A stretch of DNA of 60,602 nt, filler included, from Hausera hauseri (lineage: Eukaryota): the NCBI GenBank assembly GCA_046269625.1. It is 10 parts of 10 records of this genome, joined end to end, with 100 filler letters (N's around TTAATTAATTAA, not from the genome) between each part and the next. Parts side by side here need not be neighbours in the genome. Positions count along the whole stretch, not along the records: positions 38,437 to 46,893 come from JBJURY010636552.1; 9 more parts are not named here. One strand, given 5' to 3'. Shown one piece after another: positions 1-60,602 of the stretch. Made by a program: the position numbers and the translations under genes. A model generated the notes under the pieces. The model made no database searches. It was given only the letters and a program-made list of their open reading frames with translations, and was not told where the DNA came from. How positions within the stretch are numbered: the stretch's first letter is position 1; each line of letters starts with the position of its first letter.

Positions 1-700
1 TTTGCACACCTGCACACGTGTTTTTGCACTGCATGCTATATATCAAGGTGCATCTCGATTTGCTCTATCTACCTGCACTTGACCCCGATTAATTCCATCA
101 ATCCTACGCTGCACAACTGAAAAGTTTGCAAAGTAAAAAAATGCCCTGGCAACCGTATCCAAGTGCACACCACACTCGAGTTTTGCACTGATCGAAAGTA
201 CATCAAGTACTGCACCTGCCAGTATAAGCGCCATATTAATATTATTTAAAATTTATAGCGGAAAGGTTTATGGCGGTTCCGTCCCACTTGCGAATTATTC
301 GAACACCAATCAATCGATTTAAATTCTAACTGCACATTCACATACAACATCATGTGTGCTACCGATTGCACCCGGTGCCGAGTGCTAATCATCGATTTTA
401 GTTTTATCGGAAATCCCATATTGTTGATTTTTGCAAACTTGCACATGTGCTGCACACATGCATTGTGCACCAATCGATGCGCCTCGATGTGCTCTATCGA
501 TTAGCACTTTGTCCCGATAGATTCTATCAATACTGCACTGTGCAGCGATCGATTTGTTAAAAGTGCAAAATGTGCATGGCAACGGTGCCTAGCGGCACTG
601 TTACTAGGCACTCTACCGATCGATAGTGCAGTGTGCACTATCAATTGGCACATGTGCAATATTGATTCGCACACCCCCGGGGGTGAGGCAGAACCGCCAT
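1..700. repeat. Diverged ~430-bp direct repeat, rich in TGCA/ATCGAT palindromes and hairpins
   Basis: ctcgat(t/g)tgctctatc at 54 and 483; tggcaac(c/g)g at 147 and 577. Hairpin gatagtgca-gtg-tgcactatc at ~622-642. 15/18 inverted pair at 270-287 / 683-700. Confidence 0.6.
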
Positions 701-785
701 TTTCTCTCTTCTAATATTGATAAATTACTATTGCCGCAAAGATCGGTTGACACTAATCGTTTTTCTGAATAATCCATAATTCCTT

Positions 786-2092
786 TCATGGAGCCTTCGC
801 TTTCCTTTTTGATGGCTTCTTTAATTTCACTGTATTTAGCAGATCAATTGCACGAATGGGTACTTTAACTTCGTAGGAATAACTACACGTTGGGAATCTA
901 CCGATGAGAAATAATTGGCCACTGTGATTGTCCATTTCAATAAATCTATACTGAGAATCACAACAGATTTGTTTAGTTTTGTTTACTTCGTTAAATGAAT
1001 GACCAAAAGACAATAGACTGTCATCGATATCAACAATTTCATGTTGTGATTCACGGTATAGAACTAAGTTACTTCTGTATTGAGGTTTTAAAAACTTTAT
1101 TCCTTGAGGAAATTGTACATCTGGTAGTCTCCAGGACGGTCGTTTGGGTTTAGTCATGGAATGTTTCAACATATTATTATTGTTGGTTACGGGTTGGGTC
1201 GTTTCAACATGAGATACGTCTTTTGAACTGTCTGAGGTATTGGGAGTAGTTAAAACCAGACTTGTGGACAAATGTGAAGGACAATCATAATTATCAAGAC
1301 TTTCTCTGGATTTAGGTTTGGCACCTTTGTGATATGCAAAAATCTTCATAAATGCAATTATCCACTTTTTATAAATGTCTTTAGTGGTTAACTGAATATC
1401 TATTATATAGTTGGGACTATTGATTCTTATACATTTGTTGAGATCTTTAATAGTTTCCATTGAGCAATTATTCATCGGAGTTTCATAACATTCTGACGGA
1501 GATCTTAAAAATAACTGATCTCGCTCAAGTATAGCGAACATTTCGACAAACATGAGAGTCACCGATTCCCATGTTGGTTTCCAAACTCTGGCAAGAACAT
1601 TGGACTTTACTCGGAAATCCTCAATTATTTCATATACTCCATTAGATAGTTCGAGTGGTTTTATATCCCGATTCCTGGACTGGGTGAGTAAGTTGGAATA
1701 AAAAAACAGGAGTTGTTTCTAGGAGAGCTGATGGGTTTGGGAACATACAATGACCTAAAGAAATGCGAAAATTTTGTGTTTACGCCGGAGTGAATACTTT
1801 CAATAGACGTTTTCTTCACATTCCCCTTTGGTTTATCGGGGGCTAAAGATTTACTTTTGAAATAGCGACCGAACTTATAAAGAACCTTATACCATTCCAT
1901 TAAATTGTCTTCAACCATAAGTTTAATGGTAACCTTTGATGATGACATCGCCGCAATCAACTCATTGTCAAAACTGATGACGGCATTATTGAGGCGGACA
2001 GAACTATTGATAGTCAGATTGGAAACAGTCCCGTCATACTCATAAATGTGCAATGGCTCTGTTGACACGACGACGCCGAGAGCAAACGGCAA
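786..2092 (-). CDS. Putative protein with two PH-like segments; the two ORFs are joined by a short intron or a frameshift near 1700
   Basis: Both ORFs have a beta-rich run ending in a helix with Trp (NLMEWYKVL; DIYKKWIIAF), as at PH-domain C-termini. The 786-1562 frame stays open upstream to a T7 run/pyrimidine tract at ~1700. Confidence 0.4.
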
Positions 2093-2327
2093 ATAGTTTC
2101 CTTCAGAATTTTCGCGATTTCAATGTCTCCATAGAGTAGACTTTGATACGTTCTTTTAGAAAAATGTCGTGGATGTTGCGATGTCTTGAAATGACAATTT
2201 TACTTAGTGAGTCTGGCTGTTTAACAACGAATGAGTTGGAGGTTTGTCTGTGAAAAATTTTGCTAAACGTTATGCTGTTCAGTGCATTGGTAATGTTTCA
2301 GTTGTTGGAAAAAGAAAGTGTTCGAAT

Positions 2328-2597
2328 TCCTGGAAGGTCGCACATTTGGCATAAATATTGAGCCTTTTGTTGTGCGTGACTGTCTTCAACTGGCATAAGA
2401 ACACGTTTTTGAATCAGAACAACCACTATTTTCGTGACTTGGCCTTGAATATTTTTCTTTATCGTACTGACCATAGCAGCACAGTCATTAACTTTGTCTT
2501 CCCAGTCCATATCGAAAAATATAACAACCATCGACGGGACTTCATCCATGTGCTTTTGCATCCATTTTGCCTTTAAAATACCTTTCGGGACATACCA
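2328..2597 (-). pseudogene. TRAPPC11: TRAPPC11 (gryzun/foie gras) N-terminal fragment
   Basis: WYVPKGILKAKWMQKHMDEVPSMVVIFFDMDWED...TKIVVVLIQK...LCQMCDL resembles TRAPPC11 ([32 protein letters not shown]...KVAVVLIQK). Similarity ends abruptly on both sides. Confidence 0.8.
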
Positions 2598-2705
2598 TGT
2601 GGTGCCCACAGCGGCCGGTGCCCTTTGGCCCATTCGGTCGGGCACGGCCGGGCGTCCGTTGCCGCCGCGTTGGGCCCATAGGCGGGCCCCGATTTTCCGC
2701 CTTAA
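2598..2705. other. GC-rich hairpin-forming insert, possibly a transposon/MITE end
   Basis: Sharp GC island. cggccggtgccc pairs with gggcacggccg; gggcccataggcgggccc is a second hairpin. Directly abuts the TRAPPC11 fragment. Confidence 0.4.
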
Positions 2706-3492
2706 AAGAATTCAAAGAACTACGACAAAATGGCCCACCATTCATGTTCGGATTTCATCTGCAGACGTAGTATATTTTGTGTTTACGAATCGATTACATT
2801 TCAGTCAGTAAAAGTTTATAATTGAAGTTTACAATGAATTCAAAACCAAAGTTTTCGTTTATTCTCATGTTTTAAAGTTACTAAAAAACGAAGTAACAAA
2901 CGCTTACAAAATTCGATCTTTTCCCATATTGAAAACATCTTACAAAAAATTATATCATTTATTTACCGTTTTCGACAACAGAAATCCTCTGGCTGGAAAT
3001 TTCAAATCCAAAAATTCGAAAAGTATTAAAGGAATGAAGTCCAAGAATACTAACACAATAAATTCTATCAAAATACGATCTAAAAACGACGTTTCTAAAC
3101 TTTCCAAATGTGTCAAAAGATACTGAAAATCGTGCGTGTCTTCGAGGAAACATCTAAATGAAATTAATGAATCCAGCAATATTCTGAATAAATTAACCGA
3201 ACAGGTCCTTTCAACATCAAACAACAATGCTAATATTCTAAATGGAAGATGTCCTAGAATTTATTTCCCAAAATATTCGATGCATTACACAGAAATAAAT
3301 ACTTCTAACAAAAAATCGGTTTATCCAATACTCAATACATTTGACTTACACATCTCTCACAAAGATGCCGACCGAATTCGCAAAGAAGACAAGCAAGTGT
3401 TGATTGTGGAAAATATATTTAGTCATGGAAACTCAATCGCCAAAACAATAAGCCACTCTTTGAAAAAATTTGGAAAATTGAAGATTAAGTAA

Positions 3493-4077
3493 AAAGCTGT
3501 ACGCAAAGAAATGGAGATAGCAAAGAATCAACCGAAATTTAAGTTCACTCAAATTTTTACCCAGAGAGATAGCAGAATGCCTTTGATAATTGCATGTCTG
3601 CTTCAAGTAATGCAGCAATTATCCGGCATTAATGCGGTCATATCATATTTAAGTTCCATGTTGACAACAGCTGGAATCCCAGAAGCATATGGACAGTACT
3701 GTGTGATTGCAATAGGACTTCTGAATGTGGTTTGTACTATTGTTTCGTTACCTCTGACTGAAAAACTTGAACGCCGGACACTGATTCTCTGGCCATCAAT
3801 TTTGTTGGCAGCATCTCTACTTTGTTTGACAATTACAGTGAATTTGGTTAACGCAAAAGGAATGTTGTCTGCAGACTCACAACGAATCGTTGGTGGCATA
3901 TCTGTGTTCTTCATTATGACGTACATCGTTGGATTTGCTTGCGGTTTGGGTCCGGTTCCGGCAATGTTTGTGGCTGAGATTTTCCGACAAGAACCGCGTT
4001 CAGCAGCGTACTCTGTTAGTCAGGCTATCCAGTGGGTGTCGAATTTAATCGTTCTGTTTAGTTATCCCAATATGAAT
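3493..4077 (+). CDS. GLUT/SLC2 sugar porter, C-terminal half (flatworm SGTP1-like); an exon or a gene fragment
   Basis: QQLSGINAV, (E)RRTL and GLGPVP...EIFRQ sugar-porter motifs. AKNQPKFKFTQIFTQRD.RMP resembles schistosome SGTP1. GT donor at 4078. N-terminal half not seen. Confidence 0.85.
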
Positions 4078-4768
4078 GTACGGTTTTTTTTTGTTAATGG
4101 TTAATTAATTGAATTCTTGTGATAATTTTTAATAATAAGATACAAACAATGGAGTTGAAGTTAACAAATGAAAAATTGACATTTCGTGTGTATATAGATG
4201 ACTTATAAAATGGCACGAGACAGAAAATTGAGTGAAGTTTATTTTGAGAAATTGTTGATAAGACTAAATGTTCGGTAGCGGAACTACAAAAAATCGATAT
4301 TTGCTCGTGATGAACAAGGAATCAACAACAGACTAGCATTAAAACAATCTTACCATCGCTTATTTCCTCTGGCACGGTCAGCATCGGGTCTAATCTTGAC
4401 TCCATTCTGTATTTCGATTTGATTATCTGACTTTTCTCGAATATTATCCAAACTGTTAAAGAACTCCAACTATGATTGACTGTGTGGTGCCGTGGCCGTG
4501 GGCGCGTTTTTTTCCTCGCCGGAGTCGAGAAATTCAATTTTCAATATCCAAATAAATCAGATGGAACGTTAAATCTAAAGGTCTCTATTGGATCATTTAT
4601 ATTGGATTTTGGATTCTTCAAAATAATTTGTTACGTTGCACTACGTGCTTTAATGACAAGTACCAAAGNNNNNNNNNNNNNNNNNNNNNNNNNNNNNNNN
4701 NNNNNNNNNNNNTTAATTAATTAANNNNNNNNNNNNNNNNNNNNNNNNNNNNNNNNNNNNNNNNNNNN

Positions 4769-7700
4769 TGTCCATTTCTGAAAATTCTATTGGAGCCGGT
4801 GGCCATTCTAATGGTTTAAGGGGACTTTAATTTTTATACCTGCGTTTTTCCTTTTGGCGCAAATGGAGCAACTTTTGCACCATTCATCTACATTTTTCGG
4901 AATATTGTACCAGCAATATTTTCTTTTTAATCTGCCTAAAGTTAGCTTTTTTATTGATGTTCTCCCAGCATTCCATCATGGTATTGTGTTAACAATAATT
5001 TTACGTTTTCTTGGTGGACAACAACGACCAATTTTCCTTTATAATTTTAGTATAATATACCATCTTTTATCTGATAATTTTCGGCAAACTTTGTCAAATG
5101 AGTGTAGAGATCGATACCTCTTGGTATTGTTTTCTTTTGGAGGTATTCTTTAATTTGTTTCATTTGTTTATCCTTATGTTGTTTTTGTTGCAACGATTTT
5201 TCTTGTTCTGTGATACTCCAGATGGCTGCTATAACACCTGGTTTATGCATTATTTCTTTTTCTTTCTGATCCCCATCTTCGGGTATTCTTGACATATAAT
5301 CGGCATTTGCATTAGCATTACCAGTTTTATACTCATACTCCAAGTCGTAAGGTTGAAGTAACATTGCCCATTTCATTAGATGACTATTTGGGTTCTTGTG
5401 ATTCTTCAACTATTGTAATGGTTTATGATCAGTATAAATAATAATCGGTCTAGTTTCTGAAAATAATTGACCATATTGTTCTAACGCATAAACTATTGGG
5501 AGTAATTCTCGTTCAATTGTTGAATAGTTTTTCTCGTGCATTCTTAATTCTCTTCCTCCAAACGATATTGGATGTTCTTGTCCTTTATCATCCTTCTGTG
5601 ATAAGACAACTCCAATTCGAACTTTACTTGCATCCGTTGCTAGGAAAAATGGTTTTAACATATTCGGATAGGCCAGTATTGGTGGAGTTAACAAGCTATC
5701 TTTTAATCGTTGGTATGCTTTTTGGCACTCTTGAGTCCAAATAAGTTTGGAATTATTGTGTAACAACGAATCTAATGGGGAGGCTATCTGTTGATAGTCC
5801 TTAACAAATTCTCGATAATAGCTTGTGAGGCCGAGAAATCTCCGAACTCCTCTGACTGTTTTAGAAACTGGTATATCTTGAATTTTCTTCATTTTTGCAA
5901 TTTGAGGACTAATTCCTTCTCTGCCATCTGTATAACCTAAAAAGTCAACTTTAGTTATAGAAAAGCAACATTTTAAACTTATTTTTATTCAAAGAAGGGC
6001 ACACCTCACCAACATATCTTTAAGGTGCTCCTTATGCTGTTTGTAATCATTTGAAGCGATTGTGACATTATCCAGGTAGCAATTATATGTGGCGCATCCA
6101 TAGTAATTATGTCCATAGCTGTCTGGAATGTTGCCGGAGAATGTTTCATCCCGAATGCCATTCGGTTAAATTCGTAATGTCCATCTGCAGTTACGAAGGC
6201 TGTTTTCTGTTCACCTCTTCCTGGACTTCAATTTGCCAAAATCCTTTTTGTAGGTCTAGAGTAGTAAATAACATTTTATCTTTTAATTTGTCCAACAATT
6301 CGTGTATTCTTGGTAACGGATAGGTATTATCTACCGTTACTTCATTTAGGGCACGATAGTCACACATCCTAATAGATCCATCTTTTGTACCATCACAATG
6401 GGAGCTGTCCATGGCGAATTACTTGGTCTAATTATGTCGTGCTGTTATATTTTAGCAATTATTTCTTTGGCCTTTTCTCGTTTGTCATAATTAAGCTGGT
6501 ATGGTCTCTGATGGAGTTTCTCTTCCTATCTTTAATTTAATATCATGCTTTATAACGGGTATTATGCCCATATCATATTTGTCAATTGCAAAAGTATCTT
6601 TCTATTGTTGTGGTATTTTAATTATGCCTTCTTTTTTCACATATGCTAGTGTACTATCTTTATCAAATAAATCAGTCGTGCCAGTTAATTGGAGTCTACC
6701 AATTTTGTTATTTTCTTACTTTTGTTAAGATGACGTTTTAACTTGTTCATCGGTTCATCCTCAATTCTTATTCCGTATTCTACTCGTGGTTTTTGTCGTT
6801 GTTTTCTATGAATTCGGATAGTTCCTGCAGTGAAAATAATGGCTTCCGTTGCAGTATTACCTATATCCTTTATGACATACGTAGGCGATTCTTGTACCTT
6901 TCCTGAGAAATTTGGGTTTGCTTGAAACATTGGCTATTCGAACAATTATTTTTTCTCGAATATTGTCAATGGTATGGGCTATCCACAGCTCATTTTTATC
7001 CATGAAGGTTATTTTAGGTTCGATGTAAACCTCTCCTTCATCTCTTCCTTGTACTACAGCTTTAAGCATGACTTCTGTTATGGCTGGTATCAATACATCT
7101 ACCTTAATAGACACTATCTTTTCCCTGTTTCGTTTCTCGCAATGGCTGGATTTGTCGAGTTTCCAGTTGTATGCACGCCTTTTAATTTTGCCAGTACACC
7201 ACAGCCAAGTATGGCTTCTGCCACTAATTCGTCCGCTACTCAAAATTCTTGTTCGAATTTTTAATTGAGAACTTGTGTATGACATTTTATCAGATCTCTT
7301 ATTTGTACCTTAGTTCCGAATGCTCCTACATTTGCGATATCTTCCGTTGGCTTTTGTAGCTTTTTCTTTAACGGTTCTGGTAGTTCCTTTCGTGAAATCA
7401 TGGAAGCAGATGCTCGCGTATCAATTATAGCGGTAATAGGATGTACATCTATTCATATTACCGTGCAAGGTATCACTTTACCTCCATCTATACTGGTTAT
7501 CAAAGCTTTCTTTGGAGCTGATGGATAAAATGAGTTTCATATGTTTTGGGTCATAATTATCTATATCGCCAGAACAATGTATGTCTATATATCCGTTAGA
7601 AATGAATTGCTGCTGTTCCATTGAATATTCATTCTATCTCCTCAACTGTGGAATGTCGAAAAGCAGCGTTCTTCGCTTTTTGCTTCGGGCCGTTTTATTA

Positions 7701-8937
7701 TTTTGAGGTGTTTGAAGTTCTATCTTGCTTTTTCGTTGGAGGAGGTCCATCCTTATCTTTATTTGATTCATCTTTATTTTTATTCTTCTGTTTCCATTCC
7801 GCATCTTTTTTATTAGGAAACAACTTACTACAAATGGTATCACTGTAAAAATAATTTTCCATGTACAACCAGTAGCTTGTTTTATACCATATCCTTTTGT
7901 TACCATTGTTAAGAGTGCTTCTACAAAGGCAAAGATAGTAAAATCCTAGTCATCCAGAATTCAACTGTCCGAACCACATGTACCTTCCTCATGCGGTTGC
8001 AAATATATCTTTAGCTATTCGTTTTGCATAAACAGGTCCCATCAAACTTTCCCAATTAGGTTTTCCAGTCTGGTCGGCTAACACTTTCATAGCCATTTAT
8101 GTTGATACTCTGTCTCTGTTGTTGAAATATTATCATTCTTCTATGATTTTCCATATCTTGTTCGGAATAGACACCCATCTTTACTAAATCTTATAATGGC
8201 GTACACGTCTGTTCGGTCTTTAGGTTGATGAAACTGATTTTGCGGAGTGGGGTAATTTGTTCCTTCTTGGGCATTCTTACGCAAAAATTGTCGCTCAATG
8301 TGAACACAGGCGACATTGTATATGTACAGTTTTGATGTATATCTGGTTTCTCCATTGGATCTAGTAAAATCCGAGTGATTGGTTGTAGAAAGCGTGGTTT
8401 TTCTTTGTACCATACTGGTAATTCCATGGTACAATCAGCAGTTGGTTTTAACTTAACGGTTTCTCTGGTACGTTCAAATGTCACAAGAGTTTCACCAATT
8501 GTCCGTGCAAATTTTTTTCCGCATCGGGAAATTCAGCAGGATCTTTTATAATTCCATCCTTTATTGCTGATATATCCTATTTCTAATTATTTCTCTATTT
8601 AATTTGCAATCATTTAGTATCATTTCTCTATACATAGCATAGATATTATCTTGCTGAAAATGATAGATGAAATCGATTTTGTTATCGAAATACAAATGCT
8701 GCTCCACTTCCGACTTATCTATATTGCTGTTTTACTTCGGCTATTTTAGTTTTTTATAGGAATATACCTTTGTAGTTTGTTCGATATACCACTTGATTAC
8801 ATCTTTTCATATAACCTTCTATTTTAAATCTTATCCCTTCACTTGGATCTGCTGAGTATACTATAGTTGGGATTTCAATTGTATCCGATGCTCGATCTAG
8901 TCTACTTCGTGATATTTCTTTATACATTCGTCCTTTC
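4769..8937 (-). mobile_element. Decayed Ty3/Gypsy element: glycoprotein remnant - PR - RT - RNase H - integrase start
   Basis: PR IIDT(R)AS at ~7412-7430. RT DYRALN...YPLP...TLDLQKGFWQI and YLDN. RH LATDAS...NYSTIERELL...YTDHKPL. IN HHCC near 4860-4980. Confidence 0.9.
7830..8937 (-). pseudogene. Chuvirus-type glycoprotein, C-terminal half with TM region, upstream of the protease
   Basis: Manual translation: RCNQVVYRTNYKGIFL...YFDNKIDFIY...MYREMILNDCKLNRE...GETLVTFE; CTMELPVWYKEKPRFLQPITRILL; GRYMWFGQLNSG.LGFYYL. Collinear with 33960-35730. Confidence 0.8.
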
Positions 8938-9569
8938 NNNNNNNNNNNNNNNNNNNNNNNNNNNNNNNNNNNNNNNNNNNNTTAATTAATTAANNNNNNN
9001 NNNNNNNNNNNNNNNNNNNNNNNNNNNNNNNNNNNNNGAAAATGTAGAAAGTACTTATTTAAATGAATCAGTGCTCAAATCGTACTTAACTAAAGTTGCA
9101 ATCACGCATAATAATGAACCGTTATGTGTGCCATGGATAATTAGACTAATGATGTTTTCATGTCGTTTTGATTTATTCTAATTTCTACACATGACTCATT
9201 AGTTATGTTAGTTGGGTTCTCCACAGTCTTTCAAGTAACTTCAAGAACTGCATTTCTACTTTTCGTTAAGTGCGTGGTTTTTAAATACTCTATTTTATTT
9301 TACACTATTTCAATTATACAACATGTTAATTGTATGAACAAATCAATAAACATAGAACGTTAATAATAATCGATTCATTTGATTTCTCGTCTATTGTGGA
9401 TGCATTAATGAATACTGAACATAATTATCCATAATGTCTTTGCAAGTAGCATTCGAAGCCATTGGACAATCAAAGCTTATGTGAAGTGTTCAGAAAATCA
9501 GTCAACCAAGGAAAAATTCCAAGACATAACGCTATCGCCTGATCTTAAACGATTGAAAAAAAAACAACA

Positions 9570-12500
9570 ATGATTCCGTTGAAAAAAATCTCTTGGACAA
9601 AGAAAAAGTTGTCTGAACAAACCAAACATGAAAATCAAATGATAGTTGGGTACGAAAGTCATAATGAAAGTCTGGAACCTCGAATGAAGAATAAATCAGC
9701 TAAAAAAGCTTTATTAAAACAAAGTGGGTCCTTAGAATTCTCATCCGAAAGCAAATCCAAATCTGGGATTAGTATGAATGAAACAAAGAAAAACAGGAAT
9801 AAGGAACAGAAATTATCTGAAGATCTTATTGATAATAAATACATCAATGAACTGTCGAAGAACCAAGTAAGTAACAGGTCATCTGGTAAAAATTCGGTAA
9901 ATTCGAAAAACAAAATGAAAGGATCAGAGAATGAACCAGATACAAGATCGGACAAAGTAGCAGCATCATCTTTGGATGTGGTGAATTCTATAAAGAACTC
10001 TAGAAAAGGAAACATACATTCAGGCTCGAAAAAGCAGAACTGTCTGAAACCATCTTATGAAATGGAGTTACAACAACCTTCAGTTAATTTTTCCGACGTT
10101 GTTGATAGCTTGAAGAAACAAATGAACAGTGTATCTTCCAATACAACCAAGTCATCGAAGTTATCGTCATTTTCATTTGATAGTGATGCAGAACAGCAAA
10201 ATATGGTTGAACAATCTGATAATAAATTAGGTACTGAGAATAAAATAAAACAACCGGATAGTCTAAAAAGCAACCCACGAAAATCGGGAAGTAAAGATTC
10301 CGAGGGAATGAAGGTATCTAAGATGAGTGATGATGGCAGTGTAAAGCTGATATTTGAAGAAGTTCAACCGGACCGAAAACCATCTACTCAAATTGAAAAC
10401 GATAGGAAAAGATCTTCTCGACACTCAGGTACACCAGGTCAGAAAGAAAGTGTAACAGTAATCGTGAGCAAGCAGTCTTCTGAGTCACAAGCCAACAAAA
10501 GTATGAAGTTCGAGGATAACCAGATGCCATCTAACAATTCAGAAATGACAAATGATAAGATATATTCGAAGTTAAGTACGGAGAAAGAGTTTGTTATGCA
10601 ACCATCAACGAACACCATAAAATCCGAGAATGGAGGAAAATCGAAGAAAGGATCGTCGAAGATGAGTGATAAAGAAAATCCAAAGTTACATGAGAGCGTA
10701 AAATCAGATAGAATGCCATCCATTAAAATTTCGAAGATTGACGATGAGGATAAACCTCCTCAACACTCAACTACGTCAACACATAAAACAAGTGTGATAT
10801 TAAGCACAAACAGACCCTCATTGCACTCCGTCAAAAGCAGCAAGCTTGATAGTGGGAAATCGCCTGGACATTCAATAAAGTCAATTGATAAAATTAATCC
10901 CAGGTCAAGTTTGGGGAAAGCATCCGTGAAGAGTTTAAAGTTGATGGAAGAACCAAGTTCTCTCCGACGATCATCCATGGAAAGTGGTCAAGGAAATCCA
11001 AGACTAAGTGAGAACGCAAAGTCAGCAGATGAAGGAAAATCTCGACAGTCCATTATATCGAGTCGTAAAGGAAGTGCAGTCTTAAACGAAAATAGGCAGT
11101 CCATCAAAAGTGTGAAATTTGATGATGATGATGATAATGAAAAATTACGTAAAAGTTCAGGGAAGTCTAGTTTAGACAAATCAACTGCCAGAATACCATC
11201 TGAAAAGAGCGTAAAATCGGAGAATCAAACAAAATTAACTAAACGAGTATCTCAAGTGAATGATGAAGGAAATCCGAGATTAAGTGTTGGAACGAGGTCA
11301 GATGGAATTGCGTCCATGGGGATTGCAAAATTAGACGATGAGGATGTTTTCTCTCCACATTCAATTACACACAATCGTAAAGCAAGTGTAACACTAAACG
11401 TTAACAGACAATCCATTGGTTCTGTGAAAGATGTTCAATCAGAAGAATTACCGAATTCTAAAAGATTCAGTGGCAAAGATGATGTAATACTAATCGTAGA
11501 GAAACCGTCTAACATTTCATCATCTTTAAAAAGTATGAAGTTGGAAGACGGACTAAACATTCAGCGGCTGTCCAGCATGTCGAGTCGAAAAGCAAGTGTA
11601 TTATTAAATGTAGGTGGACCATCTGATGGACCACAATCAGTTAATAGTATTAAATATGAAGATGCAGCAAAATCACCGAAGAATTCTGAGACGTTAAATG
11701 CTAAAGGTCATGTAATACCCTCAAAGAGTAGTAGGACATCTCGTCAAGATTTTATGTCTAATGAACCAAGTTTAAAAGGTCAATCAAAGTCACTTGAGAA
11801 AAAAGGCAGTCTAAGTACTCCACCAGTTAGGAAAGACTATTTGGAGGGAAGTATGAAAAGCCATTCTACTAGACGGTCGAAGGACACTTCCAAGGGCAGT
11901 AAACATTCGGTAACACCAAAGCAGTCAGGCAATTTAAGTGACTTAGGAAGTTTTAGTGAACAATCGGACATTGGTGATGGTTCCCGGTACAACGTTGGAC
12001 AAGTAAATAAAGAACTTTTTCCGGAGAAAACTATATCTGCTAAACCGTCAGGAAAATCAACTGGTAAAGATGATATTTCAGGAATCGTGAAAACGCGTTC
12101 AGGTGAAAAACCTATTTTAGTACTAAAGGATTCAAACCTCCCTAAACGGTCGAAAGTTAGCCATGACAGTAGACATTCGGCAGATTTGAATGATGGAATT
12201 TCGGGTGTAAAAAACCGTTCTAGAGATGAAATTCCAGAAGTTGGGAATGAACAGTTTTCAGAGAAACATATATCTGACAAAAAGTCAGAAAGAACATTTA
12301 AAATAGACAATGACGTGGTTTTTGCGAAAAGTGCATCAAAAATATTAGAAGGATCGTTAGATAAGATTAAAGATAATGAGAACACAGACACAAGATCAGT
12401 AAGTACAAATATCTCCAGAAATACTCCAGATATAGCAAATTTGGAAAGTTTTAGTGATAAATCTCTGAGGAAAGGCGGCTCTCGAGATCAATCTGAAGAG

Positions 12501-15500
12501 GCCGATAAAGTCGGATTTGAGCAAAAGGTAAAAATACCATTATTTGGAAAACTGTCTTCAGTGCAAAAGGACTCACAACTACTGGATACGTGGATTGAAA
12601 AGGTTCAGACAGTCAAAGACGTTAGTGAAAAGTCCCAAGAAAAGTCCACCAGACAAGTTGCAGATTTGAAGAATTTCCGTGCGGAAAACAAAAAGACATC
12701 CAAACGATCAGTCGGTAAATCTCAAGAAGCAGAAGACGTTACAAAAGAAACAAAGGACGTTAGTAAGGACTCTAAGATTCAAAGAACGTCTATCAGACAG
12801 ATTTCAGAATTGGGAAATTTTCTCGAAGAATTGAAAAAGAAAGAGGCCATTTCCAAAGCCTCATCAGTAGGAAAACAGTCAACGGGACTAAAGGATGATG
12901 GTGGACGAATATCAGATTTGGCTGATGTAAGAACTTTGACTGAAGATTTGCAAACAAAGGAGGCCATGAAACAAACAAGCATTCAAAAAGAAATATCGAA
13001 AGTGTCTTCAGTTGGAAAACAGTCAACGGGACTAAAGGATGATGGTGGACGAATATCAGATTCGGCTGATGCAAGAACTGTGAGTGAAAATTTCAAAAAG
13101 AAAGAGTCCATGAAACAACCAAGCATCGAAAAAGAAATCTCGAAAGTGTCATCAGTTGGAATACGATCAGCAGGGCAAGGTGAAGCTGTAAAACGAGTAT
13201 CTGTTCAAAAAGTATCAGATTTGGCTGATGCAAGAACTTTGAGTGAACATTTGGAAAAGAAAGAGTCCATGAAACAACCAAGCATGGAAAAAGAAATGTC
13301 GAAAGTGTCATCAGTTGGAAAACGTTCAGCAGGGCAAAGCGAAAGAAATGAAAGAGTATCTGTTAGAAAAGTGTCAGATGTGGCCGACTTAGGATCGTTC
13401 AGTGAACACTTGGAAAAGAAAGAGTCCATGAAGCAACCAAGCGTGGAAAAAGAAATGTCGAAAGTGTCATCAGTCGGAATGCGCTCAGCGGGGCAAGGAG
13501 AAAGTGTCGAAGGAGTATCTGTTCGAAAAGCATCCGATTTGGCTGATGCAAGAACTTTGAGTGAACATTTGGAAAAAAAAGAGTCCACGAAACAACCAAG
13601 CATGGAAAAAGAAATGTCGAAAGTGTCATCAGTTGGAAAACGTTCAGCAGGGCAAAGAGAAAGTGTCAAACCAGTATCTGATCGACACGTATCAGATTTG
13701 TCTGATGTAAGAACTTTGAGTGAACATTTGGAAAATAAAGAGTCCACGAAACATGGAAGCATCGAGAAAGAAATCTCGAAAGTGTCGTCAGTCGGAATGC
13801 GCTCAGCGTGGCAAAGAGGAAGTGTCGAACTAGTATCTGTTCGAAAAGTATCAGATTTGGCTGATGCAAGAACTGTGAGTGAACATTTGGAAAAGAAAGA
13901 GTCCATGAGACAACCAAGCATCGAAAAAGAAATGTCGANNNNNNNNNNNNNNNNNNNNNNNNNNNNNNNNNNNNNNNNNNNNNNNNNNNNNNNNNNNNNN
14001 NNNNNNNNNNNNNNNNNNNNNNNNNNNNNNNNNNNNNNTGTCATCAGTTGGAAAACGTTCAGCGGGGCAAGGAGAAAGTGTCGAACGACTATCTGTTCGA
14101 AAAGTATCAGATTTGACTGATGCAAGGACTGTGAGTGAACATTTGGAAAATAAACAGTCAATGAAACAACGAAGCATCGATAGAGAAGTCTCGAAAGTGT
14201 CATCGGTAGGAAGACTTTCAGCGGGGCGAGGAGAAGCTGTGAAACGAATATCTGTTCGACAAGTAGCAGATTTGGCCGATCTAGGTTCGTTCAGTGAAGA
14301 TTTGAAAAGGGAAGAGTCCGCGAAACAACCAAGCATCGTAAAGGAAATCTCGAAAGTGTCATCAATTGGAATACGGTCCGCGGGGCAAGGAGAAGCTGTA
14401 AAACGTGTATCTGTTCGACAATTGGCAGATTTATCTGATGTAGGAAATTTCGGTGAATATATTGGAATTAAAGACATTCCACAACTAGCAGGAAAGAAAA
14501 TGTCGGCTTCTTACCAGTCAAAATCATCGATGGATACTGACTACCATAAAGCAAATCGAGGAAGCCTTCTAGAACCACCGCAAGATAAACTCAAAACAAC
14601 CCAAAGCAAAGTTTCCCAACAATCCCGTGTGCCATCCAAAACATCCCAAAACCTATCCAAAAAATCGACTGCAGTTGAATCGGAATTATCTCAACACTCT
14701 GTGAATTTGCGTTTATCCGAAAGTGACAAACGCCAGTCAAATGCAACGGCATCCATTAAAATTGGGTCGTCTGTCAACTCATTGAAGTTATTCAAACAAG
14801 CACCAGTAAGAAGTAGTGGAAACGTGAAAGACAGTATGGAGGAGTTGTCGGGTGTTGCATCTTATATTACTGGACTGCCATCTATTCAGTCAACCGGTTC
14901 AAAAGTCAAAAGTCTGAAATCCGTCAGTGATCTACAAGCATTACGTGAAATAGTTGTACCAATAAGTGCAGACCATTCACCAAAACATATTTTTAAACCA
15001 ACCTTCAAAATGCCACCAGAGAAAGCATCATCAATACAAACATCGAAAGTAAGACGAGCAACTACGTTTCCGTCGAGTGCGGAAAATCTCAAATCACAAC
15101 TTTCAAAGCAGATTGCCCCAAAGGTAAAACCAAAACGATCATCATCTCGACCAAAACGTAGAAAGCAAATGGTTAAGAAATCATCAGATGTTAGTCAACC
15201 AGACTCACCAGATATCATCCGCGAAGTCTGTGCAAAATTATCGGAAAGAGCAAAGGTATACCAAGAATGGGCAGTATTACGTTATAAGCGATGCGAACGA
15301 GTAGAGGTGAGTAACAGTCTGTTACTGCAATGGGCACTCAACATACAATCGTATCAAAATCCGCGATTGCGATTTAAGGAAGTAACCGACAAAATAAAAC
15401 TAAAATACCCCGTTAACGAATATTGCTACTGTGGAACATGCAGTCAATTTCCATTTAGTTCGATCAACAGGGTTCGAGAAAGTACGTTACCGGCATATAC

Positions 15501-16548
15501 CAATTTAGCGCAGGAAAATAAACCATTTCTGAAAAAAAAACCGTCATGCAAAATGTCACTTAGTTTGGAAGAGAAAAATGGTGGAATGTCAGGTAAGATA
15601 CAGGAACGTCGAACGTTATCGAATCACGAGAGGTCAAATCGTATTGACACTCAACGACCAAAGAAACTAAAATCAATAATCAGTAAATCTTGTAATGACC
15701 TCAGATATTTACAACTATCACTTAGCCTCACATGCAAAAATCCCGATAATCTAACCAAGACGAACCAACCGCGGTTAACATCCCAAAGTTCAAACCAAAA
15801 CTACAAAGACACAGACGTTGTACCTAATAAACTACCCAAACGAATCCAAATATCAGAAAGCTTTAATAACGAGAAAGGTGAACGATACTCTGGACCCGGA
15901 CTAAAAAGTCCAAAAACGTCCCACAAATCAATATACAAAACAAGTAAATCTTTCATCATTCCTCAGCTGGTGGACGATGCATTACCAATTCAGAAAACAT
16001 GGATCACAATATTGGACTGTAACGATAAATTCAACCGGCGTACCCATTGCAGAATGACGAAGAGCGAAACTAGCAGTCCACCAAAATGTAACCCATGTCC
16101 AATCAAAGCCATATATACGGTGAACAAACCTTGTCTAAAGTCCAAAAGTTGGCAATATGTTCAGGAGAGCGACTGGCAAAATACAGCCGTACAACGTACT
16201 ATCTCGAATGAAACATCATTTTCTTTGGATGAAGAACGACAATCTCCAACTTCTGAGAAACTCGATTTATTAAGACAACCATCCGCAGAACTAGAGTTTT
16301 ACACCGAGAAACTGGAACAACCAATTACAATACCATTCGATTGTGCTAAAGTATCACTACCGGAAAAAGACAATTGTTTAACATCATCATCAAAATTGGT
16401 ATCTTCATTGGAGTCTTTGTTTCATTCATCGGCAAGATTTCTCAATACAGAATTCTCCATAAATTCTTCAATTAGTTCGTCCTTAACTTCTCATGGTACA
16501 TTTTCAGACAAGAAAAAAATTGAACGTAGCTCCAGCAGTCAGTATTGA
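9570..16548 (+). CDS. Giant Ser/Lys/Glu-rich low-complexity protein (>=2293 aa) with a 53-aa tandem repeat array; one CDS across the scaffold gap
   Basis: Two long ORFs flank the 100-N gap. The flanks (...atgtcga | tgtcatcag...) join in frame if the true gap is aag plus n x 159 bp, as in neighbouring repeat units. Confidence 0.8.
12860..14455 (+). repeat. Coding tandem repeat, 159-bp / 53-aa unit
   Basis: Unit starts at 13068, 13227, 13386, 13545, 13704, 13863, 14119, 14278 and 14437, plus a shorter 144-bp unit at 12924. Unit ~DARTLSEHLEKKESMKQPSMEKEMSKVSSVGKRSAGQGEAVKRVSVRKVSDLA. Confidence 0.95.
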
Positions 16549-18041
16549 ATTTGATTTGAAAAGTATACTAATGGAATCGATAAAAAAGAATTGCGACCAT
16601 TCCCAATATCGAAGATTTTGTTGGAAATAACCAAAAGATGTCAAGGAACGTCAAAACGAAACATTTGTTGGTAAATACATTCAAAGGTCATTTCGTTCAA
16701 CTTAGCCATCGGAACAACATGAGAATTATTCGACAATTAACTCATCAGCGCGATCGCGGTATTTTAGTGAAGGGTCAGAAAGAGTCACAGTCTTCTGGAT
16801 AGCATCGATATAGCTTAATAGAAAGTACCAATGGCACAGCACAACTTCGAAATTAAAATCATTGAAAAGATAACCAATGGCGATAACCAATTTGTAACCA
16901 GCAAGTAATTCGCTACTGACTTTAAGAAGAAAATCGTCAAAAGAGTTGACTCCGTTGTTTTTAGTGAAAATGATATTGTCATTATTATTGCAACTTAGCA
17001 ACAATTTCAGAAACACTCTTTCGAAGTCAGAATTTAAACAGAAATTTCACAATTAATAAACTGACAGAGTTGTCTTTTCAATACTTTCTATTACAGGTTA
17101 TAATCGTGCAAATATTACAAACATTTGCGCGGATGAACACGAAAATTTGCGTATATTCAGTAGTTTCATATTGGGGAGTTTCTTACCTCGATAATAGAAC
17201 AATTATTGCATCGAGAGGGAGGGCTCATGGGATTAATCCCTCTCCATGTTTCATAGGATTTGATGTCCAAATTATTTTATTTTTGACCAAAATTACAATT
17301 TAAAATTTTGGTACCAATATAACAGAAGTTACGCATGCGGGAACCATAATTATAAAACGTTTGTACTGTTGTGTAATGACTATTACAACTATTACATAAC
17401 CTCTTGGAAAAATTCTGGGCACTGCTCTTTATCCAATACTCTGGAATTNNNNNNNNNNNNNNNNNNNNNNNNNNNNNNNNNNNNNNNNNNNNTTAATTAA
17501 TTAANNNNNNNNNNNNNNNNNNNNNNNNNNNNNNNNNNNNNNNNNNNNCGATCTGGAATATAAGTGTCTGTACTCTAGGGTGACCGATGGAATGAGTAAA
17601 GGAGCAAGGATAAAAATGGCCCTTATGCTGTGATACTGGTTCCAAGGCGGGTAATGCTACTGTTATGAGCGGCAGAGCCATGGACCGAGCTGACATCTTG
17701 AATGCTCTTCGCGAGATCGGCCGAAAGGAGAATTTTACTAGAGAGTCAGAATCTTGTGTCCCTCTCCAGAATGGATGAACTAGGGGTGATGCGAGGAGCG
17801 TCACGCTGGAGGTACCCGATGTTTGGTTAATCAACACTGAACTGGAACTGTTGGTCGTTGTGTGCTTTTGGAGCTACTGAGGAGGAGGTCAGAGCACTTA
17901 TGGACTGTTCCGCGTGCAACGATGACGATCTATCGACTAACTTATTAACTAACTGGTTCCTAATCAAGAATCAATGCAGATTCCAGTACAGTTCATGAAG
18001 ATAATTTACAGATTAAAACTAGACAGTTTTAAACACATTTG

Positions 18042-18330
18042 ATTATCATCGTCAGCATTATCATCATCAGTCCCATAACCTTGGTGGCCGTTGGGGCACA
18101 TTCAATGACACTTGAACGAGCCTTCGCTATTCATCTTGATACTTTGTAGTGTTCTGTGATGCGCTGAACATCAGGCCTGTCTATTCCTTGATATTATCCT
18201 CCCATCGATTCTTCTGTCGACCCTGTTTTCTCCCGGCTGGTCCAGCGCCTTGCAGGATAGTTTTTGCAAGGTCTTTTAATCATACGACATGGCCATGCTA
18301 TTTCAGCTTCAGTTCTTTCACCATTGCATC
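18042..18330 (-). mobile_element. 5'-truncated RTE-clade LINE, 3' end
   Basis: Minus-strand KLK*HGHVV...LAKTILQG...GRKQGRQKNRWEDNIKE*TGL...VPQRPPRLWD*, followed by a (TGA)n-like tail. Confidence 0.8.
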
Positions 18331-18703
18331 AAGATCATTATGTGGACCAATGGCTTTTTAAATTTGTTCTTCTATGTCGGCATTTGTGTTATTACTAGTG
18401 AGCGCATCAATCTGATTTATGATCATTGTGAAATGTTCGCCTCCTTCCAAGTCACTTTAATCTTACAATTGTTGCTATTGCCCCCGCGATTCTTGATGGT
18501 ATCTCTGTTATTGATCCTTCAGCTGTGATGACTGATCCTAAACTGGTCACTGACAAAGGTCACGAGACAAAAAGGTCAAACGTACAAGTCATCGGTCACG
18601 TGTGTAAACATATTGTGTCGTGTGTCAAAAACGTCGATTCATCTTTGTCTGTAAACGCTGATACGTAGGAAACACGTTACAAACAAGTTGTACAGACAAG
18701 GTC

Positions 18704-18901
18704 AGTGAAAGTTACTATTGTTAAGAACAAAATGTTAACAATGAAAATGTATAGTTGTAAAAGAATTTACGGTTAAGTGTTTATATTCCACAAGGTTAGT
18801 GAAAAGCTACTATTGTTAAGAACAAAATGTTAAGAATGAAAATGTATATTTATAAAAGAATTTATGGTTTAGTGTTAATGTTTCTTTTTTATATTCCACA
18901 G
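18704..18901 (+). repeat. ~94-bp tandem duplication ending in a splice-acceptor-like ttccacag
   Basis: agtgaaa..tactattgttaagaacaaaatgttaa.aatgaaaatgtata...tatattccaca occurs at ~18704 and ~18798. Confidence 0.8.
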
Positions 18902-19635
18902 ATGCCTTCACATAAACACAGCTGTGACGAAGGCGGTAAATTTTTCACATGGGCTACAATTATGCGTCGTCATATTGAATCTGAACATGGAAAAATATTT
19001 CACTCGTGTCAAATTTTTGGCCAAATATATAGGCGATCAGGCAAATTGCAGGCACATATAAAAAAAGAGCATGCCTCCATCAAGAATCCATATGCCGCAG
19101 AGGAGAACACCACGAGTTAGATTGAACCTAAACTAGATGAAGAGGAAAACATTGGCTGATTCTAACCTGCAGAAAGATGAAGCTGACACTCTGTCTTCGC
19201 TACCAGAAGACGTCTATAAATAATACAAAGATAACTGGCTAGCAATTAAAACGCGACAGTAACATTAATAAATACGTGTCAACATACACATATTTTCACA
19301 GACCAGAAATAGATCGCAACACAGATTGGAACGATCTTTTAGACAACAAACTTAAGCATCAGACACGTAGGTTCAAGCGCAACTACAGCCACCATTTTAT
19401 TCTTAGACTCCGAGAGACAGGGGAGCTTCGTTTCTACCATGCGTCGTCAATGCTACAGTTCTAGAGAAACCTAAATTAATCAACAAGGGGAAGGACTTTG
19501 TAGATTTTGTCGGAGATTTAGAAAACACTGGTCCACTTAATTTCGCCGTACACAATAGATCAAATATCAAATTCAGCATAGAAGCACTTCCGTCAGCAAA
19601 TTTTATATTTACCACTTGAATGACTTTCCTATATG
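18902..19635 (+). pseudogene. Degenerate two-C2H2 zinc-finger ORF plus a region resembling the N-terminus of Polinton/Maverick-type pPolB proteins
   Basis: HSCDEGGKFF..MRRHIESEH and HSCQIFG..LQAHIKKEH, then FKRNYSHHFILRLRETGELRFYHAS, resembling the FKxNxSxGFILRxxETGELRYYHAS motif. Stops and frameshifts present. Confidence 0.5.
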
Positions 19636-20266
19636 GTGAAGGACACTACACGTGTTGTATAGTTTCTATAAATTATTTTAAATGTGCTTTATCGAATAAA
19701 GTTATAATAAAAACATGTAGTATTTTCCTTAGGTGTATAAAAATATAGTATTTGCCTTATGTGAATAAAAATGTACTATTTGCCTTATGAAATGTAAGTA
19801 TTTTCCTTATATTAATAAAATGAACTTACCACTGTTATAATAATAAAATGTCCGTTATAAACGTTACAAGATTCAGCCGCCATTTTGCTTCCATCTAATT
19901 CTGTCCTCTAACGTCACCTTCTGCTGTCAGATTACCCCAATTCCTGTTCCGCCTGACTTTGTCCACGAGTGTGTAACATTCACCTTCAGCCATCTTGACT
20001 CAACCTACCTACGTCTTCACCCGCCATCTTCCTTCCTGACTTTGCTGACCCGCGTCGCCGGCACCTGACTCCTCCCCCTAAGCTGCCTGGCTCCTCTCTT
20101 GTGTCCGTGCACACGCATGCGTCACTCCGTGCCGCCTGCTCTAGCCTGCGACGACTAACTCTGCGACCTGACGTCACCTGACTCCTCCCCCTCCACCTTC
20201 ACCCGCCTGCCTTTGCCGACGCGGAAGTTCATCCGCCATGTTGATTCCACCCGCCGCCCTGGACAC

Positions 20267-20348
20267 GATCGTTGGAATAGTGGCCGCCACCCCGTCCTCC
20301 ACCTCCATATCCACCACCGCCACTACCCCCACCCCTATAGCCTCCATG
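20267..20348 (-). pseudogene. Gly/Arg/Tyr-rich fragment (CIRBP/hnRNP-like low-complexity tail)
   Basis: Alternative minus frame reads [28 protein letters not shown]. Confidence 0.4.
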
Positions 20349-20350
20349 GT

Positions 20351-20437
20351 CTCCCCCTCTTCCTCCACCTTGTGCATGTTCTTCTCCACATGGTTGAGGA
20401 TGCGCCAGTAGTCCTCCTGAGCGATGCAGACGAACTG
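20351..20437 (-). pseudogene. RAPGEF6: Vertebrate-type RAPGEF6/RAPGEF2 exon fragment
   Basis: [29 protein letters not shown] is near-identical to the RAPGEF6 segment [30 protein letters not shown]3-rich codons. Confidence 0.8.
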
Positions 20438-21150
20438 GTCGAGGATGACATGGGGACAGCGGGTGAACTTGTAGTAGAGCAGAACGCTGCTCTGCACCAC
20501 ATTTGGATACTCAAAGAACAGCACTGAAGCATGTGAGCAGGCAAACTGAGGCATGAGAGGGGGTGACGAAATGCAGGAAAAAAAAATCTTCTTGAGCACA
20601 TTTCAAAGAAAAACATTTCGCTCACAGTTTATATGTTGCTGGATGTGGTTGGAAACTTTTACAAAAAATGTAAATGCGCTATCTTTATAAATAATATCAT
20701 ATAGCTAATATCTTACCTGTTCCCATTAGCTCTTTGAGTTTGGAGAAATAGAGCCTAATTCTGATCAGATTAACATGCTAACGCAACTTCAAGTGAGATC
20801 AAGACCAAAGTGATATGCTACCATTTTAAAATTATTTAAATTCAAATAAATTTCCTGTGGTTTCTGTGCATTTACTGCTATCAGCTTTGCACTGCATTAT
20901 AGATCTTATTCACACTAAATACTGTTGATCTAAGCTACATGAAGCACATTTTGCAAAATGAAAGGCAACTTGGCAGAAAAAACTGATGAAAAAGTAAGGC
21001 AGTGCAAGAAATAAAAAACAAATTCCAGCAAACAAAATCCAGAGATTTTTTTTCTTTCATGTCCTGCTTTTTCATCAGGCTGAGCAGCTTTAATATGTAC
21101 CTATTTGCAACATGTATCATCCTTATTGCTAACAAACCATCAAGCTACAG

Positions 21151-21220
21151 CAGGGGTGTCAAATCCATTTTCACAGAGGGTCACATGAGCATTATGGTGA
21201 CCCTCAAAGGGTCAGTTGTA
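21151..21220 (+). mobile_element. hAT-type non-autonomous element terminus (teleost-like)
   Basis: caggggtgtcaaa...gagggtcacatgagcattatggtgaccctc has the CAGGGGTGTCAAA terminus and an internal hairpin. A second CAGGGCTGTTCAA start is at 21581. Confidence 0.55.
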
Positions 21221-21744
21221 CATTTTTCATTTCAAGTTTTACTTTGACTAAACTAGAAACATTTGATCCTCGTTTCGTTGCTACGGCTGAACCCACCTAA
21301 CAAACAATAACTGAGCTCTACCTGGTATTTCCTGCATAGAAACAGTGTTTTAACACGTCCTCTTATAAACACTGAAAAGTACTACATGTACGACTGACTA
21401 AATGTGAAATAAATAATACAGAAATACTATTAAAAGTAAAAGTAAGAGAGTTTTACTCACTGTTGAGTTGAGGTTAGTCTTGAATGACAGGGAATTCCCA
21501 TGCAAAATCGACATGTATCATAGGAGATGTAGTTTATGGTCAATGCTGGCTTTAAAGCAGCTTATTTTGAGACATTAATACAGGGCTGTTCAACTAAATT
21601 GCTCATGGGGCTACAGTTACTTAAAAACTATTAATTACTAATACNNNNNNNNNNNNNNNNNNNNNNNNNNNNNNNNNNNNNNNNNNNNTTAATTAATTAA
21701 NNNNNNNNNNNNNNNNNNNNNNNNNNNNNNNNNNNNNNNNNNNN

Positions 21745-24700
21745 TACCTGAAGGCGAGTTCGATGGTGGTAGGGCTACAAGTAGCCTGCACCTAATACTT
21801 ATAATGTATGATTTTACAAATAAAATATTGAAACATTATTCCTCCCCTATATTCCTTCTTCATATGCCTTGAATAATTGGATTTATTTTACCTCTATTTT
21901 CCTCTTTTGTCTATACTATGTTTTCGATATTCTAATCCTATGACCTTACAACAAATGATATAGGTAAAATTTTATAACGTCCCTTTAAACCTTCTTTCTA
22001 ATAAAACCATCTGGTTCCAATCTACATATAGCATTTTATATGTCGAATTACAAAATTTAACTTGGGCACTTTATTATTATGCACCAATACTCCGTCAAAA
22101 TCCTTATTAAGAAAATAATCATTTTTTCACCCTTTAACTTACTTTTATTCTGTAGGGTTGTTTCATCCGTTAATATGTTATGTTAACTATTTATCAAACT
22201 CCAATCAATTAAATCAACGAACTAATTTCAATCGAACTAGTAGTCTTTTCCATTCTGTTTTTATTTCCATTATATTTACTTCTTTCTATACTATCGACTC
22301 AATATTATGAAAGATCGACTTTCTGAAAGGGTCTATAAGCCTACTTAAAGATCAAATTAGATAGAAGCTATAAAATAACTTACTCCTTATTATACTACAA
22401 TGAATAGAATTTGGTCAAAGTCTATACATACATATGATTTATATTAATTTTGAGAACCCATTTATATCAACCGGGCAATTAATCAAATACATCATCGTAT
22501 CACAACATTAATTCTTTATCTCACAATCTCTAATGTCGCCTAGGTTTTACAAAAGTCTTTTATATGTCCATGATGTATCTTAATTACATAAATATGCAAG
22601 ACTTCAATAGATTTATTCTCTTTGATTTTATTTCTTTCAAAGTACAAGAACAAAACCATACTGATATCTTTAGTTGCTTCTGAAACTTATTCGTAACACT
22701 TTATGACTGAATAATTATAGCAAACGATTTTATAACCAACGTTATGACCATAGTCTAATTGCCATTTATTTATTCTCATCTTGTCATTATCGTACATCAT
22801 CATTTTCCAAGTTATCTCATCATTAACGGCATTGATCTTCTCCAACATATTCTCGTCAATATCGAGTATTTGTCTTTTCCAACTTCATCTCATCATTATC
22901 GGTTATCGATCTTTTCCAAGATCATCTTGTCCTTTCTCAAGATTCATCCAGATTGTCACATAAAATTCAACTTATTATATCATTTATAAAATCAAAATTT
23001 TATTAAAGAAAATATTTTTTACAATATATCACGGATCTCTATTAAGACTACCACTGAATCTTTACTTTGGCAAATAATTTATCCATACAATTTATCACCT
23101 AACAAATTTCATCACATATGTTTTACTTTATATCTACGTTATATTCAGCAACCACCAATTGGCGTTATGATCAATTCGAATAACCTGAGCATCGCACCAT
23201 CCATCTATCAAGTTACACACCTTTGATTTCAACAATAATAGTTTACTGTTAAATTATCTGTTCTATATAACCGTCTTCAATCATCATCAAGCCGTCTATG
23301 TTCTATCATACACATCGACAGACTGATATCCAGCGTCTTTCGGTTCCAACAACCAAAACTCATTTTTCCACAGAATATACCTCCAGCCACAATATGAACT
23401 TCCTTCCTGAATCTCTATCACAATAAAAACAAACGAATTATAACAAATTGAATCGTCTTCTAGACGTCGTCGTATGTAATTAATTTTTATCAAAATATAT
23501 TTCAAAATAAATTTTACAAATAGAAATAAATAACTTCATGGAGCGGCAATAATAATTATGGTTTATACCTTCTGTTGAATGTTCTAATTCATTTATTCTT
23601 TCCTCGGCCATTTTTAGTGATTTTTTCTATTGCTTTTTAGTTCGAATCAAATGGAATAATTATCTACTTTGTCGATCTACTTTGTCGAATTTCAAGATTG
23701 ATCCAATTCACTTTTATATTTACTAAAATGTCCTGAATATTTAATCAATATCATCATTATCACAGCCTAATACAACTTACTTCAAAGTGGCTATGATACG
23801 ATGATCTAACTCAAGATTCAAAATCACCTTTGAGGTTAAGATATTTAGTCAAAGTTACCGTTTTATTATATGTGTGTTTTGTGTTTGTTTTCATCTTATT
23901 TATATACTAGTCAGCCAGCATTCTGGACTTTTAAGTGATTCACTATTGAACTCCACCGCCTGCCAATGTATTCATAATTTCAAAATTGAAAATACTTACT
24001 GTTTTCAACTATTTGGTCACTAGTATGTCAAGTCCAATCTTCACCCTGAAATAATTGATTTTCAAAATTCCAAGTTACTCATATGTTGAATTGTCACCAT
24101 TGATCATAACTACAATTGATCACAACTACGGCGGCTCAGCTGACCATCAACTTCTAGAATATACAAATTCTACTTGAACTTCTAAAATACACTAATTCCA
24201 GTGCTTTCCGATGCTCTACTTGAACTTCTAAAACGTCCAATTTCTAAAACTTTTACAAAACATTCTATTTTCTAAAATTATTACCCAATGTTCCTTTAAC
24301 AAATAGATCTTTTACTTAATGTTCCTTTATCAAAACATTCAATTTTTTGAAAACCTTTACATCTACTTAACCTTTTATTTTTGATTCACTATTCTGCATC
24401 AATATTTAACCTTTCATATTTGATTCACTATTCTGCATCAATATTTAACCTTTCATATTTGATTCACTATTCTGCATCAATTTAGTTAGAAGGTGTTTTT
24501 CCAAATAATTTTAAATATTCATTGAAATATACACTAAAGCTTGCTGCCGATTTTTGCCGTTGGTTCACATTTATTTACACTCATTAGTCATAAAAAATGA
24601 TACCCTATCATATATGGGTTTAACATTAAACTAACGCAAGATAAAAGAAGATAAAAATAAAATATATTTAAATGATAATCACAACATTCCGTCAATGTCG

Positions 24701-24808
24701 ATTTCTGTCAATTTCGTCAATAATAATCACACATTTCGTCATAGTCAATTTCGTCATAATCAAAATATTTGTTGCTAATAATGGTTGAGATTTAAAGAGA
24801 TCTCAACA
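21745..24808 (-). mobile_element. Candidate long 3' LTR (start at 24808 defined; end not found)
   Basis: TGTTGAGA directly follows the PPT, then ~3 kb of AT-rich non-coding sequence. No matching terminus identified. Confidence 0.4.
24382..24481. repeat. 39-bp minisatellite, ~2.6 copies
   Basis: tgattcactattctgcatcaatatttaacctttcatatt at 24382, 24421 and (partial) 24460. Confidence 0.95.
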
Positions 24809-25998
24809 TTTCTCCCCCCTTTGAAAAGGATTCGGTCCTCCTGATCACTCTGGGTACTGACATTGATAAAACTGAGATTTCGGGGTCTGATTGTTAACGT
24901 CGCATCGTTTACTGGGTCCATCCAATGACATAGTCGCTGGGTACGATTATCGTAGGTATAAGAGTAGTGATAGTAGGCTGATGGTTGACGGCAATATGGG
25001 CATGAAATGCCGTTCTGGAATGTTATTTGAAGTGCATGATTAGGATTAATGGATTGTAGGAATTGGGAACGGAGTTTGTTGAAACATGTTGCACACAAGG
25101 TGTGGTTACACTGGAATTGGACTACTGTTATTCTTTCGGTAAGGCAAATTGTACATTCGTAGGTTGGGAGTTGATCGTAGAAGATAATTTGCAGTGTTGC
25201 CCAAAGATCAGGTGGAGCTAGGTCGGAAATAAGATCGATTCGACATTTACTGAGTACAGGAAACCAATTTTCTTGTAATGATATTGGCAATGGGGACTAT
25301 GGGATATAGTTGGTGTAGGAGTTATCGAGGGTGTTGCCACAGGCAATTCAGATAATGGTCTAATGTTTCTTTCAGGATGATAACGTGGATGGGGTATTGA
25401 AGACGATTGCTGTAGAAGAAATATAATGTTTATATGTGGTAAAGGTACTTGATATACAAAAGTTAATGGTTGAATTCTTGTAGATGGGCTAAAACGATTG
25501 ATAGGAAATTCTATTCTAACTGAAGATTGTTGTTCCAATCGGAAATCTTGTTGGTAATAATTGAGGAATGAAAATGAGGGTGATGAAAATATGAATATAT
25601 GAATTCAGGGCAAAAATAACATATACTACAGATTAATCGTCGATGATGGTATTCTAACTGATAACAATGGGAAAAATATTCCGCATTACAGCAACTAAAT
25701 TGGTAAGCTGCTTTATTGGGTTTATTGCATAAACAGCAGGTATGTAGTTGAAAATAGAAATGGAAAAGGGTGTTGACACATACCATGTATAGTAATATGT
25801 AACGTGATCAGTAGGTTCGATGACTTCAAGAGTTTTAGCATCGAGTAAGGATTGGTCGGCATCAGATGGGAATGCATCATGTTAAATACAGTATTTTATT
25901 TCAAACTTGCAGATTGGACAATAAGGCATGAGGTTTGCCTGAGATTTTGCTCTATCTATGCAGTATGAACAGAGCATGTGCAGACATGTGTTAATCTG
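24775..25998 (-). pseudogene. Retroelement 3' ORF with three tandem RING-type zinc fingers (frameshifted)
   Basis: CLHMLCSYC...CPIC (partial, at contig edge); CCLC...CC...SHC...CSIC (degenerate); CTIC...CNHTLCATC...CPYC (intact C3HC4). Confidence 0.8.
24809..24822 (-). promoter_or_regulatory. Polypurine tract of an LTR retrotransposon
   Basis: AAAGGGGGGAGAAA followed by TG. The ORF reads through it as EDRILFKGGRNV, a typical polyprotein end. Confidence 0.8.
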
Positions 25999-26098
25999 NN
26001 NNNNNNNNNNNNNNNNNNNNNNNNNNNNNNNNNNNNNNNNNNTTAATTAATTAANNNNNNNNNNNNNNNNNNNNNNNNNNNNNNNNNNNNNNNNNNNN

Positions 26099-27896
26099 GG
26101 AGTACATGTGCAGGGTCGGACTGACAAGAAGATGACACTGGAGCAGAGTGTCCCACAGGGGCAGAGTACTGTCAACCACAACTTTTGATTGTGTTTATAA
26201 ATAATATTAAAAAAAATACAGAAAACACCACAGTCAGATGACATTACGCCTTGTACGCAGATGTCCTGGTCGTCTGGACCTCTGAAAGAAACGTCACCGT
26301 AGCAAGCAATCGAATGCAGAAGACTCTAATCTCCTTAGAACAGTGGCACAAAACATGGATGGTCAAAATAAATTAGGAAAAAAAACCACCTACACAGTAT
26401 TCTCCCTCTCGAATAAAGAAAGAGCTGTGAAATAATGTTGAAAGGAAAATACCGGTGCCAGGAGGTGAATCCCAACTATCTAGGCATAACTTTTGATCGC
26501 CGTCTAACATGGAAAGCCCAGATTGAGAAGAATCAAAGAGGAGCAAAACTATGCATGGCGATCATGACTAAACTTACTTTCACAAAGTTGGTAGCAGACG
26601 AAGATAAACTAAGGAAGTTATACACCGGCCGCGCAAACCGAGTCCTTGAGTGTGGCATTGCAGCTTGTGCAAAACAAACTTCGACAAGATCAAACGACTC
26701 CAAAACCAAGCCATGAGTATCATGACAGGGAGCATGAAAACAACACCCAAAAAAGAGCTTGAAAAGGTCACATACCTTCAATCCATGAAGGATAGAAAAC
26801 ACCTCAGATTCCAGCAACAGGGCGAAAAATTTAGAAGGCTAGCTGACCATCCAATGCATCAAAGAATAAATGGCTTTGGAAAGGGAAGGCTACAACGAAG
26901 AAATTTTGTAGAATCAGCAAAAACAAATATGAAGTTGGACTCACTTATTGCCACGCTGGCTACTAAACCAATCGAAACAGTAAACAGACTTTCCACCTGC
27001 AGAAAAGTGAAATCACTAGAACTGATGAAAGCATCGCTGGAATTTAAAAGAATGACAGCCAGACTGAAAATAGAAACGAAACGCATTGGAGGAACACTAC
27101 CCAAGCAGTTGCTGGACACATGCTTTCAGAGATGGATCAGCAATAGACGCAATAAAAGATGGGGATGGAGGAATCCTGCTGGCACTACACAATGGAGAAC
27201 AAAGAGAAATGTCAGTGGCAACTGGGAAACTATCAAGCAACTTTAGAACAGACTCATTTGGCCTGAAAACTGCAACAGAATCCCTGACGACAGAGACAAA
27301 CACCGAAAGCCAAATAGTATTCTTCACAGATGCACTCTCGGTAATAACTGCACCGAAGAGTCAACACAATTCACATAAGAGAAAAAAATCTCCAAGCTAT
27401 GCCAACAATTAAAAATGGCGGTTATGTAGTGGATCCCATCACACTGCAATATCCAAGAAAATGAATAGGCAGACATCTGGAAAAAAAGGCAGCAAACTAC
27501 ATCAGGATGACATAAGTGCAACATATGAAGAGGCGAAGAGAATAATTAGAAGCAACTGCAGAAAAAAGTTGGAGAAAGATAATCCAGGCTGCAACAAAAA
27601 TGACGCCTACCACCAGCTAAACAGATAAGAACTATATTCCGAATCCGCAAAGGACAAAGAGATTTAAGTACCACGTGTTCAATAAATCGATGTGACTGCG
27701 GCTCTCAGAAAATGACAGCTGAACACCTGATACTGGATTGCCCATTATACGAGGAACAAACAAAGCTTCTGTGGCCGCCCACAGAGACCGTCCAAGTTAA
27801 ACCGTATGAAGAGTGAAGGAATTCAGGATGACAGCTGCTTTCTTTCAAAAGATTCAAATTGACATCTGAAGGCGTAAGAAGAAGAAGAAGAAGACG
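26099..27896 (+). mobile_element. Decayed RNase-H-containing LINE (I-group; Ingi/Nimb-like), 3' half with (GAA)n tail
   Basis: ALYADVLVVW, YLGITFDRRLTW; RH motifs FRDGSA / FFTDALSV / WIPSHC; CDCG...EHLILDC; gaagaagaag tail. Confidence 0.85.
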
Positions 27897-28741
27897 AATC
27901 ATGAGAGAAAGCGATGTCCGAACGCGGAAACATGTAAATTTAACGTCCGATGCTCGGGTTAATTATAACAGTTGTCTACTCACCCCCGGATCCTTGCTGT
28001 GACCATGGAGTGAGCAGATATTCCTCTAGAATAAATCATATCGGAGCGAGTGTTGATATATTTCTGATTTATTTCTGTCTGCAAAGATCTTTATCCTTCG
28101 ACAAAACTAAACACATTCAAAGCTACCATATTTACTTTTGTTCAAGTTTTGGTATAATTTGAAAATGCATTAGCTTTGTCGACAAGAAGCAGGGCAAGTA
28201 CGACATTTTTAATGTGAGAAACTTAATTGTGTGTCAACACAGTAATATCTGTGTCTTAGGGAACTACTTTCTTTAATGTTCGGATGAAATGTTATTCTAT
28301 CAAACGCTTCCTTTAGCGGTTTTAAACATTACTCTTTAACCTTAACAATGAAACATTTCTGGTTGAATGAAGTGTGTTATACTAAACTTGTATTGAATAA
28401 TTATTATTATTTGTTTTTGTACAGCTCTTGAAGCCGAAACCAGTGTCGCAGGATAGTGAAGGACATGTTTACGATGGCATTTGGAATTCTTTTGTTGTGG
28501 ATGAAGTTATGAATTCAGATCTTACTCACCATTTTGGAAATTTCCGGAAATTGTAAACTTTCAAAAAGTAATAAAATTTTAATGCAGCAAAGTTTTAAAT
28601 GTTGTGATGTATTATTGACGTCATTATCGCACTCGTTTATGTCTCCTTAAGTGTACATAATGGGTTTGCAAAATCATGTATTTATGAACCAAGACAAGAG
28701 AAATACGCTCTCTCATTTTACAAACTATGTATGCTACTACC

Positions 28742-29171
28742 TCAGGATGACACAAGTGAACATATGAAGAGGCAAAGAGAATAATTAGAAGCAAACACTG
28801 AGAAACGTAGGAGAAAGATCACCCTTACCACAACAAAAATGATGGCTTCCACCGGCTAAAGAGTAAAGAACAGGTGACTATAGTCTGACTCCGTACAAGA
28901 CACAAAAGACTTAAGTACCACATGTTCAATAGATTGAAGATAGGAACGACTGACCAATGTGACTGCAGCACTGAGAAAATGACACCTGAGCACTTAATGA
29001 AGGATATCCGGTTATATGTTGAACAGAAAAAGCTTCTGTGGCCGTCCCCAGTGACCGTCCAAGACTTATCTTGTCTTGGGGAGCTGATCACCTCAAGAAG
29101 ACAATTGCCGTCTTTTAAAAAAAAACCAAATTAAAGATGACATCTGAAGACGTATGAAGTAGAAGAAGAAT
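28742..29171 (+). mobile_element. Second, 5'-truncated copy of the same LINE family
   Basis: Homologous to 27502-27896 (tcaggatgaca.aagtg...CDCSTEKMTPEHL...gacatctgaag), with a GAA tail. Confidence 0.85.
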
Positions 29172-29644
29172 ATATATATATATCCCATAAAATGAAAGGC
29201 TGGAAATCATATTGTGTATGATTATCTATCATTGCAGTTATGAAAGAAGGGAGTCCTGTAGAGCTATATAGAAGCCATACTCCTGTATGGCTGACAATCA
29301 TGGACTTGAATTTAAAAAAAAATGTTGAAAAATTCTTTGGAAGTTTCAGAAATGGTTTAGAAATGCTGATAAATTTTCCCGAAAAAAAAATGATGCTTGT
29401 GTGTGTGGAGGGGAGTGTTTAAGTGATATTAGATTCTTCTTATTATACTTTCGTTCTTTCAATTAATAATATTACATAAGATTAAGTAGAATGTCATTTA
29501 GAACATGTCTTTAAGGAGGGTAAAAACACTTTCATTTCTATGTTGGGCAGCATTTTTCCCTCGCCTTTTATTTTCTTATTTTTATTATTCAGAGTTTTAG
29601 CCTATTACATTATTTATTTCATGCACTCAACTATATATATATCG

Positions 29645-31215
29645 TTGAGCATTCCTGCTGTCCCGGTGGTGTCTAGGTGGTTGGGTCTGTAGATTCTGGG
29701 ATGTGGGATAACTAACAGTGGAAAAGGGAGACATCGGCGACACACTGTCAGAAAGAAGCAAGAAAATAAAATTCTCCCCAGCGATTCGTGATACAGCGGC
29801 CAGCATGCCTTGCACATCCCACATGGGATAGAGGATAACTATGATTATGAAAAGAAGCTAATCACAAACCCTCCCCCCCCCCCCCACTCTATTGATGTCA
29901 TGGCATTTGTTCAAAAGAAATTATACTAGCTCGGACGTTCACTCCCACAAGGTCCGCGCCTATTGGACCTTCGACTGCTCGTGGTAATAAGGATGTTACC
30001 GAAAGACATTTTAATGTTTTGCAGCTGAATATAGATCGAATCAGACCCAAATTACCAGAACTTATAAAACTCATAACAGACAAAAACATGCATATTGCAC
30101 ATCTGCAGGAAATAGTTCTTAAGGATAAAGCTGTCAATATACCAGGAAACACAATGTACAAATGCCACTGTCATACCAGTTGTCGTGGGATTATGACTCT
30201 TGTAAGGAATAATGTCAAGACTGAGATTGATAGCATTCATACCAATGATGAAACCGACATCCAGCCAGTGAAGGCTTGGATAAATGACAGCACACTCCAA
30301 ATCTCCAATGTCTATAAACCCCCTAGAGAAACAAGTGGAATTTTCTTTAGTGAAACCAGTTTCAGAAAAAACTGTCACACGTGGAGATTGTAATGCCCAC
30401 TCCTCACTTTGCAAGCATGACGATACCAATAATTCAGGCCAGGTAATTAAAGATCTGCGTAATAGCTCCAATCTCACTTTTCTCAAAAACAGAGACTTAC
30501 CCTCCAACCGTTTTCCATAAAGCAAGTGGCACGTACAGTAAGCTAGACGTAACATTAGTGTCTGCAGATCTCACCAATCATTATACATGGAGGGTACTGG
30601 AAGACATTGGAAGCGATCACCTGCCCATATTAATTACTGTCTTCCAGAATAAGAATAAAGTTAAGCTCAAAAGAAAGCCAAAATGGAATTATACCAGAGC
30701 TAACTGGGAATAATTTCAGAACCAAATCAGACCAGGCAGATGAAAACATAAGTGTTCTAAATGATGAAATCATAATAGCTATATTGAAGGCATCGAAACA
30801 ATTTCCACAAGGCAGCAGCAGAAAAGACACTTTTTTCTGGAGTCCACAACTAGAACGCCTGGTCCATCTAAGGCGCAAGGCAAGGAAATAAGCACAACTA
30901 AATCCAAGTCCGGAAAACTGCTTACAACAGGCTCACCGCACAAGTCAAAATGACAAGTAGAACTACAGGCACCGAAGAACAAAGCGTGACAACCTAGACC
31001 TCAGCAAAGATGTGAGAAAAGCATGGAAACTCCTTGGTGGCATCGCAGGGACCTTACAGAGGTAAACCCCACACCTATGCAGCTCCCAAACAACAACACA
31101 GACAAACTGAAAGGGCAAGCAGTGAATAAATTCTTTGGTGATGTCAGAAAAACGTGCAAAAGACCAAAGCTGGACAAAGACATCAGAACTTATGCATGAT
31201 GAAAACACAGACATC
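29645..31215 (+). mobile_element. LINE 5' part: structured leader and APE endonuclease, no obvious ORF1
   Basis: VLQLNIDRI, HLQE, NVYKPP, GDCNAHS and GSDHLPI are APE motifs. Confidence 0.85.
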
Positions 31216-31444
31216 CATTAACAGCTATAGTTTGTAGAAAGTTCTTCTCTGGCGACTGATAGTTCTATTTTTCTGGCATCTGGCATTAATATTTAGATTA
31301 CAGATCTTTCTCTTCTTATTTCTACTTCTAAAGATCCGTCGGTAAAATCATGTATCTAGGTGTGGACGGACAGGAAAACAGACAGATATATACAGTTAGA
31401 TAGACAAACTGATAGACGACAGGCAAAGACAGATGGATATGTTA

Positions 31445-32025
31445 AATACTAAATGTGCTGAAACCTGCACACGAAAACGGGTTGAAATAAAATTAATGTT
31501 ACACTTGAGAGAAAAACGAACAGATTATTAAAAAAAAATCTAAAACGATATCTGTTGACACCAGCCAGAAGGTACAAGAAATGTGGCACAAAATTATAAG
31601 CCTGTATGAGGTGGATGTATGTATGCAGTGGATACCACCCACACAAGCATCTATTTCAATGAGATAGCTGATAGACTGGCAAAGAGGGGAGCACAAATGC
31701 CCCTGATAGAACATCCATTAAGTTTGGCAACGACAAAACAGATAATCAAAAATAATTGTAGAGAGAATTGGATGAATAAGTTGGCACAGGCTAAAACCGA
31801 AAGGAAGCTTTTCAGACGCCTTACAACATGAAGATGCTATCAATACGATTAAACGAAAGTACCAAAACACAGGACTTCAGGTTGAGAACTGGCCACTCTA
31901 CACCAAATGCACACAGAGACAGACTAGACCCACAGACTACAGCAAGATGCAGACATTGTACACACCAAAATGAGACAAGTGAGGCACCACCTGCTGTCTT
32001 GCTCCACACTTCAGGAGGTAAGACA
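31445..32025 (+). mobile_element. LINE RNase H C-terminal part and Cys/His tail
   Basis: MQWIP...NEIADRLAKRGA; RLRTGH...CRHC...NET. Confidence 0.75.
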
Positions 32026-32987
32026 NNNNNNNNNNNNNNNNNNNNNNNNNNNNNNNNNNNNNNNNNNNNTTAATTAATTAANNNNNNNNNNNNNNNNNNN
32101 NNNNNNNNNNNNNNNNNNNNNNNNNCTCTCGCGCAAACACTGCAATATATACAGAATCCAGTTGAATGGTCACCAGGCTTTGACCTACATTGCCACTCCG
32201 AAGTAGCGGAAATTAGAAATGATCCACAACTGACGAGCGACGTACAAATTAATTTCACTATTAACAGAAATGGCAGAAATTAACGAAGTAATAGCGAAAG
32301 ACTAACAAATCGAATACGTCTGATAAAAGAAACCCGGTTACGCTTTGAGAAAAGACAACGTGAATTAAACGAATTACTAAGAGAAACAGAAATTTATAAG
32401 AACAAGTATTCCCTTGCGGAATCAGAAATGAACGACAAAATGGAATTTGTACAAAGATGGCAGAGTGATAGAATCACGGAAATGACTAGTTATCAAGAAA
32501 AGGTTTAATACAACTAGAAGACATGTGTCGATTAATAAAGCTAATACAACAAGCTTGCGGAAACGGTGATGGATTTAGGGTATCCGTCATGAAAATTATA
32601 CAGCCGCAATTAAGCGAATTACACGAAAGTGTCCAGGTCGGACATGCGGCACTAACGAACTACGAGTTACCCGACGCAGACAATGAAGCCGAATGGGATG
32701 ATTATCTCCAAGGACTAACCGAGCAAAGTCAAAGAACTCCAATGCATATTTATGAATCACCGACTGGTGCACAGAAAGCGAAAATCGATGTGCAAATGCT
32801 AATCGATCCTACACTAGTTGAAAAGGAACTGAGTAGTATGTTGAAAGTAAATATAATCAAAGATAAATTAAGGAAATTGATTCCAACCTTGAGTAAACTG
32901 TCCAGTGAAAATACCGCATACAGCGCTCTACCTAAACTCTTAATAAGAGAATACGCTAAGCTATTGAAAAATAAACCGGAAAATGAA

Positions 32988-33206
32988 ATTAAAGTGAAAG
33001 TATAGTCTGAAGGAATGGATGACGAGGAATTTGAATGTACTACCTATACTACCGTTGGGGACATAGAACAACGGATAATGGACAAAAATGGCAGAGAAGG
33101 AGTCAATTACAGACTCTATTTTAGAGGTAGGATATTAGATGAGCCAGAGTTCTTAGTAGACGTAGGAATTATACCACTCGAAGCAAATCGGATAATAGCA
33201 ATAATC
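32988..33206 (+). CDS. Ubiquitin-like domain inside the polyprotein (one in-frame TAG at 33003)
   Basis: TTVGDIEQRIMDKNG aligns to ubiquitin DTIENVKAKIQDKEG; YRLYFRGRILDEPEFLVDVGI aligns to [21 protein letters not shown]. No terminal GG. Confidence 0.8.
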
Positions 33207-33386
33207 GCGAGCGAACAAACCAAAGATAAAGCCATGAGAAAGGCACATGCAGTGCATTGTGTTGGAAAAATCATGGGGATTCAGGATGCCGCAATGTATT
33301 TCGAATATCTACAGACTGACAACGACAACCCACAATACGATAAAAACTTAGTTCCTCTAAGCGAAACTTTACCACCAATAAAAGCG

Positions 33387-33413
33387 AAACGACCGGTTGG
33401 AAGGCCGAGAAAA
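33387..33413 (+). other. AT-hook motif
   Basis: KRPVGRPRK (GRP core; VGRP rather than canonical RGRP). Confidence 0.55.
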
Positions 33414-33908
33414 ATAAAGGAAATTGACTATAATGCAGACCTAATTAGGGAATTGAGACAATTATCAGTACCCACTCCGAGCTCAGATAATGAAGAACTA
33501 ATAGAACTAATGAGAGATTTAATTAGGATAGTTAATTATACTGGACTCCAAGGTGACATATTATCCGAGAAAGAAAGGCTAATATACAGTGTAGATCGGA
33601 CCATAAAAACTTCGCGATTTAAATTATCTAAAAGCACCCTCCCTGATGAAACAGTGATTGACAGAATTATGATGGACAACACGACGGAAAAATTAAGGAA
33701 AGTCTTGATATATTTGGCAGTAAAAACTAATCCTCTCCGAGAAAATGAAAGTGAAAAGGCAATTGGATTAGCTAGAAAAGCTGCGAAAAGGATGCCCAAA
33801 GAAATAAAATGGGTCAAACTATTTGAAAAAGAGAACAATGTGAAAAGGACTAATAACTTAGAAGACATGGTACGGAACATCTCCTCAAGTAAAGGGAATG
33901 AATCTAAT

Positions 33909-35730
33909 TGGTTAATCAATCTATTAACAATAATGATGCTAGTAAAACAAATGCGAGCAGTCACTATATATGATTGTGACAAATTCAAGCTGGGCCAGAA
34001 ATATTCCTTAATGGACTTAGAAACATGCGAAGATGCGAGACCCCATAAGTTAGAAACAACAGAAAAAAGGTATATATTATATCAACAACGAGAATTAATC
34101 GCAATGGACGCGACAGAATGCATGATATGGAGATCTCGCAGTGTTTTTCATTGCGGCGCTATGCACGGGCATTCTTCAATTATTAAACCAACCACACCAT
34201 TAATCCCAATGAATGTGGATAGACAACATTATTTAGGAGCCCGGCTAACCTGTAAAATGGTTTGGGAGGGCATGGCGTTAGAAGCCCAAGAAGGGAAAAT
34301 CATTAGGGCTTACAAAGTGGTAGTCGGAAAACTAAATATGCACACCGGTTATTGTGTCGGAGGAGAGTATTACACTGGAAAGGGAAAGGAAGAAGGAATA
34401 ATTGTCGTGGATTTTTACGAAACTGAATTAAGATCCTTAAAGGCAATGTTTTATAGTGTCACCACACTATTTACTGAAAATCAAAAATGTCGCATACAAG
34501 ATGGCGCTTGTACGTTCCGAAGTTCAGTTGTGGTATGGAATACACCTTCTAAAAGAGATTGCAATTTCACCAAAATCAAAGAGTTAAAATTTAACGAGAC
34601 GACCAGAAAACGTTATACAAATCAAATGCACGCTAATACCAGGTCCAGAGAAGGCGTAGTAGAACAACAGATACCGACGATATTGATATCGGACGCGCAT
34701 GGGTTAAAGTTTATTAGGAAGGACATGATAATGCGTTGCAATGTAGTTATGTATGCCACAAACTACGAAGCATTTTTCGTAGCGGAGACTGAAATTAACA
34801 TGAAAACGTATGATTTGAAAACGCAAGACATAAGGATAGAGAATTATCTCAAAAATCGATACGATTATTTCTATTACAAAGGACAAACCGGAATAGCAGA
34901 ACTGTATCACAAAATGATAACAAATTACTGCAGATTAGATACTGAAGTCATGATAACCAAATTGGCTTTAATTTGCGCCAATCCAGAATTGGCATTACCA
35001 ATTTTACCAATGAAAGAAGTTGTTTTCGGACGAGTTACTGGAGAAGTTCTCCTAACTTACGAATGCGAAAAAAGAGACGTACCGATCAATGTAGAAGAGA
35101 AATGATGTATGCAGGAATTACCAGTCATCTATAAGAACGTGCCCATACTAGCGATGCCACTCAGTAGAGTATTATTAGCAAACTCAACTGAACCAACGAT
35201 ACTGAAGGAATGCAAAACGAGCCCAGGTAAGCCTATGTTTCGGCGTAGCAGTACGGACTGGATAAGCATACCTAATGGAGGCACCACCGCAGCCCCTAGC
35301 AAGTTAACTGGAACGAATCTAATCAAAGGACTATCGGAAGATAAATTCGAGGATACAGCTAACAAAGGGATTTATAGGCCAAAGGACATAGAAGCCTTTA
35401 GGCAATTCTTAGTCTCTCCACGACAACGAACTTGTTAACTGAATCGGGCCATGTCAATGGTCATGGACGATACCCGCTTTCACTCGAAATGAGAATCGTT
35501 GCTGGGCGTTAACCACTATCAAATGGTAACATCAGAAGTATTGTATAAAATGTGGGGAAGATTTTTGATTTTTGGACAAGCCGCATCTGGATTTTTAGCT
35601 ATTTACTTCTTAATCCAACTATTTAATGCAGTAATTCAGGCTATAATAAACGGATATGACATATTCACATTGACAGGATTCTCTTGCAAAATTTTGACCG
35701 CGATCATCACAACCTTTGGAAAGATGCTAA
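33909..35730 (+). CDS. env: Env-like chuvirus (Jingchuvirales)-type glycoprotein: internal signal peptide, ectodomain, TM region; point stops
   Basis: WLINLLTIMMLVKQMRA|VTIYDC, YSLMDLETC, ECMIWRSRSVFHCGAMHGHSSI, GRVTGEVLLTYEC, CMQELPVIY...PLSRVL and WGRFLIFGQAASGFLAIYFL follow the chuvirus G motif order. Confidence 0.85.
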
Positions 35731-36381
35731 AAGCATACGAGGAAAATCGATGGAAGAATGACGTAGAACGTCACATTGGGCATTATAATCGCTAACGACA
35801 AGGAAAGTCCTCGATTCTTAATAAACGAAAGAATAAAAAGACAATAATGCGGAAAGACGATTCGGACGATGACAAGCCTAAGAGAGGAGAAGTGACTTCT
35901 AGAATGAGGATGCACAAGATGTACTCAGTAATTAACGCACCGTTGCCCATTATGCCGCCAGCAGCACCAATATATGAAGACTGTGACCACAAATCAATCG
36001 CATCGTGTAGGTCAGAAATCTATCAAAAGCCTATCAATTATGAGGATCCTTATGAGAAGACAAAACAATATGGAATACTTTGAAAAATGAATGTTATCAA
36101 CCAAGGACCAACTGAAAACGACCATGGAATGTTATACTCAAAAAGAATACTGCGTCACATAGAATCGAAATCAACAATCTGGGAAAATCCAAAAATGTGT
36201 CCTATCTCGGGTTCACTACCCCAGGAACCACTCAATGACAACCGCGTTACTGAAATAACAAACAACGACTTGTATCCGAATGGAGAAATAAGACAATTAA
36301 GGAAAGATATCATCTCATCGTCAGAAATAACGATAAATGGACATAGAGTCTCTACAGTAAAACGGTAAAGATAGTGTCAAA

Positions 36382-38336
36382 TTGCTACCTTTTGCTAAAA
36401 TACACATCGAAGATTGGGAATTGTATGCATTAATCGACACCGGATCAGAAAAATCATTTATAAAATATGAATCTATACCAACCACGTTGCGAGACCAGTT
36501 ATGTCCACCCGCATCATCAGACCCAGGTAGCGTAGGAGCATTTGGACAAGTATCGAAGCCGAAATTTAAATGGACTCCTACCTTTTATATGATGGGTCAA
36601 GCACTTCAACACGAATTTGCAATAATGGATCAGTTAACAGACGATGTAGTACTAGGGTGCGATATATTGAAACAGATACCAGGTATGGCAATCGATGTGC
36701 ACAATGGAAAATTAATTGAACTCGAACCGATAAAAGGGGCAAAACTAATAAAAGAAAGGAAATCGGGCGAAGTATGGATTCCAGTAGATGAAGACATTCC
36801 GCCTAAGACGGAAATGATAATTTTCGCACAAATTCGACAAGATGAAGATCTGCCAGTATATTTCTAGCCTCAAGAGAATATCGATCCAAACCTCATGTTT
36901 AGTAACATTTTGTGTAGAGTAATGACGGGAAGAATACCTATCAGATTAGTAAACAATGCACCGATTCCACTAAGATTGCACGCTAATACTACTTTGGGTC
37001 ACACTTGCAGAGTATCGGCAGTGACAATAGAGGAGAAACCATACAAGTGTGCCGAATTTCCACCTTATGTTGAAACCAAATTCTCTCCCGAAGCGTATTG
37101 CAAATTTTACAAATTATTGTGTAAATTCTGCTCGATAATAGCGAAAAACAAAGAAGACATAGGTAGAGCAAAGGCTCTAAGGTTAACCATTCCATTGAGG
37201 AAGAAACCTGGCTCAAATGACGAAATCGATCTAGAAGAACAGAAAATGCTTAAATAGTATCCGCCTCCTCACTCATTGAGACCAGAAATAACTAAAGAAG
37301 TAGAGCGGACGTTGAAGGCCGACATAATTCGACCAAGTTATCGATCATGGTACTCAACCATACTGATGGTTAAAAGAAAGGAACCACAAAACATCGGTTT
37401 TGTATAAATTATGGCGCGTTAAACACGCTGATGATGAAAGACTCGTTTCCACTACCATCAGTAAAGGAGACATTAGATAGGCTATCAGGAGCAAAATCGT
37501 TCACCACTCTCGACTTACAATCGGGATACTGGCAAGTGGAAATCGAAGAAGAGAATCGTTATAAGGCAGCATTCAAAACACACAATAACGTATATGAATT
37601 TAATGTTATGCCTTTCGGAATCACCACAGGACCAGCCATTTTACTAGAATGATGAATAAGATGCTCATGGGACTTGGTCATGCATTCGCGTACTTAGACG
37701 ACGTGATGATAGCATCAAAAACAGAAGAAGAACACTTAAAGGATATTGAAAATACACTCATGAGACTGGAACAAGCAGGGTTGAAGTTAAACCCAAAGAA
37801 ATGTAAATGGGCAATGAACGCCGTATCGTACCTTGGACACATAGTAGGAGAAGGAGGATCAAAACCGGACAAATCTCTGCTAAATAAAATATCCGATTGT
37901 ATGGAACCACAGAATCAAAAAGAGTTAAGACATTGGTTAGGCCTATGTGGATATTACGCCACTTACGTACCAGATAATTCAAAAATTAACGCACCACTAT
38001 ATCACTTACTCAAAAAAGGAATTAGGTGGAGATGGACAGAAGTGGAACAAAAAAGCATTCGACGAAATGAAGAAAATTTTGAAAAGCGAACCAGTTTTAA
38101 GATACCCAGATTTTAACCTACCATTCATCATTAAAATATATGCAAGTAAAGAAGGTATAGGGTATGAATTAGCTCAGAAACGCGAAGACGAAGAACTAGA
38201 ACATCCAATAGCCTATGAGGGACGCTATTTAAAGAAGGCAGAAAAGAATTATTCAGTTACCGAATTAGAAACGCTAGCCGTTGAGGAAGCACTACGACAC
38301 TTTAATGTCTATGTTTACGGACAGAAGATTATAATA
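36382..38336 (+). pseudogene. pol: pol (aspartic protease, RT, RNase H) of copy A
   Basis: DTGS, DSFPLP, TLDLQSGYWQV, MPFG, YLDD, RH motifs. Frameshifted. Confidence 0.95.
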
Positions 38337-39172
38337 NNNNNNNNNNNNNNNNNNNNNNNNNNNNNNNNNNNNNNNNNNNNTTAATTAATTAANNNNNNNN
38401 NNNNNNNNNNNNNNNNNNNNNNNNNNNNNNNNNNNNCGATACTGTGTTTTGTGCCCATTTACATTTCTTTGGATTTAGTTTCAACCCTGCTTGTTTTAGT
38501 CGCATGAGTGTATTCTCAATGTCCTTTAAGTGTTCTTTTTGTTTTTGATGCTGTCATTACATCGTTCAAATACACGAAAACATGCTCAAGTCCCACGAGC
38601 ATCTTATTCATCATTCTAGTAAAAATAGCTGGTCCTGTGGTGATGCCAAAAGGCATAACATTAAATTCGTATACGCCATTGTGTGTTTTAAACGCTGCCT
38701 TATATTGATATTCTTCTTCGATTTCCACTTGTCAGTATCCCGATTGTAAGTCGAGAATGGTAAACCATTTCGCTCCTGATAGTCTGTCTAAAGCTTCCTT
38801 TACTGACGGTAGGGGAAACGAGTCTTTCATCATCAACGTGTTTAATGCCCGATAATCTATACAAAATCGATGTTTTGTAGTTCCTTTCTTTTTAACCATA
38901 AGTATAGGTGAATACAATAATCTGTAGCTTGGTCGAATTATATCGGCCTTTAACATTCGCTCTATCTCTTTAGTTATTTCTAGTCTCAATGAATGGGGAA
39001 GTGGGTACCATTTAGGCATTTTCTGTTCTTCTAGATCGATTTTGTCATTCGAGCTGGGTTTCTTCCTTAATGGGATTCTTAATTTCAGGGCTTTTGTTCT
39101 GCTTATGTCATCCTCATTTTGTGCGATTATTGAACAGTATTTGCATAGTAATTTGTAGAACTTGCAATACGC

Positions 39173-41575
39173 CTAAGGAGAGAATTTGGTTTTAACGTGA
39201 GGTGGGAATTCAGCGCATGTATATGGCTTTTCCTCTATTGTTACTGCCGATACTCTGCAAGTGTGACCTAAAGTAGTGTTAGCGCGTAATCTTACGGGGA
39301 TTGGTGCGTTGTTCGCTAATCTGATAGGTATTCGTCTCGTCACTACTTTACGTAGAATATTGCTAAACATAAGGTTTGGATCGATATTCTCTTGAGGCTC
39401 GAAGTATACTCGCAGATCTTCGTCCTGACGAACCTGTGCGAAAATTACCATTTCGGTTCTGGGCGAAATATCTTCATCTGCCGGAATCCATACTTTGCCC
39501 GATTTCCTTTCCTTTGTTACTTTTGTTCCTTTTGTCGGTTCGAGCTCAATTAATTTTCCGTTATGCACATCGATTGCCATGCCCGGTATTTGTTTCAATA
39601 TATCACAACCTAGTACTGCATCGTCTGTTAACTGGTCCATTATTGCGAATTCATGTTGAAGTGCTTGGCCCATCATATAAACGGTAGGAGTCCATTTAAA
39701 TTTTGGCTTCGATATTTGCCCAAATGCTCCTATGCTACCCGGATCTGATGAAAATGCTGGGCATAGTTGTTCCCGTAGTGTGGTTGGTATCGAATCGTGT
39801 TTTATAAACGATTTTTCTGATCCTGTGCCGATTAAGGCATATACTTCCCAGTCTTCAATGTATATTTTAGCCAACGGTCTGCCTTTTACTACTGTTCCAA
39901 AGCAATTCGACGCTGTCTTTGATTGTTTTGTGGTAGAGACTCTGTGTCCATTTATTGTTATCTCTGGCGACGAAATGATATCTTGCCTAAATTGTCTTAA
40001 TTCTTCGTTTAGATATAAATCGTTATTTGTCATTTCAGTCATATGGCTGTCGATGAGTGGTTCTTGGGATAGTGGACCGGAGGTCGAACACAGTTTTGGG
40101 TTTTCCCAGATCGTTGATTTTGATTCTATGTTTCGAGGTATCCTTTTTGAGTATAATATCCCGTGGTCGTCTTTTGTTAGCCCTTGGTTATTAATATTTA
40201 TTTTCCGTAATACACCATGTTGTTTTGTTCTTTCATAAGGATCTTCATAATCAATAGGCTTACGGTAGATGTCGGACTTATATAACATGACTGATCTCCG
40301 GTCGCAGTCTTCGTATATTGGTGAGGTTGGTGGCATGATAGGCAATGGCGCGTTAATCACGGAGTACATCTTGCGCATTTTCATCCTGGAACTTGCTTCT
40401 CCTCCATTAGGCTCGTAATAATCCGAATCATCCTTTTGTGTTGTTGTTTTCTTGTTTTCACGCCTATACAAAATTGAGGGTCTCCCTCGTCGTTTGCGAT
40501 TATAGTACCCGACGTGGCGTTCTACGTCATTTTTCCATCGATTTTCTTCGTAGGCCTTAAGTATTTTTCCAAAGGGTGTGATAATTGCAGTCAAAATTTT
40601 GCAGGAAAATCCTGTTAATGTGAATATTTCATATCCGTTGATAATGGCTTAGATTACTGCCTTAATTAGCTAAACTAAAAAGTAGATGGCTAGGAATCCA
40701 GATGCAGCTTGTCCGAAAATTAGAAACCTTCCCCAAATCATATGCGCTATTTCTGAAGTTACTCTTTGATAGTGATTGGCACCAAGTAATGATTCCAATT
40801 TTGCTTGAAAGCGGGTGTCATCTATTACCAATGACATGGCCCGATTCAGTTCATAAGTACTCTGTCGCGGAAATGCTAAGAATTGCCTAAAGACTTGTAT
40901 GTCCTTTGGTCTATAAATTCCTTTATTGGCTATGTCTTCGAACTTCTCTTCTGATAATTCTTTAATTATATTTGTTCCGGTTAGTTTATTATGGGCTGCA
41001 GCAGCGCCTCCATTAGGTAAGTTTATCCAGTCGGTTCCACTACGTCGGAACATGGGTTCACCTAGGCTCGTTTTGCATTCTTTCAGTATTTTTGGTTCAA
41101 TCGAGTTTGCCATTATTACCCTGGTGAGTGGCATTGCTAGTCTCGACATATTTTCATAGATGACTGGTAATTGTTGCATGCATCTTTTTTCTTCCGCGTT
41201 GATTGGCACGTTCCTTTTTTCACATTCGTAATTTAATAGGACTTCTCCAGTAACTCGTCCAAAGACACCTTCGTTCATTGGTATAATTGGTGATGCCAAT
41301 TTTGGGTTGGCATAGATTAAGGCCAGCTTGGTTCTCATGACTTCAGTATTTAATCTGCAGTCATTCATTCATGAAATAGTCATCTGGATTTTTGAGGTAA
41401 TTCTCGATCCGTATATCTTGCGTTTTCAAATCATACTTTTTTATGTTAATTTCGGTTTCTGCTACGAAATATGCTTCGTGCTTGGTGGCATACATAGCTA
41501 CATCACAGCGTGTTAACATATCCTTTCTAATAAACTTTAATCCGCGTGCATCCGATATCAATAGTATCGTATCGG
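39173..41575 (-). pseudogene. Glycoprotein C-terminal half - TM - tail - protease
   Basis: The 473-aa ORF runs without a stop from TAIITPFGKILK (end of TM region) to ALIGTGSEKSFI (protease). Confidence 0.9.
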
Positions 41576-44061
41576 CTATTGTGGGATCAAGTAACATTTG
41601 CACGTTGAATTTAGTTTTATGAGTATAAGTAGGTGACTCATAAATTTGTATTGGAGTTCTTTGACATTGCTCGTTAAACCTTGGATGTATTCATCCCACT
41701 CGGCATCATTATCCGCGTCAGGTAACTCGTAGTTCATTAGTGCTGCGTGTTCAACCTGGACTCTTTCGCGTAGTTCTCTCATTTATGGTTGCAATGTTTT
41801 CATTATGGATATCCTAAATCCATCTCCGTTCCCACAAGCTTGTTGTATAAATTTTATTAATCGGCACATTTCTTCTGGTTGTATCAAGGCTTTCTCTTGG
41901 TAGTTAATTACTTCTGCGATTCTGTCCCTTTGTCATCTTTGTATAAATTCCATTTTGTCGTTAATTTCAGATTCTGTAAGGGAATACTTGTTCTTGTAGA
42001 CTTTTGCTTCTCTCAGTAATTCGTTTAGCTCGCGTTATATTTTCTCGGAGCGTAACTGGGTTTCTTTTACCAGACTTATTCGATTTGTTAGTCGTTTGGC
42101 TACTACTTCGTCAATTTCTGCCATTTCTGTTAATAGTATGATTAATTTATGCGTTTGATTTAATACTTCAGCGTCCGGATCTATTGAGTCCATTAGCCTG
42201 CCTATGAACTTGGCCTCATCGCCTGTCAATTGAAGACCCTTTCTAATTTTTGTTAGTTCGGTGTTGCAATGTAGGACGAAGTCTGGTGTCCATTCTGCTG
42301 GATTCTGTAAGTATTGTAGTGTTTGCGCTATAGCGATCCGGTGATCGTTACATAGTTCTAATATTTCTATTTCTTGTGCTGAGATTTCCTTCAATGGTTT
42401 CTGCATTAGGCTCTGTATCCCTTCCCAATGGATGTTCGCTAAACTTCGCTGAAGATCACTTAGCTTGTTTCTTTTTCTATCATATCATATATCTTTGTTA
42501 GTGTTGTTTGATATTGATCCCTGCTCATAAATTCAAGTTCTCGGAATGATTCGAATTTCATTCGCAATTTTGCTTCATCTTCCATCGTACCCATATCTAG
42601 TAACATTTCCTCCAATTGGTCTTTCATTATAGGCTCAGCCGTAGCGAATTCTCTTAGTCCTTCATTTATTATCCCTGCTATGGAAGGTAACAAGTCTATC
42701 CACTTCTTTAGTTGTTTGGATATTGCCGGTTTGGTATAGACTATTTCGTTTAGTGTCTCAAGAGCTTATTTTAGTTCGTGACATGGCCTTCGTACAAATT
42801 CTATAATGTGTTTCACGTAGTTGAATTCTTCTTTATATTCCTCTAGTTTGAGTAGACAAGCGTGTATTATTCTCTGTGCTTCTGCTCTTTCAGGATGAAT
42901 TACACCGATTTTAAAATTATTAATTTTCATTCGTATTTCGTTTTCTCTTTCAATCCGAATTTCTAAATTTGGGTATTTTCGAGGGCTATCCTTTATCAGG
43001 CTGCACATTGCTATTAGAGGGGGAATATCAATTGGGTCTATACCCAATATCTTTAGGTCGGCTTTAGTCAGTTCATATACTGGCTTGCTATGCAGATAAG
43101 AAGTTATCACTTCTTCGATCTCATATATCAATCTTTCTAAATTACGCCTTACGCGTTTCAATTTTGGGTCAATTTTTAGTGCGTTTAATGATCCTTGTGC
43201 TTGATAAACTTGCTCGAGAAACGGCTTGTTTCTATTCCACCATATTTTCGTAAAGTTGACTCCACTCTTTGTCCGCAGTTCTAATTTATTTTGCCAATTT
43301 TCTATCCAGTCTTGAGGCGTTTCTTGCAGTTCGTAAGGTGTGTTTTCTTCCTTTTTCTGAGAACCGGGTTTAAGCTTTTATATAGCTTTTCTATAAATTG
43401 TTGTTCTTTTTCAGGGATATGCAACTGTTTGCTCATCTTCTGGAGTTTTGTTAAGCTGTCCTGTAGCCTTTCGGGATCATTCAGTGCGTCTGTTATTTTG
43501 GTTAGTTCGCTAGCATTTTTCCAATATTTTATAATTTTCCTAAATTTAATAGATTTTTCCTCTACTGATTCCTCTTCACTAGGTGGTAATGGACATATTT
43601 TGTTAATTTCATCGATATTCGAAATATTTGTTGTTTCCGGAAAGTCTTGGGTTATTACAGGGGTATTTAACTTCGTTTTATTTCTTAAAGTGATGGTAAA
43701 GTCTTCCTAAGTGAAGGGCTTCTACCTTTATTCTTAGTTATCTTGAGTACTAATGGCCCAATGAATTTACTCTCAACCTCGTCTGTTGTTTTATCCTTAT
43801 TTTGAGACACGACTTCGGTATCTGCGTCCAAGTCTACACTTAAAGACGTAGTCGGCTTTTCTTCTTCCGCTGCTCGATTTAGGTTTCTCTTCCTGGCCAT
43901 GTTAGTATTCTTAGGTTCTATAGCTTTTTCGTACTCCGTTTTCGGCTCTCTTAACCCATGATAAACTTCCATTTGCTGCAGCTTTTCTTTGTATTCCTTC
44001 CTGGCCTTAATTATTGTGGATTATTAGATTCGCCGATATTTTTTACATACCTTTGTAAGTC

Positions 44062-45350
44062 CTACATCTCGATAATCGTAGTCATATCACCTCGTTTTCC
44101 ATAAATTCCTTCCAAATTATCTTTTATCGTGCTAGTTTTACTAGTCTGTGAAAATGATACACTTCGTGGATTAGGGCATGATCTAGCTATATGTCCTTCC
44201 TTACCACATAAGTAACAAATAAGGTTTCCATCTTGGCCGATCCTTTGTCGTCCGTCTTCATTCACTGGTGATTGGGATCTACCTATTGTTTTGCTTTGAG
44301 CTTGCTTGTCGATACCGTTATTTCTATTTTCGAAACTCCAATTATCTGTATATCGGTTCTTATTGCTTCGGTCATTATTTTGGTTTCTATCCGAAGTATA
44401 GCCTGTTTTGTTATAAGTATTGTATGTGTTTCGATTATCACTAAAGTTCCTATTGTCATATCTCGTGCTGCGATTAGAGGCATTTTGAGCTCTATTCTCA
44501 TAGTCTCGGTCCTTATTATTATCGTTGAATCTTTTATTGTTTCGGTTCCTATCCCGATTATCGCGATCATTATTTCGGTCTTATCTATTGCTCTGCCTAG
44601 CGTATCTATCTAGTGCCATTTCTAAGTTCTGAGCTAATTGTAATGACGTCTCAAAATTGTCTGGTCGAGCTAAAATTAGTTGCTTAACTAAATCTGTGGA
44701 CCATATACCGTTTATTAAATGAGTTGTCATCATGACATCTAAATCTGGCGGACTCGCCTTTTCTGTCGCTTTGCGTTCTGCGTCTGTCTTTGCCTTCGCA
44801 GCATTAGCTATCCTTAGCGTACTCACGTAACTATTATCAAGTTTCTTTAGTGCGAATGCGAATTGAGTAACCGACTCGCCTTTTATTGCGTTCTATTCTG
44901 AAAGACCATAAGCTTTTGTTCTGGCGTAACTGTCGGCAATAGTTTACGATTTAGGGCTCCTACTACACAGGATAATGATTTCTTCTCATCATTAGTGAGT
45001 TCACTATAGGCGTCTGCGTTTAGATTTTTCAAGTATAAAGACAATCGTTTAATCATAACTTCGGGCGCAAGATTAGCACCTTCTGCAATCAACTTGTAGG
45101 TTCGTAAAATGTCATTTAGCCAGTCCGGGTCACCATTATATGCCGGTAAGTTCAAGGAATCGAACGTACATATATCGAGTTTTTGAGCTACGGCTGGGTT
45201 TTCTGTTAGTTTAGTGTCGGATAAACAGTGATTGTCTATTATCTTATCTTTAGTATAAAGTTTATTTCGTGTCTCTCTTCGATTAAATTTCTGTTGGCCG
45301 TTTACTAATAAGTTTTGATTTGAGTTGAACCTATCAACGTTGGCTCTCAA
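44062..45350 (-). pseudogene. gag: gag: capsid-like region, R/D/N-rich linker, CCHC zinc knuckle
   Basis: LPAYNGDP...LSLYLK...FQNRTQ..GESVTQFA; CYLCGKEGHIARSC at 44176-44217. Confidence 0.9.
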
Positions 45351-45500
45351 ATTAGTTTTTACTTAATTCCCTCTATCGACTTATGATCCCAATTTTAAAT
45401 TCTCGGCTTTTACTATATCAATTACTTGATGTAAATGACGCTATTCGCCGGTATGTCGTTAATTAGCTTCTCAACAGTAAAGTCTAGCGAGGTACAAACT

Positions 45501-45518
45501 GTCCTGCTAGGGTCGCCA
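45501..45518 (-). promoter_or_regulatory. Primer-binding site (tRNA-Arg type)
   Basis: TGGCGACCCTAGCAGGAC, 2 nt after the LTR end ...TATAACA. Confidence 0.85.
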
Positions 45519-45520
45519 AA

Positions 45521-45813
45521 TGTTATAGTTAGGGTGGCCCTTTTCGTCTCCCACTATAACAATATTAAACTCACGTTAAACCTTGTCGTATGCAGATTAG
45601 GACTATTCGTTCTCGAATAGTCGATTTGTACCTTAGAATTTTAGAAACTTTTATCGAAGTAACGGAAATTGCTTGTACTGCTTGTAAAAAAAATTACGTG
45701 ATGTAATTTACAATCTCTAGTCTTACTTATATAGTTTAAGTAAAGATTTTTACCTTAGGGTAGTACAAATCGTCTTTAAGAGACGATGGAAATCTATATG
45801 AGAATTTATAACA
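45521..45813 (-). repeat. 293-bp 5' LTR of copy B
   Basis: Perfect 7-bp inverted termini TGTTATA...TATAACA; TATATAA at ~45730; followed by the PBS. Confidence 0.75.
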
Positions 45814-46270
45814 ACAAATAATATTAATCTTTATTGAATACACGATCACGTACGGAAATAAATAGAAGTCAATAGTCTTTAGAGCTGTATGGCAATAGCA
45901 ATTTGAACTGGTTATAATGATATCAACGAAGTCTAGCTTGAACGACTCTAAGTCGGTTCACTTGAATGATACTAAAACAATGCCTCTCTATTCTCTGATC
46001 AAGCATGTTTATATAGTAGTGTTTCTCGTCGTATGAAAAATTTTCTAAATTTATCTTGGCATTTTCTGATTTCACATCGAATTATTTACATTTAAATTAT
46101 TTATCTATTATATACATGATTTCAACTTGCGCACAGCAATATTTGTTATATTTCTAAAATTAGTTAAATGACAAATTTATGTCTGGAATTCGATTTGTAA
46201 TAATTCTGAATATATTCCAATGACGAAGTATTGTGGTCCACTTGTTACATATGTTAAATTTCTCCTCCCT
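45814..46270 (-). mobile_element. PPT and interrupted 3' LTR of a RING-bearing element
   Basis: AGGGAGGAGAAA (46270-46259), then TTTAACATATGTAAC; TATATAAA at ~46010; AATAAA at ~45833. Confidence 0.65.
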
Positions 46271-46893
46271 GAGCGGCATCCTTGAAGGAGCCTATTGCCT
46301 CAGAAGAAGTGGCGTCTAAATGTCTGGGTTGTCTCAATTGATTCATTCTTTCTCGTAGGTCAGTATGAGAGTTTGATCTACCTTGGGTGGTTGATGGACT
46401 CATCTCCAGATTATAACTATGGTAAGGCTGGATTCGGACGATTCGTGTATAATTTTCGTTGGAGTAGTATTTTAATTCAGTAGCCTCTGCCCGACATAAT
46501 GGGCATGTCGTCTTCCCATTGTCGAGTGTCCATTTTTCCAGACAATCCCGGCAATATTTATGGCTGCAATTTTTGTTGTCTAAAACTACATAGCCTTGTC
46601 CTAGGCTTGCGTTGCATACAGGGCATTCACTATCTTCCTTATCTCAGTCGTTCCTATCCAAATCCACTTGGATTATTAACTCGATGGATTCAAATACAAG
46701 ACCATCTTCGTCTTTATATAGGTACCCGTGTATTACCTTTTGTTTGCGGTTAATGGCGCTCTTTCATGGGTCGCAATTTACTTGGATCAAGGTCCAATCC
46801 GCTAGAAAGTCTTTATCCAGGTATGGAATTGTCCCCTCTATTTTATTTTTTTGGTATTGTTTCTTTAGCAATATTCGAATTTGTTTGTCCATG
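46254..46893 (-). pseudogene. Retroelement 3' reading frame with a C3HC4 RING finger (not in the ORF track)
   Basis: 46625-46494 encodes CPVCNASLGQGYVVLDNKNCSHKYCRDCLEKWTLDNGKTTCPLC. The frame ends QGGEI* across the PPT. Two TGA stops lie upstream. Confidence 0.85.
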
Positions 46894-46993
46894 NNNNNNN
46901 NNNNNNNNNNNNNNNNNNNNNNNNNNNNNNNNNNNNNTTAATTAATTAANNNNNNNNNNNNNNNNNNNNNNNNNNNNNNNNNNNNNNNNNNNN

Positions 46994-49900
46994 AGCAAAG
47001 CCCAGCTAGTGAATATTGCCGATTACATAGCAAACCAAGATGATTTTTTGTTCAATATAACTTACAAAACAATTGAAGAAATATACTCTGAGACCATTCA
47101 GAACTTTTGCAGAGTGAATTTTGAAACTTTGAGGAACCGTTTGGCTATCTATGCATCTAGTCCAGAAATTACCACAATAACCCTTCCCTTTGGCGAAGGA
47201 ATTCAAGGCAGATTACTAAGAGAAGTATGAAATACATACAAATGTAAACGATTACACTTACCCCTGATTGCTGGTACTCACTGCTACTCTGAGATACCTT
47301 TTAAGTATAATGAAGAAATCCGATATGTTCAACCGATTACCAGAGTACTTCTGGCATCACATACAATACCCAACGAAATCCAAAATTGTTCAGCACTGAA
47401 TAAACCATTTATCAAGTACCATAATCAGGATTTCTGGGTTAGATTACCCGACCGTGAAAGAGTTAAAGAAAGGCCGAAGAAGTTGACAATGGCGAATTTG
47501 AAACATGAAATTGAGACCAATATGTTCACTGACGTATCCAAATCCGCATTATACACTAAGAAAGAAATTGACTCATTTGTGAAATTTCTGGCCTATGCCC
47601 AATAAAGAGAGCAAATAATAAATCGCGGAATACACCCAGTAATCGACGACACTGTCGGAGAAAGAAAATGGGACACCTGATGCCTATGCTAAAATCGTTT
47701 CCAACTTATGGTATAAAATGTGGGGCGGATTCCTAAGATTCGGCCAAGTAGCCTCTGGGTTTCTGGCCATATAGGTCATTATACAGACTTTAAAAATCTG
47801 TATCAATTATGTATTAAACGCCTACAAAATCTATAACTTTACAGGACTATCTCTAAGCATAGTAGGTACTCTATTTTCCCCACTTGGTGAATTCATTAAA
47901 GCTTACCATGAGAAACAATGGCGAGGTAAACTAGAAAAACATGTCGATTATAAATCGAATAAGCAACTTCCAAGGGACATCCCGTCAAGTTTCGATGACA
48001 ACAATGCTCCTGGATATTATCCTACCACAAGGATTATAAAGGATACGAAAGGGAAACTAAGGTTTTTGAAATGAAAGGATAAAAATAGACCTAAATCACT
48101 TGCTGCGCCATATGAGAATAGAACAATGCTTATTTCTAGATTATAAATATTAACAGACTTGAGTGATCCGTATAGAAAAATGGAGCAGTATATAAAACTA
48201 CGTAATTTACCAAAATACTCTCAGGAAGAAATACGTCAATCCATTATTAAATGAAACATGGAAAACAACCGTGTAACATTACCAACATCACCTAAGTTAG
48301 GTATACTGCCAACTATACCTTATCACAAAACAACCCCATTAATGAAAGATCAAGTAGATAGAGAACCCTATTTAACGACCTCAGAATCCGTTGGTAAGCA
48401 AAACACAGACCTGGCTGAACTCAGAGGCAGCGAAAGGAATGGAAAACAATACTCAATCCTTGGAAAGCTTAGCGGTTATATTATCAAGCGGCACTACCCG
48501 AAATTGTTCAGCTAGTTACAGCTTGATAGAACCACATATAGATAATCATAACGATGTATTAACATTTCTCGAGCTGTTAAGGGATAATCGACCTCACACC
48601 ACAGTTTACTTTGATAGTTTTGACCTGAATGCTATGGTTGACACTGGAGCTAACGTTCCATTAATAGCAAAACATGCAATTCCAGAAGAATTACAATCTC
48701 AAATAAAATTGGCTACTAAAGACTCACCTGGTACTACTTCGGCTTTTCAGCAATGCAGTAAACCTTATGGATACTGGAAAAGTGTACCATGGATTTGCGG
48801 ACATAGTCAAGATAACTTTTGATGTAATGCTTACCTTGGATTTACGATGCATTTTGGGTATGAATGTGTTGCGAAAATTGGAAGGAGTACACATAAACTT
48901 ACAATCAGGATCAATTTGTTCAAATAATGAAGATAAACCCCCTAGCTGCAATAAAACAGACATTTGGATAGGACACGTTGAGAAAATATCAACCAATTCT
49001 CGAATGGTTATACATGCTAGAATAATTTTTCCAGACAACAGTGTCATTGAGTTTGCGCCGAAAACTCTTCGAAATGGGCTTATATTACCACACTATTGCG
49101 TTAATGTAATTGGAAGGACTATTACAGTAGATGTTTTAAACCCAACCCCAAACTATGTCACGTTGTTCACTAAAACAAAAATTGGATAGACCCTTGAGAC
49201 AACTCGTCGTGAGAATTACGATAAGAGAGTCGCGACTGTCTCTACCACAGAACAAGAAAATGCCGAAGATATATTAAACGTCGTTCTCGCAAAAGCGAAG
49301 AAAAATCTATCATATGAATATCTAGAAAGCTTCTCAGATCTTATTTTTGAGTATCTTGACATTTTTGCAAAGAATGAAACAGGTATTGGACGAACTGATT
49401 TAGTCAAATTCAAATTATCATTTATGATTGACCCGCTAACAGGAAAAGAAATAGATTTATTACGACAACCTATACCAAAATGGTACCCTCCTCCAAAAGT
49501 ACTCCAAAAGGAAGTTGAGAAACAAATTCAAACTATGCTCGATAAAGGTATTATAGAACCAAGTCAATCTCCATGGCCCTCTCCCATAGTTATGGCCAAG
49601 AAGGCTAATACAACTAAACAACGTTTGTGTGTAAATTACGTTACCTTAAATAAGCACCTGATGAATCATACTTATCCGATTCCTCGAATTCGAGATATAT
49701 AGACGAACTTAAGGATTGCAAATATTTTACCACTTTAGATTTACAAAATGGACTTTGGCAAATTCCTGTGGCTGAAGACGACCGATGGAAAACTGCATTC
49801 AAGACACACAACGGAGTCTATCAATTCACTCGTATGCCATTCGGCTTAAAAACATCACCCACATTCTTTCAAGAATTTATTCGCCTAGTACTAAAAGAAG

Positions 49901-51794
49901 TACGAGGTTTATCATACATTGACGACGTTTTCATCGCGTCCAAGACATGGTCTGCGCACTTAGCTGAATTAAAAGAAGTATTCGATCGAATTAGACTTGC
50001 GAAATTAAAGCTAAACCCGAAAAATGTAAACGGTGCAAGAAAGAAGTTAGATATCTTGGATTTGTTGTTTCCAACCAAGGAATTTCGACTAGGCCTGATT
50101 TAATATCCAAAATATTGGAATACCCCCCATCAACCAATGTCCACGAAATGAAAGCTTGGTTAAGTTTGGGAGGACTTTATGCTACATTTATACCTGACTT
50201 TGCGGAAATTAATCAGCCTCAATATAAACTCTTAAGAAGGGATCGCAAATGGGAATGGACAGAAGAGAATCAAAATGCATTTGACGAGATCAAGAAACGA
50301 ATGGTATCAGCACCTATATTGAGATACCCAGATTTTTCGTTACCATTAATTCTGATAACCGATGCTAGCATAAAAGCTATTAGTTATATTAGCCCAGCAA
50401 AATCCAGAAGAAACAACTGAGCACGTAATTGCCTACGGAGGATGTAATTTAAATAATGCAGAACGAAAATACTCAACCACTGAATTAGAATTACTAGCTA
50501 TTCGCGATGGATTGCTACATTACGAGTATTACGTTTACGGTCATAAAATCATAATATTTACTGATCATAAGGCACTCTTATCTTTACGCTCAGACAATAG
50601 ACATATCAAGTCGACTCCAAAGATGGAAGTTGGAACTTTTGAATTATGATCTTGAATATCCATATCGTCCTGGCAAAGAAAACATAGACGCCGACGCGCT
50701 TTCGAGAATGCCACACTATAAGATAGTAGCCGCAGTTTATAAACCATTAGATAATGAGAATGACAAACAACTGAATGAGAACAACGCAAAATCCAAGTAC
50801 GAAATATCGAGACCTTACAAAACCAGGATCACTTTCTTGTTCAAATCAGACAATTAATCAATGGGCAATTAGTTGACTCGGCATCAAACCACATTCAAAA
50901 ATTTTATGAAAAGAACAAAAAAAATCTTGAAATTGAAAATTGCATTTTACGACTAAGAGTCGGAGAAAGAAAATTGATCCTTGTATCCACACCGTCCATC
51001 AAGGCTGTCATGCTATAAGAACATGATTCGCATTTAGCTGGACATCCGTCCTTGAATAAAACTTTGAAGCGAATAACTGCAAAATACTATTGGCCTCAAA
51101 TGAATAAGCATATTGAAACATGGGTACGTTCGTGTAAAATATGCGCAACTCGAAAAGATAAAGGATCTCGTGTAAAACCATTTTTAGGAAGCTTGCCAGA
51201 AGCACGGAGACCAATGGAAGTGTGTTCAATAGATATCTCCGGACCCTTCCCAGCTTCAGACTTAGGATACAAATACATTCTGTCCCTGGTTGACTATTAT
51301 TCTCGCTATGTTATACTAGTGCCATTAAAGAATATGACGAGTAGCACAGTTGCTGAAGCCTTTTTCTACGAAATTATTGCTGTACTGGGCACCCCGAAAC
51401 AGTTGTTAACTTACCGTGCACCATATTTCATTAGCGAATTCTTTGAAAAATTGTCAAAAATACTTCAATGCAAACATTTGTTAACCACATCATACCATCC
51501 ACAGTGCAATGGTATGGTTGAGATAATAAATCGTACTATTTAAGGTATTCTTTCTACAAAGGTAGCAAATGATCAAAATGATTGGCACAACCATCTGAAA
51601 ACCACAGCCTTTGCAATTAATACTACGCCTACCAAAGGAACCAATCATTCACCTTTTGAGTTAATATTTGGCCGATTGCCGCTATTACCATTAGATACGG
51701 AATTACTACCATCATCCTTGTTAACTAGTGATCACATGGATGATCAATATCAGATTTTGTTAAAACGACTCGAATACTTTCAACATGAAGCAAA
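46994..51794 (+). mobile_element. Ty3/Gypsy element of a related lineage: glycoprotein C-half - tail - PR - RT - RH - IN
   Basis: NFCRVNFETLRNRLA...GEGIQGRLL; CYSEIPFKY...YVQPITRVLL; MWGGFLRFGQVASGFLA; VDTGA at 48640; YIDD; ITDAS; HLAGH...CKIC; SYHPQCNGMVE. Confidence 0.95.
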
Positions 51795-52048
51795 NNNNNN
51801 NNNNNNNNNNNNNNNNNNNNNNNNNNNNNNNNNNNNNNTTAATTAATTAANNNNNNNNNNNNNNNNNNNNNNNNNNNNNNNNNNNNNNNNNNNNAACATG
51901 CTCATTTTTAACCATACAGTTGGATAAGCCTGAACGGACCCACCAGCCCCATCAAGATACATTCCCGTTGTCCCAGAGGTTCCCTCACAACTCTGCAGTC
52001 AAGTCCTTTTTGGATATATATTTTCAATTTTAGGCAAATATCTAAGAG

Positions 52049-52483
52049 TAGAATTGCCAGTTTTTATCAGATTTAGGAGGGCTGTATTACTAGTTACTGT
52101 TGTATTACTGGTTACGGTCGGGCTTAGGACAACGGATTTCATCTTTTCCTCCAATCATTAATGTAATTTAGAATTTGTGCTGTCTCTTCAAGTTGTGGAA
52201 CATGGGCCGGTAAGCTTCTCAATTTCTCTATTAGTAATCGAATTTCAGAAAGTGTCAATTTATCAGCATGTTCTTCGTGCTTCTTTGTAACAGCACTAAA
52301 TGTAATAACGGTGACAATTTTGCATTTGGACTCTGATTTTATTGGTTCTGTTATTTCGTGGTTTTCAAATTTAACAGTTTGTTGATGTAGAAGCATCTTG
52401 AGTTCCTCCAAATTCGGTTTTTCCTCAATACTCACAGCCTTCACATCCTCCGCCTGCAGAATATCGAGATTTTCAATAAATAA
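52049..52483 (-). pseudogene. KDM5: KDM5 PLU-1-region fragment, duplicate of 59887-60322
   Basis: KPNLEELKMLL...KLTLSEIRLLIEKLRSLPAHVPQL...WRK. Close nucleotide copy of the second module. Confidence 0.7.
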
Positions 52484-53249
52484 ATGGATATAATGAGTAT
52501 GTAATATTTCCAGGAGAAAAGATACACTCCTCAGACCATAATGATTACCCCTTTCATAGCTGTTTTCTATTCCGGAAATAATCAATTTGCATGTGTAGAC
52601 TAAGGCATTGAATTCATCTTCCGAGCTTTGACTTTTCTCCGGATTGATTTTTGACAAAACGAGACTACAATATTCTTCATTTTCAAAAAGACTTCAAAAG
52701 AAATTTATGAATAAAATTCGGTGTTAAGTTTCAATAAAAACATCGTACTGCGTTTGTTCTGATGCAGAATTATCTTCTTTTCTTGGCGGCGGAATCTGAA
52801 ACTATACAATGCCCAACATCGTCTTCTAAGTTTGTTTTCAGTTTATCTACAATATTTGCATTTGGGATTTGTAAATATGTTGTAGGATGGTAAACCAATT
52901 GGGGATCAACTCCATAATTTACACACTTCTAATCTTAAGTTAGACTTCTTCGTTGATGATGAGCAGGATAACAGCATTGTTTCAAATGCCACTTCTGACA
53001 CCAGTGTAGATTTTCGTGTATCATAAGAATCAGATCTATTAATTAAATCCAACAATGTTTATTTTCTTAAGTACAAAGATTTTCAGTCACAAAAAAATTA
53101 ATCACTCAATACTTACATATACACATGCAGATGCATAGATAATGTCATGATATTGTAACTAATGACTTTGACCATTCATGCACTGATAATTGTCGTTTCA
53201 TTCCAAAATCGTCATTAGCATCATCATCTGCCAAAACGACTTTCTGTAT

Positions 53250-53521
53250 AGCTCTGACGTCTTTTAGAAAATCATCATCCATTTCATTGTAAAGGGGTAC
53301 TTCCATTGACTCGATATTAATACACCTTTCCTGCCGTCCTTTCTGGTATCTGTAAACCTGGAATCTCCAGCTTTCACACTAAAGATTATTCCCGCTTTAC
53401 TCACCAAAAAGTCCGTCAATGCTGATTTTCCGTTATCTACATGGGCTATGACACGCATGTTCCTTATATTCAATTTCTTTTCCATAAGAGACCTTATTTG
53501 GTCTATGGTAAAATCGACTAT
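53250..53521 (-). pseudogene. EEF2: Elongation factor 2 N-terminal fragment
   Basis: [44 protein letters not shown]...RFTDTRKD, frameshift, [10 protein letters not shown]-loop degenerate (HGKST to NGKSA). Confidence 0.9.
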
Positions 53522-53622
53522 CTTCACATGCAAATAACATCAACAAAGTATAGTCACATTGTGGGAAAGGTCCTCCCATTGACACGCAAATCCTCCAGTG
53601 CGATCCCACTCTAAGCATTACA

Positions 53623-56600
53623 TCACCCCCCCCCCCGCCGTGGCAGAAAATACACGATATGAAGGCGAAGGAAAACGGTGAAGATATAATGGATGAAAAC
53701 GATTAGTCGCAAAAGAAACAATATTCGGTGTCTATTCAGTTATAGTACGGGTGAGGCGTTGTGCGCCATCAAAGAACTTTTCTCGGCTGTACGTATTGAA
53801 TGTCACTCTGTGTACCTTTCTCGATGGATTTATGCTGGGCTGTTAAGAGATATTTTGCGATGGAGATGATAGTGAAGATGAGTCAAGCAAGAAAGGAGGT
53901 GAAGAAGGTAATGAGCATGATGGCTGAGAGTGACGTGAGACGGATGGAGGAAATAATGATGATTGATTGTAATCGAACAGTGATTACTGCAACGGCGCAA
54001 AATAGTTTAGAAAATTGGTAGGAGTGCGAGCTGAGTTTGCGTTGGAGGTGGAATTGGCGTCAGGAATGTCATCAATGAAGAAAGCCGGCTTCAAGTTAGA
54101 AATATGGATGTTCTAAAGCTTATCTTGCCATAAGATGGATGCTGTATTTAATGAAAAATTCAGCATTTTGTATGGACCAACATATTAAGGTTTAAAACCA
54201 GAAGGTGATTGATTCTTCAGCCACACAAACTTAGCGGAGTACAAATCCTTCGGAAGATAGGATTTGTTGTTGGTAAAAAGGCGACAGAATAAATCTGAGC
54301 TGACCTCGAAGAAATGAGATTGCGTTGCACGAATGTTCTCATCTGTGGGGTTGTCGTCGAGATCAGAAAGTCCAAACAGTGCCCAAATTTGAGTCCCAAA
54401 GAGTGCTTTGGCTGGAGCACAACCGGTAGTGGTCGAAAGTGTGTTGCACCACCCTAGTGGAACAAATGGTAGAATGGACGTTCAATTACGATAAGTGTCA
54501 GCCAAGAATTTTAGAGAAATTTTTATTGTACGATGGAACCTTTCAAGAAGTCCATTTGCCTGAGGATGATATGACGTAGTATGAAAATGGAATATTCCCA
54601 AGCGTTTGACATGTGATTTGAAAAATTCCGGCTCAAATTGTGGACCTTGATTCGTTATTATGTAACGTGGGGAACCGAAACGACTGATCCAGATTTTTAT
54701 AAATGCGTCGGCAACTGGATCAGTGTTCGTTGAACGAAGAGGAACTGCTTCAGGCCAGCAAGAAGCACGATCCATCATGGTAAATATATGTTGATATCCG
54801 TTGTCTGAAGGTAAAGAACCAACTAAATTAAGATGAACTGTATGGAAACGTGATGCACAGGGAAAATGGTACAGCGGCGGCTTGAGATGTTTCATGATTT
54901 TGTATTTTTGACAGGCTACGCATTCTTTAACCCAGCCCTGTACATATATACGCCTTGATGGCCGTACTACATGACGTTGATGCAGGAGAAAGGTTGCTTT
55001 CGAACCCGGATGATGAAGTGAGTACGTATGAAAGAAAGCTGGCTTTTGTAAAGATGGAGTTAGAATTATCTTTCTATTAACGGAATTCGACGTACCAAAA
55101 GCAATGCTATCAATGATTTCGAAGGATTTAAAAGAACTAAGGAAGTCAGCAGATGGTTGATTGGCCTTTAAAACTTCGGTTAAAAAAATTGGCCCAACAG
55201 TGATGGAGCCTACCGACCTCGATAGAAAGTCTTCCACCAAATTGTCTGTGCTTAAAATATATTCCAACATAAAGCTAAAAGTAGACAGATATGATATATG
55301 TTTCTCTTGCCTCCATGATGGCTGTTTAACGACATGATGTGCAGTAAAGGCTTGTGATCAGTATGAATGACAAATGGACTAGAGAAAAGTAAATGTTTGA
55401 AATGTTTTACTGCCAGAACTATGGCGAGTAACTCACGGTCAAATGTTGAATAACGGCTTTCGGGTTGTGTGAGCTTTCGGTAATAGAATTCTAGTGGTTC
55501 ATCGATGCCATGGTATATTTGATGTAATATCACACCGGTTGCTGTGGTCGAGGCATCGGTGGTAATTATAAGATTTGAGTTGGGCTTTGGATAGGCCATT
55601 AATTGTACGAATTTTAGGCCATTGTGTATGCGGTCAAACTTAACGACTAAATCAGTAGTCCAGTGAATCAACGGCCTCTTTTTTACCGGATCATAAATGT
55701 GCAAAAGGTGCCGTAAGCTCAGAGCAACGAGGTGCGTATTTGTGGATGAAGTGAAGTGTGCCTAAGAAACTTCTTATGTCCGTGGTAGTAGTTGGTAGAG
55801 TTATGTTTTTCAATTGTTGTAGTCGATCCGGTTGTGAAGAGTGGCCGTGAGGAGTGATGAAGTGACTTAGGAAATTAACAAGTTTTTAAAAGAAATGACA
55901 CTCGGAGAAGTTAACTTGCAAATTGTTGTGATGTAATCTGTGAAAGATAATACGAAGGTGTTCTTAATGTTGTTTGAGGGACATAGAGGCAACTAATGTA
56001 TCATCCATATATGGATGAGCGAGTCAAGGCCTGAGAGTACGGTATCAATATGCCGTTGGAAAGTTTGAGAAACACTACGTAAACCAAATGGCATAAAGAT
56101 GTATTCGTAGAGGCCAAATGAAGTAATAATAGCAGTTTTTAAAATGTCATCAGAGGCGACAGGAATTTGATGGTTGACTTTGTGCAGATCAGTGGTAGAA
56201 TATGTGTCGTTGAGGCTATAAAGAATATCTTTAATAAGTGGTAATGGATAGGCGTCGGTAATGATCAGGTTGCTTAATTGACAATAGTCGCCACATGGCC
56301 TATATGTACCATCTTTCTTTACCACTACATGAAGAGGAGAAGCCCACGGTGAATTCGATCCCCGAATGATGCCAGACCTTTCCAGTTCATTATATTCCTG
56401 TTCCACAGCTTTACGTCTGCATGGCGACAAGGATTTGACCTTTTGTTTGATCGACCTCTGATGCTCTGTTAATATGTGATGATTAGTTGTGGATGGAGGC
56501 TTGAAGTTGATGTTTCTTTTAACAATGCGAAAGCAAGACGTTGTGACGTATGATTTAATATCGAAGTCTAAAGGCAAAAATAAATGAGGCATGTCATTAG

Positions 56601-58612
56601 AGAGAACATCTCCAGTGATTGACAAAAAGCAAATGGTATCGCTACTGTCGACGCCTAATTTGGATTCTTGTTTTACAATGTATTTATGATTGTCGTTCAT
56701 AATTGAAGTGTTTCCGACTTTATCCGGAATTTTTTATAGATAACAAAGCGTTCAACAGGTTTATGGATGAGTGCAGTGGATTGCTCGCTAAGTTGTCTAC
56801 GAGACACATGTTTGGAATCGCAATTGAGTTCCTGCTTAAAAGACAGCTGTATTTGCAATCGACAAAAAGATCATGTGCAGCGAGAAAATCTGAGCCTATT
56901 ATGGGAGATTTAATGTTAGCCACGTGGAACGTCCAGACAAACTTATCTGGCAAGTTGGCAAATGTAAAAGTCAATTTTGTAGTTCCTGCAACATGCAACG
57001 GTTGACCACTTGCAGTGAAAAGCTGTGGACAGGAAATCATAGTCGATGTAGGAACGAAGGACAACAGAAGGAGTAAAAATGCAGCTCCTGAATCTATGAG
57101 AAAGTCGATATGTGAAGTACCATTGCATAACAGAGCGGATTTCAATAGAAAGACTGCAGAGGTGGTGCTGAAACGGCCAGAAGATTGAGCGATATTGCCT
57201 ACGCCAGAATGTGCCGTAACATCTGCTGCGTTATTAGTTTTTGAGATTTTTTGGTAGAAAGAGAAGGAATCGTGAGTATGAGGAGGAGAAGAAGATGGAG
57301 AAAAACTAGAATTTTTTTATAATGTTTACATCCTGGCACTCATGACCTAGCCTTGGATTGATACTTTGTGATAAATGCAGATAGGGTTGTCTACTGCATG
57401 ACGTTCGTCGTAAAATCGACAGCCTGAAACACATTTCCTTGTGTCTCTGCGGAATTTATTGTGATAAAAACACGTCATTCTACCGTCTCTAGATTTGGTC
57501 CGAGAAGAATGCCTGGAAAAACTACGATTGCGCGAAATACGGCTTTTGCTTCCTCGGGGCACGGATAAATCACTGAATATGGCTGTGATCGCGGAAATTG
57601 CTTGTTGTAGTGTGTTGAATTGCTTCGGCATCATATGCAGTTGTTGTGCAAATAAAGTGTTGTCTGTGTGTAGGTGTTTGAGCGGTTGCTGCATCTACTG
57701 GCTGTAAATTATTGGACTGCAAAATATGAAAATTTTTGTCTGCGAACAAGGCGAGTTTTTCAAGGGCAGTGCAGTCGTCTACTACAGTAAGCAGCTCTTG
57801 GACGGAAGTTGGCAAAGACGAAAGAAAATACCGACGAAGAAGATCGACAATGTTTATGGGAGTGACATTCAAGGAGCTCAATTGCGACATTGCAGTTTTA
57901 AGGAAATCCTATGGTTTTGATTTCCCATGGCGTGTTCATTAAGGCATTTCTGAATTATGCTGTCGATGGAAGGGTCGGTGATATGCAGAACTGATTCATA
58001 CAACATATCATATGGACTTGAAGAATTAAGTAATAGCAGCAATCTGTTTGCCCGCAAAAAGGAGTCTGTAACATGATTGACTTTAAGCCACTGCAAGTGG
58101 AACTGCAACCAGATACTACTGGAATTTATCCTGTCTAGAAAAAAATACGTGCAGGGGAGATTTGGAGATGTTGTTGGTGTGGTGTCGACAGGACGACGAC
58201 CAGATCTGGTCTTTATGGAGTTTTCCACATAAGAAGAATCGGGGTACGATCCACCCCGTAAGCGAAAATGGAGCATGATATAGGTGCATGGACGTTCGTG
58301 GCGTACGAAAGACAGGAGGAAGTCCGAAGGATGTACTATAAGTCCTTTATATGTGAAATAAAAATCATAAGTACTACGTGATGAGGACAAAGCGTCGTAT
58401 AAGACCTGTACTGTCTCGTTGAGTGGCGCTTGTAAGATTGTGATGTGTTGATTGTAACTAAAGACCAGAAAAGAAGATTGTAATGAGCTCATCCCAAAGG
58501 AACGATGAAATGCACGGGTGGTCTGGGCGGTTACCTTTTGGATTAAGAAGCGGTTCGAGATTACAGCTGGGATAGCGGTGGAAAATAATAATTGGGATAA
58601 AGAAATATACAA
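53623..58612 (-). mobile_element. Decayed Ty3/Gypsy element: Ubl-Gag, PR, RT, RH, IN, PPT; LTR pair not identified
   Basis: Gag FLSSLP..VQ..L...LA.FADK and CFYHNKF....KC..GC; FLIDSGA; SPWASPLHVV.K, YRPCGDY, YMDD; TTDAS, YSTFDRELLA; TTSYHPQANGLLERFHR; G11 PPT at 53626-53636 followed by TGTAA. Confidence 0.92.
58250..58492 (-). CDS. 81-aa ubiquitin-like domain ending in RLRGG, fused in frame to the Gag N-terminus
   Basis: From ATG 58492: FLVFSYNQHITILQAPLNETVQVLYDAL / FYFTYKGLIV / YIMLHFRLRGG match the ubiquitin pattern. Continues SYPDSS... into Gag without a stop. Confidence 0.8.
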
Positions 58613-58890
58613 AGATGTTAAGTTAAAAACCCTTTAAAATAAAAAATGGTTTGAGCCAGGAAGGGTCTGCACATGCGCAGAGAGTGGTGACACCTCTGGG
58701 CGCGAATCAATGAAAGAAATACCACCCACCTGTGTTTAGATACTTCTGATGGTTGAATGTTCGCCAGTCGATGGGTCAGGTTGCTGTTGACTCGTGGTAC
58801 GTCCATAGAATCATTGTAGTGGTCTGGTCCAGAAGGTTCGAAGTCCAACACATGACACTGAGCAGCGATTGGACAAACAGATACACATGT

Positions 58891-60602
58891 TTATGATATA
58901 TAAAGTATGCTTGGTATTAATTTCATCCTCTTGCAGGTAGCGCTTGTCCATTTATCATCTTCCAACAATTCATATTGTGAAAGGTCAGTCCCACTCACAA
59001 GTATCCCGACGGAATCACAGTTGCACCACTGGTTTACAACGTAACACAAATCGTTTGAATCTTCTTTAGACGTATTTCGAAGAACGTGTAAGTCGTCTAC
59101 AGAAATCACTTCAAATCGCCCTTTCAACTTATGTTGTTTATCAATTTGGCAGCACTTAATACGATGAATAATATATGTCCGACAACTGAAAAATAGGCAC
59201 TGTTTAATATATACGTTATTGTGGCACTCTTTCGTCAGCATGTAAAGCTTCGTTTTAGATTGGAAAATATGTAACCGAAAGACGTGCTTGGCAACCTTCG
59301 AAATTGTTGTTGCCATTAAATCAATTAAGTTTCTAGCGGGCATCACACGGAGTTTCGAGAAAGTTATATTCAGTTTCCTGAAACCCTTTAATTCGCTTTC
59401 CATTAGTGCTTTTGTTTCTAGTTTTTTATTGGCTACTATTAAGGGCCACTTCTCTTTTACACTGTATAATTTTTCTTCTAAAGGGGTAGTGAACAGGGCC
59501 TTACACTTTTGAAGTAGGACACTGTCGTCAATTTTATGTAAAGTGGCGTCAGAAGTTCCTGGAACAACGCATTGGTCTTCCATATCATTTTTAACGGTCT
59601 TTAATCCATCATTAATAGCATATTTGATTTGTATTAGAATATGTTTATTCGGTCCTGTCATTAGCAAAGTAACCGACAATGATTTCTGCAATCCTCCAAT
59701 GGTTCAGTCAATGTTGCTATTCTGTCAATTACCATTGTATTTATACAAAACTTGCTATCGTCAAGAACGGTAGTAATTTGTTGCAGAGTAGGCAATGTTT
59801 GTTTGTCCTTATTATTTAACAGTTCTTGCGCCTCATTTATCCAACAGGCATATATGATTGTCTTATGCAACATGTGATATTAAGATTAGAATTGCCAGTT
59901 TCTATCAGATTCAGGAGGATTGTATTACTTGTTACGGTTGTATTACTAGTTACGGTCGGGCTTAGGACGATGGATTTCACCTTTTTTCTCCAATCATTAA
60001 TGTAATTTAGAATTTGTGCTGTCTCTTCAAGTTGTGGAACATGGGCCGGTAGACTTCTCAGTTTCTCTATTAGTAATCGCATTTCAGAAGGTGTCAATTT
60101 ATCAGCCTGTTCTTTGTGCTTCTTTGTAACAGCACTAAATGTAATAACGGTGACAATTTTGTATTCGGACTCTGATTTTATTGGTTCTGTTGTTTCGTGA
60201 TTTTCAAATTTAACAGTTTGTTGGTGTAGAAGCATCTTGAGTTCTTCCAAATTCGGTTTTTCCTTAATACTCACAGCCTTCACATCCTCCTCCTTCAGAA
60301 TATCGAGATTTTCAATAAATAACGAAATGTTTTTCATAACTCGATCTTCCTAGGCTAAAATCAAACTGGAACAGAATTCCGAATTTGCCAAATGATAAAC
60401 ACGAGTCATCCACAATTTGTACTGTTCCAAATGTTTGTTAACATTGTTCACTAGATCGGTAATTTCATCCAATGAATAACGGTACTTTAAAATGATATTT
60501 TCCAAATTTCGACAGTGAAAAACATCTTTGATGCGATCGAGACAAGTCATTCTATTTGCAGTTATCCCCGTACAACAGACAGTACACGTGACACCTAATA
60601 TG
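58891..60602 (-). pseudogene. KDM5: Internally deleted KDM5/lid C-terminal half (zf-C5HC2, PLU-1, PHD remnant)
   Basis: CLCC...MTCLDRIKDVFHC...ILKYRYSLDEI...W matches zf-C5HC2. PLU-1 helices follow. [11 protein letters not shown]...WTSATCK resembles a decayed PHD finger. Confidence 0.75.
59557..59698 (-). pseudogene. CCT6: CCT6 (TCP-1 zeta) fragment embedded in the KDM5 remnant
   Basis: [45 protein letters not shown] vs CCT6 [47 protein letters not shown]. Confidence 0.85.

What the first reader, a model, noticed from the sequence alone, without database searches (positions are those of the whole stretch)
32126..38336. Gypsy retrovirus-like element with a chuvirus-type envelope embedded between gag and pol in one polyprotein
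Seen: one reading frame, broken only by point stops, runs from a helical region through Ubl, AT-hook, an internal signal peptide (33909-33959), a Cys-rich glycoprotein and a TM region into a ~210-aa tail. In sister copy B the tail continues without a stop into the protease, and RT is in the same frame. Known: env in retroviruses and errantiviruses normally lies 3' of pol, and chuvirus G capture is reported in Bel/Pao elements. Inference: the ancestor made a single Gag-X-Ubl-Env-Pol polyprotein threaded through the ER like a flavivirus polyprotein, with signal peptidase freeing Env and Pol tethered to the Env tail. I cannot confirm this layout is unreported.
Basis: partly seen in the sequence, partly recalled or inferred. 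Interest (0 to 1): 0.92.

Follow-up and report, generated by a model that had tools for sequence, protein, structure and literature searches.

The report
Decayed Burro-type enveloped retrotransposon copy
This is a broken copy of a virus-like jumping gene, likely from a flatworm, whose herpes/chuvirus-type envelope gene sits between the capsid and enzyme genes and was likely made as part of one long protein, a striking layout already published in 2019 for the planarian "Burro" elements.

Summary
Real, but already described. The envelope matches Pfam Monjiviricetes_fusion (E 1.8e-55), and its model (pLDDT 87) matches chuvirus G and herpesvirus gB; the RT is Ty3/Gypsy-like. 'One frame, only point stops' holds for 32490-36365 only: the copy changes frame at seven places elsewhere, including tail-to-protease, and gag lies only in sister copy B. 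The fused design is still well supported. Copies A and B share none of their 7+7 stops, dN/dS is 0.13 over 1,149 codons (tail 0.15), B is open from tail into protease, and public relatives carry Gag marker, Env and Pol in one chain. Arkhipova and Yushenova 2019 described this order in Burro (Gag, Ubl, BCL2-like, env in frame, protease, dUTPase-like, RT), and Chary and Hayashi 2026 list GAG-ENV-POL elements in flatworms, bryozoans and nematodes. The ER-threading model is likely but untested, and my searches did not find it spelled out. This scan reported the same layout before on other DNA. Verdict: new member of a known kind.

The parts
32126..32990 (+). Copy A: end of a long helical region of unknown family between gag and Ubl; contig edge at 32126; three frame changes
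   Evidence: dN/dS 0.21 against copy B over 186 codons
32991..33170 (+). Ubiquitin-like domain; the stop at 33003 falls inside the match
   Evidence: PF00240 E 0.0064, residues 168-227 of P0001, below curated cut-off; aligns with Ubl of P0011 and P0017
33387..33419 (+). AT-hook-like motif
   Evidence: PF02178 E 0.15; GRP-basic motifs also precede Env in P0004, P0006, P0011, P0126 (seen)
33480..33875 (+). Probable Bcl-2-like helical domain, divergent (the GGW motif of the relatives is absent)
   Evidence: positional homologue of stretches with PF00452 hits: P0003 E 0.00096, P0114 0.0021, P0011 0.055, P0005 0.2; 9.1 bits against a profile of four relatives, 2 of 999 shuffles as high; fold test inconclusive
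33909..33959 (+). Internal signal peptide (predicted), homologous in position to the N-terminal signal peptide of stand-alone chu-like G proteins
   Evidence: hydrophobic stretch before the YDC/FDC start in 12 of 12 relatives shown; same stretch near the N-terminus in 29 of the 54 other rows
33960..35560 (+). Class III (chuvirus G / herpes gB-type) fusogen ectodomain, 16 Cys, 3 N-glycan sequons, three stops
   Evidence: PF24664 E 1.8e-55; model pLDDT 86.7; Foldseek chu-like G E 8e-41, HSV-1 gB E 6e-16
35562..35648 (+). Predicted transmembrane helix
   Evidence: 19-mer hydropathy 2.11 here, 1.79-2.54 in the 15 rows anchored; long helix in model; dN/dS 0.04
35661..35717 (+). Second, weaker hydrophobic helix; likely cytosolic and amphipathic, second membrane pass not excluded
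   Evidence: weaker than the first in 15 of 15 anchored rows of 16, usually with 1-2 charges; Cys present in 11 of 12 relatives
35720..36387 (+). Hydrophilic Env tail linking to the protease; two stops; frame change at its end in A, open in B
   Evidence: dN/dS 0.15 over 201 codons; B ORF 39173-40648
36388..36678 (+). Aspartic protease
   Evidence: PF00077 E 1.3e-4, above cut-off
36769..37023 (+). Probable degenerate dUTPase-like domain between protease and RT
   Evidence: 8-row profile hits only dCTP deaminase and dUTPase chains, E 0.027-0.57; no Pfam hit for the B stretch
37246..38336 (+). Reverse transcriptase and start of RNase H; three frame changes; contig ends at 38336 before integrase
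   Evidence: tblastn with P0002 and P0014; RT of copy B best matches Ty3 RT, E 3e-32, against 2e-9 for HIV
38437..41563 (-). Copy B: second half of Env, membrane region, tail, protease, RT; 80% identical to A
41576..45362 (-). Copy B: gag (capsid-like region, Arg/Asn-rich stretch, CCHC knuckle at about 44170-44217) and the long helical region; decayed
   Evidence: zf-CCHC E 2.7e-6; frames
45501..46270 (-). Copy B: purine tract, LTR-like stretch of about 740 bp, primer-binding-site-like TGG-starting motif
   Evidence: only one LTR is in the contig, so its limits are inferred
46254..46892 (-). RING-finger frame directly upstream of the purine tract; multi-copy; likely the 3' accessory gene of a preceding element of the family
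   Evidence: zf-RING_2 E 1.6e-9; 63 contigs of run X1 lie over 46499
46994..51794 (+). Copy C, a more distant family: Env, membrane region, protease, RT, RNase H, integrase in this order; decayed
   Evidence: PF24664 E 2.5e-21; rve E 1.9e-10
4769..8937 (-). Copy D, another family with Env upstream of Pol; decayed; Env 72-78% identical to P0011
   Evidence: tblastn; frames

Best explanation
This is a decayed copy of a multi-copy Ty3/Gypsy LTR element with a gB-type envelope between gag and pol, and its active ancestors likely made one Gag-helical-Ubl-Bcl2-like-Env-protease-RT-RNaseH-integrase polyprotein, predicted to cross the ER membrane twice. Shown: the domain order, the envelope's family and fold, Env-tail-protease-RT in one frame (copy B and relatives), purifying selection on every compared part, and breaks private to each copy. 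Inferred: the hydrophobic stretch at 33909-33959 is the captured viral G's own signal peptide and now acts internally. Gag and its cargo stay in the cytosol, signal peptidase frees the Env N-terminus in the lumen, one stop-transfer helix returns the chain to the cytosol, and the element's protease then releases Pol from the Env tail and trims Gag. The cut signal peptide would leave the Gag-side product, ending in the Bcl-2-like domain, anchored in the membrane, as for anchored core in Flaviviridae (established knowledge). Capsids would then assemble at the membrane that carries Env and bud as enveloped particles. The copy here is dead.
For: Envelope: PF24664 E 1.8e-55; model pLDDT 86.7 matching chu-like G at E 8e-41 and herpes gB at E 6e-16. 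Pol: Ty3 RT best; order protease-RT-RNase H-integrase in copies C and D. Frame: dN/dS 0.13 over 1,149 codons against 1.13 and 1.44 in the two other frames; 7 stops in A and 7 in B, none shared. Six of A's seven frame changes are length differences against B; contigs of other copies differ in length at five. Relatives: of 20 top or long hits scanned (of 124), 10 carry a protease or RT after Env in the same chain, 4 the whole Pol with integrase, 3 a Pfam Gag marker before Env, 2 (P0006, P0018) both Gag marker and protease. P0002 and P0014 show a CCHC knuckle by eye plus the whole Pol. P0011 runs Gag knuckle-Ubl-Bcl-2-like-Env without a break and is 72-78% identical to copy D of this window. Topology: signal-like stretch in 12 of 12 relatives; second hydrophobic segment weaker in 15 of 15; YPx[LIV], a cytosolic sorting or budding type of motif, in the tail of 7 of 11 relatives against 0.7 expected (motif picked by eye first). 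Literature: PMC6431247 section 7 gives the same order in one ORF.
Against: No copy in the window spans gag to Env in frame. B has several frame changes there, and only one (43375) showed as a length difference in other copies at a 30% threshold. The stop at 33003 has no B counterpart to test. Signal peptide and membrane topology rest on hydropathy and homology, not SignalP or DeepTMHMM; A's signal peptide missed my threshold. The Bcl-2-like call is weak in this copy: profile against PDB gives Bcl-xL only E 0.06, below unrelated helical hits, and the model had pLDDT 48. Copies A and B lack a YPx[LIV] motif. I could not see the contigs of the relatives, so their open frames are taken from the gene calls. 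There is no expression, cleavage or particle evidence.
Confidence: 0.72

Rival explanations
1. The genomic frame is fused, but Env (or Pol, or a Gag-only product) is made mainly from spliced or internally started messages, so the full chain is rarely threaded through the ER.
For: A 1:1:1 Gag:Env:Pol output is unusual, and errantivirus env is normally made from a spliced RNA (established knowledge). An earlier, unchecked note of this scan (e1-8573470) mentions a spliced message in a related element.
Against: The tail between Env and protease is under purifying selection and stays in frame with Pol. 10 of 20 relatives scanned keep Env and protease in one chain. Separate messages would not need this.
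Confidence: 0.15
2. In this family Gag is a separate frame, and only a Ubl-Bcl2-like-Env-Pol or Env-Pol chain is fused, reached by readthrough or frameshift.
For: Gag-to-Env continuity cannot be shown in the window, and the stop at 33003 is untested against another copy.
Against: That stop falls inside the Ubl match. P0011, P0006, P0010, P0014 and P0018 join Gag to Env without a break. Burro ORF1 is continuous.
Confidence: 0.08
3. The second hydrophobic helix is a true membrane pass, so Pol fused behind it would face the lumen and working Pol must come by another route.
For: The second segment is conserved, with hydropathy up to 1.7. Chary and Hayashi note gB-type ectodomains flanked by two transmembrane domains in some elements, though that may describe the upstream signal anchor.
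Against: It is weaker than the first in 15 of 15 rows and carries charges. The same pair of segments is seen in stand-alone G proteins. gB has one pass (established knowledge). A lumenal RT could not be packaged.
Confidence: 0.04
4. The envelope is a passive viral insertion or a nested element inside an ordinary Gypsy copy.
For: Chuvirus glycoprotein pieces are known as endogenous viral elements (Dezordi et al. 2020, seen only as cited in PMC13524379).
Against: The same order occurs in four contigs of at least three divergent families in this window. dN/dS is 0.13 in Env, the junctions are in frame, and intact relatives exist.
Confidence: 0.01

Closest known systems
Burro / GYPSM1 giant Gypsy elements of planarians (Arkhipova and Yushenova 2019, PMC6431247; section 7 and passages read; Grohme et al. 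2018 and Jurka 2007 seen only as cited there)
   Same: Gag with CCHC knuckle, long helical region, Ubl, BCL2-like, env related to mononegavirus glycoproteins, protease, dUTPase-like, RT, in this order and described as one ORF.
   Different: Much more compact: LTR about 0.74 kb and about 10-11 kb from gag to RNase H, against more than 30 kb in all. One knuckle seen. No MATH, BIR or ankyrin hit found in the pieces scanned. A C3HC4 RING frame sits before the purine tract. All four copies here are decayed. No direct sequence comparison with Burro was possible.
GAG-ENV-POL 'ancient errantiviruses' with HSV/gB-type ENV (Chary and Hayashi, eLife 2026, PMC13524379; abstract, sections 5 part 1, 6 part 1, 14, 22, passages, and rows of supplementary files 1 and 2 read)
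   Same: Ty3/gypsy Pol, gB-type env, env between gag and pol. By eye, the six Schmidtea ectodomain rows share the YQ...EC...C pattern (CG in five) of this Env and its relatives; the Bryozoa and Nematoda rows shown do not.
   Different: Their elements are intact and often multi-copy. The passages read speak of three ORFs and did not use the words 'polyprotein', 'single ORF' or 'fused'.
Chuvirus and other Monjiviricetes glycoproteins; herpesvirus gB (class III fusogens)
   Same: Pfam PF24664 and fold; signal peptide before the first Cys; two C-terminal hydrophobic segments.
   Different: Embedded in a retroelement chain, with Gag cargo before the signal peptide and Pol after the tail.
Env-carrying BEL/Pao elements of mosquitoes (Dezordi et al. 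2020) and non-canonical nematode ERVs (Sacco et al. 2022), both seen only as cited in PMC13524379
   Same: Captured RNA-virus glycoprotein; the nematode elements have env before pol.
   Different: This RT is Ty3/Gypsy-like, not BEL; the nematode env rows look distant by eye.

Membership tests
Ty3/Gypsy (Metaviridae) | RT closest to Ty3/Gypsy | tested here: met
   Ty3 RT E 3e-32, caulimovirus-type 3e-20, HIV 2e-9 among PDB chains (no BEL RT seen in the list to compare); my RT tree was unresolved
Ty3/Gypsy (Metaviridae) | Pol order protease-RT-RNase H-integrase | tested here: met
   protease-RT-RNase H in A; integrase follows in copies C and D and in P0002, P0004, P0013, P0014; A and B end before integrase
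Ty3/Gypsy (Metaviridae) | Paired LTRs, primer-binding site, purine tract, target duplication | tested here: inconclusive
   one LTR-like stretch between a purine tract and a TGG-starting motif in copy B; no contig holds both ends
HSV/gB-type GAG-ENV-POL errantiviruses | gB-type ectodomain between a signal peptide or membrane segment and a transmembrane helix | tested here: met
HSV/gB-type GAG-ENV-POL errantiviruses | Order gag, env, pol | tested here: met
   copy B holds gag, half of Env and Pol on one contig; A overlaps it at 80-82% identity
HSV/gB-type GAG-ENV-POL errantiviruses | Intact reading frames (the paper's inclusion rule for its catalogue) | tested here: not met
   8 stops and 7 frame changes in A; it is a dead copy of this kind of element and would not enter their list
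Burro/GYPSM1 architecture | env in frame between gag and pol in one ORF | tested here: inconclusive
   Env-to-Pol met (copy B); gag-to-Env not testable in these decayed copies, met in relatives
Burro/GYPSM1 architecture | Ubl domain before the BCL2-like domain | tested here: met
   PF00240 E 0.0035-0.006, below cut-off, same place as in P0011 and P0017
Burro/GYPSM1 architecture | BCL2-like domain just before env | tested here: inconclusive
   Pfam and PDB hits in relatives; weak in this copy; fold test uninformative
Burro/GYPSM1 architecture | dUTPase-like domain between protease and RT | tested here: inconclusive
   all 5 PDB hits of the profile are dCTP deaminase or dUTPase, E 0.027-0.57
Burro proper (giant planarian family) | Giant size (over 30 kb) with MATH, BIR and ankyrin cargo | tested here: not met
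   LTR about 740 bp, compact interior, no such Pfam hits in the pieces scanned; so Burro-like in design, not Burro itself
Burro proper (giant planarian family) | RT clade shared with Burro | not testable with these tools
   no Burro or Repbase sequence was available to the tools

The most novel reading that the evidence does not exclude
A compact Burro-type lineage, possibly in a parasitic flatworm, in which the captured viral signal peptide does double duty: it opens Env to the ER and stays behind as the membrane tail-anchor of a Gag-linked Bcl-2-like death regulator. The Env tail would carry the budding signal (YPxL in relatives) and bring protease monomers together, and a separate RING ligase gene would sit at the 3' end. 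This would be a retroelement that assembles like a flavivirus and brings its own apoptosis and ubiquitin tools, a mechanism my searches did not find spelled out.
Probability: 0.3. Interest if true: 0.55.

Novelty: new member of a known kind. Interest (0 to 1): 0.24.

Why it matters
The layout is odd and worth knowing, but it has been in print since 2019. This window adds at least three decayed families with the layout in one genome, selection evidence that the Env tail was translated into the protease, and a set of intact public relatives. If the threading model holds, these elements would show a second way to build an enveloped retroelement, with capsid, fusogen and enzymes cut from one membrane-spanning chain. 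That is testable in planarians, which carry intact copies. The copy here cannot show it.

Tried and rejected
No whole genome is held for this window. Word-based homolog searches for long fused relatives found none, and P0011's upstream region found only itself; the full HMMER search did find them, so those blanks carry no weight. Sequence searches of the Env against PDB gave nothing useful; the fold search was needed. The model of the Bcl-2-like region had pLDDT 48, and its fold search gave only generic helical hits, best Z 6.6, with no Bcl-2 chain among the 50 rows: uninformative. The Atlas gave no usable hit for that region and only 'sugar transporter' for the host exon, so the host is not established. 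The RT tree (10 rows) had 1 supported branch of 7 and is not used. The first dN/dS run used a wrong frame for 32240-32300 and showed a false shared stop; one search corrects it. The tail-similarity search did not run because the script failed before it. No RNA holder was listed. A locus search with the Env alignment could not be seeded. Sacco 2022 and Grohme 2018 were not held under the identifiers I recalled. Literature searches. None listed a paper on signal-peptidase processing of such elements, on Burro-like elements in parasitic flatworms, or on their RING accessory genes; Repbase, Dfam and subscription journals were not searchable. Rejected: nested insertion, chance frame, BEL/Pao identity, novelty of the layout.


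Full report
The window. It is a string of ten short contigs joined by N spacers. The finding is one whole contig of 6,211 bases (copy A, 32126-38336, + strand), cut at both ends by the assembly. The next contig (38437-46893, - strand) is copy B, 80-82% identical where they overlap. Two more contigs, C (46994-51794) and D (4769-8937), hold more distant families with the same Env-before-Pol order. Two public runs hold thousands of short related contigs along the whole of A (20,415 and 1,932 laid), so the family is highly repeated. No whole genome is held.

The observation. One frame runs from 32490 to 36365 with six stops, where shuffles give about 92. In it lie a weak ubiquitin match (E 0.006), an AT-hook-like motif (E 0.15), a hydrophobic stretch at 33909-33959, a strong match to Pfam Monjiviricetes_fusion (E 1.8e-55), a membrane region and a tail. 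Outside that stretch the copy changes frame at seven places: near 32240, 32300, 32499, 36367-36387, 37372, 37639 and 38050. Gag is not in A. It is in B, behind an LTR-like stretch and a primer-binding-site-like motif, but B has lost the Ubl-to-mid-Env part and has frame changes of its own.

Are the breaks decay? Over 1,149 codons shared by A and B, dN/dS is 0.13 (helical region 0.21, Env 0.13, membrane region 0.04, tail 0.15, protease 0.08, linker 0.10, RT 0.12); the two other frames give 1.13 and 1.44. A has seven stops there and B seven, and none is shared. Six of A's seven frame changes are length differences against B, and contigs of other copies differ in length at five. The eighth stop, at 33003, has no B counterpart, but it lies inside the ubiquitin match. 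Between gag and the helical region of B only one frame change showed as a length difference in other copies (30% threshold), so gag-to-Env continuity is not shown for this family from the window.

Intact relatives. A HMMER search with the first 381 residues of Env gave 124 hits. I scanned 38 of them with Pfam, chosen for rank or length (20, 18). Of the first 20, ten carry a protease or RT after Env in the same chain, four the whole Pol through integrase, three a Gag marker before Env, and two both a Gag marker and a protease. P0002 and P0014 also show a CCHC knuckle by eye. P0011 runs Gag knuckle, Ubl, Bcl-2-like, signal peptide, Env without a break, and its Env is 72-78% identical to copy D. 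These are gene calls whose contigs I could not view. P0002 is filed under a bacterial genome bin on a 9-kb contig, which suggests an unspliced call on stray animal DNA (inference).

The envelope. Read with X at its three stops and folded with 54 relatives, it gave pLDDT 86.7. Foldseek ranks chu-like virus glycoproteins first (E 8e-41) and herpesvirus gB first among solved structures (E 6e-16, TM-score about 0.4). The RT of B matches Ty3 RT at E 3e-32 and HIV RT at 2e-9. The linker between protease and RT gives weak hits to dCTP deaminase and dUTPase only (E 0.027-0.57).

The helices before the signal peptide align with stretches of P0003, P0005, P0011 and P0017. Three of these four have weak Bcl-2 Pfam hits, as does P0114 (E 0.001-0.2), and P0003 hits Bcl-xL in PDB at E 0.01. 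The window's version scores 9.1 bits against their profile, matched by 2 of 999 shuffles, and lacks their GGW motif. Its model was poor (pLDDT 48) and the fold search uninformative. I call it probable on position and homology.

How it likely worked. The hydrophobic stretch before the first Cys is present in 12 of 12 relatives shown and lies near the N-terminus in 29 of the 54 other aligned proteins, mostly stand-alone G proteins. It is likely the viral signal peptide, now internal; in A alone it fell below my threshold. After the ectodomain come one strong and one weaker hydrophobic segment (weaker in 15 of 15 anchored rows). I read these as one membrane pass plus a cytosolic amphipathic helix, with Cys in 11 of 12 relatives, but a second pass is not excluded. 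The tails of 7 of 11 relatives have YPx[LIV] against 0.7 expected; I picked the motif by eye first, and A and B lack it. I add that the cut signal peptide would anchor the Bcl-2-like end of the Gag product in the membrane. None of this processing is shown. Confidence 0.72; the main rival is spliced or internally started messages (0.15).

What is known. Arkhipova and Yushenova 2019 (PMC6431247, section 7 read whole) describe Burro/GYPSM1 of planarians: one ORF with Gag, Ubi2/SUMO-like, BCL2-like, env with hits to mononegavirus glycoproteins, protease, dUTPase-like and RT. Chary and Hayashi (PMC13524379; sections and supplement rows listed under Closest known systems) report GAG-ENV-POL elements with gB-type env in Nematoda, Bryozoa and Platyhelminthes. 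By eye, their six Schmidtea ectodomain rows share this Env's motif pattern; I did not align them. The other supplements of that paper, its figures and its online sequence files were not seen and may say more on ORF fusion. The scan has reported the layout on other DNA at least four times (unchecked notes). The element differs from Burro in being compact and in having a RING frame before the purine tract.

Host. Likely a flatworm (about 70%, inference): the Env resembles the Schmidtea rows, a sugar-transporter exon at 3493-4104 recalls schistosome glucose transporters (from memory, not tested; one search gave only the family), and unchecked notes on this genome say the same.

Verdict. New member of a known kind; interest 0.24. 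The boldest open reading is the processing mechanism with a signal-peptide-anchored Bcl-2-like domain and a RING accessory gene (probability 0.3, interest 0.55), which searches did not find described.

Noticed in passing
window 24775-25296 (-): A second C3HC4 RING frame (zf-C3HC4_3 E 7.5e-8) ending in a purine tract, like the RING frame before the LTR of copy B; the two are 27% identical over 79 columns (E 0.002). Suggests RING accessory genes at the 3' end of several LTR families here.
   Followed up: partly
window 51895-60602: A Gypsy element on the - strand between two long repeats (about 52043-52443 and 59881-60282, 90-95% identical). The repeats carry frames matching PLU-1 (KDM5-type, E 6.6e-7), and the adjacent 58891-59703 frame has a weak chaperonin hit (E 1.7e-5). 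Fits earlier notes of host-gene pieces in LTRs of this genome.
   Followed up: partly
window 57878-58633 (-): The frame at the start of that element has a ubiquitin-like look with an LRLRGG motif before the gag-like part (seen); no Pfam hit at E 0.1.
   Followed up: partly
window 45820-46179: The inside of copy B's LTR-like stretch is covered far more thinly by contigs of other copies than its ends (60-77 against thousands in run X1), so the LTR interior may vary between copies.
   Followed up: no
P0002, P0004, P0013, P0126: Intact relatives continue past integrase into long extensions with a further signal-like stretch and a C-terminal membrane segment; P0126 (4,844 aa) has several extra protease-like domains, ankyrin repeats and C2H2 fingers.
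   Followed up: no
P0002: A Gag-Env-Pol retroelement protein filed in NCBI under a Flavobacteriaceae genome bin (HBK71150.1); probably animal DNA in a bacterial bin.
   Followed up: no
window 9549-16548 (+): Very long Ser/Lys-rich host frames with a 159-bp tandem repeat (53 aa) and an assembly gap; no Pfam hit.
   Followed up: no
window 26099-32025 (+): Decayed LINE-like pieces (endonuclease-like frame at 29896-30393, RT/RNase H-like remnants), by eye.
   Followed up: no
window 3493-4104 (+): Exon of a sugar transporter (PF00083 family), a possible handle on the host's phylum.
   Followed up: partly

Follow-up and report, generated by a model that had tools for sequence, protein, structure and literature searches.

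The window (the whole stretch of Hausera hauseri DNA that was analysed, 60,602 nucleotides) is made up of ten short contigs with spacers between them, and the region described here sits in contig 7 (32126-38336). This contig carries a decayed Ty3/gypsy element. By Pfam search, its fusion glycoprotein (family PF24664) comes before the protease, the reverse transcriptase (RT) and the RNase H (Table 1). The Env is a candidate for the gB-type, class III glycoproteins through its match to the Monjiviricetes fusion family, obtained by sequence. It is recovered in three pieces (E=1.5e-24, 1.7e-4 and 1.9e-15), and hydropathy places a transmembrane segment at about 35592-35648. The sister copy on contig 8 has a Gag with a zinc knuckle (zf-CCHC in Pfam) upstream, and its ORF at 39173-40648 holds the tail of Env and the protease in one frame. 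As gag lies upstream of env on contig 8 and env lies upstream of the protease, RT and RNase H on contig 7, the order is GAG-ENV-POL, as in errantiviruses. Judged from these sequences, the contig-7 element is a decayed GAG-ENV-POL Ty3/gypsy element with a predicted mononegavirus-like Env. The copy on contig 7 is dead.

Table 1. Features of the contig-7 element and its sister copy, in window positions
Feature	Position	Strand	Evidence
In-frame coding stretch upstream (171 aa), closing the long Gag-to-Env interval	32490..33002	+	ORF list
Predicted type II Ubl: ubiquitin fold, no GG at the C-terminus	32985..33209	+	PF00240, AlphaFold model, Foldseek/VIA, relatives' profile, selection
In-frame stop, between Ubl strands 1 and 2	33003..33005	+	Sequence; Pfam match spans the stop
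AT-hook-like / NLS-like basic motif KRPVGRPRK	33387..33413	+	Sequence; aligns with RGRP of P0010
Helical domain	33489..33887	+	AlphaFold helices, pLDDT 36-64
Hydrophobic signal-peptide-like stretch, internal, at the start of Env	33909..33959	+	Hydropathy
Env, Monjiviricetes-type (gB-like class) fusion glycoprotein, interrupted by stops	33918..35792	+	PF24664
Pol: protease, RT, RNase H (frameshifted), ended by the contig edge	36388..38336	+	PF00077, PF00078, PF17919
Sister copy on contig 8, ~80% identical	38437..45520	-	tblastn, blastn

The upstream in-frame stretch gave no meaningful Pfam match and belongs to no known family. As far as 32817 the contig-8 copy has it too, and 38 of the 65 differences between them are at third codon positions. 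Contig 8 has a PBS-like site at 45523 after ...ACA, no second LTR was found within the window, and the joined coordinates of the two copies put Env about 5 kb from the PBS. Downstream of its Gag knuckle, and ahead of where the ubiquitin-like (Ubl) domain would lie, contig 8 contains about 650 aa of coiled-coil-like coding sequence of no known family (42035-44020, minus strand). A deletion at 41563-41576 (minus strand) has removed about 1.86 kb relative to contig 7 with the frame kept, and takes out the Ubl domain, the basic motif, the signal stretch and the first part of Env. The interval between protease and RT on contig 7 (36760-37030, plus strand) has by eye a degenerate dUTPase-like look, as reported for the planarian element Burro; Pfam was blank for its contig-8 equivalent.

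Other parts of the window hold related and unrelated sequences. On contigs 2 and 9, where the original prediction proposed to look for the module, the sequence starts within Env and the region ahead of it is absent. Two further distant elements with env before pol occur at 46997-47951 (plus strand) and 7932-8876 (minus strand), with Env identities of 31-42% and upstream ends lost at contig edges. On contig 8, a RING finger over the Pfam cut-off (PF13639, E=7e-10) lies at 46254-46643 (minus strand). After it come a purine tract, some 0.7 kb of LTR-like sequence and then the PBS-like site. The RING is possibly 3' cargo belonging to a tandem element upstream; RING and Ubl in one family would make a parkin/UHRF1-like pairing. 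A search by pattern found no RING after the integrase in four long relatives. Contig 3 has two very long ORFs, of 1523 and 879 aa, on either side of a gap (9549-16548, plus strand), with tandem repeats of about 150-160 bases, blank in Pfam. Fragments of host genes lie on short contigs: a sugar transporter (3493-4104, plus strand) and a TCP-1 chaperonin (58891-59703, minus strand), the latter adjoining a gypsy element.

The ubiquitin-fold domain and its maintenance

The original prediction described a clear ubiquitin-like sequence without GG, followed by KRPVGRPRK. The motif is indeed encoded in the frame of the domain. "Clear" proved too strong, as PF00240 scores 19.0 bits after the in-frame stop and 20.7 bits when the stop is read across as X, against a gathering cut-off of 25.4; the suggested Pfam search thus returns a match (E=3.6e-4 across the stop, profile positions 2-59) that stays under the family threshold. 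The absence of GG and the fold itself, on the other hand, hold. No GG is present past strand 5, and likewise in four of five relatives, the fifth having a GG in its downstream basic patch. Nearly all PDB sequence matches of the domain are ubiquitin-fold proteins. A profile built from six segments of relatives, with the window excluded, ranks the domain first of 408 six-frame targets (E=0.0023), and its score exceeds 2000 of 2000 shuffles.

The structure prediction called for by the original prediction gave a ubiquitin fold. With an eight-row alignment, AlphaFold reaches pLDDT 78-90 over residues 1-80, and Foldseek and VIA superpose the model on ubiquitin, SUMO and type II Ubls with Z of 10-12 and rmsd of 1.6-1.8 A over 72-76 residues (up to Z 12.3, at rmsd 1.8 and 76 residues aligned). 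The alignment rows were hand-picked by eye as Ubl-looking, which makes this fold evidence strong, not blind. The single-sequence model (pLDDT 46) was set aside, and the ubiquitin clusters returned by the ESM Atlas at 0.78-0.80 are a lead only. Word-indexed homologue searches with the region gave no match, nor did scans of metagenome and viral contigs, and both carry little weight. The domain is, by modelling, a predicted ubiquitin fold lacking GG.

Contig 10 carries a different Ubl-like segment, which ends in LRGG and is fused in frame ahead of Gag-like sequence in another gypsy element (57878-58633, minus strand). Pfam ubiquitin is blank for it and the best PDB match is ISG15 (E=0.2). It could be a host-cleaved N-terminal fusion. 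The two segments (the LRGG one at 58247-58492) were said to be dissimilar and they are, the local score of 27 being matched by 146 of 2000 shuffles. This dissimilarity and the positions of the two are compatible with separate origins, and are the basis for suggesting them.

The stop at 33003 breaks the Ubl domain of the contig-7 copy and is absent from the earlier description of the region. The five other in-frame stops of the same frame (up to 36365) are sense codons in the contig-8 copy, in the relatives P0002, P0006 and P0010 the frame stays open all the way from the zinc knuckle of Gag, across the Ubl, into Env, and no stable RNA structure or read-through signal was found 3' of the stop (z=-0.19). 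For these reasons the stop most likely represents decay of the contig-7 copy.

The state of the domain in the rest of the family was followed in the public run X1, the only run found with the stretch; no RNA run containing it was listed. X1 is possibly the window's own source, and its counts speak for copy number within a single genome and not for a distribution over species. On 32126-36500, 10422 X1 contigs align, and the Ubl bins are covered as their flanks are. On the Ubl alone 710 contigs align, with a full set of 21 difference rows. Two of these are private to the contig-7 copy (share >99.8%) and both are non-synonymous. The other 19 are segregating sites, 16 of them at third codon positions (P=7e-6). 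Synonymous changes account for 15 of the 19, where a fraction of 0.29 is expected (P=1.2e-5), which corresponds to pN/pS of ~0.11; the synonymous calls were classified by hand and the counts are of sites, not independent events. The surface residues of strands 3-4 have no non-synonymous variant at a share of at least 15% in the family. The variant listing over the Ubl appears blind to the ~31 letters nearest the aligned end, where the stop at 33003 lies, and the absence of variants there was rejected as evidence. Over the broader region, only 4 of 36 near-fixed differences fall at third positions, counted in the best-supported 40 of 931 rows, a selection that favours invariant sites. The near-fixed differences are a sign of private decay of the contig-7 copy.

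The Ubl is a maintained, multicopy part of the element family under purifying selection. A type II, non-conjugatable Ubl (GG absent, multicopy, selected) that the family keeps, in line with the original prediction, is thereby supported. That prediction was to fall if no Ubl profile matched or if the domain occurred in this copy only. The profile match is weak and the fold firm, and the multicopy state together with the selection defeats the second objection.

The region ahead of Env in the element and its relatives

The module had been placed just upstream of the Env signal peptide. KRPVGRPRK begins 59 aa past the Ubl and stops 165 aa short of the hydrophobic stretch, with the helical domain in between, so that this part of the description does not stand. 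The motif fits the AT-hook pattern (a GRP core with basic flanks) and scores 12.2-12.6 bits against PF02178 AT_hook, whose gathering cut-off is 17.4. The full AT-hook pattern arises in 1 of 20000 shuffles and GRP[RK] in 0.9%, both patterns having been picked after the motif was seen. As the original prediction had it, the motif may bind AT-rich DNA, which AT-hooks contact in the minor groove, or act as an NLS; it recurs in relatives. The hydrophobic stretch has its best 11-aa hydropathy (2.55) at 33912, the same position is hydrophobic in 14 of 14 relatives, and it is a signal-peptide-like candidate for the internal signal peptide of Env.

The helical domain corresponds, by its position in the alignment, to the Bcl-2-like segments of relatives. 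A profile of four such segments scores 7.7 bits on it, a score equalled by 5 of 2000 shuffles, and ranks it second of 408 (E=0.28). Pairwise scores against the same segments are at chance, as 196-783 of 1000 shuffles reach them. Pfam was blank for the domain and the ESM Atlas returned nothing. Fold searches of the model gave Ubl matches throughout and no Bcl-2 row, as the Ubl filled the listing, and a PDB sequence search with the linker gave chance matches alone. The domain is possibly a degenerate Bcl-2-like fold, to go by the profile and its position.

A HMMER search of protein representatives returned 125 Env relatives. Eighteen with sequence ahead of Env were examined, and 14 were counted after the four most distant had been dropped. 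These relatives are distant (Env identity ~30%) and differ in what precedes Env. P0010 has a Ubl, an RGRP motif and a Bcl-2-like domain, the motif aligning with KRPVGRPRK of the window; P0016 has a Ubl, a basic patch and a Bcl-2-like domain. P0006 has a Ubl, RGRGRP and low-complexity sequence, while P0002 has a Ubl and then Env. No Ubl match was obtained in P0011, P0014 and P0018, which extend from Gag to Env, so that a Ubl is missing in three of six such polyproteins. NCBI files P0002, a retroelement polyprotein with Env and Pol, under the name of a bacterial MAG; it is probably animal DNA in that bin.

Leave-one-out upheld four of the six picked Ubl segments, one of them weakly; P0027 and the first segment of P0016 failed it and were excluded as Ubls. 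The best match of the relatives' Ubl profile is the ubiquilin Ubl (E=2e-4). Pairwise identities among the Ubls are 10-23%, and by sequence the domain may have been captured repeatedly across lineages. PF00452 Bcl-2 is matched by three of eight aligned segments (best E=5.6e-5). The pattern [RKP]GRP[RK], which was picked after the sequences had been seen, occurs within 260 aa ahead of Env in 4 of the 14 relatives (shuffle mean 0.02), and 17674 residues after the start of Env contain none. Three of the four motif-bearing relatives form one clade in the Env tree, and with the window the motif is found in three lineages. On these alignments the Ubl, the GRP motif and the Bcl-2-like domain appear ahead of Env in varying combinations, and the Ubl is optional.

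Comparison with known elements and a proposed role

A Ubl in this position had been implied to be new. This does not hold, as the giant gypsy-like LTR retrotransposons Burro/GYPSM1 of planarians have a Ubi2/SUMO-like domain (PF11976), flanked by MATH and BCL-2 and lying ahead of an Env in the same frame, and the authors propose that these elements meddle with apoptosis and ubiquitination (PMC6431247, Arkhipova and Yushenova 2019). The element described here resembles Burro in its Env in frame between gag and pol, its mononegavirus-like fusion protein, its ubiquitin-pathway cargo and its Ubl upstream of Env (PMC6431247). In Burro a BCL2-like motif lies between the Ubl and Env (PMC6431247), where contig 7 has the helical domain with its weak Bcl-2 profile score. 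Unlike Burro, the contig-7/8 element is far more compact, and eight contig-8 ORFs between PBS and Env have no Pfam match to the BIR, MATH and ankyrin domains of Burro, though these ORFs are fragmentary and small domains may escape. The contig-7 element also has the AT-hook-like motif, and an AT-hook is not mentioned for Burro in the available part of PMC6431247.

Errantiviruses with the order GAG-ENV-POL and Env of the HSV/gB type are described from Nematoda, Bryozoa and Platyhelminthes (PMC13524379, Chary and Hayashi, eLife). The present element shares with them the gene order, the multicopy family and probably the type of Env, as far as the available part of that paper describes them, and differs in that the contig-7 copy is decayed. 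The words "ubiquitin" and "AT-hook" do not occur in the available main text of PMC13524379, and the available part of PMC5408684 reports no such Ubl or AT-hook domain. The Ubl cargo is thus of a known, published kind. In print, neither selection on the Ubl nor the recurrence of an AT-hook-like motif was found, though earlier reports or supplements may mention a Ubl or an AT-hook.

The domain shares with the type II Ubls of ubiquilin, Rad23 and parkin the beta-grasp (Z 10.5-12.3) and the lack of a GG end. It is probably part of a larger protein as they are, to go by the open frames of P0002, P0006 and P0010; the contig-7 copy has its stop inside the domain. It differs from them in an identity of ~20% to all, a Tyr as the Ile44 equivalent, a score below the Pfam cut-off and the lack of a UBA partner domain. 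The nearest working analogy for the whole leader, by function and not by homology, is the Rem/Env signal peptide of MMTV. This is a long Env leader that is cut by signal peptidase, extracted by p97 and given a nuclear role; it has no Ubl itself, and a UbL attached to it leads to the proteasome and degradation (PMC5371415, in its available part).

The reading preferred here, at a probability of roughly 0.45, is that the Ubl and the basic motif belong to an optional accessory segment that precedes the Env signal stretch on its cytosolic side and would act as a non-conjugated docking or turnover tag coupled to a nuclear or nucleic-acid signal. The fold, the selection, the multicopy state, the architecture of the relatives with their open frames and the Burro precedent support it. 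The intact element would make a single Gag-accessory-Env-Pol polyprotein, and by the inferred topology all sequence ahead of the internal signal stretch would be cytosolic. The element's protease would cut upstream and signal peptidase downstream, giving a leader of Ubl, basic motif and helical (perhaps Bcl-2-like) domain. The signal stretch would tether the cleaved leader to the ER membrane, for which tail-anchored Bcl-2 proteins are a comparison. The Ubl, which could not be conjugated, would then dock on the host ubiquitin-proteasome/p97 machinery or set turnover through it, using a contact surface other than the canonical Ile44 patch, and the basic motif would direct the released leader into the nucleus or to nucleic acid. 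Such a module would modulate the host or control the life-span of the leader, and would not be a core step of budding.

Several alternatives draw on the same observations. The Ubl and basic motif of a tethered leader might attach to capsid or RNA of the element itself, so coupling particles to the Env-bearing membrane, as a matrix-like adaptor; coronavirus nsp3 Ubl1, which binds nucleocapsid, and the foamy virus Env leader are working likenesses. The cytosolic side of the signal stretch is where such a leader would stand, the strong constraint within the family agrees with it, and a non-canonical Ile44 surface varying by lineage is expected of a partner that co-evolves with the element. We nonetheless regard the adaptor as unlikely, given that the Ubl is missing from half of the Gag-to-Env relatives and that its neighbours in Burro (MATH, BIR, Bcl-2) are host-pathway domains. 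A little more doubtful is a purely structural role, with the Ubl serving as a stable unit for folding or spacing, an aid to the folding or cutting of the giant polyprotein, and the motif as a plain NLS or linker. Purifying selection suits any folded domain, and the positions conserved among relatives (the equivalents of 56, 61 and 43) are of the core, not the surface. The repeated pairing with the GRP motif and the Bcl-2-like domain suggests a functional module instead, and the lack of non-synonymous variants at 15% or more on the strand 3-4 surface also speaks against structure alone.

The original prediction suggested that the Ubl could bind proteasome, p97 or ESCRT ubiquitin receptors during budding; in this alternative the Ubl would imitate ubiquitin and stand in for a late domain. 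Such mimicry agrees with the fold, with the RLYF-G motif, which retains the equivalents of Arg42, Leu43, Phe45 and Gly47, and with the absence of PPxY, PTAP and YPxL from 32490-33960. The conserved hydrophobic surface centred on Ile44 is lacking, however: its equivalent is Tyr in the window and His, Trp, Asp and Gln in the four supported relatives, whose alignment is approximate. The late motifs are also absent before Env in 13 of 14 relatives, Ubl present or not, and the Ubl is optional. These observations weigh against ubiquitin mimicry at an ESCRT budding step, which we consider very unlikely. Hardly credible in turn is a stop at 33003 that is fixed in the family and programmed, so that the Ubl folds only on read-through and the element switches between a Gag-side product and an Env-Pol extension. 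The stop does lie in the loop between strands 1 and 2 and no variant is listed at it, but the listing appears not to reach that end and the broader one holds the best 40 of 931 rows. The sense codons on contig 8, the open relatives and the lack of stable structure in the downstream RNA count against it as well.

The accessory segment preferred above also has a bolder form, which is improbable as it stands: a self-contained Env-leader protein, cut from the polyprotein as a membrane-tethered module of Ubl, AT-hook and Bcl-2-like domain, would be pulled out of the ER by its ubiquitin fold, with no ubiquitylation, and end up in the nucleus or on apoptotic membranes. If true, invertebrates would have an equivalent of the MMTV signal peptide, one that carries its extraction tag within itself and is conserved among lineages with only 30% Env identity. 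For the family itself, no earlier report was found in which the Ubl cargo of elements with the order GAG-ENV-POL is under purifying selection. With this, and with an AT-hook-like motif that turns up between the Ubl and Env of three or more lineages, a list of odd domains becomes a testable module. The proposed leader would bear on the ways in which enveloped retrotransposons that make Env as part of one polyprotein manage membrane topology, turnover and the death of the host cell.

Follow-up and report, generated by a model that had tools for sequence, protein, structure and literature searches.

Does a RING finger encoded beside a candidate long terminal repeat (LTR) in Hausera hauseri belong to a retrotransposon, and what might it do for such an element? 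The window analyzed here is a stretch of 60,602 nucleotides from assembly GCA_046269625.1. It is made up of 11 contigs of about 3-9 kb (3.4-8.7 kb) with N linkers between them, and contigs across a linker are unrelated. The RING lies at the edge of contig 38437-46893, where the upstream sequence ends. The original prediction read it as an element-encoded E3 ligase at the extreme 3' end of an LTR element, possibly directed against host silencing. The host is an AT-rich animal, and a sugar-transporter fragment at 3493-4104 may be reminiscent of flatworm glucose transporters.

The RING finger and its reading frame

The RING is read from a minus-strand frame of 212 codons (46254-46892) that is open to the contig edge. 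Two in-frame TGA codons, at 46766-46764 and 46646-46644, both lie upstream of the RING, and this copy of the frame is decayed. The unbroken stop-to-stop frame that holds the RING spans 46643-46254 (-) and has 129 codons. The ligand spacing C-x2-C-x15-C-x-H-x2-C-x2-C-x12-C-x2-C occupies 46625-46494 (-) exactly as originally described, with the Trp four residues past the sixth ligand, and 79 residues lie between the last Cys and the frame end. The Pfam search proposed with that description returned zf-C3HC4 above its cut-off (E 3.7e-7, 30.3 bits against 21). The match to zf-RING_2, the best family, was stronger still (E 7.2e-10, 39.4 bits against 27.3), and zf-C3HC4_2 and zf-C3HC4_3 also exceeded their cut-offs. 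A generic RING pattern matched twice in the real window and in none of 200 triplet-shuffled windows. With eight ligands in RING spacing and a score above the curated cut-off, the domain is a RING-HC, and the RING feature is real.

RING E3 ligases that bind an E2 carry a hydrophobic residue in loop 1, a Trp in the helix, a Pro in loop 2 and a basic residue after the last Cys. The corresponding residues here are a Val that precedes the second Cys, the Trp at 46532, a Pro ahead of the loop of the last Cys pair and an Arg that follows the last Cys. The best PDB sequence matches are likewise the RINGs of E3 ligases, namely RNF4 (top), RING2 and TRIM5; the RNF4 match spans the RING only and is barely better than those of TRIM5 and RING2. 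Judged by these sequence features, intact copies of the frame plausibly encode an E3 ligase.

The absence of the RING from the ORF track, noted in the original prediction, has a simple cause. A start-codon ORF caller misses the domain because the first ATG/GTG/TTG of the 129-codon frame is at 46403, past the RING, and the ORF begins only there. Homologues of the whole RING frame were sought in a word-indexed search of proteins of 116-371 aa, where none of 60 candidates matched at E 1e-3. Single-sequence structure predictions of the region before env and of the RING gave pLDDT values of 42 and 47 and were too poor to use.

A purine tract and an LTR-like segment adjoin the RING frame

The RING frame does cross a candidate polypurine tract (PPT), as had been proposed. 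The tract consists of 12 purines at 46259-46270 (-), is read in frame from 46270 to 46259, and is followed by the stop codon at 46256-46254. Next to it lies an LTR-like segment of ~730 nt (45521-46258, minus strand), which ends in CA, has 30% GC, lacks a long ORF and contains one AATAAA at 45835. Its 5' edge is ambiguous: TT stands directly after the tract, the closest TG lies another 9 nt away, and the segment may begin at 46258 or at this TG at 46249. The composition breaks at the tract: GC is 0.41 before it and 0.30 after it, and A-skew is 0.25 before and 0.06 after. Because the window holds a single copy of the segment, without a second repeat, the labels "LTR" and "PPT" are assigned from features of the boundaries. 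A hairpin considered at the 3' end of the segment was dropped, as it did not exceed shuffles (z 0.14).

Two nucleotides past the terminal CA, a candidate primer-binding site (PBS) that starts with TGG occupies 45501-45518 (-). Its geometry would fit a tRNA 3' end with discriminator G, which would be Ser-like. The loose CA..TGG pattern has 40 matches in the window, and the weight of this candidate lies in its place before gag. G-rich purine runs occupy ~1% of window positions. They occur within 45 nt of the frame end in 3 of 83 long frames, two of these three being the RING frames, under thresholds set post hoc.

Gag, env and pol on the RING contig and in a sister copy

Read along the minus strand, contig 38437-46893 carries the RING frame, the tract, the LTR-like segment, the PBS, gag, env, protease and RT in this order. 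The gag region (44062-45362, minus strand) is broken over two frames and has one CCHC knuckle at ~44217-44170 (Pfam zf-CCHC, E 1.4e-6); blastx matched it to the N-termini of related polyproteins (best E 1e-13). A broken, unassigned coding region at 41576-43706 (-) separates gag from env and gave no Pfam match to BIR, MATH or Ank. The gB-type (class III) env at 40550-41563 (-) matches Monjiviricetes_fusion (Pfam, E 7.8e-24) and is a C-terminal half, the N-terminal half being missing relative to the sister copy described below. The protease and the N-terminal part of RT follow in the same frame at 38437-39883 (-), up to the contig end, which truncates them. A single frame of 941 codons with 4 stops (41368-38546, minus strand) runs through env, protease and RT. 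The suggestion that env stands before pol is thus borne out for the element that follows the LTR.

The sister copy, on contig 32126-38336, is ~80% identical to this element and has 1863 nt more, at the 3' end of the gag-env region and within env. It carries a ubiquitin-like domain before env at 33030-33170 (+), whose Pfam match (ubiquitin, E 4.5e-4) reaches 20.4 bits and is below the cut-off of 25.4 bits. A ubiquitin-like domain occurs at the same position in three related polyproteins (P0135, P0134 and P0011), and the segment is deleted from the RING-contig copy. PDB matches of the domain were not counted, being inflated by polyubiquitin repeats (single-copy E 0.19). The stretch 33006-33944 (+) of the sister copy reads as the ubiquitin-like domain and then a helical stretch, directly before env. 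The sister copy gave no match to a Bcl-2-like domain; at the place equivalent to its helical stretch, weak Bcl-2 matches were obtained in relatives. With respect to the Ty3/gypsy order gag, PR-RT-RH-IN, the RING contig holds gag-PR-RT and the sister copy holds RH; the RH-IN on contig 46994-51794 is that of a different family.

On balance, the RING is probably the 3'-most accessory gene of a Burro-like Ty3/gypsy LTR retrotransposon (Burro is described below). Such an element would comprise gag, a ubiquitin-like domain, a gB-type env and then PR-RT-RH-IN in frame, with the RING gene last. The contig would represent the element tail (RING frame and PPT), one LTR and then the head (PBS, gag, env and pol), an order that might stem from a collapsed short-read assembly or from a tandem arrangement sharing one LTR. 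From intact copies, a RING-HC ubiquitin ligase of 212 residues or more would be made, its most probable source being an ORF of its own or a subgenomic RNA rather than an extension of integrase.

Env-before-pol elements occur on 4 of the 11 contigs. Two further decayed families with this order lie at 4769-8937 (-) and 46994-51794 (+), and two short stretches of env in the former match that of P0011 at 64-78%. At 51895-60602 (-), a decayed gypsy element that lacks env is flanked by a duplicated 447-nt PLU-1-like segment, the copies of which (52038-52483 and 59877-60322) are 93% identical; fragments resembling TCP-1 and elongation factor 2, the latter labelled by eye, are nearby. At 26099-32025 (+), pieces of a decayed non-LTR retroelement were recognized by eye, among them a stretch resembling RNase H and tails of GAA repeats. 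The frame at 9549-16548 (+), which spans a linker, is long, intron-free and rich in Ser and Lys; it contains repeats of 53 residues (159 nt) and had no match in Pfam or NCBIfam. An island of 48% GC at 19880-20530, with repeated GGAGGAGTCAGGTG and ATGGCGG motifs, has the look of a promoter region. The NCBIfam profile scan gave nothing beyond the Pfam results, and neither the Rfam scan nor the tRNA scan of the window gave a match.

Related polyproteins and the question of an integrase fusion

A HMMER search with the sister-copy env returned 127 proteins, the best of which are env-pol polyproteins. The word-indexed search with the same env among longer proteins gave 0 of 4405, and we judge it insensitive here because HMMER found 127 relatives where it found none. 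In a second search, seeded by one env-pol relative, the best 120 of 481 matches include a group of gag-env-pol polyproteins of 2,700-4,050 aa. Among the matches listed, P0003, P0004, P0130-P0144 and P0147 have env-PR-RT-RH-IN in one frame, and some relatives carry ubiquitin-like, Bcl-2-like or ankyrin domains. P0011 has the order knuckle, ubiquitin-like, Bcl-2-like, env, the middle two matches being weak, and the weak Bcl-2 matches are those of P0005, P0011 and P0006. Identity of the related polyproteins is 27-33% in env and 40-47% in the RT segment, with similarity in gag and the pre-env region as well. The 8 best matches of the RING-contig RT segment fall within the gag-env-pol group, from which the set was seeded. 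An RT tree built by a quick method from 197 columns, with 34 of 101 usable database rows left out, places the window elements on long branches outside a well-supported 18-member clade of the related polyproteins.

Could the RING instead be the C-terminal domain of a giant gag-env-pol polyprotein, in frame with integrase, to be freed by the element protease or taken into the nucleus with integrase? The RING frame is coding-like up to the contig edge, and the relatives among the matches listed are single polyproteins of 2,600-4,050 aa with post-integrase tails of ~500-1,100 aa. Such tails occur at the C-termini of 19 relatives (P0003, P0004, P0013, P0130-P0144 and P0147). None of the 19, however, ends in a RING, and 16 end in a strongly hydrophobic, membrane-like segment; a RING pattern was found in none of the 245 related proteins, all counts being among the matches listed. 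The 83 codons upstream of the RING also match none of the relatives' tails (best E >0.05). It can be argued that these tails need not apply to our element, whose RT falls outside the relatives' clade. We consider this alternative unlikely. The fusion of RING and integrase raised in the original prediction thus found no support, and the contig ends before integrase could be read. No conservation of the RING across species was seen among the 60 frame candidates (116-371 aa) or among the 245 related proteins in the matches listed.

Three features of the relatives stand apart from this question. Among the matches listed, 10 of the 19 tailed relatives end in S/T-x-V/L/I, a PDZ-ligand-like ending, compared with 4 of 102 other long gypsy matches. 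Several tailed relatives carry extra protease copies. The env-pol polyprotein P0003 is labelled as belonging to a Flavobacteriaceae metagenome-assembled genome and most likely represents animal DNA binned in; of 21 pattern matches to the DNA around it in prokaryotic genome contigs, none was confirmed.

Comparison with known elements

Burro/GYPSM1, a giant Ty3/gypsy element of planarians, has env in frame between gag and pol, a total size of >30 kb with an internal part of up to 25 kb, and a cargo of Ubi2/SUMO-like, BCL-2, BIR, MATH and ankyrin domains in which apoptosis and ubiquitination are prominent (PMC6431247). Burro1 is PIWI-silenced (PMC8532177), and its RING+BIR region is reported to protect stem cells from apoptosis (Lee et al. 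2026, as cited in PMC13465017). GAG-ENV-POL elements of the gB type occur in nematodes, bryozoans and flatworms (PMC13524379). Rotifer LTR elements have varied 3' accessory ORFs, and RING is mentioned 0 times in the accessible text (PMC5408684).

With Burro, the H. hauseri element shares an env in frame between gag and pol, a CCHC gag and ubiquitination-related cargo, and the sister copy has a putative ubiquitin/SUMO-like domain before env, as a sub-cut-off match. Unlike in Burro, none of the ORFs scanned between gag and RT gave a BIR, MATH or ankyrin match, a Bcl-2-like domain is undetected, gag has one knuckle instead of two or three, and the LTR candidate is ~730 nt. Its RING scores best in zf-RING_2, is followed by ~80 residues and is set against the PPT. 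We therefore describe the element as Burro-like in layout and do not class it as Burro, the comparison being with the published description of Burro.

The RING is not clearly of the IAP type, because Pfam found no BIR in the 129-aa RING ORF or in any scanned ORF of the RING contig. IAP-type modules have their RING at the extreme C-terminus; the RING here is followed by 79 residues. The AIR1 profile commonly marks CCHC knuckles. We did not accept the label "AIR1 with RING Zn-finger" given to GYPSM1 in PMC6431247 as a true RING.

The element also shares Ty3/gypsy pol, gB-type env and the gag-env-pol order with the GAG-ENV-POL errantiviruses. It differs from these in its RING, a term found 0 times in either the main text or supplementary file 1 of their description, the examined parts of which describe no accessory ORF at the PPT (PMC13524379). 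It differs, too, from the related env-pol polyproteins among the matches listed, which lack a RING and end in a membrane segment. The C3HC4 ligand spacing and the E2-contact residues are shared with RNF4, RING2, TRIM5 and ICP0; the likeness to viral and cellular RING-HC E3 ligases is limited to ~50 residues, with nothing that points to orthology or shared substrates.

Env-before-pol order and RING cargo both have precedent. What appears new is a BIR-less RING-HC gene set against the PPT, seen twice in the window. In the literature surveyed, mostly as titles and abstract openings, we found no RING ORF described as standing alone beside the PPT in an LTR element.

Possible roles of the RING protein

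If the RING is the accessory gene that we propose, its product would engage an E2 of the host and mark host proteins. By analogy with the RING+BIR region of Burro1, it may belong to a ubiquitin/cell-survival toolkit that keeps the host cell permissive. This role is the best-supported guess because a ubiquitin-like domain is present in the family and Bcl-2-like domains are present in relatives. The link to apoptosis is one of analogy, because a BIR was not found and a Bcl-2-like domain was undetected in the sister copy.

The RING protein might also be a SUMO-targeted ubiquitin ligase (STUbL) that acts against SUMO-dependent transposon silencing, as suggested by analogy with ICP0. A SIM-like hydrophobic core with an acidic run lies directly before the RING at 46629-46676 (-). 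In related polyproteins, which total 43,617 aa, the same pattern was counted 13 times, an expectation of ~0.009 for every 30 aa. The family carries a ubiquitin/SUMO-like domain, and RNF4 is the top PDB match. The pattern, however, was written after sight of the sequence, the second stop falls inside the acidic run, and a single motif is present where STUbLs usually have several. The RNF4 match is confined to the RING and barely exceeds those of TRIM5 and RING2. We regard this role as distinctly unlikely. The anti-silencing function proposed originally gained no direct support, the nearer precedent being the anti-apoptotic RING+BIR module of Burro1.

A second RING frame in the window

A second RING frame lies at 24775-25296 (-) on contig 21745-25998, with its RING at 25155-24991. 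It crosses a purine tract at 24822-24809 (-) that has TG directly after it, and GC drops there from 0.38 to 0.28. The frame is unrelated to the first, their 27% identity being confined to the RING region. At the edge of the same contig (25882-25998, minus strand) lies half of a third RING, and no gag or pol was found on this contig. The contig probably represents the 3' end of another LTR family.

This recurrence can be pushed further, to the idea that a free-standing RING ligase gene was put against the PPT independently in several env-carrying LTR families of this host that are unrelated to one another, the present one being SUMO-targeted and ICP0-like, unlike the IAP of Burro1. We hold that idea to be improbable enough to count as speculation. 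If true, the RING would be the retrotransposon counterpart of herpesviral ICP0, destroying SUMO-marked silencing factors.

Does the RING belong to the element?

A host RING exon or processed pseudogene beside which an unrelated element had inserted, or a chimeric assembly, could mimic the arrangement described above. Animal genomes have hundreds of RING genes, the assembly is fragmented, the RING is single copy, and pol is absent upstream. The sequence itself reads otherwise. Codon use of the RING frame scores 0.05 bits per codon under the element model and -0.13 under the host model, which is weak, being built mostly from one repetitive gene; no other frame fits. The element-like codon use extends to the 82 codons that precede the second stop, and the frame is coding-like to the contig edge in spite of its two stops. 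Stop density is 2 in 212 codons, compared with 6 in 1522 in three element frames. Between the last stop and the RING, no T-rich splice acceptor was found (2-5 T per 20 nt). The 60 candidates of 116-371 aa included no host-like homologue, and the arrangement of RING and tract recurs on the second contig.

The claim that the RING marks the 3' end of an LTR element and is not a host exon is consequently upheld by the neighboring tract, LTR-like segment, PBS and gag, and by the GC/skew break, the element-like codon use and decay, and the missing acceptor. A host origin or a chimera is very unlikely, and the RING feature is most likely element-borne; that the LTR and PPT are what they seem, and that the RING is of the same family as the element next to it, are points we infer. 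A RING located within a long LTR and encoded by its U3, as sag and nef are in retroviruses, with the purine run not a PPT, would agree with the lack of a TG directly after the tract and with the several-kb LTRs that the sizes quoted above for Burro imply (>30 kb in total, ≤25 kb internal), but it is exceedingly improbable in view of the sharp composition break at the tract and of the second RING frame, which has the same kind of tract with TG directly after it.

Implications

The value of the finding is limited: the copy at hand is both decayed and truncated, and precedents exist for the gene order as well as for RING cargo. With a small RING domain in an unbroken ORF segment, E3 activity and partners are directly testable. 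To our knowledge, few animal retrotransposons carry regulators of host proteins. Burro1 is the reported case, affecting stem-cell survival. A non-IAP RING in a fixed 3' place, encountered twice in unrelated sequences of one 60-kb sample, suggests that ubiquitin-ligase accessory genes are a recurring feature of env-carrying elements of this kind.
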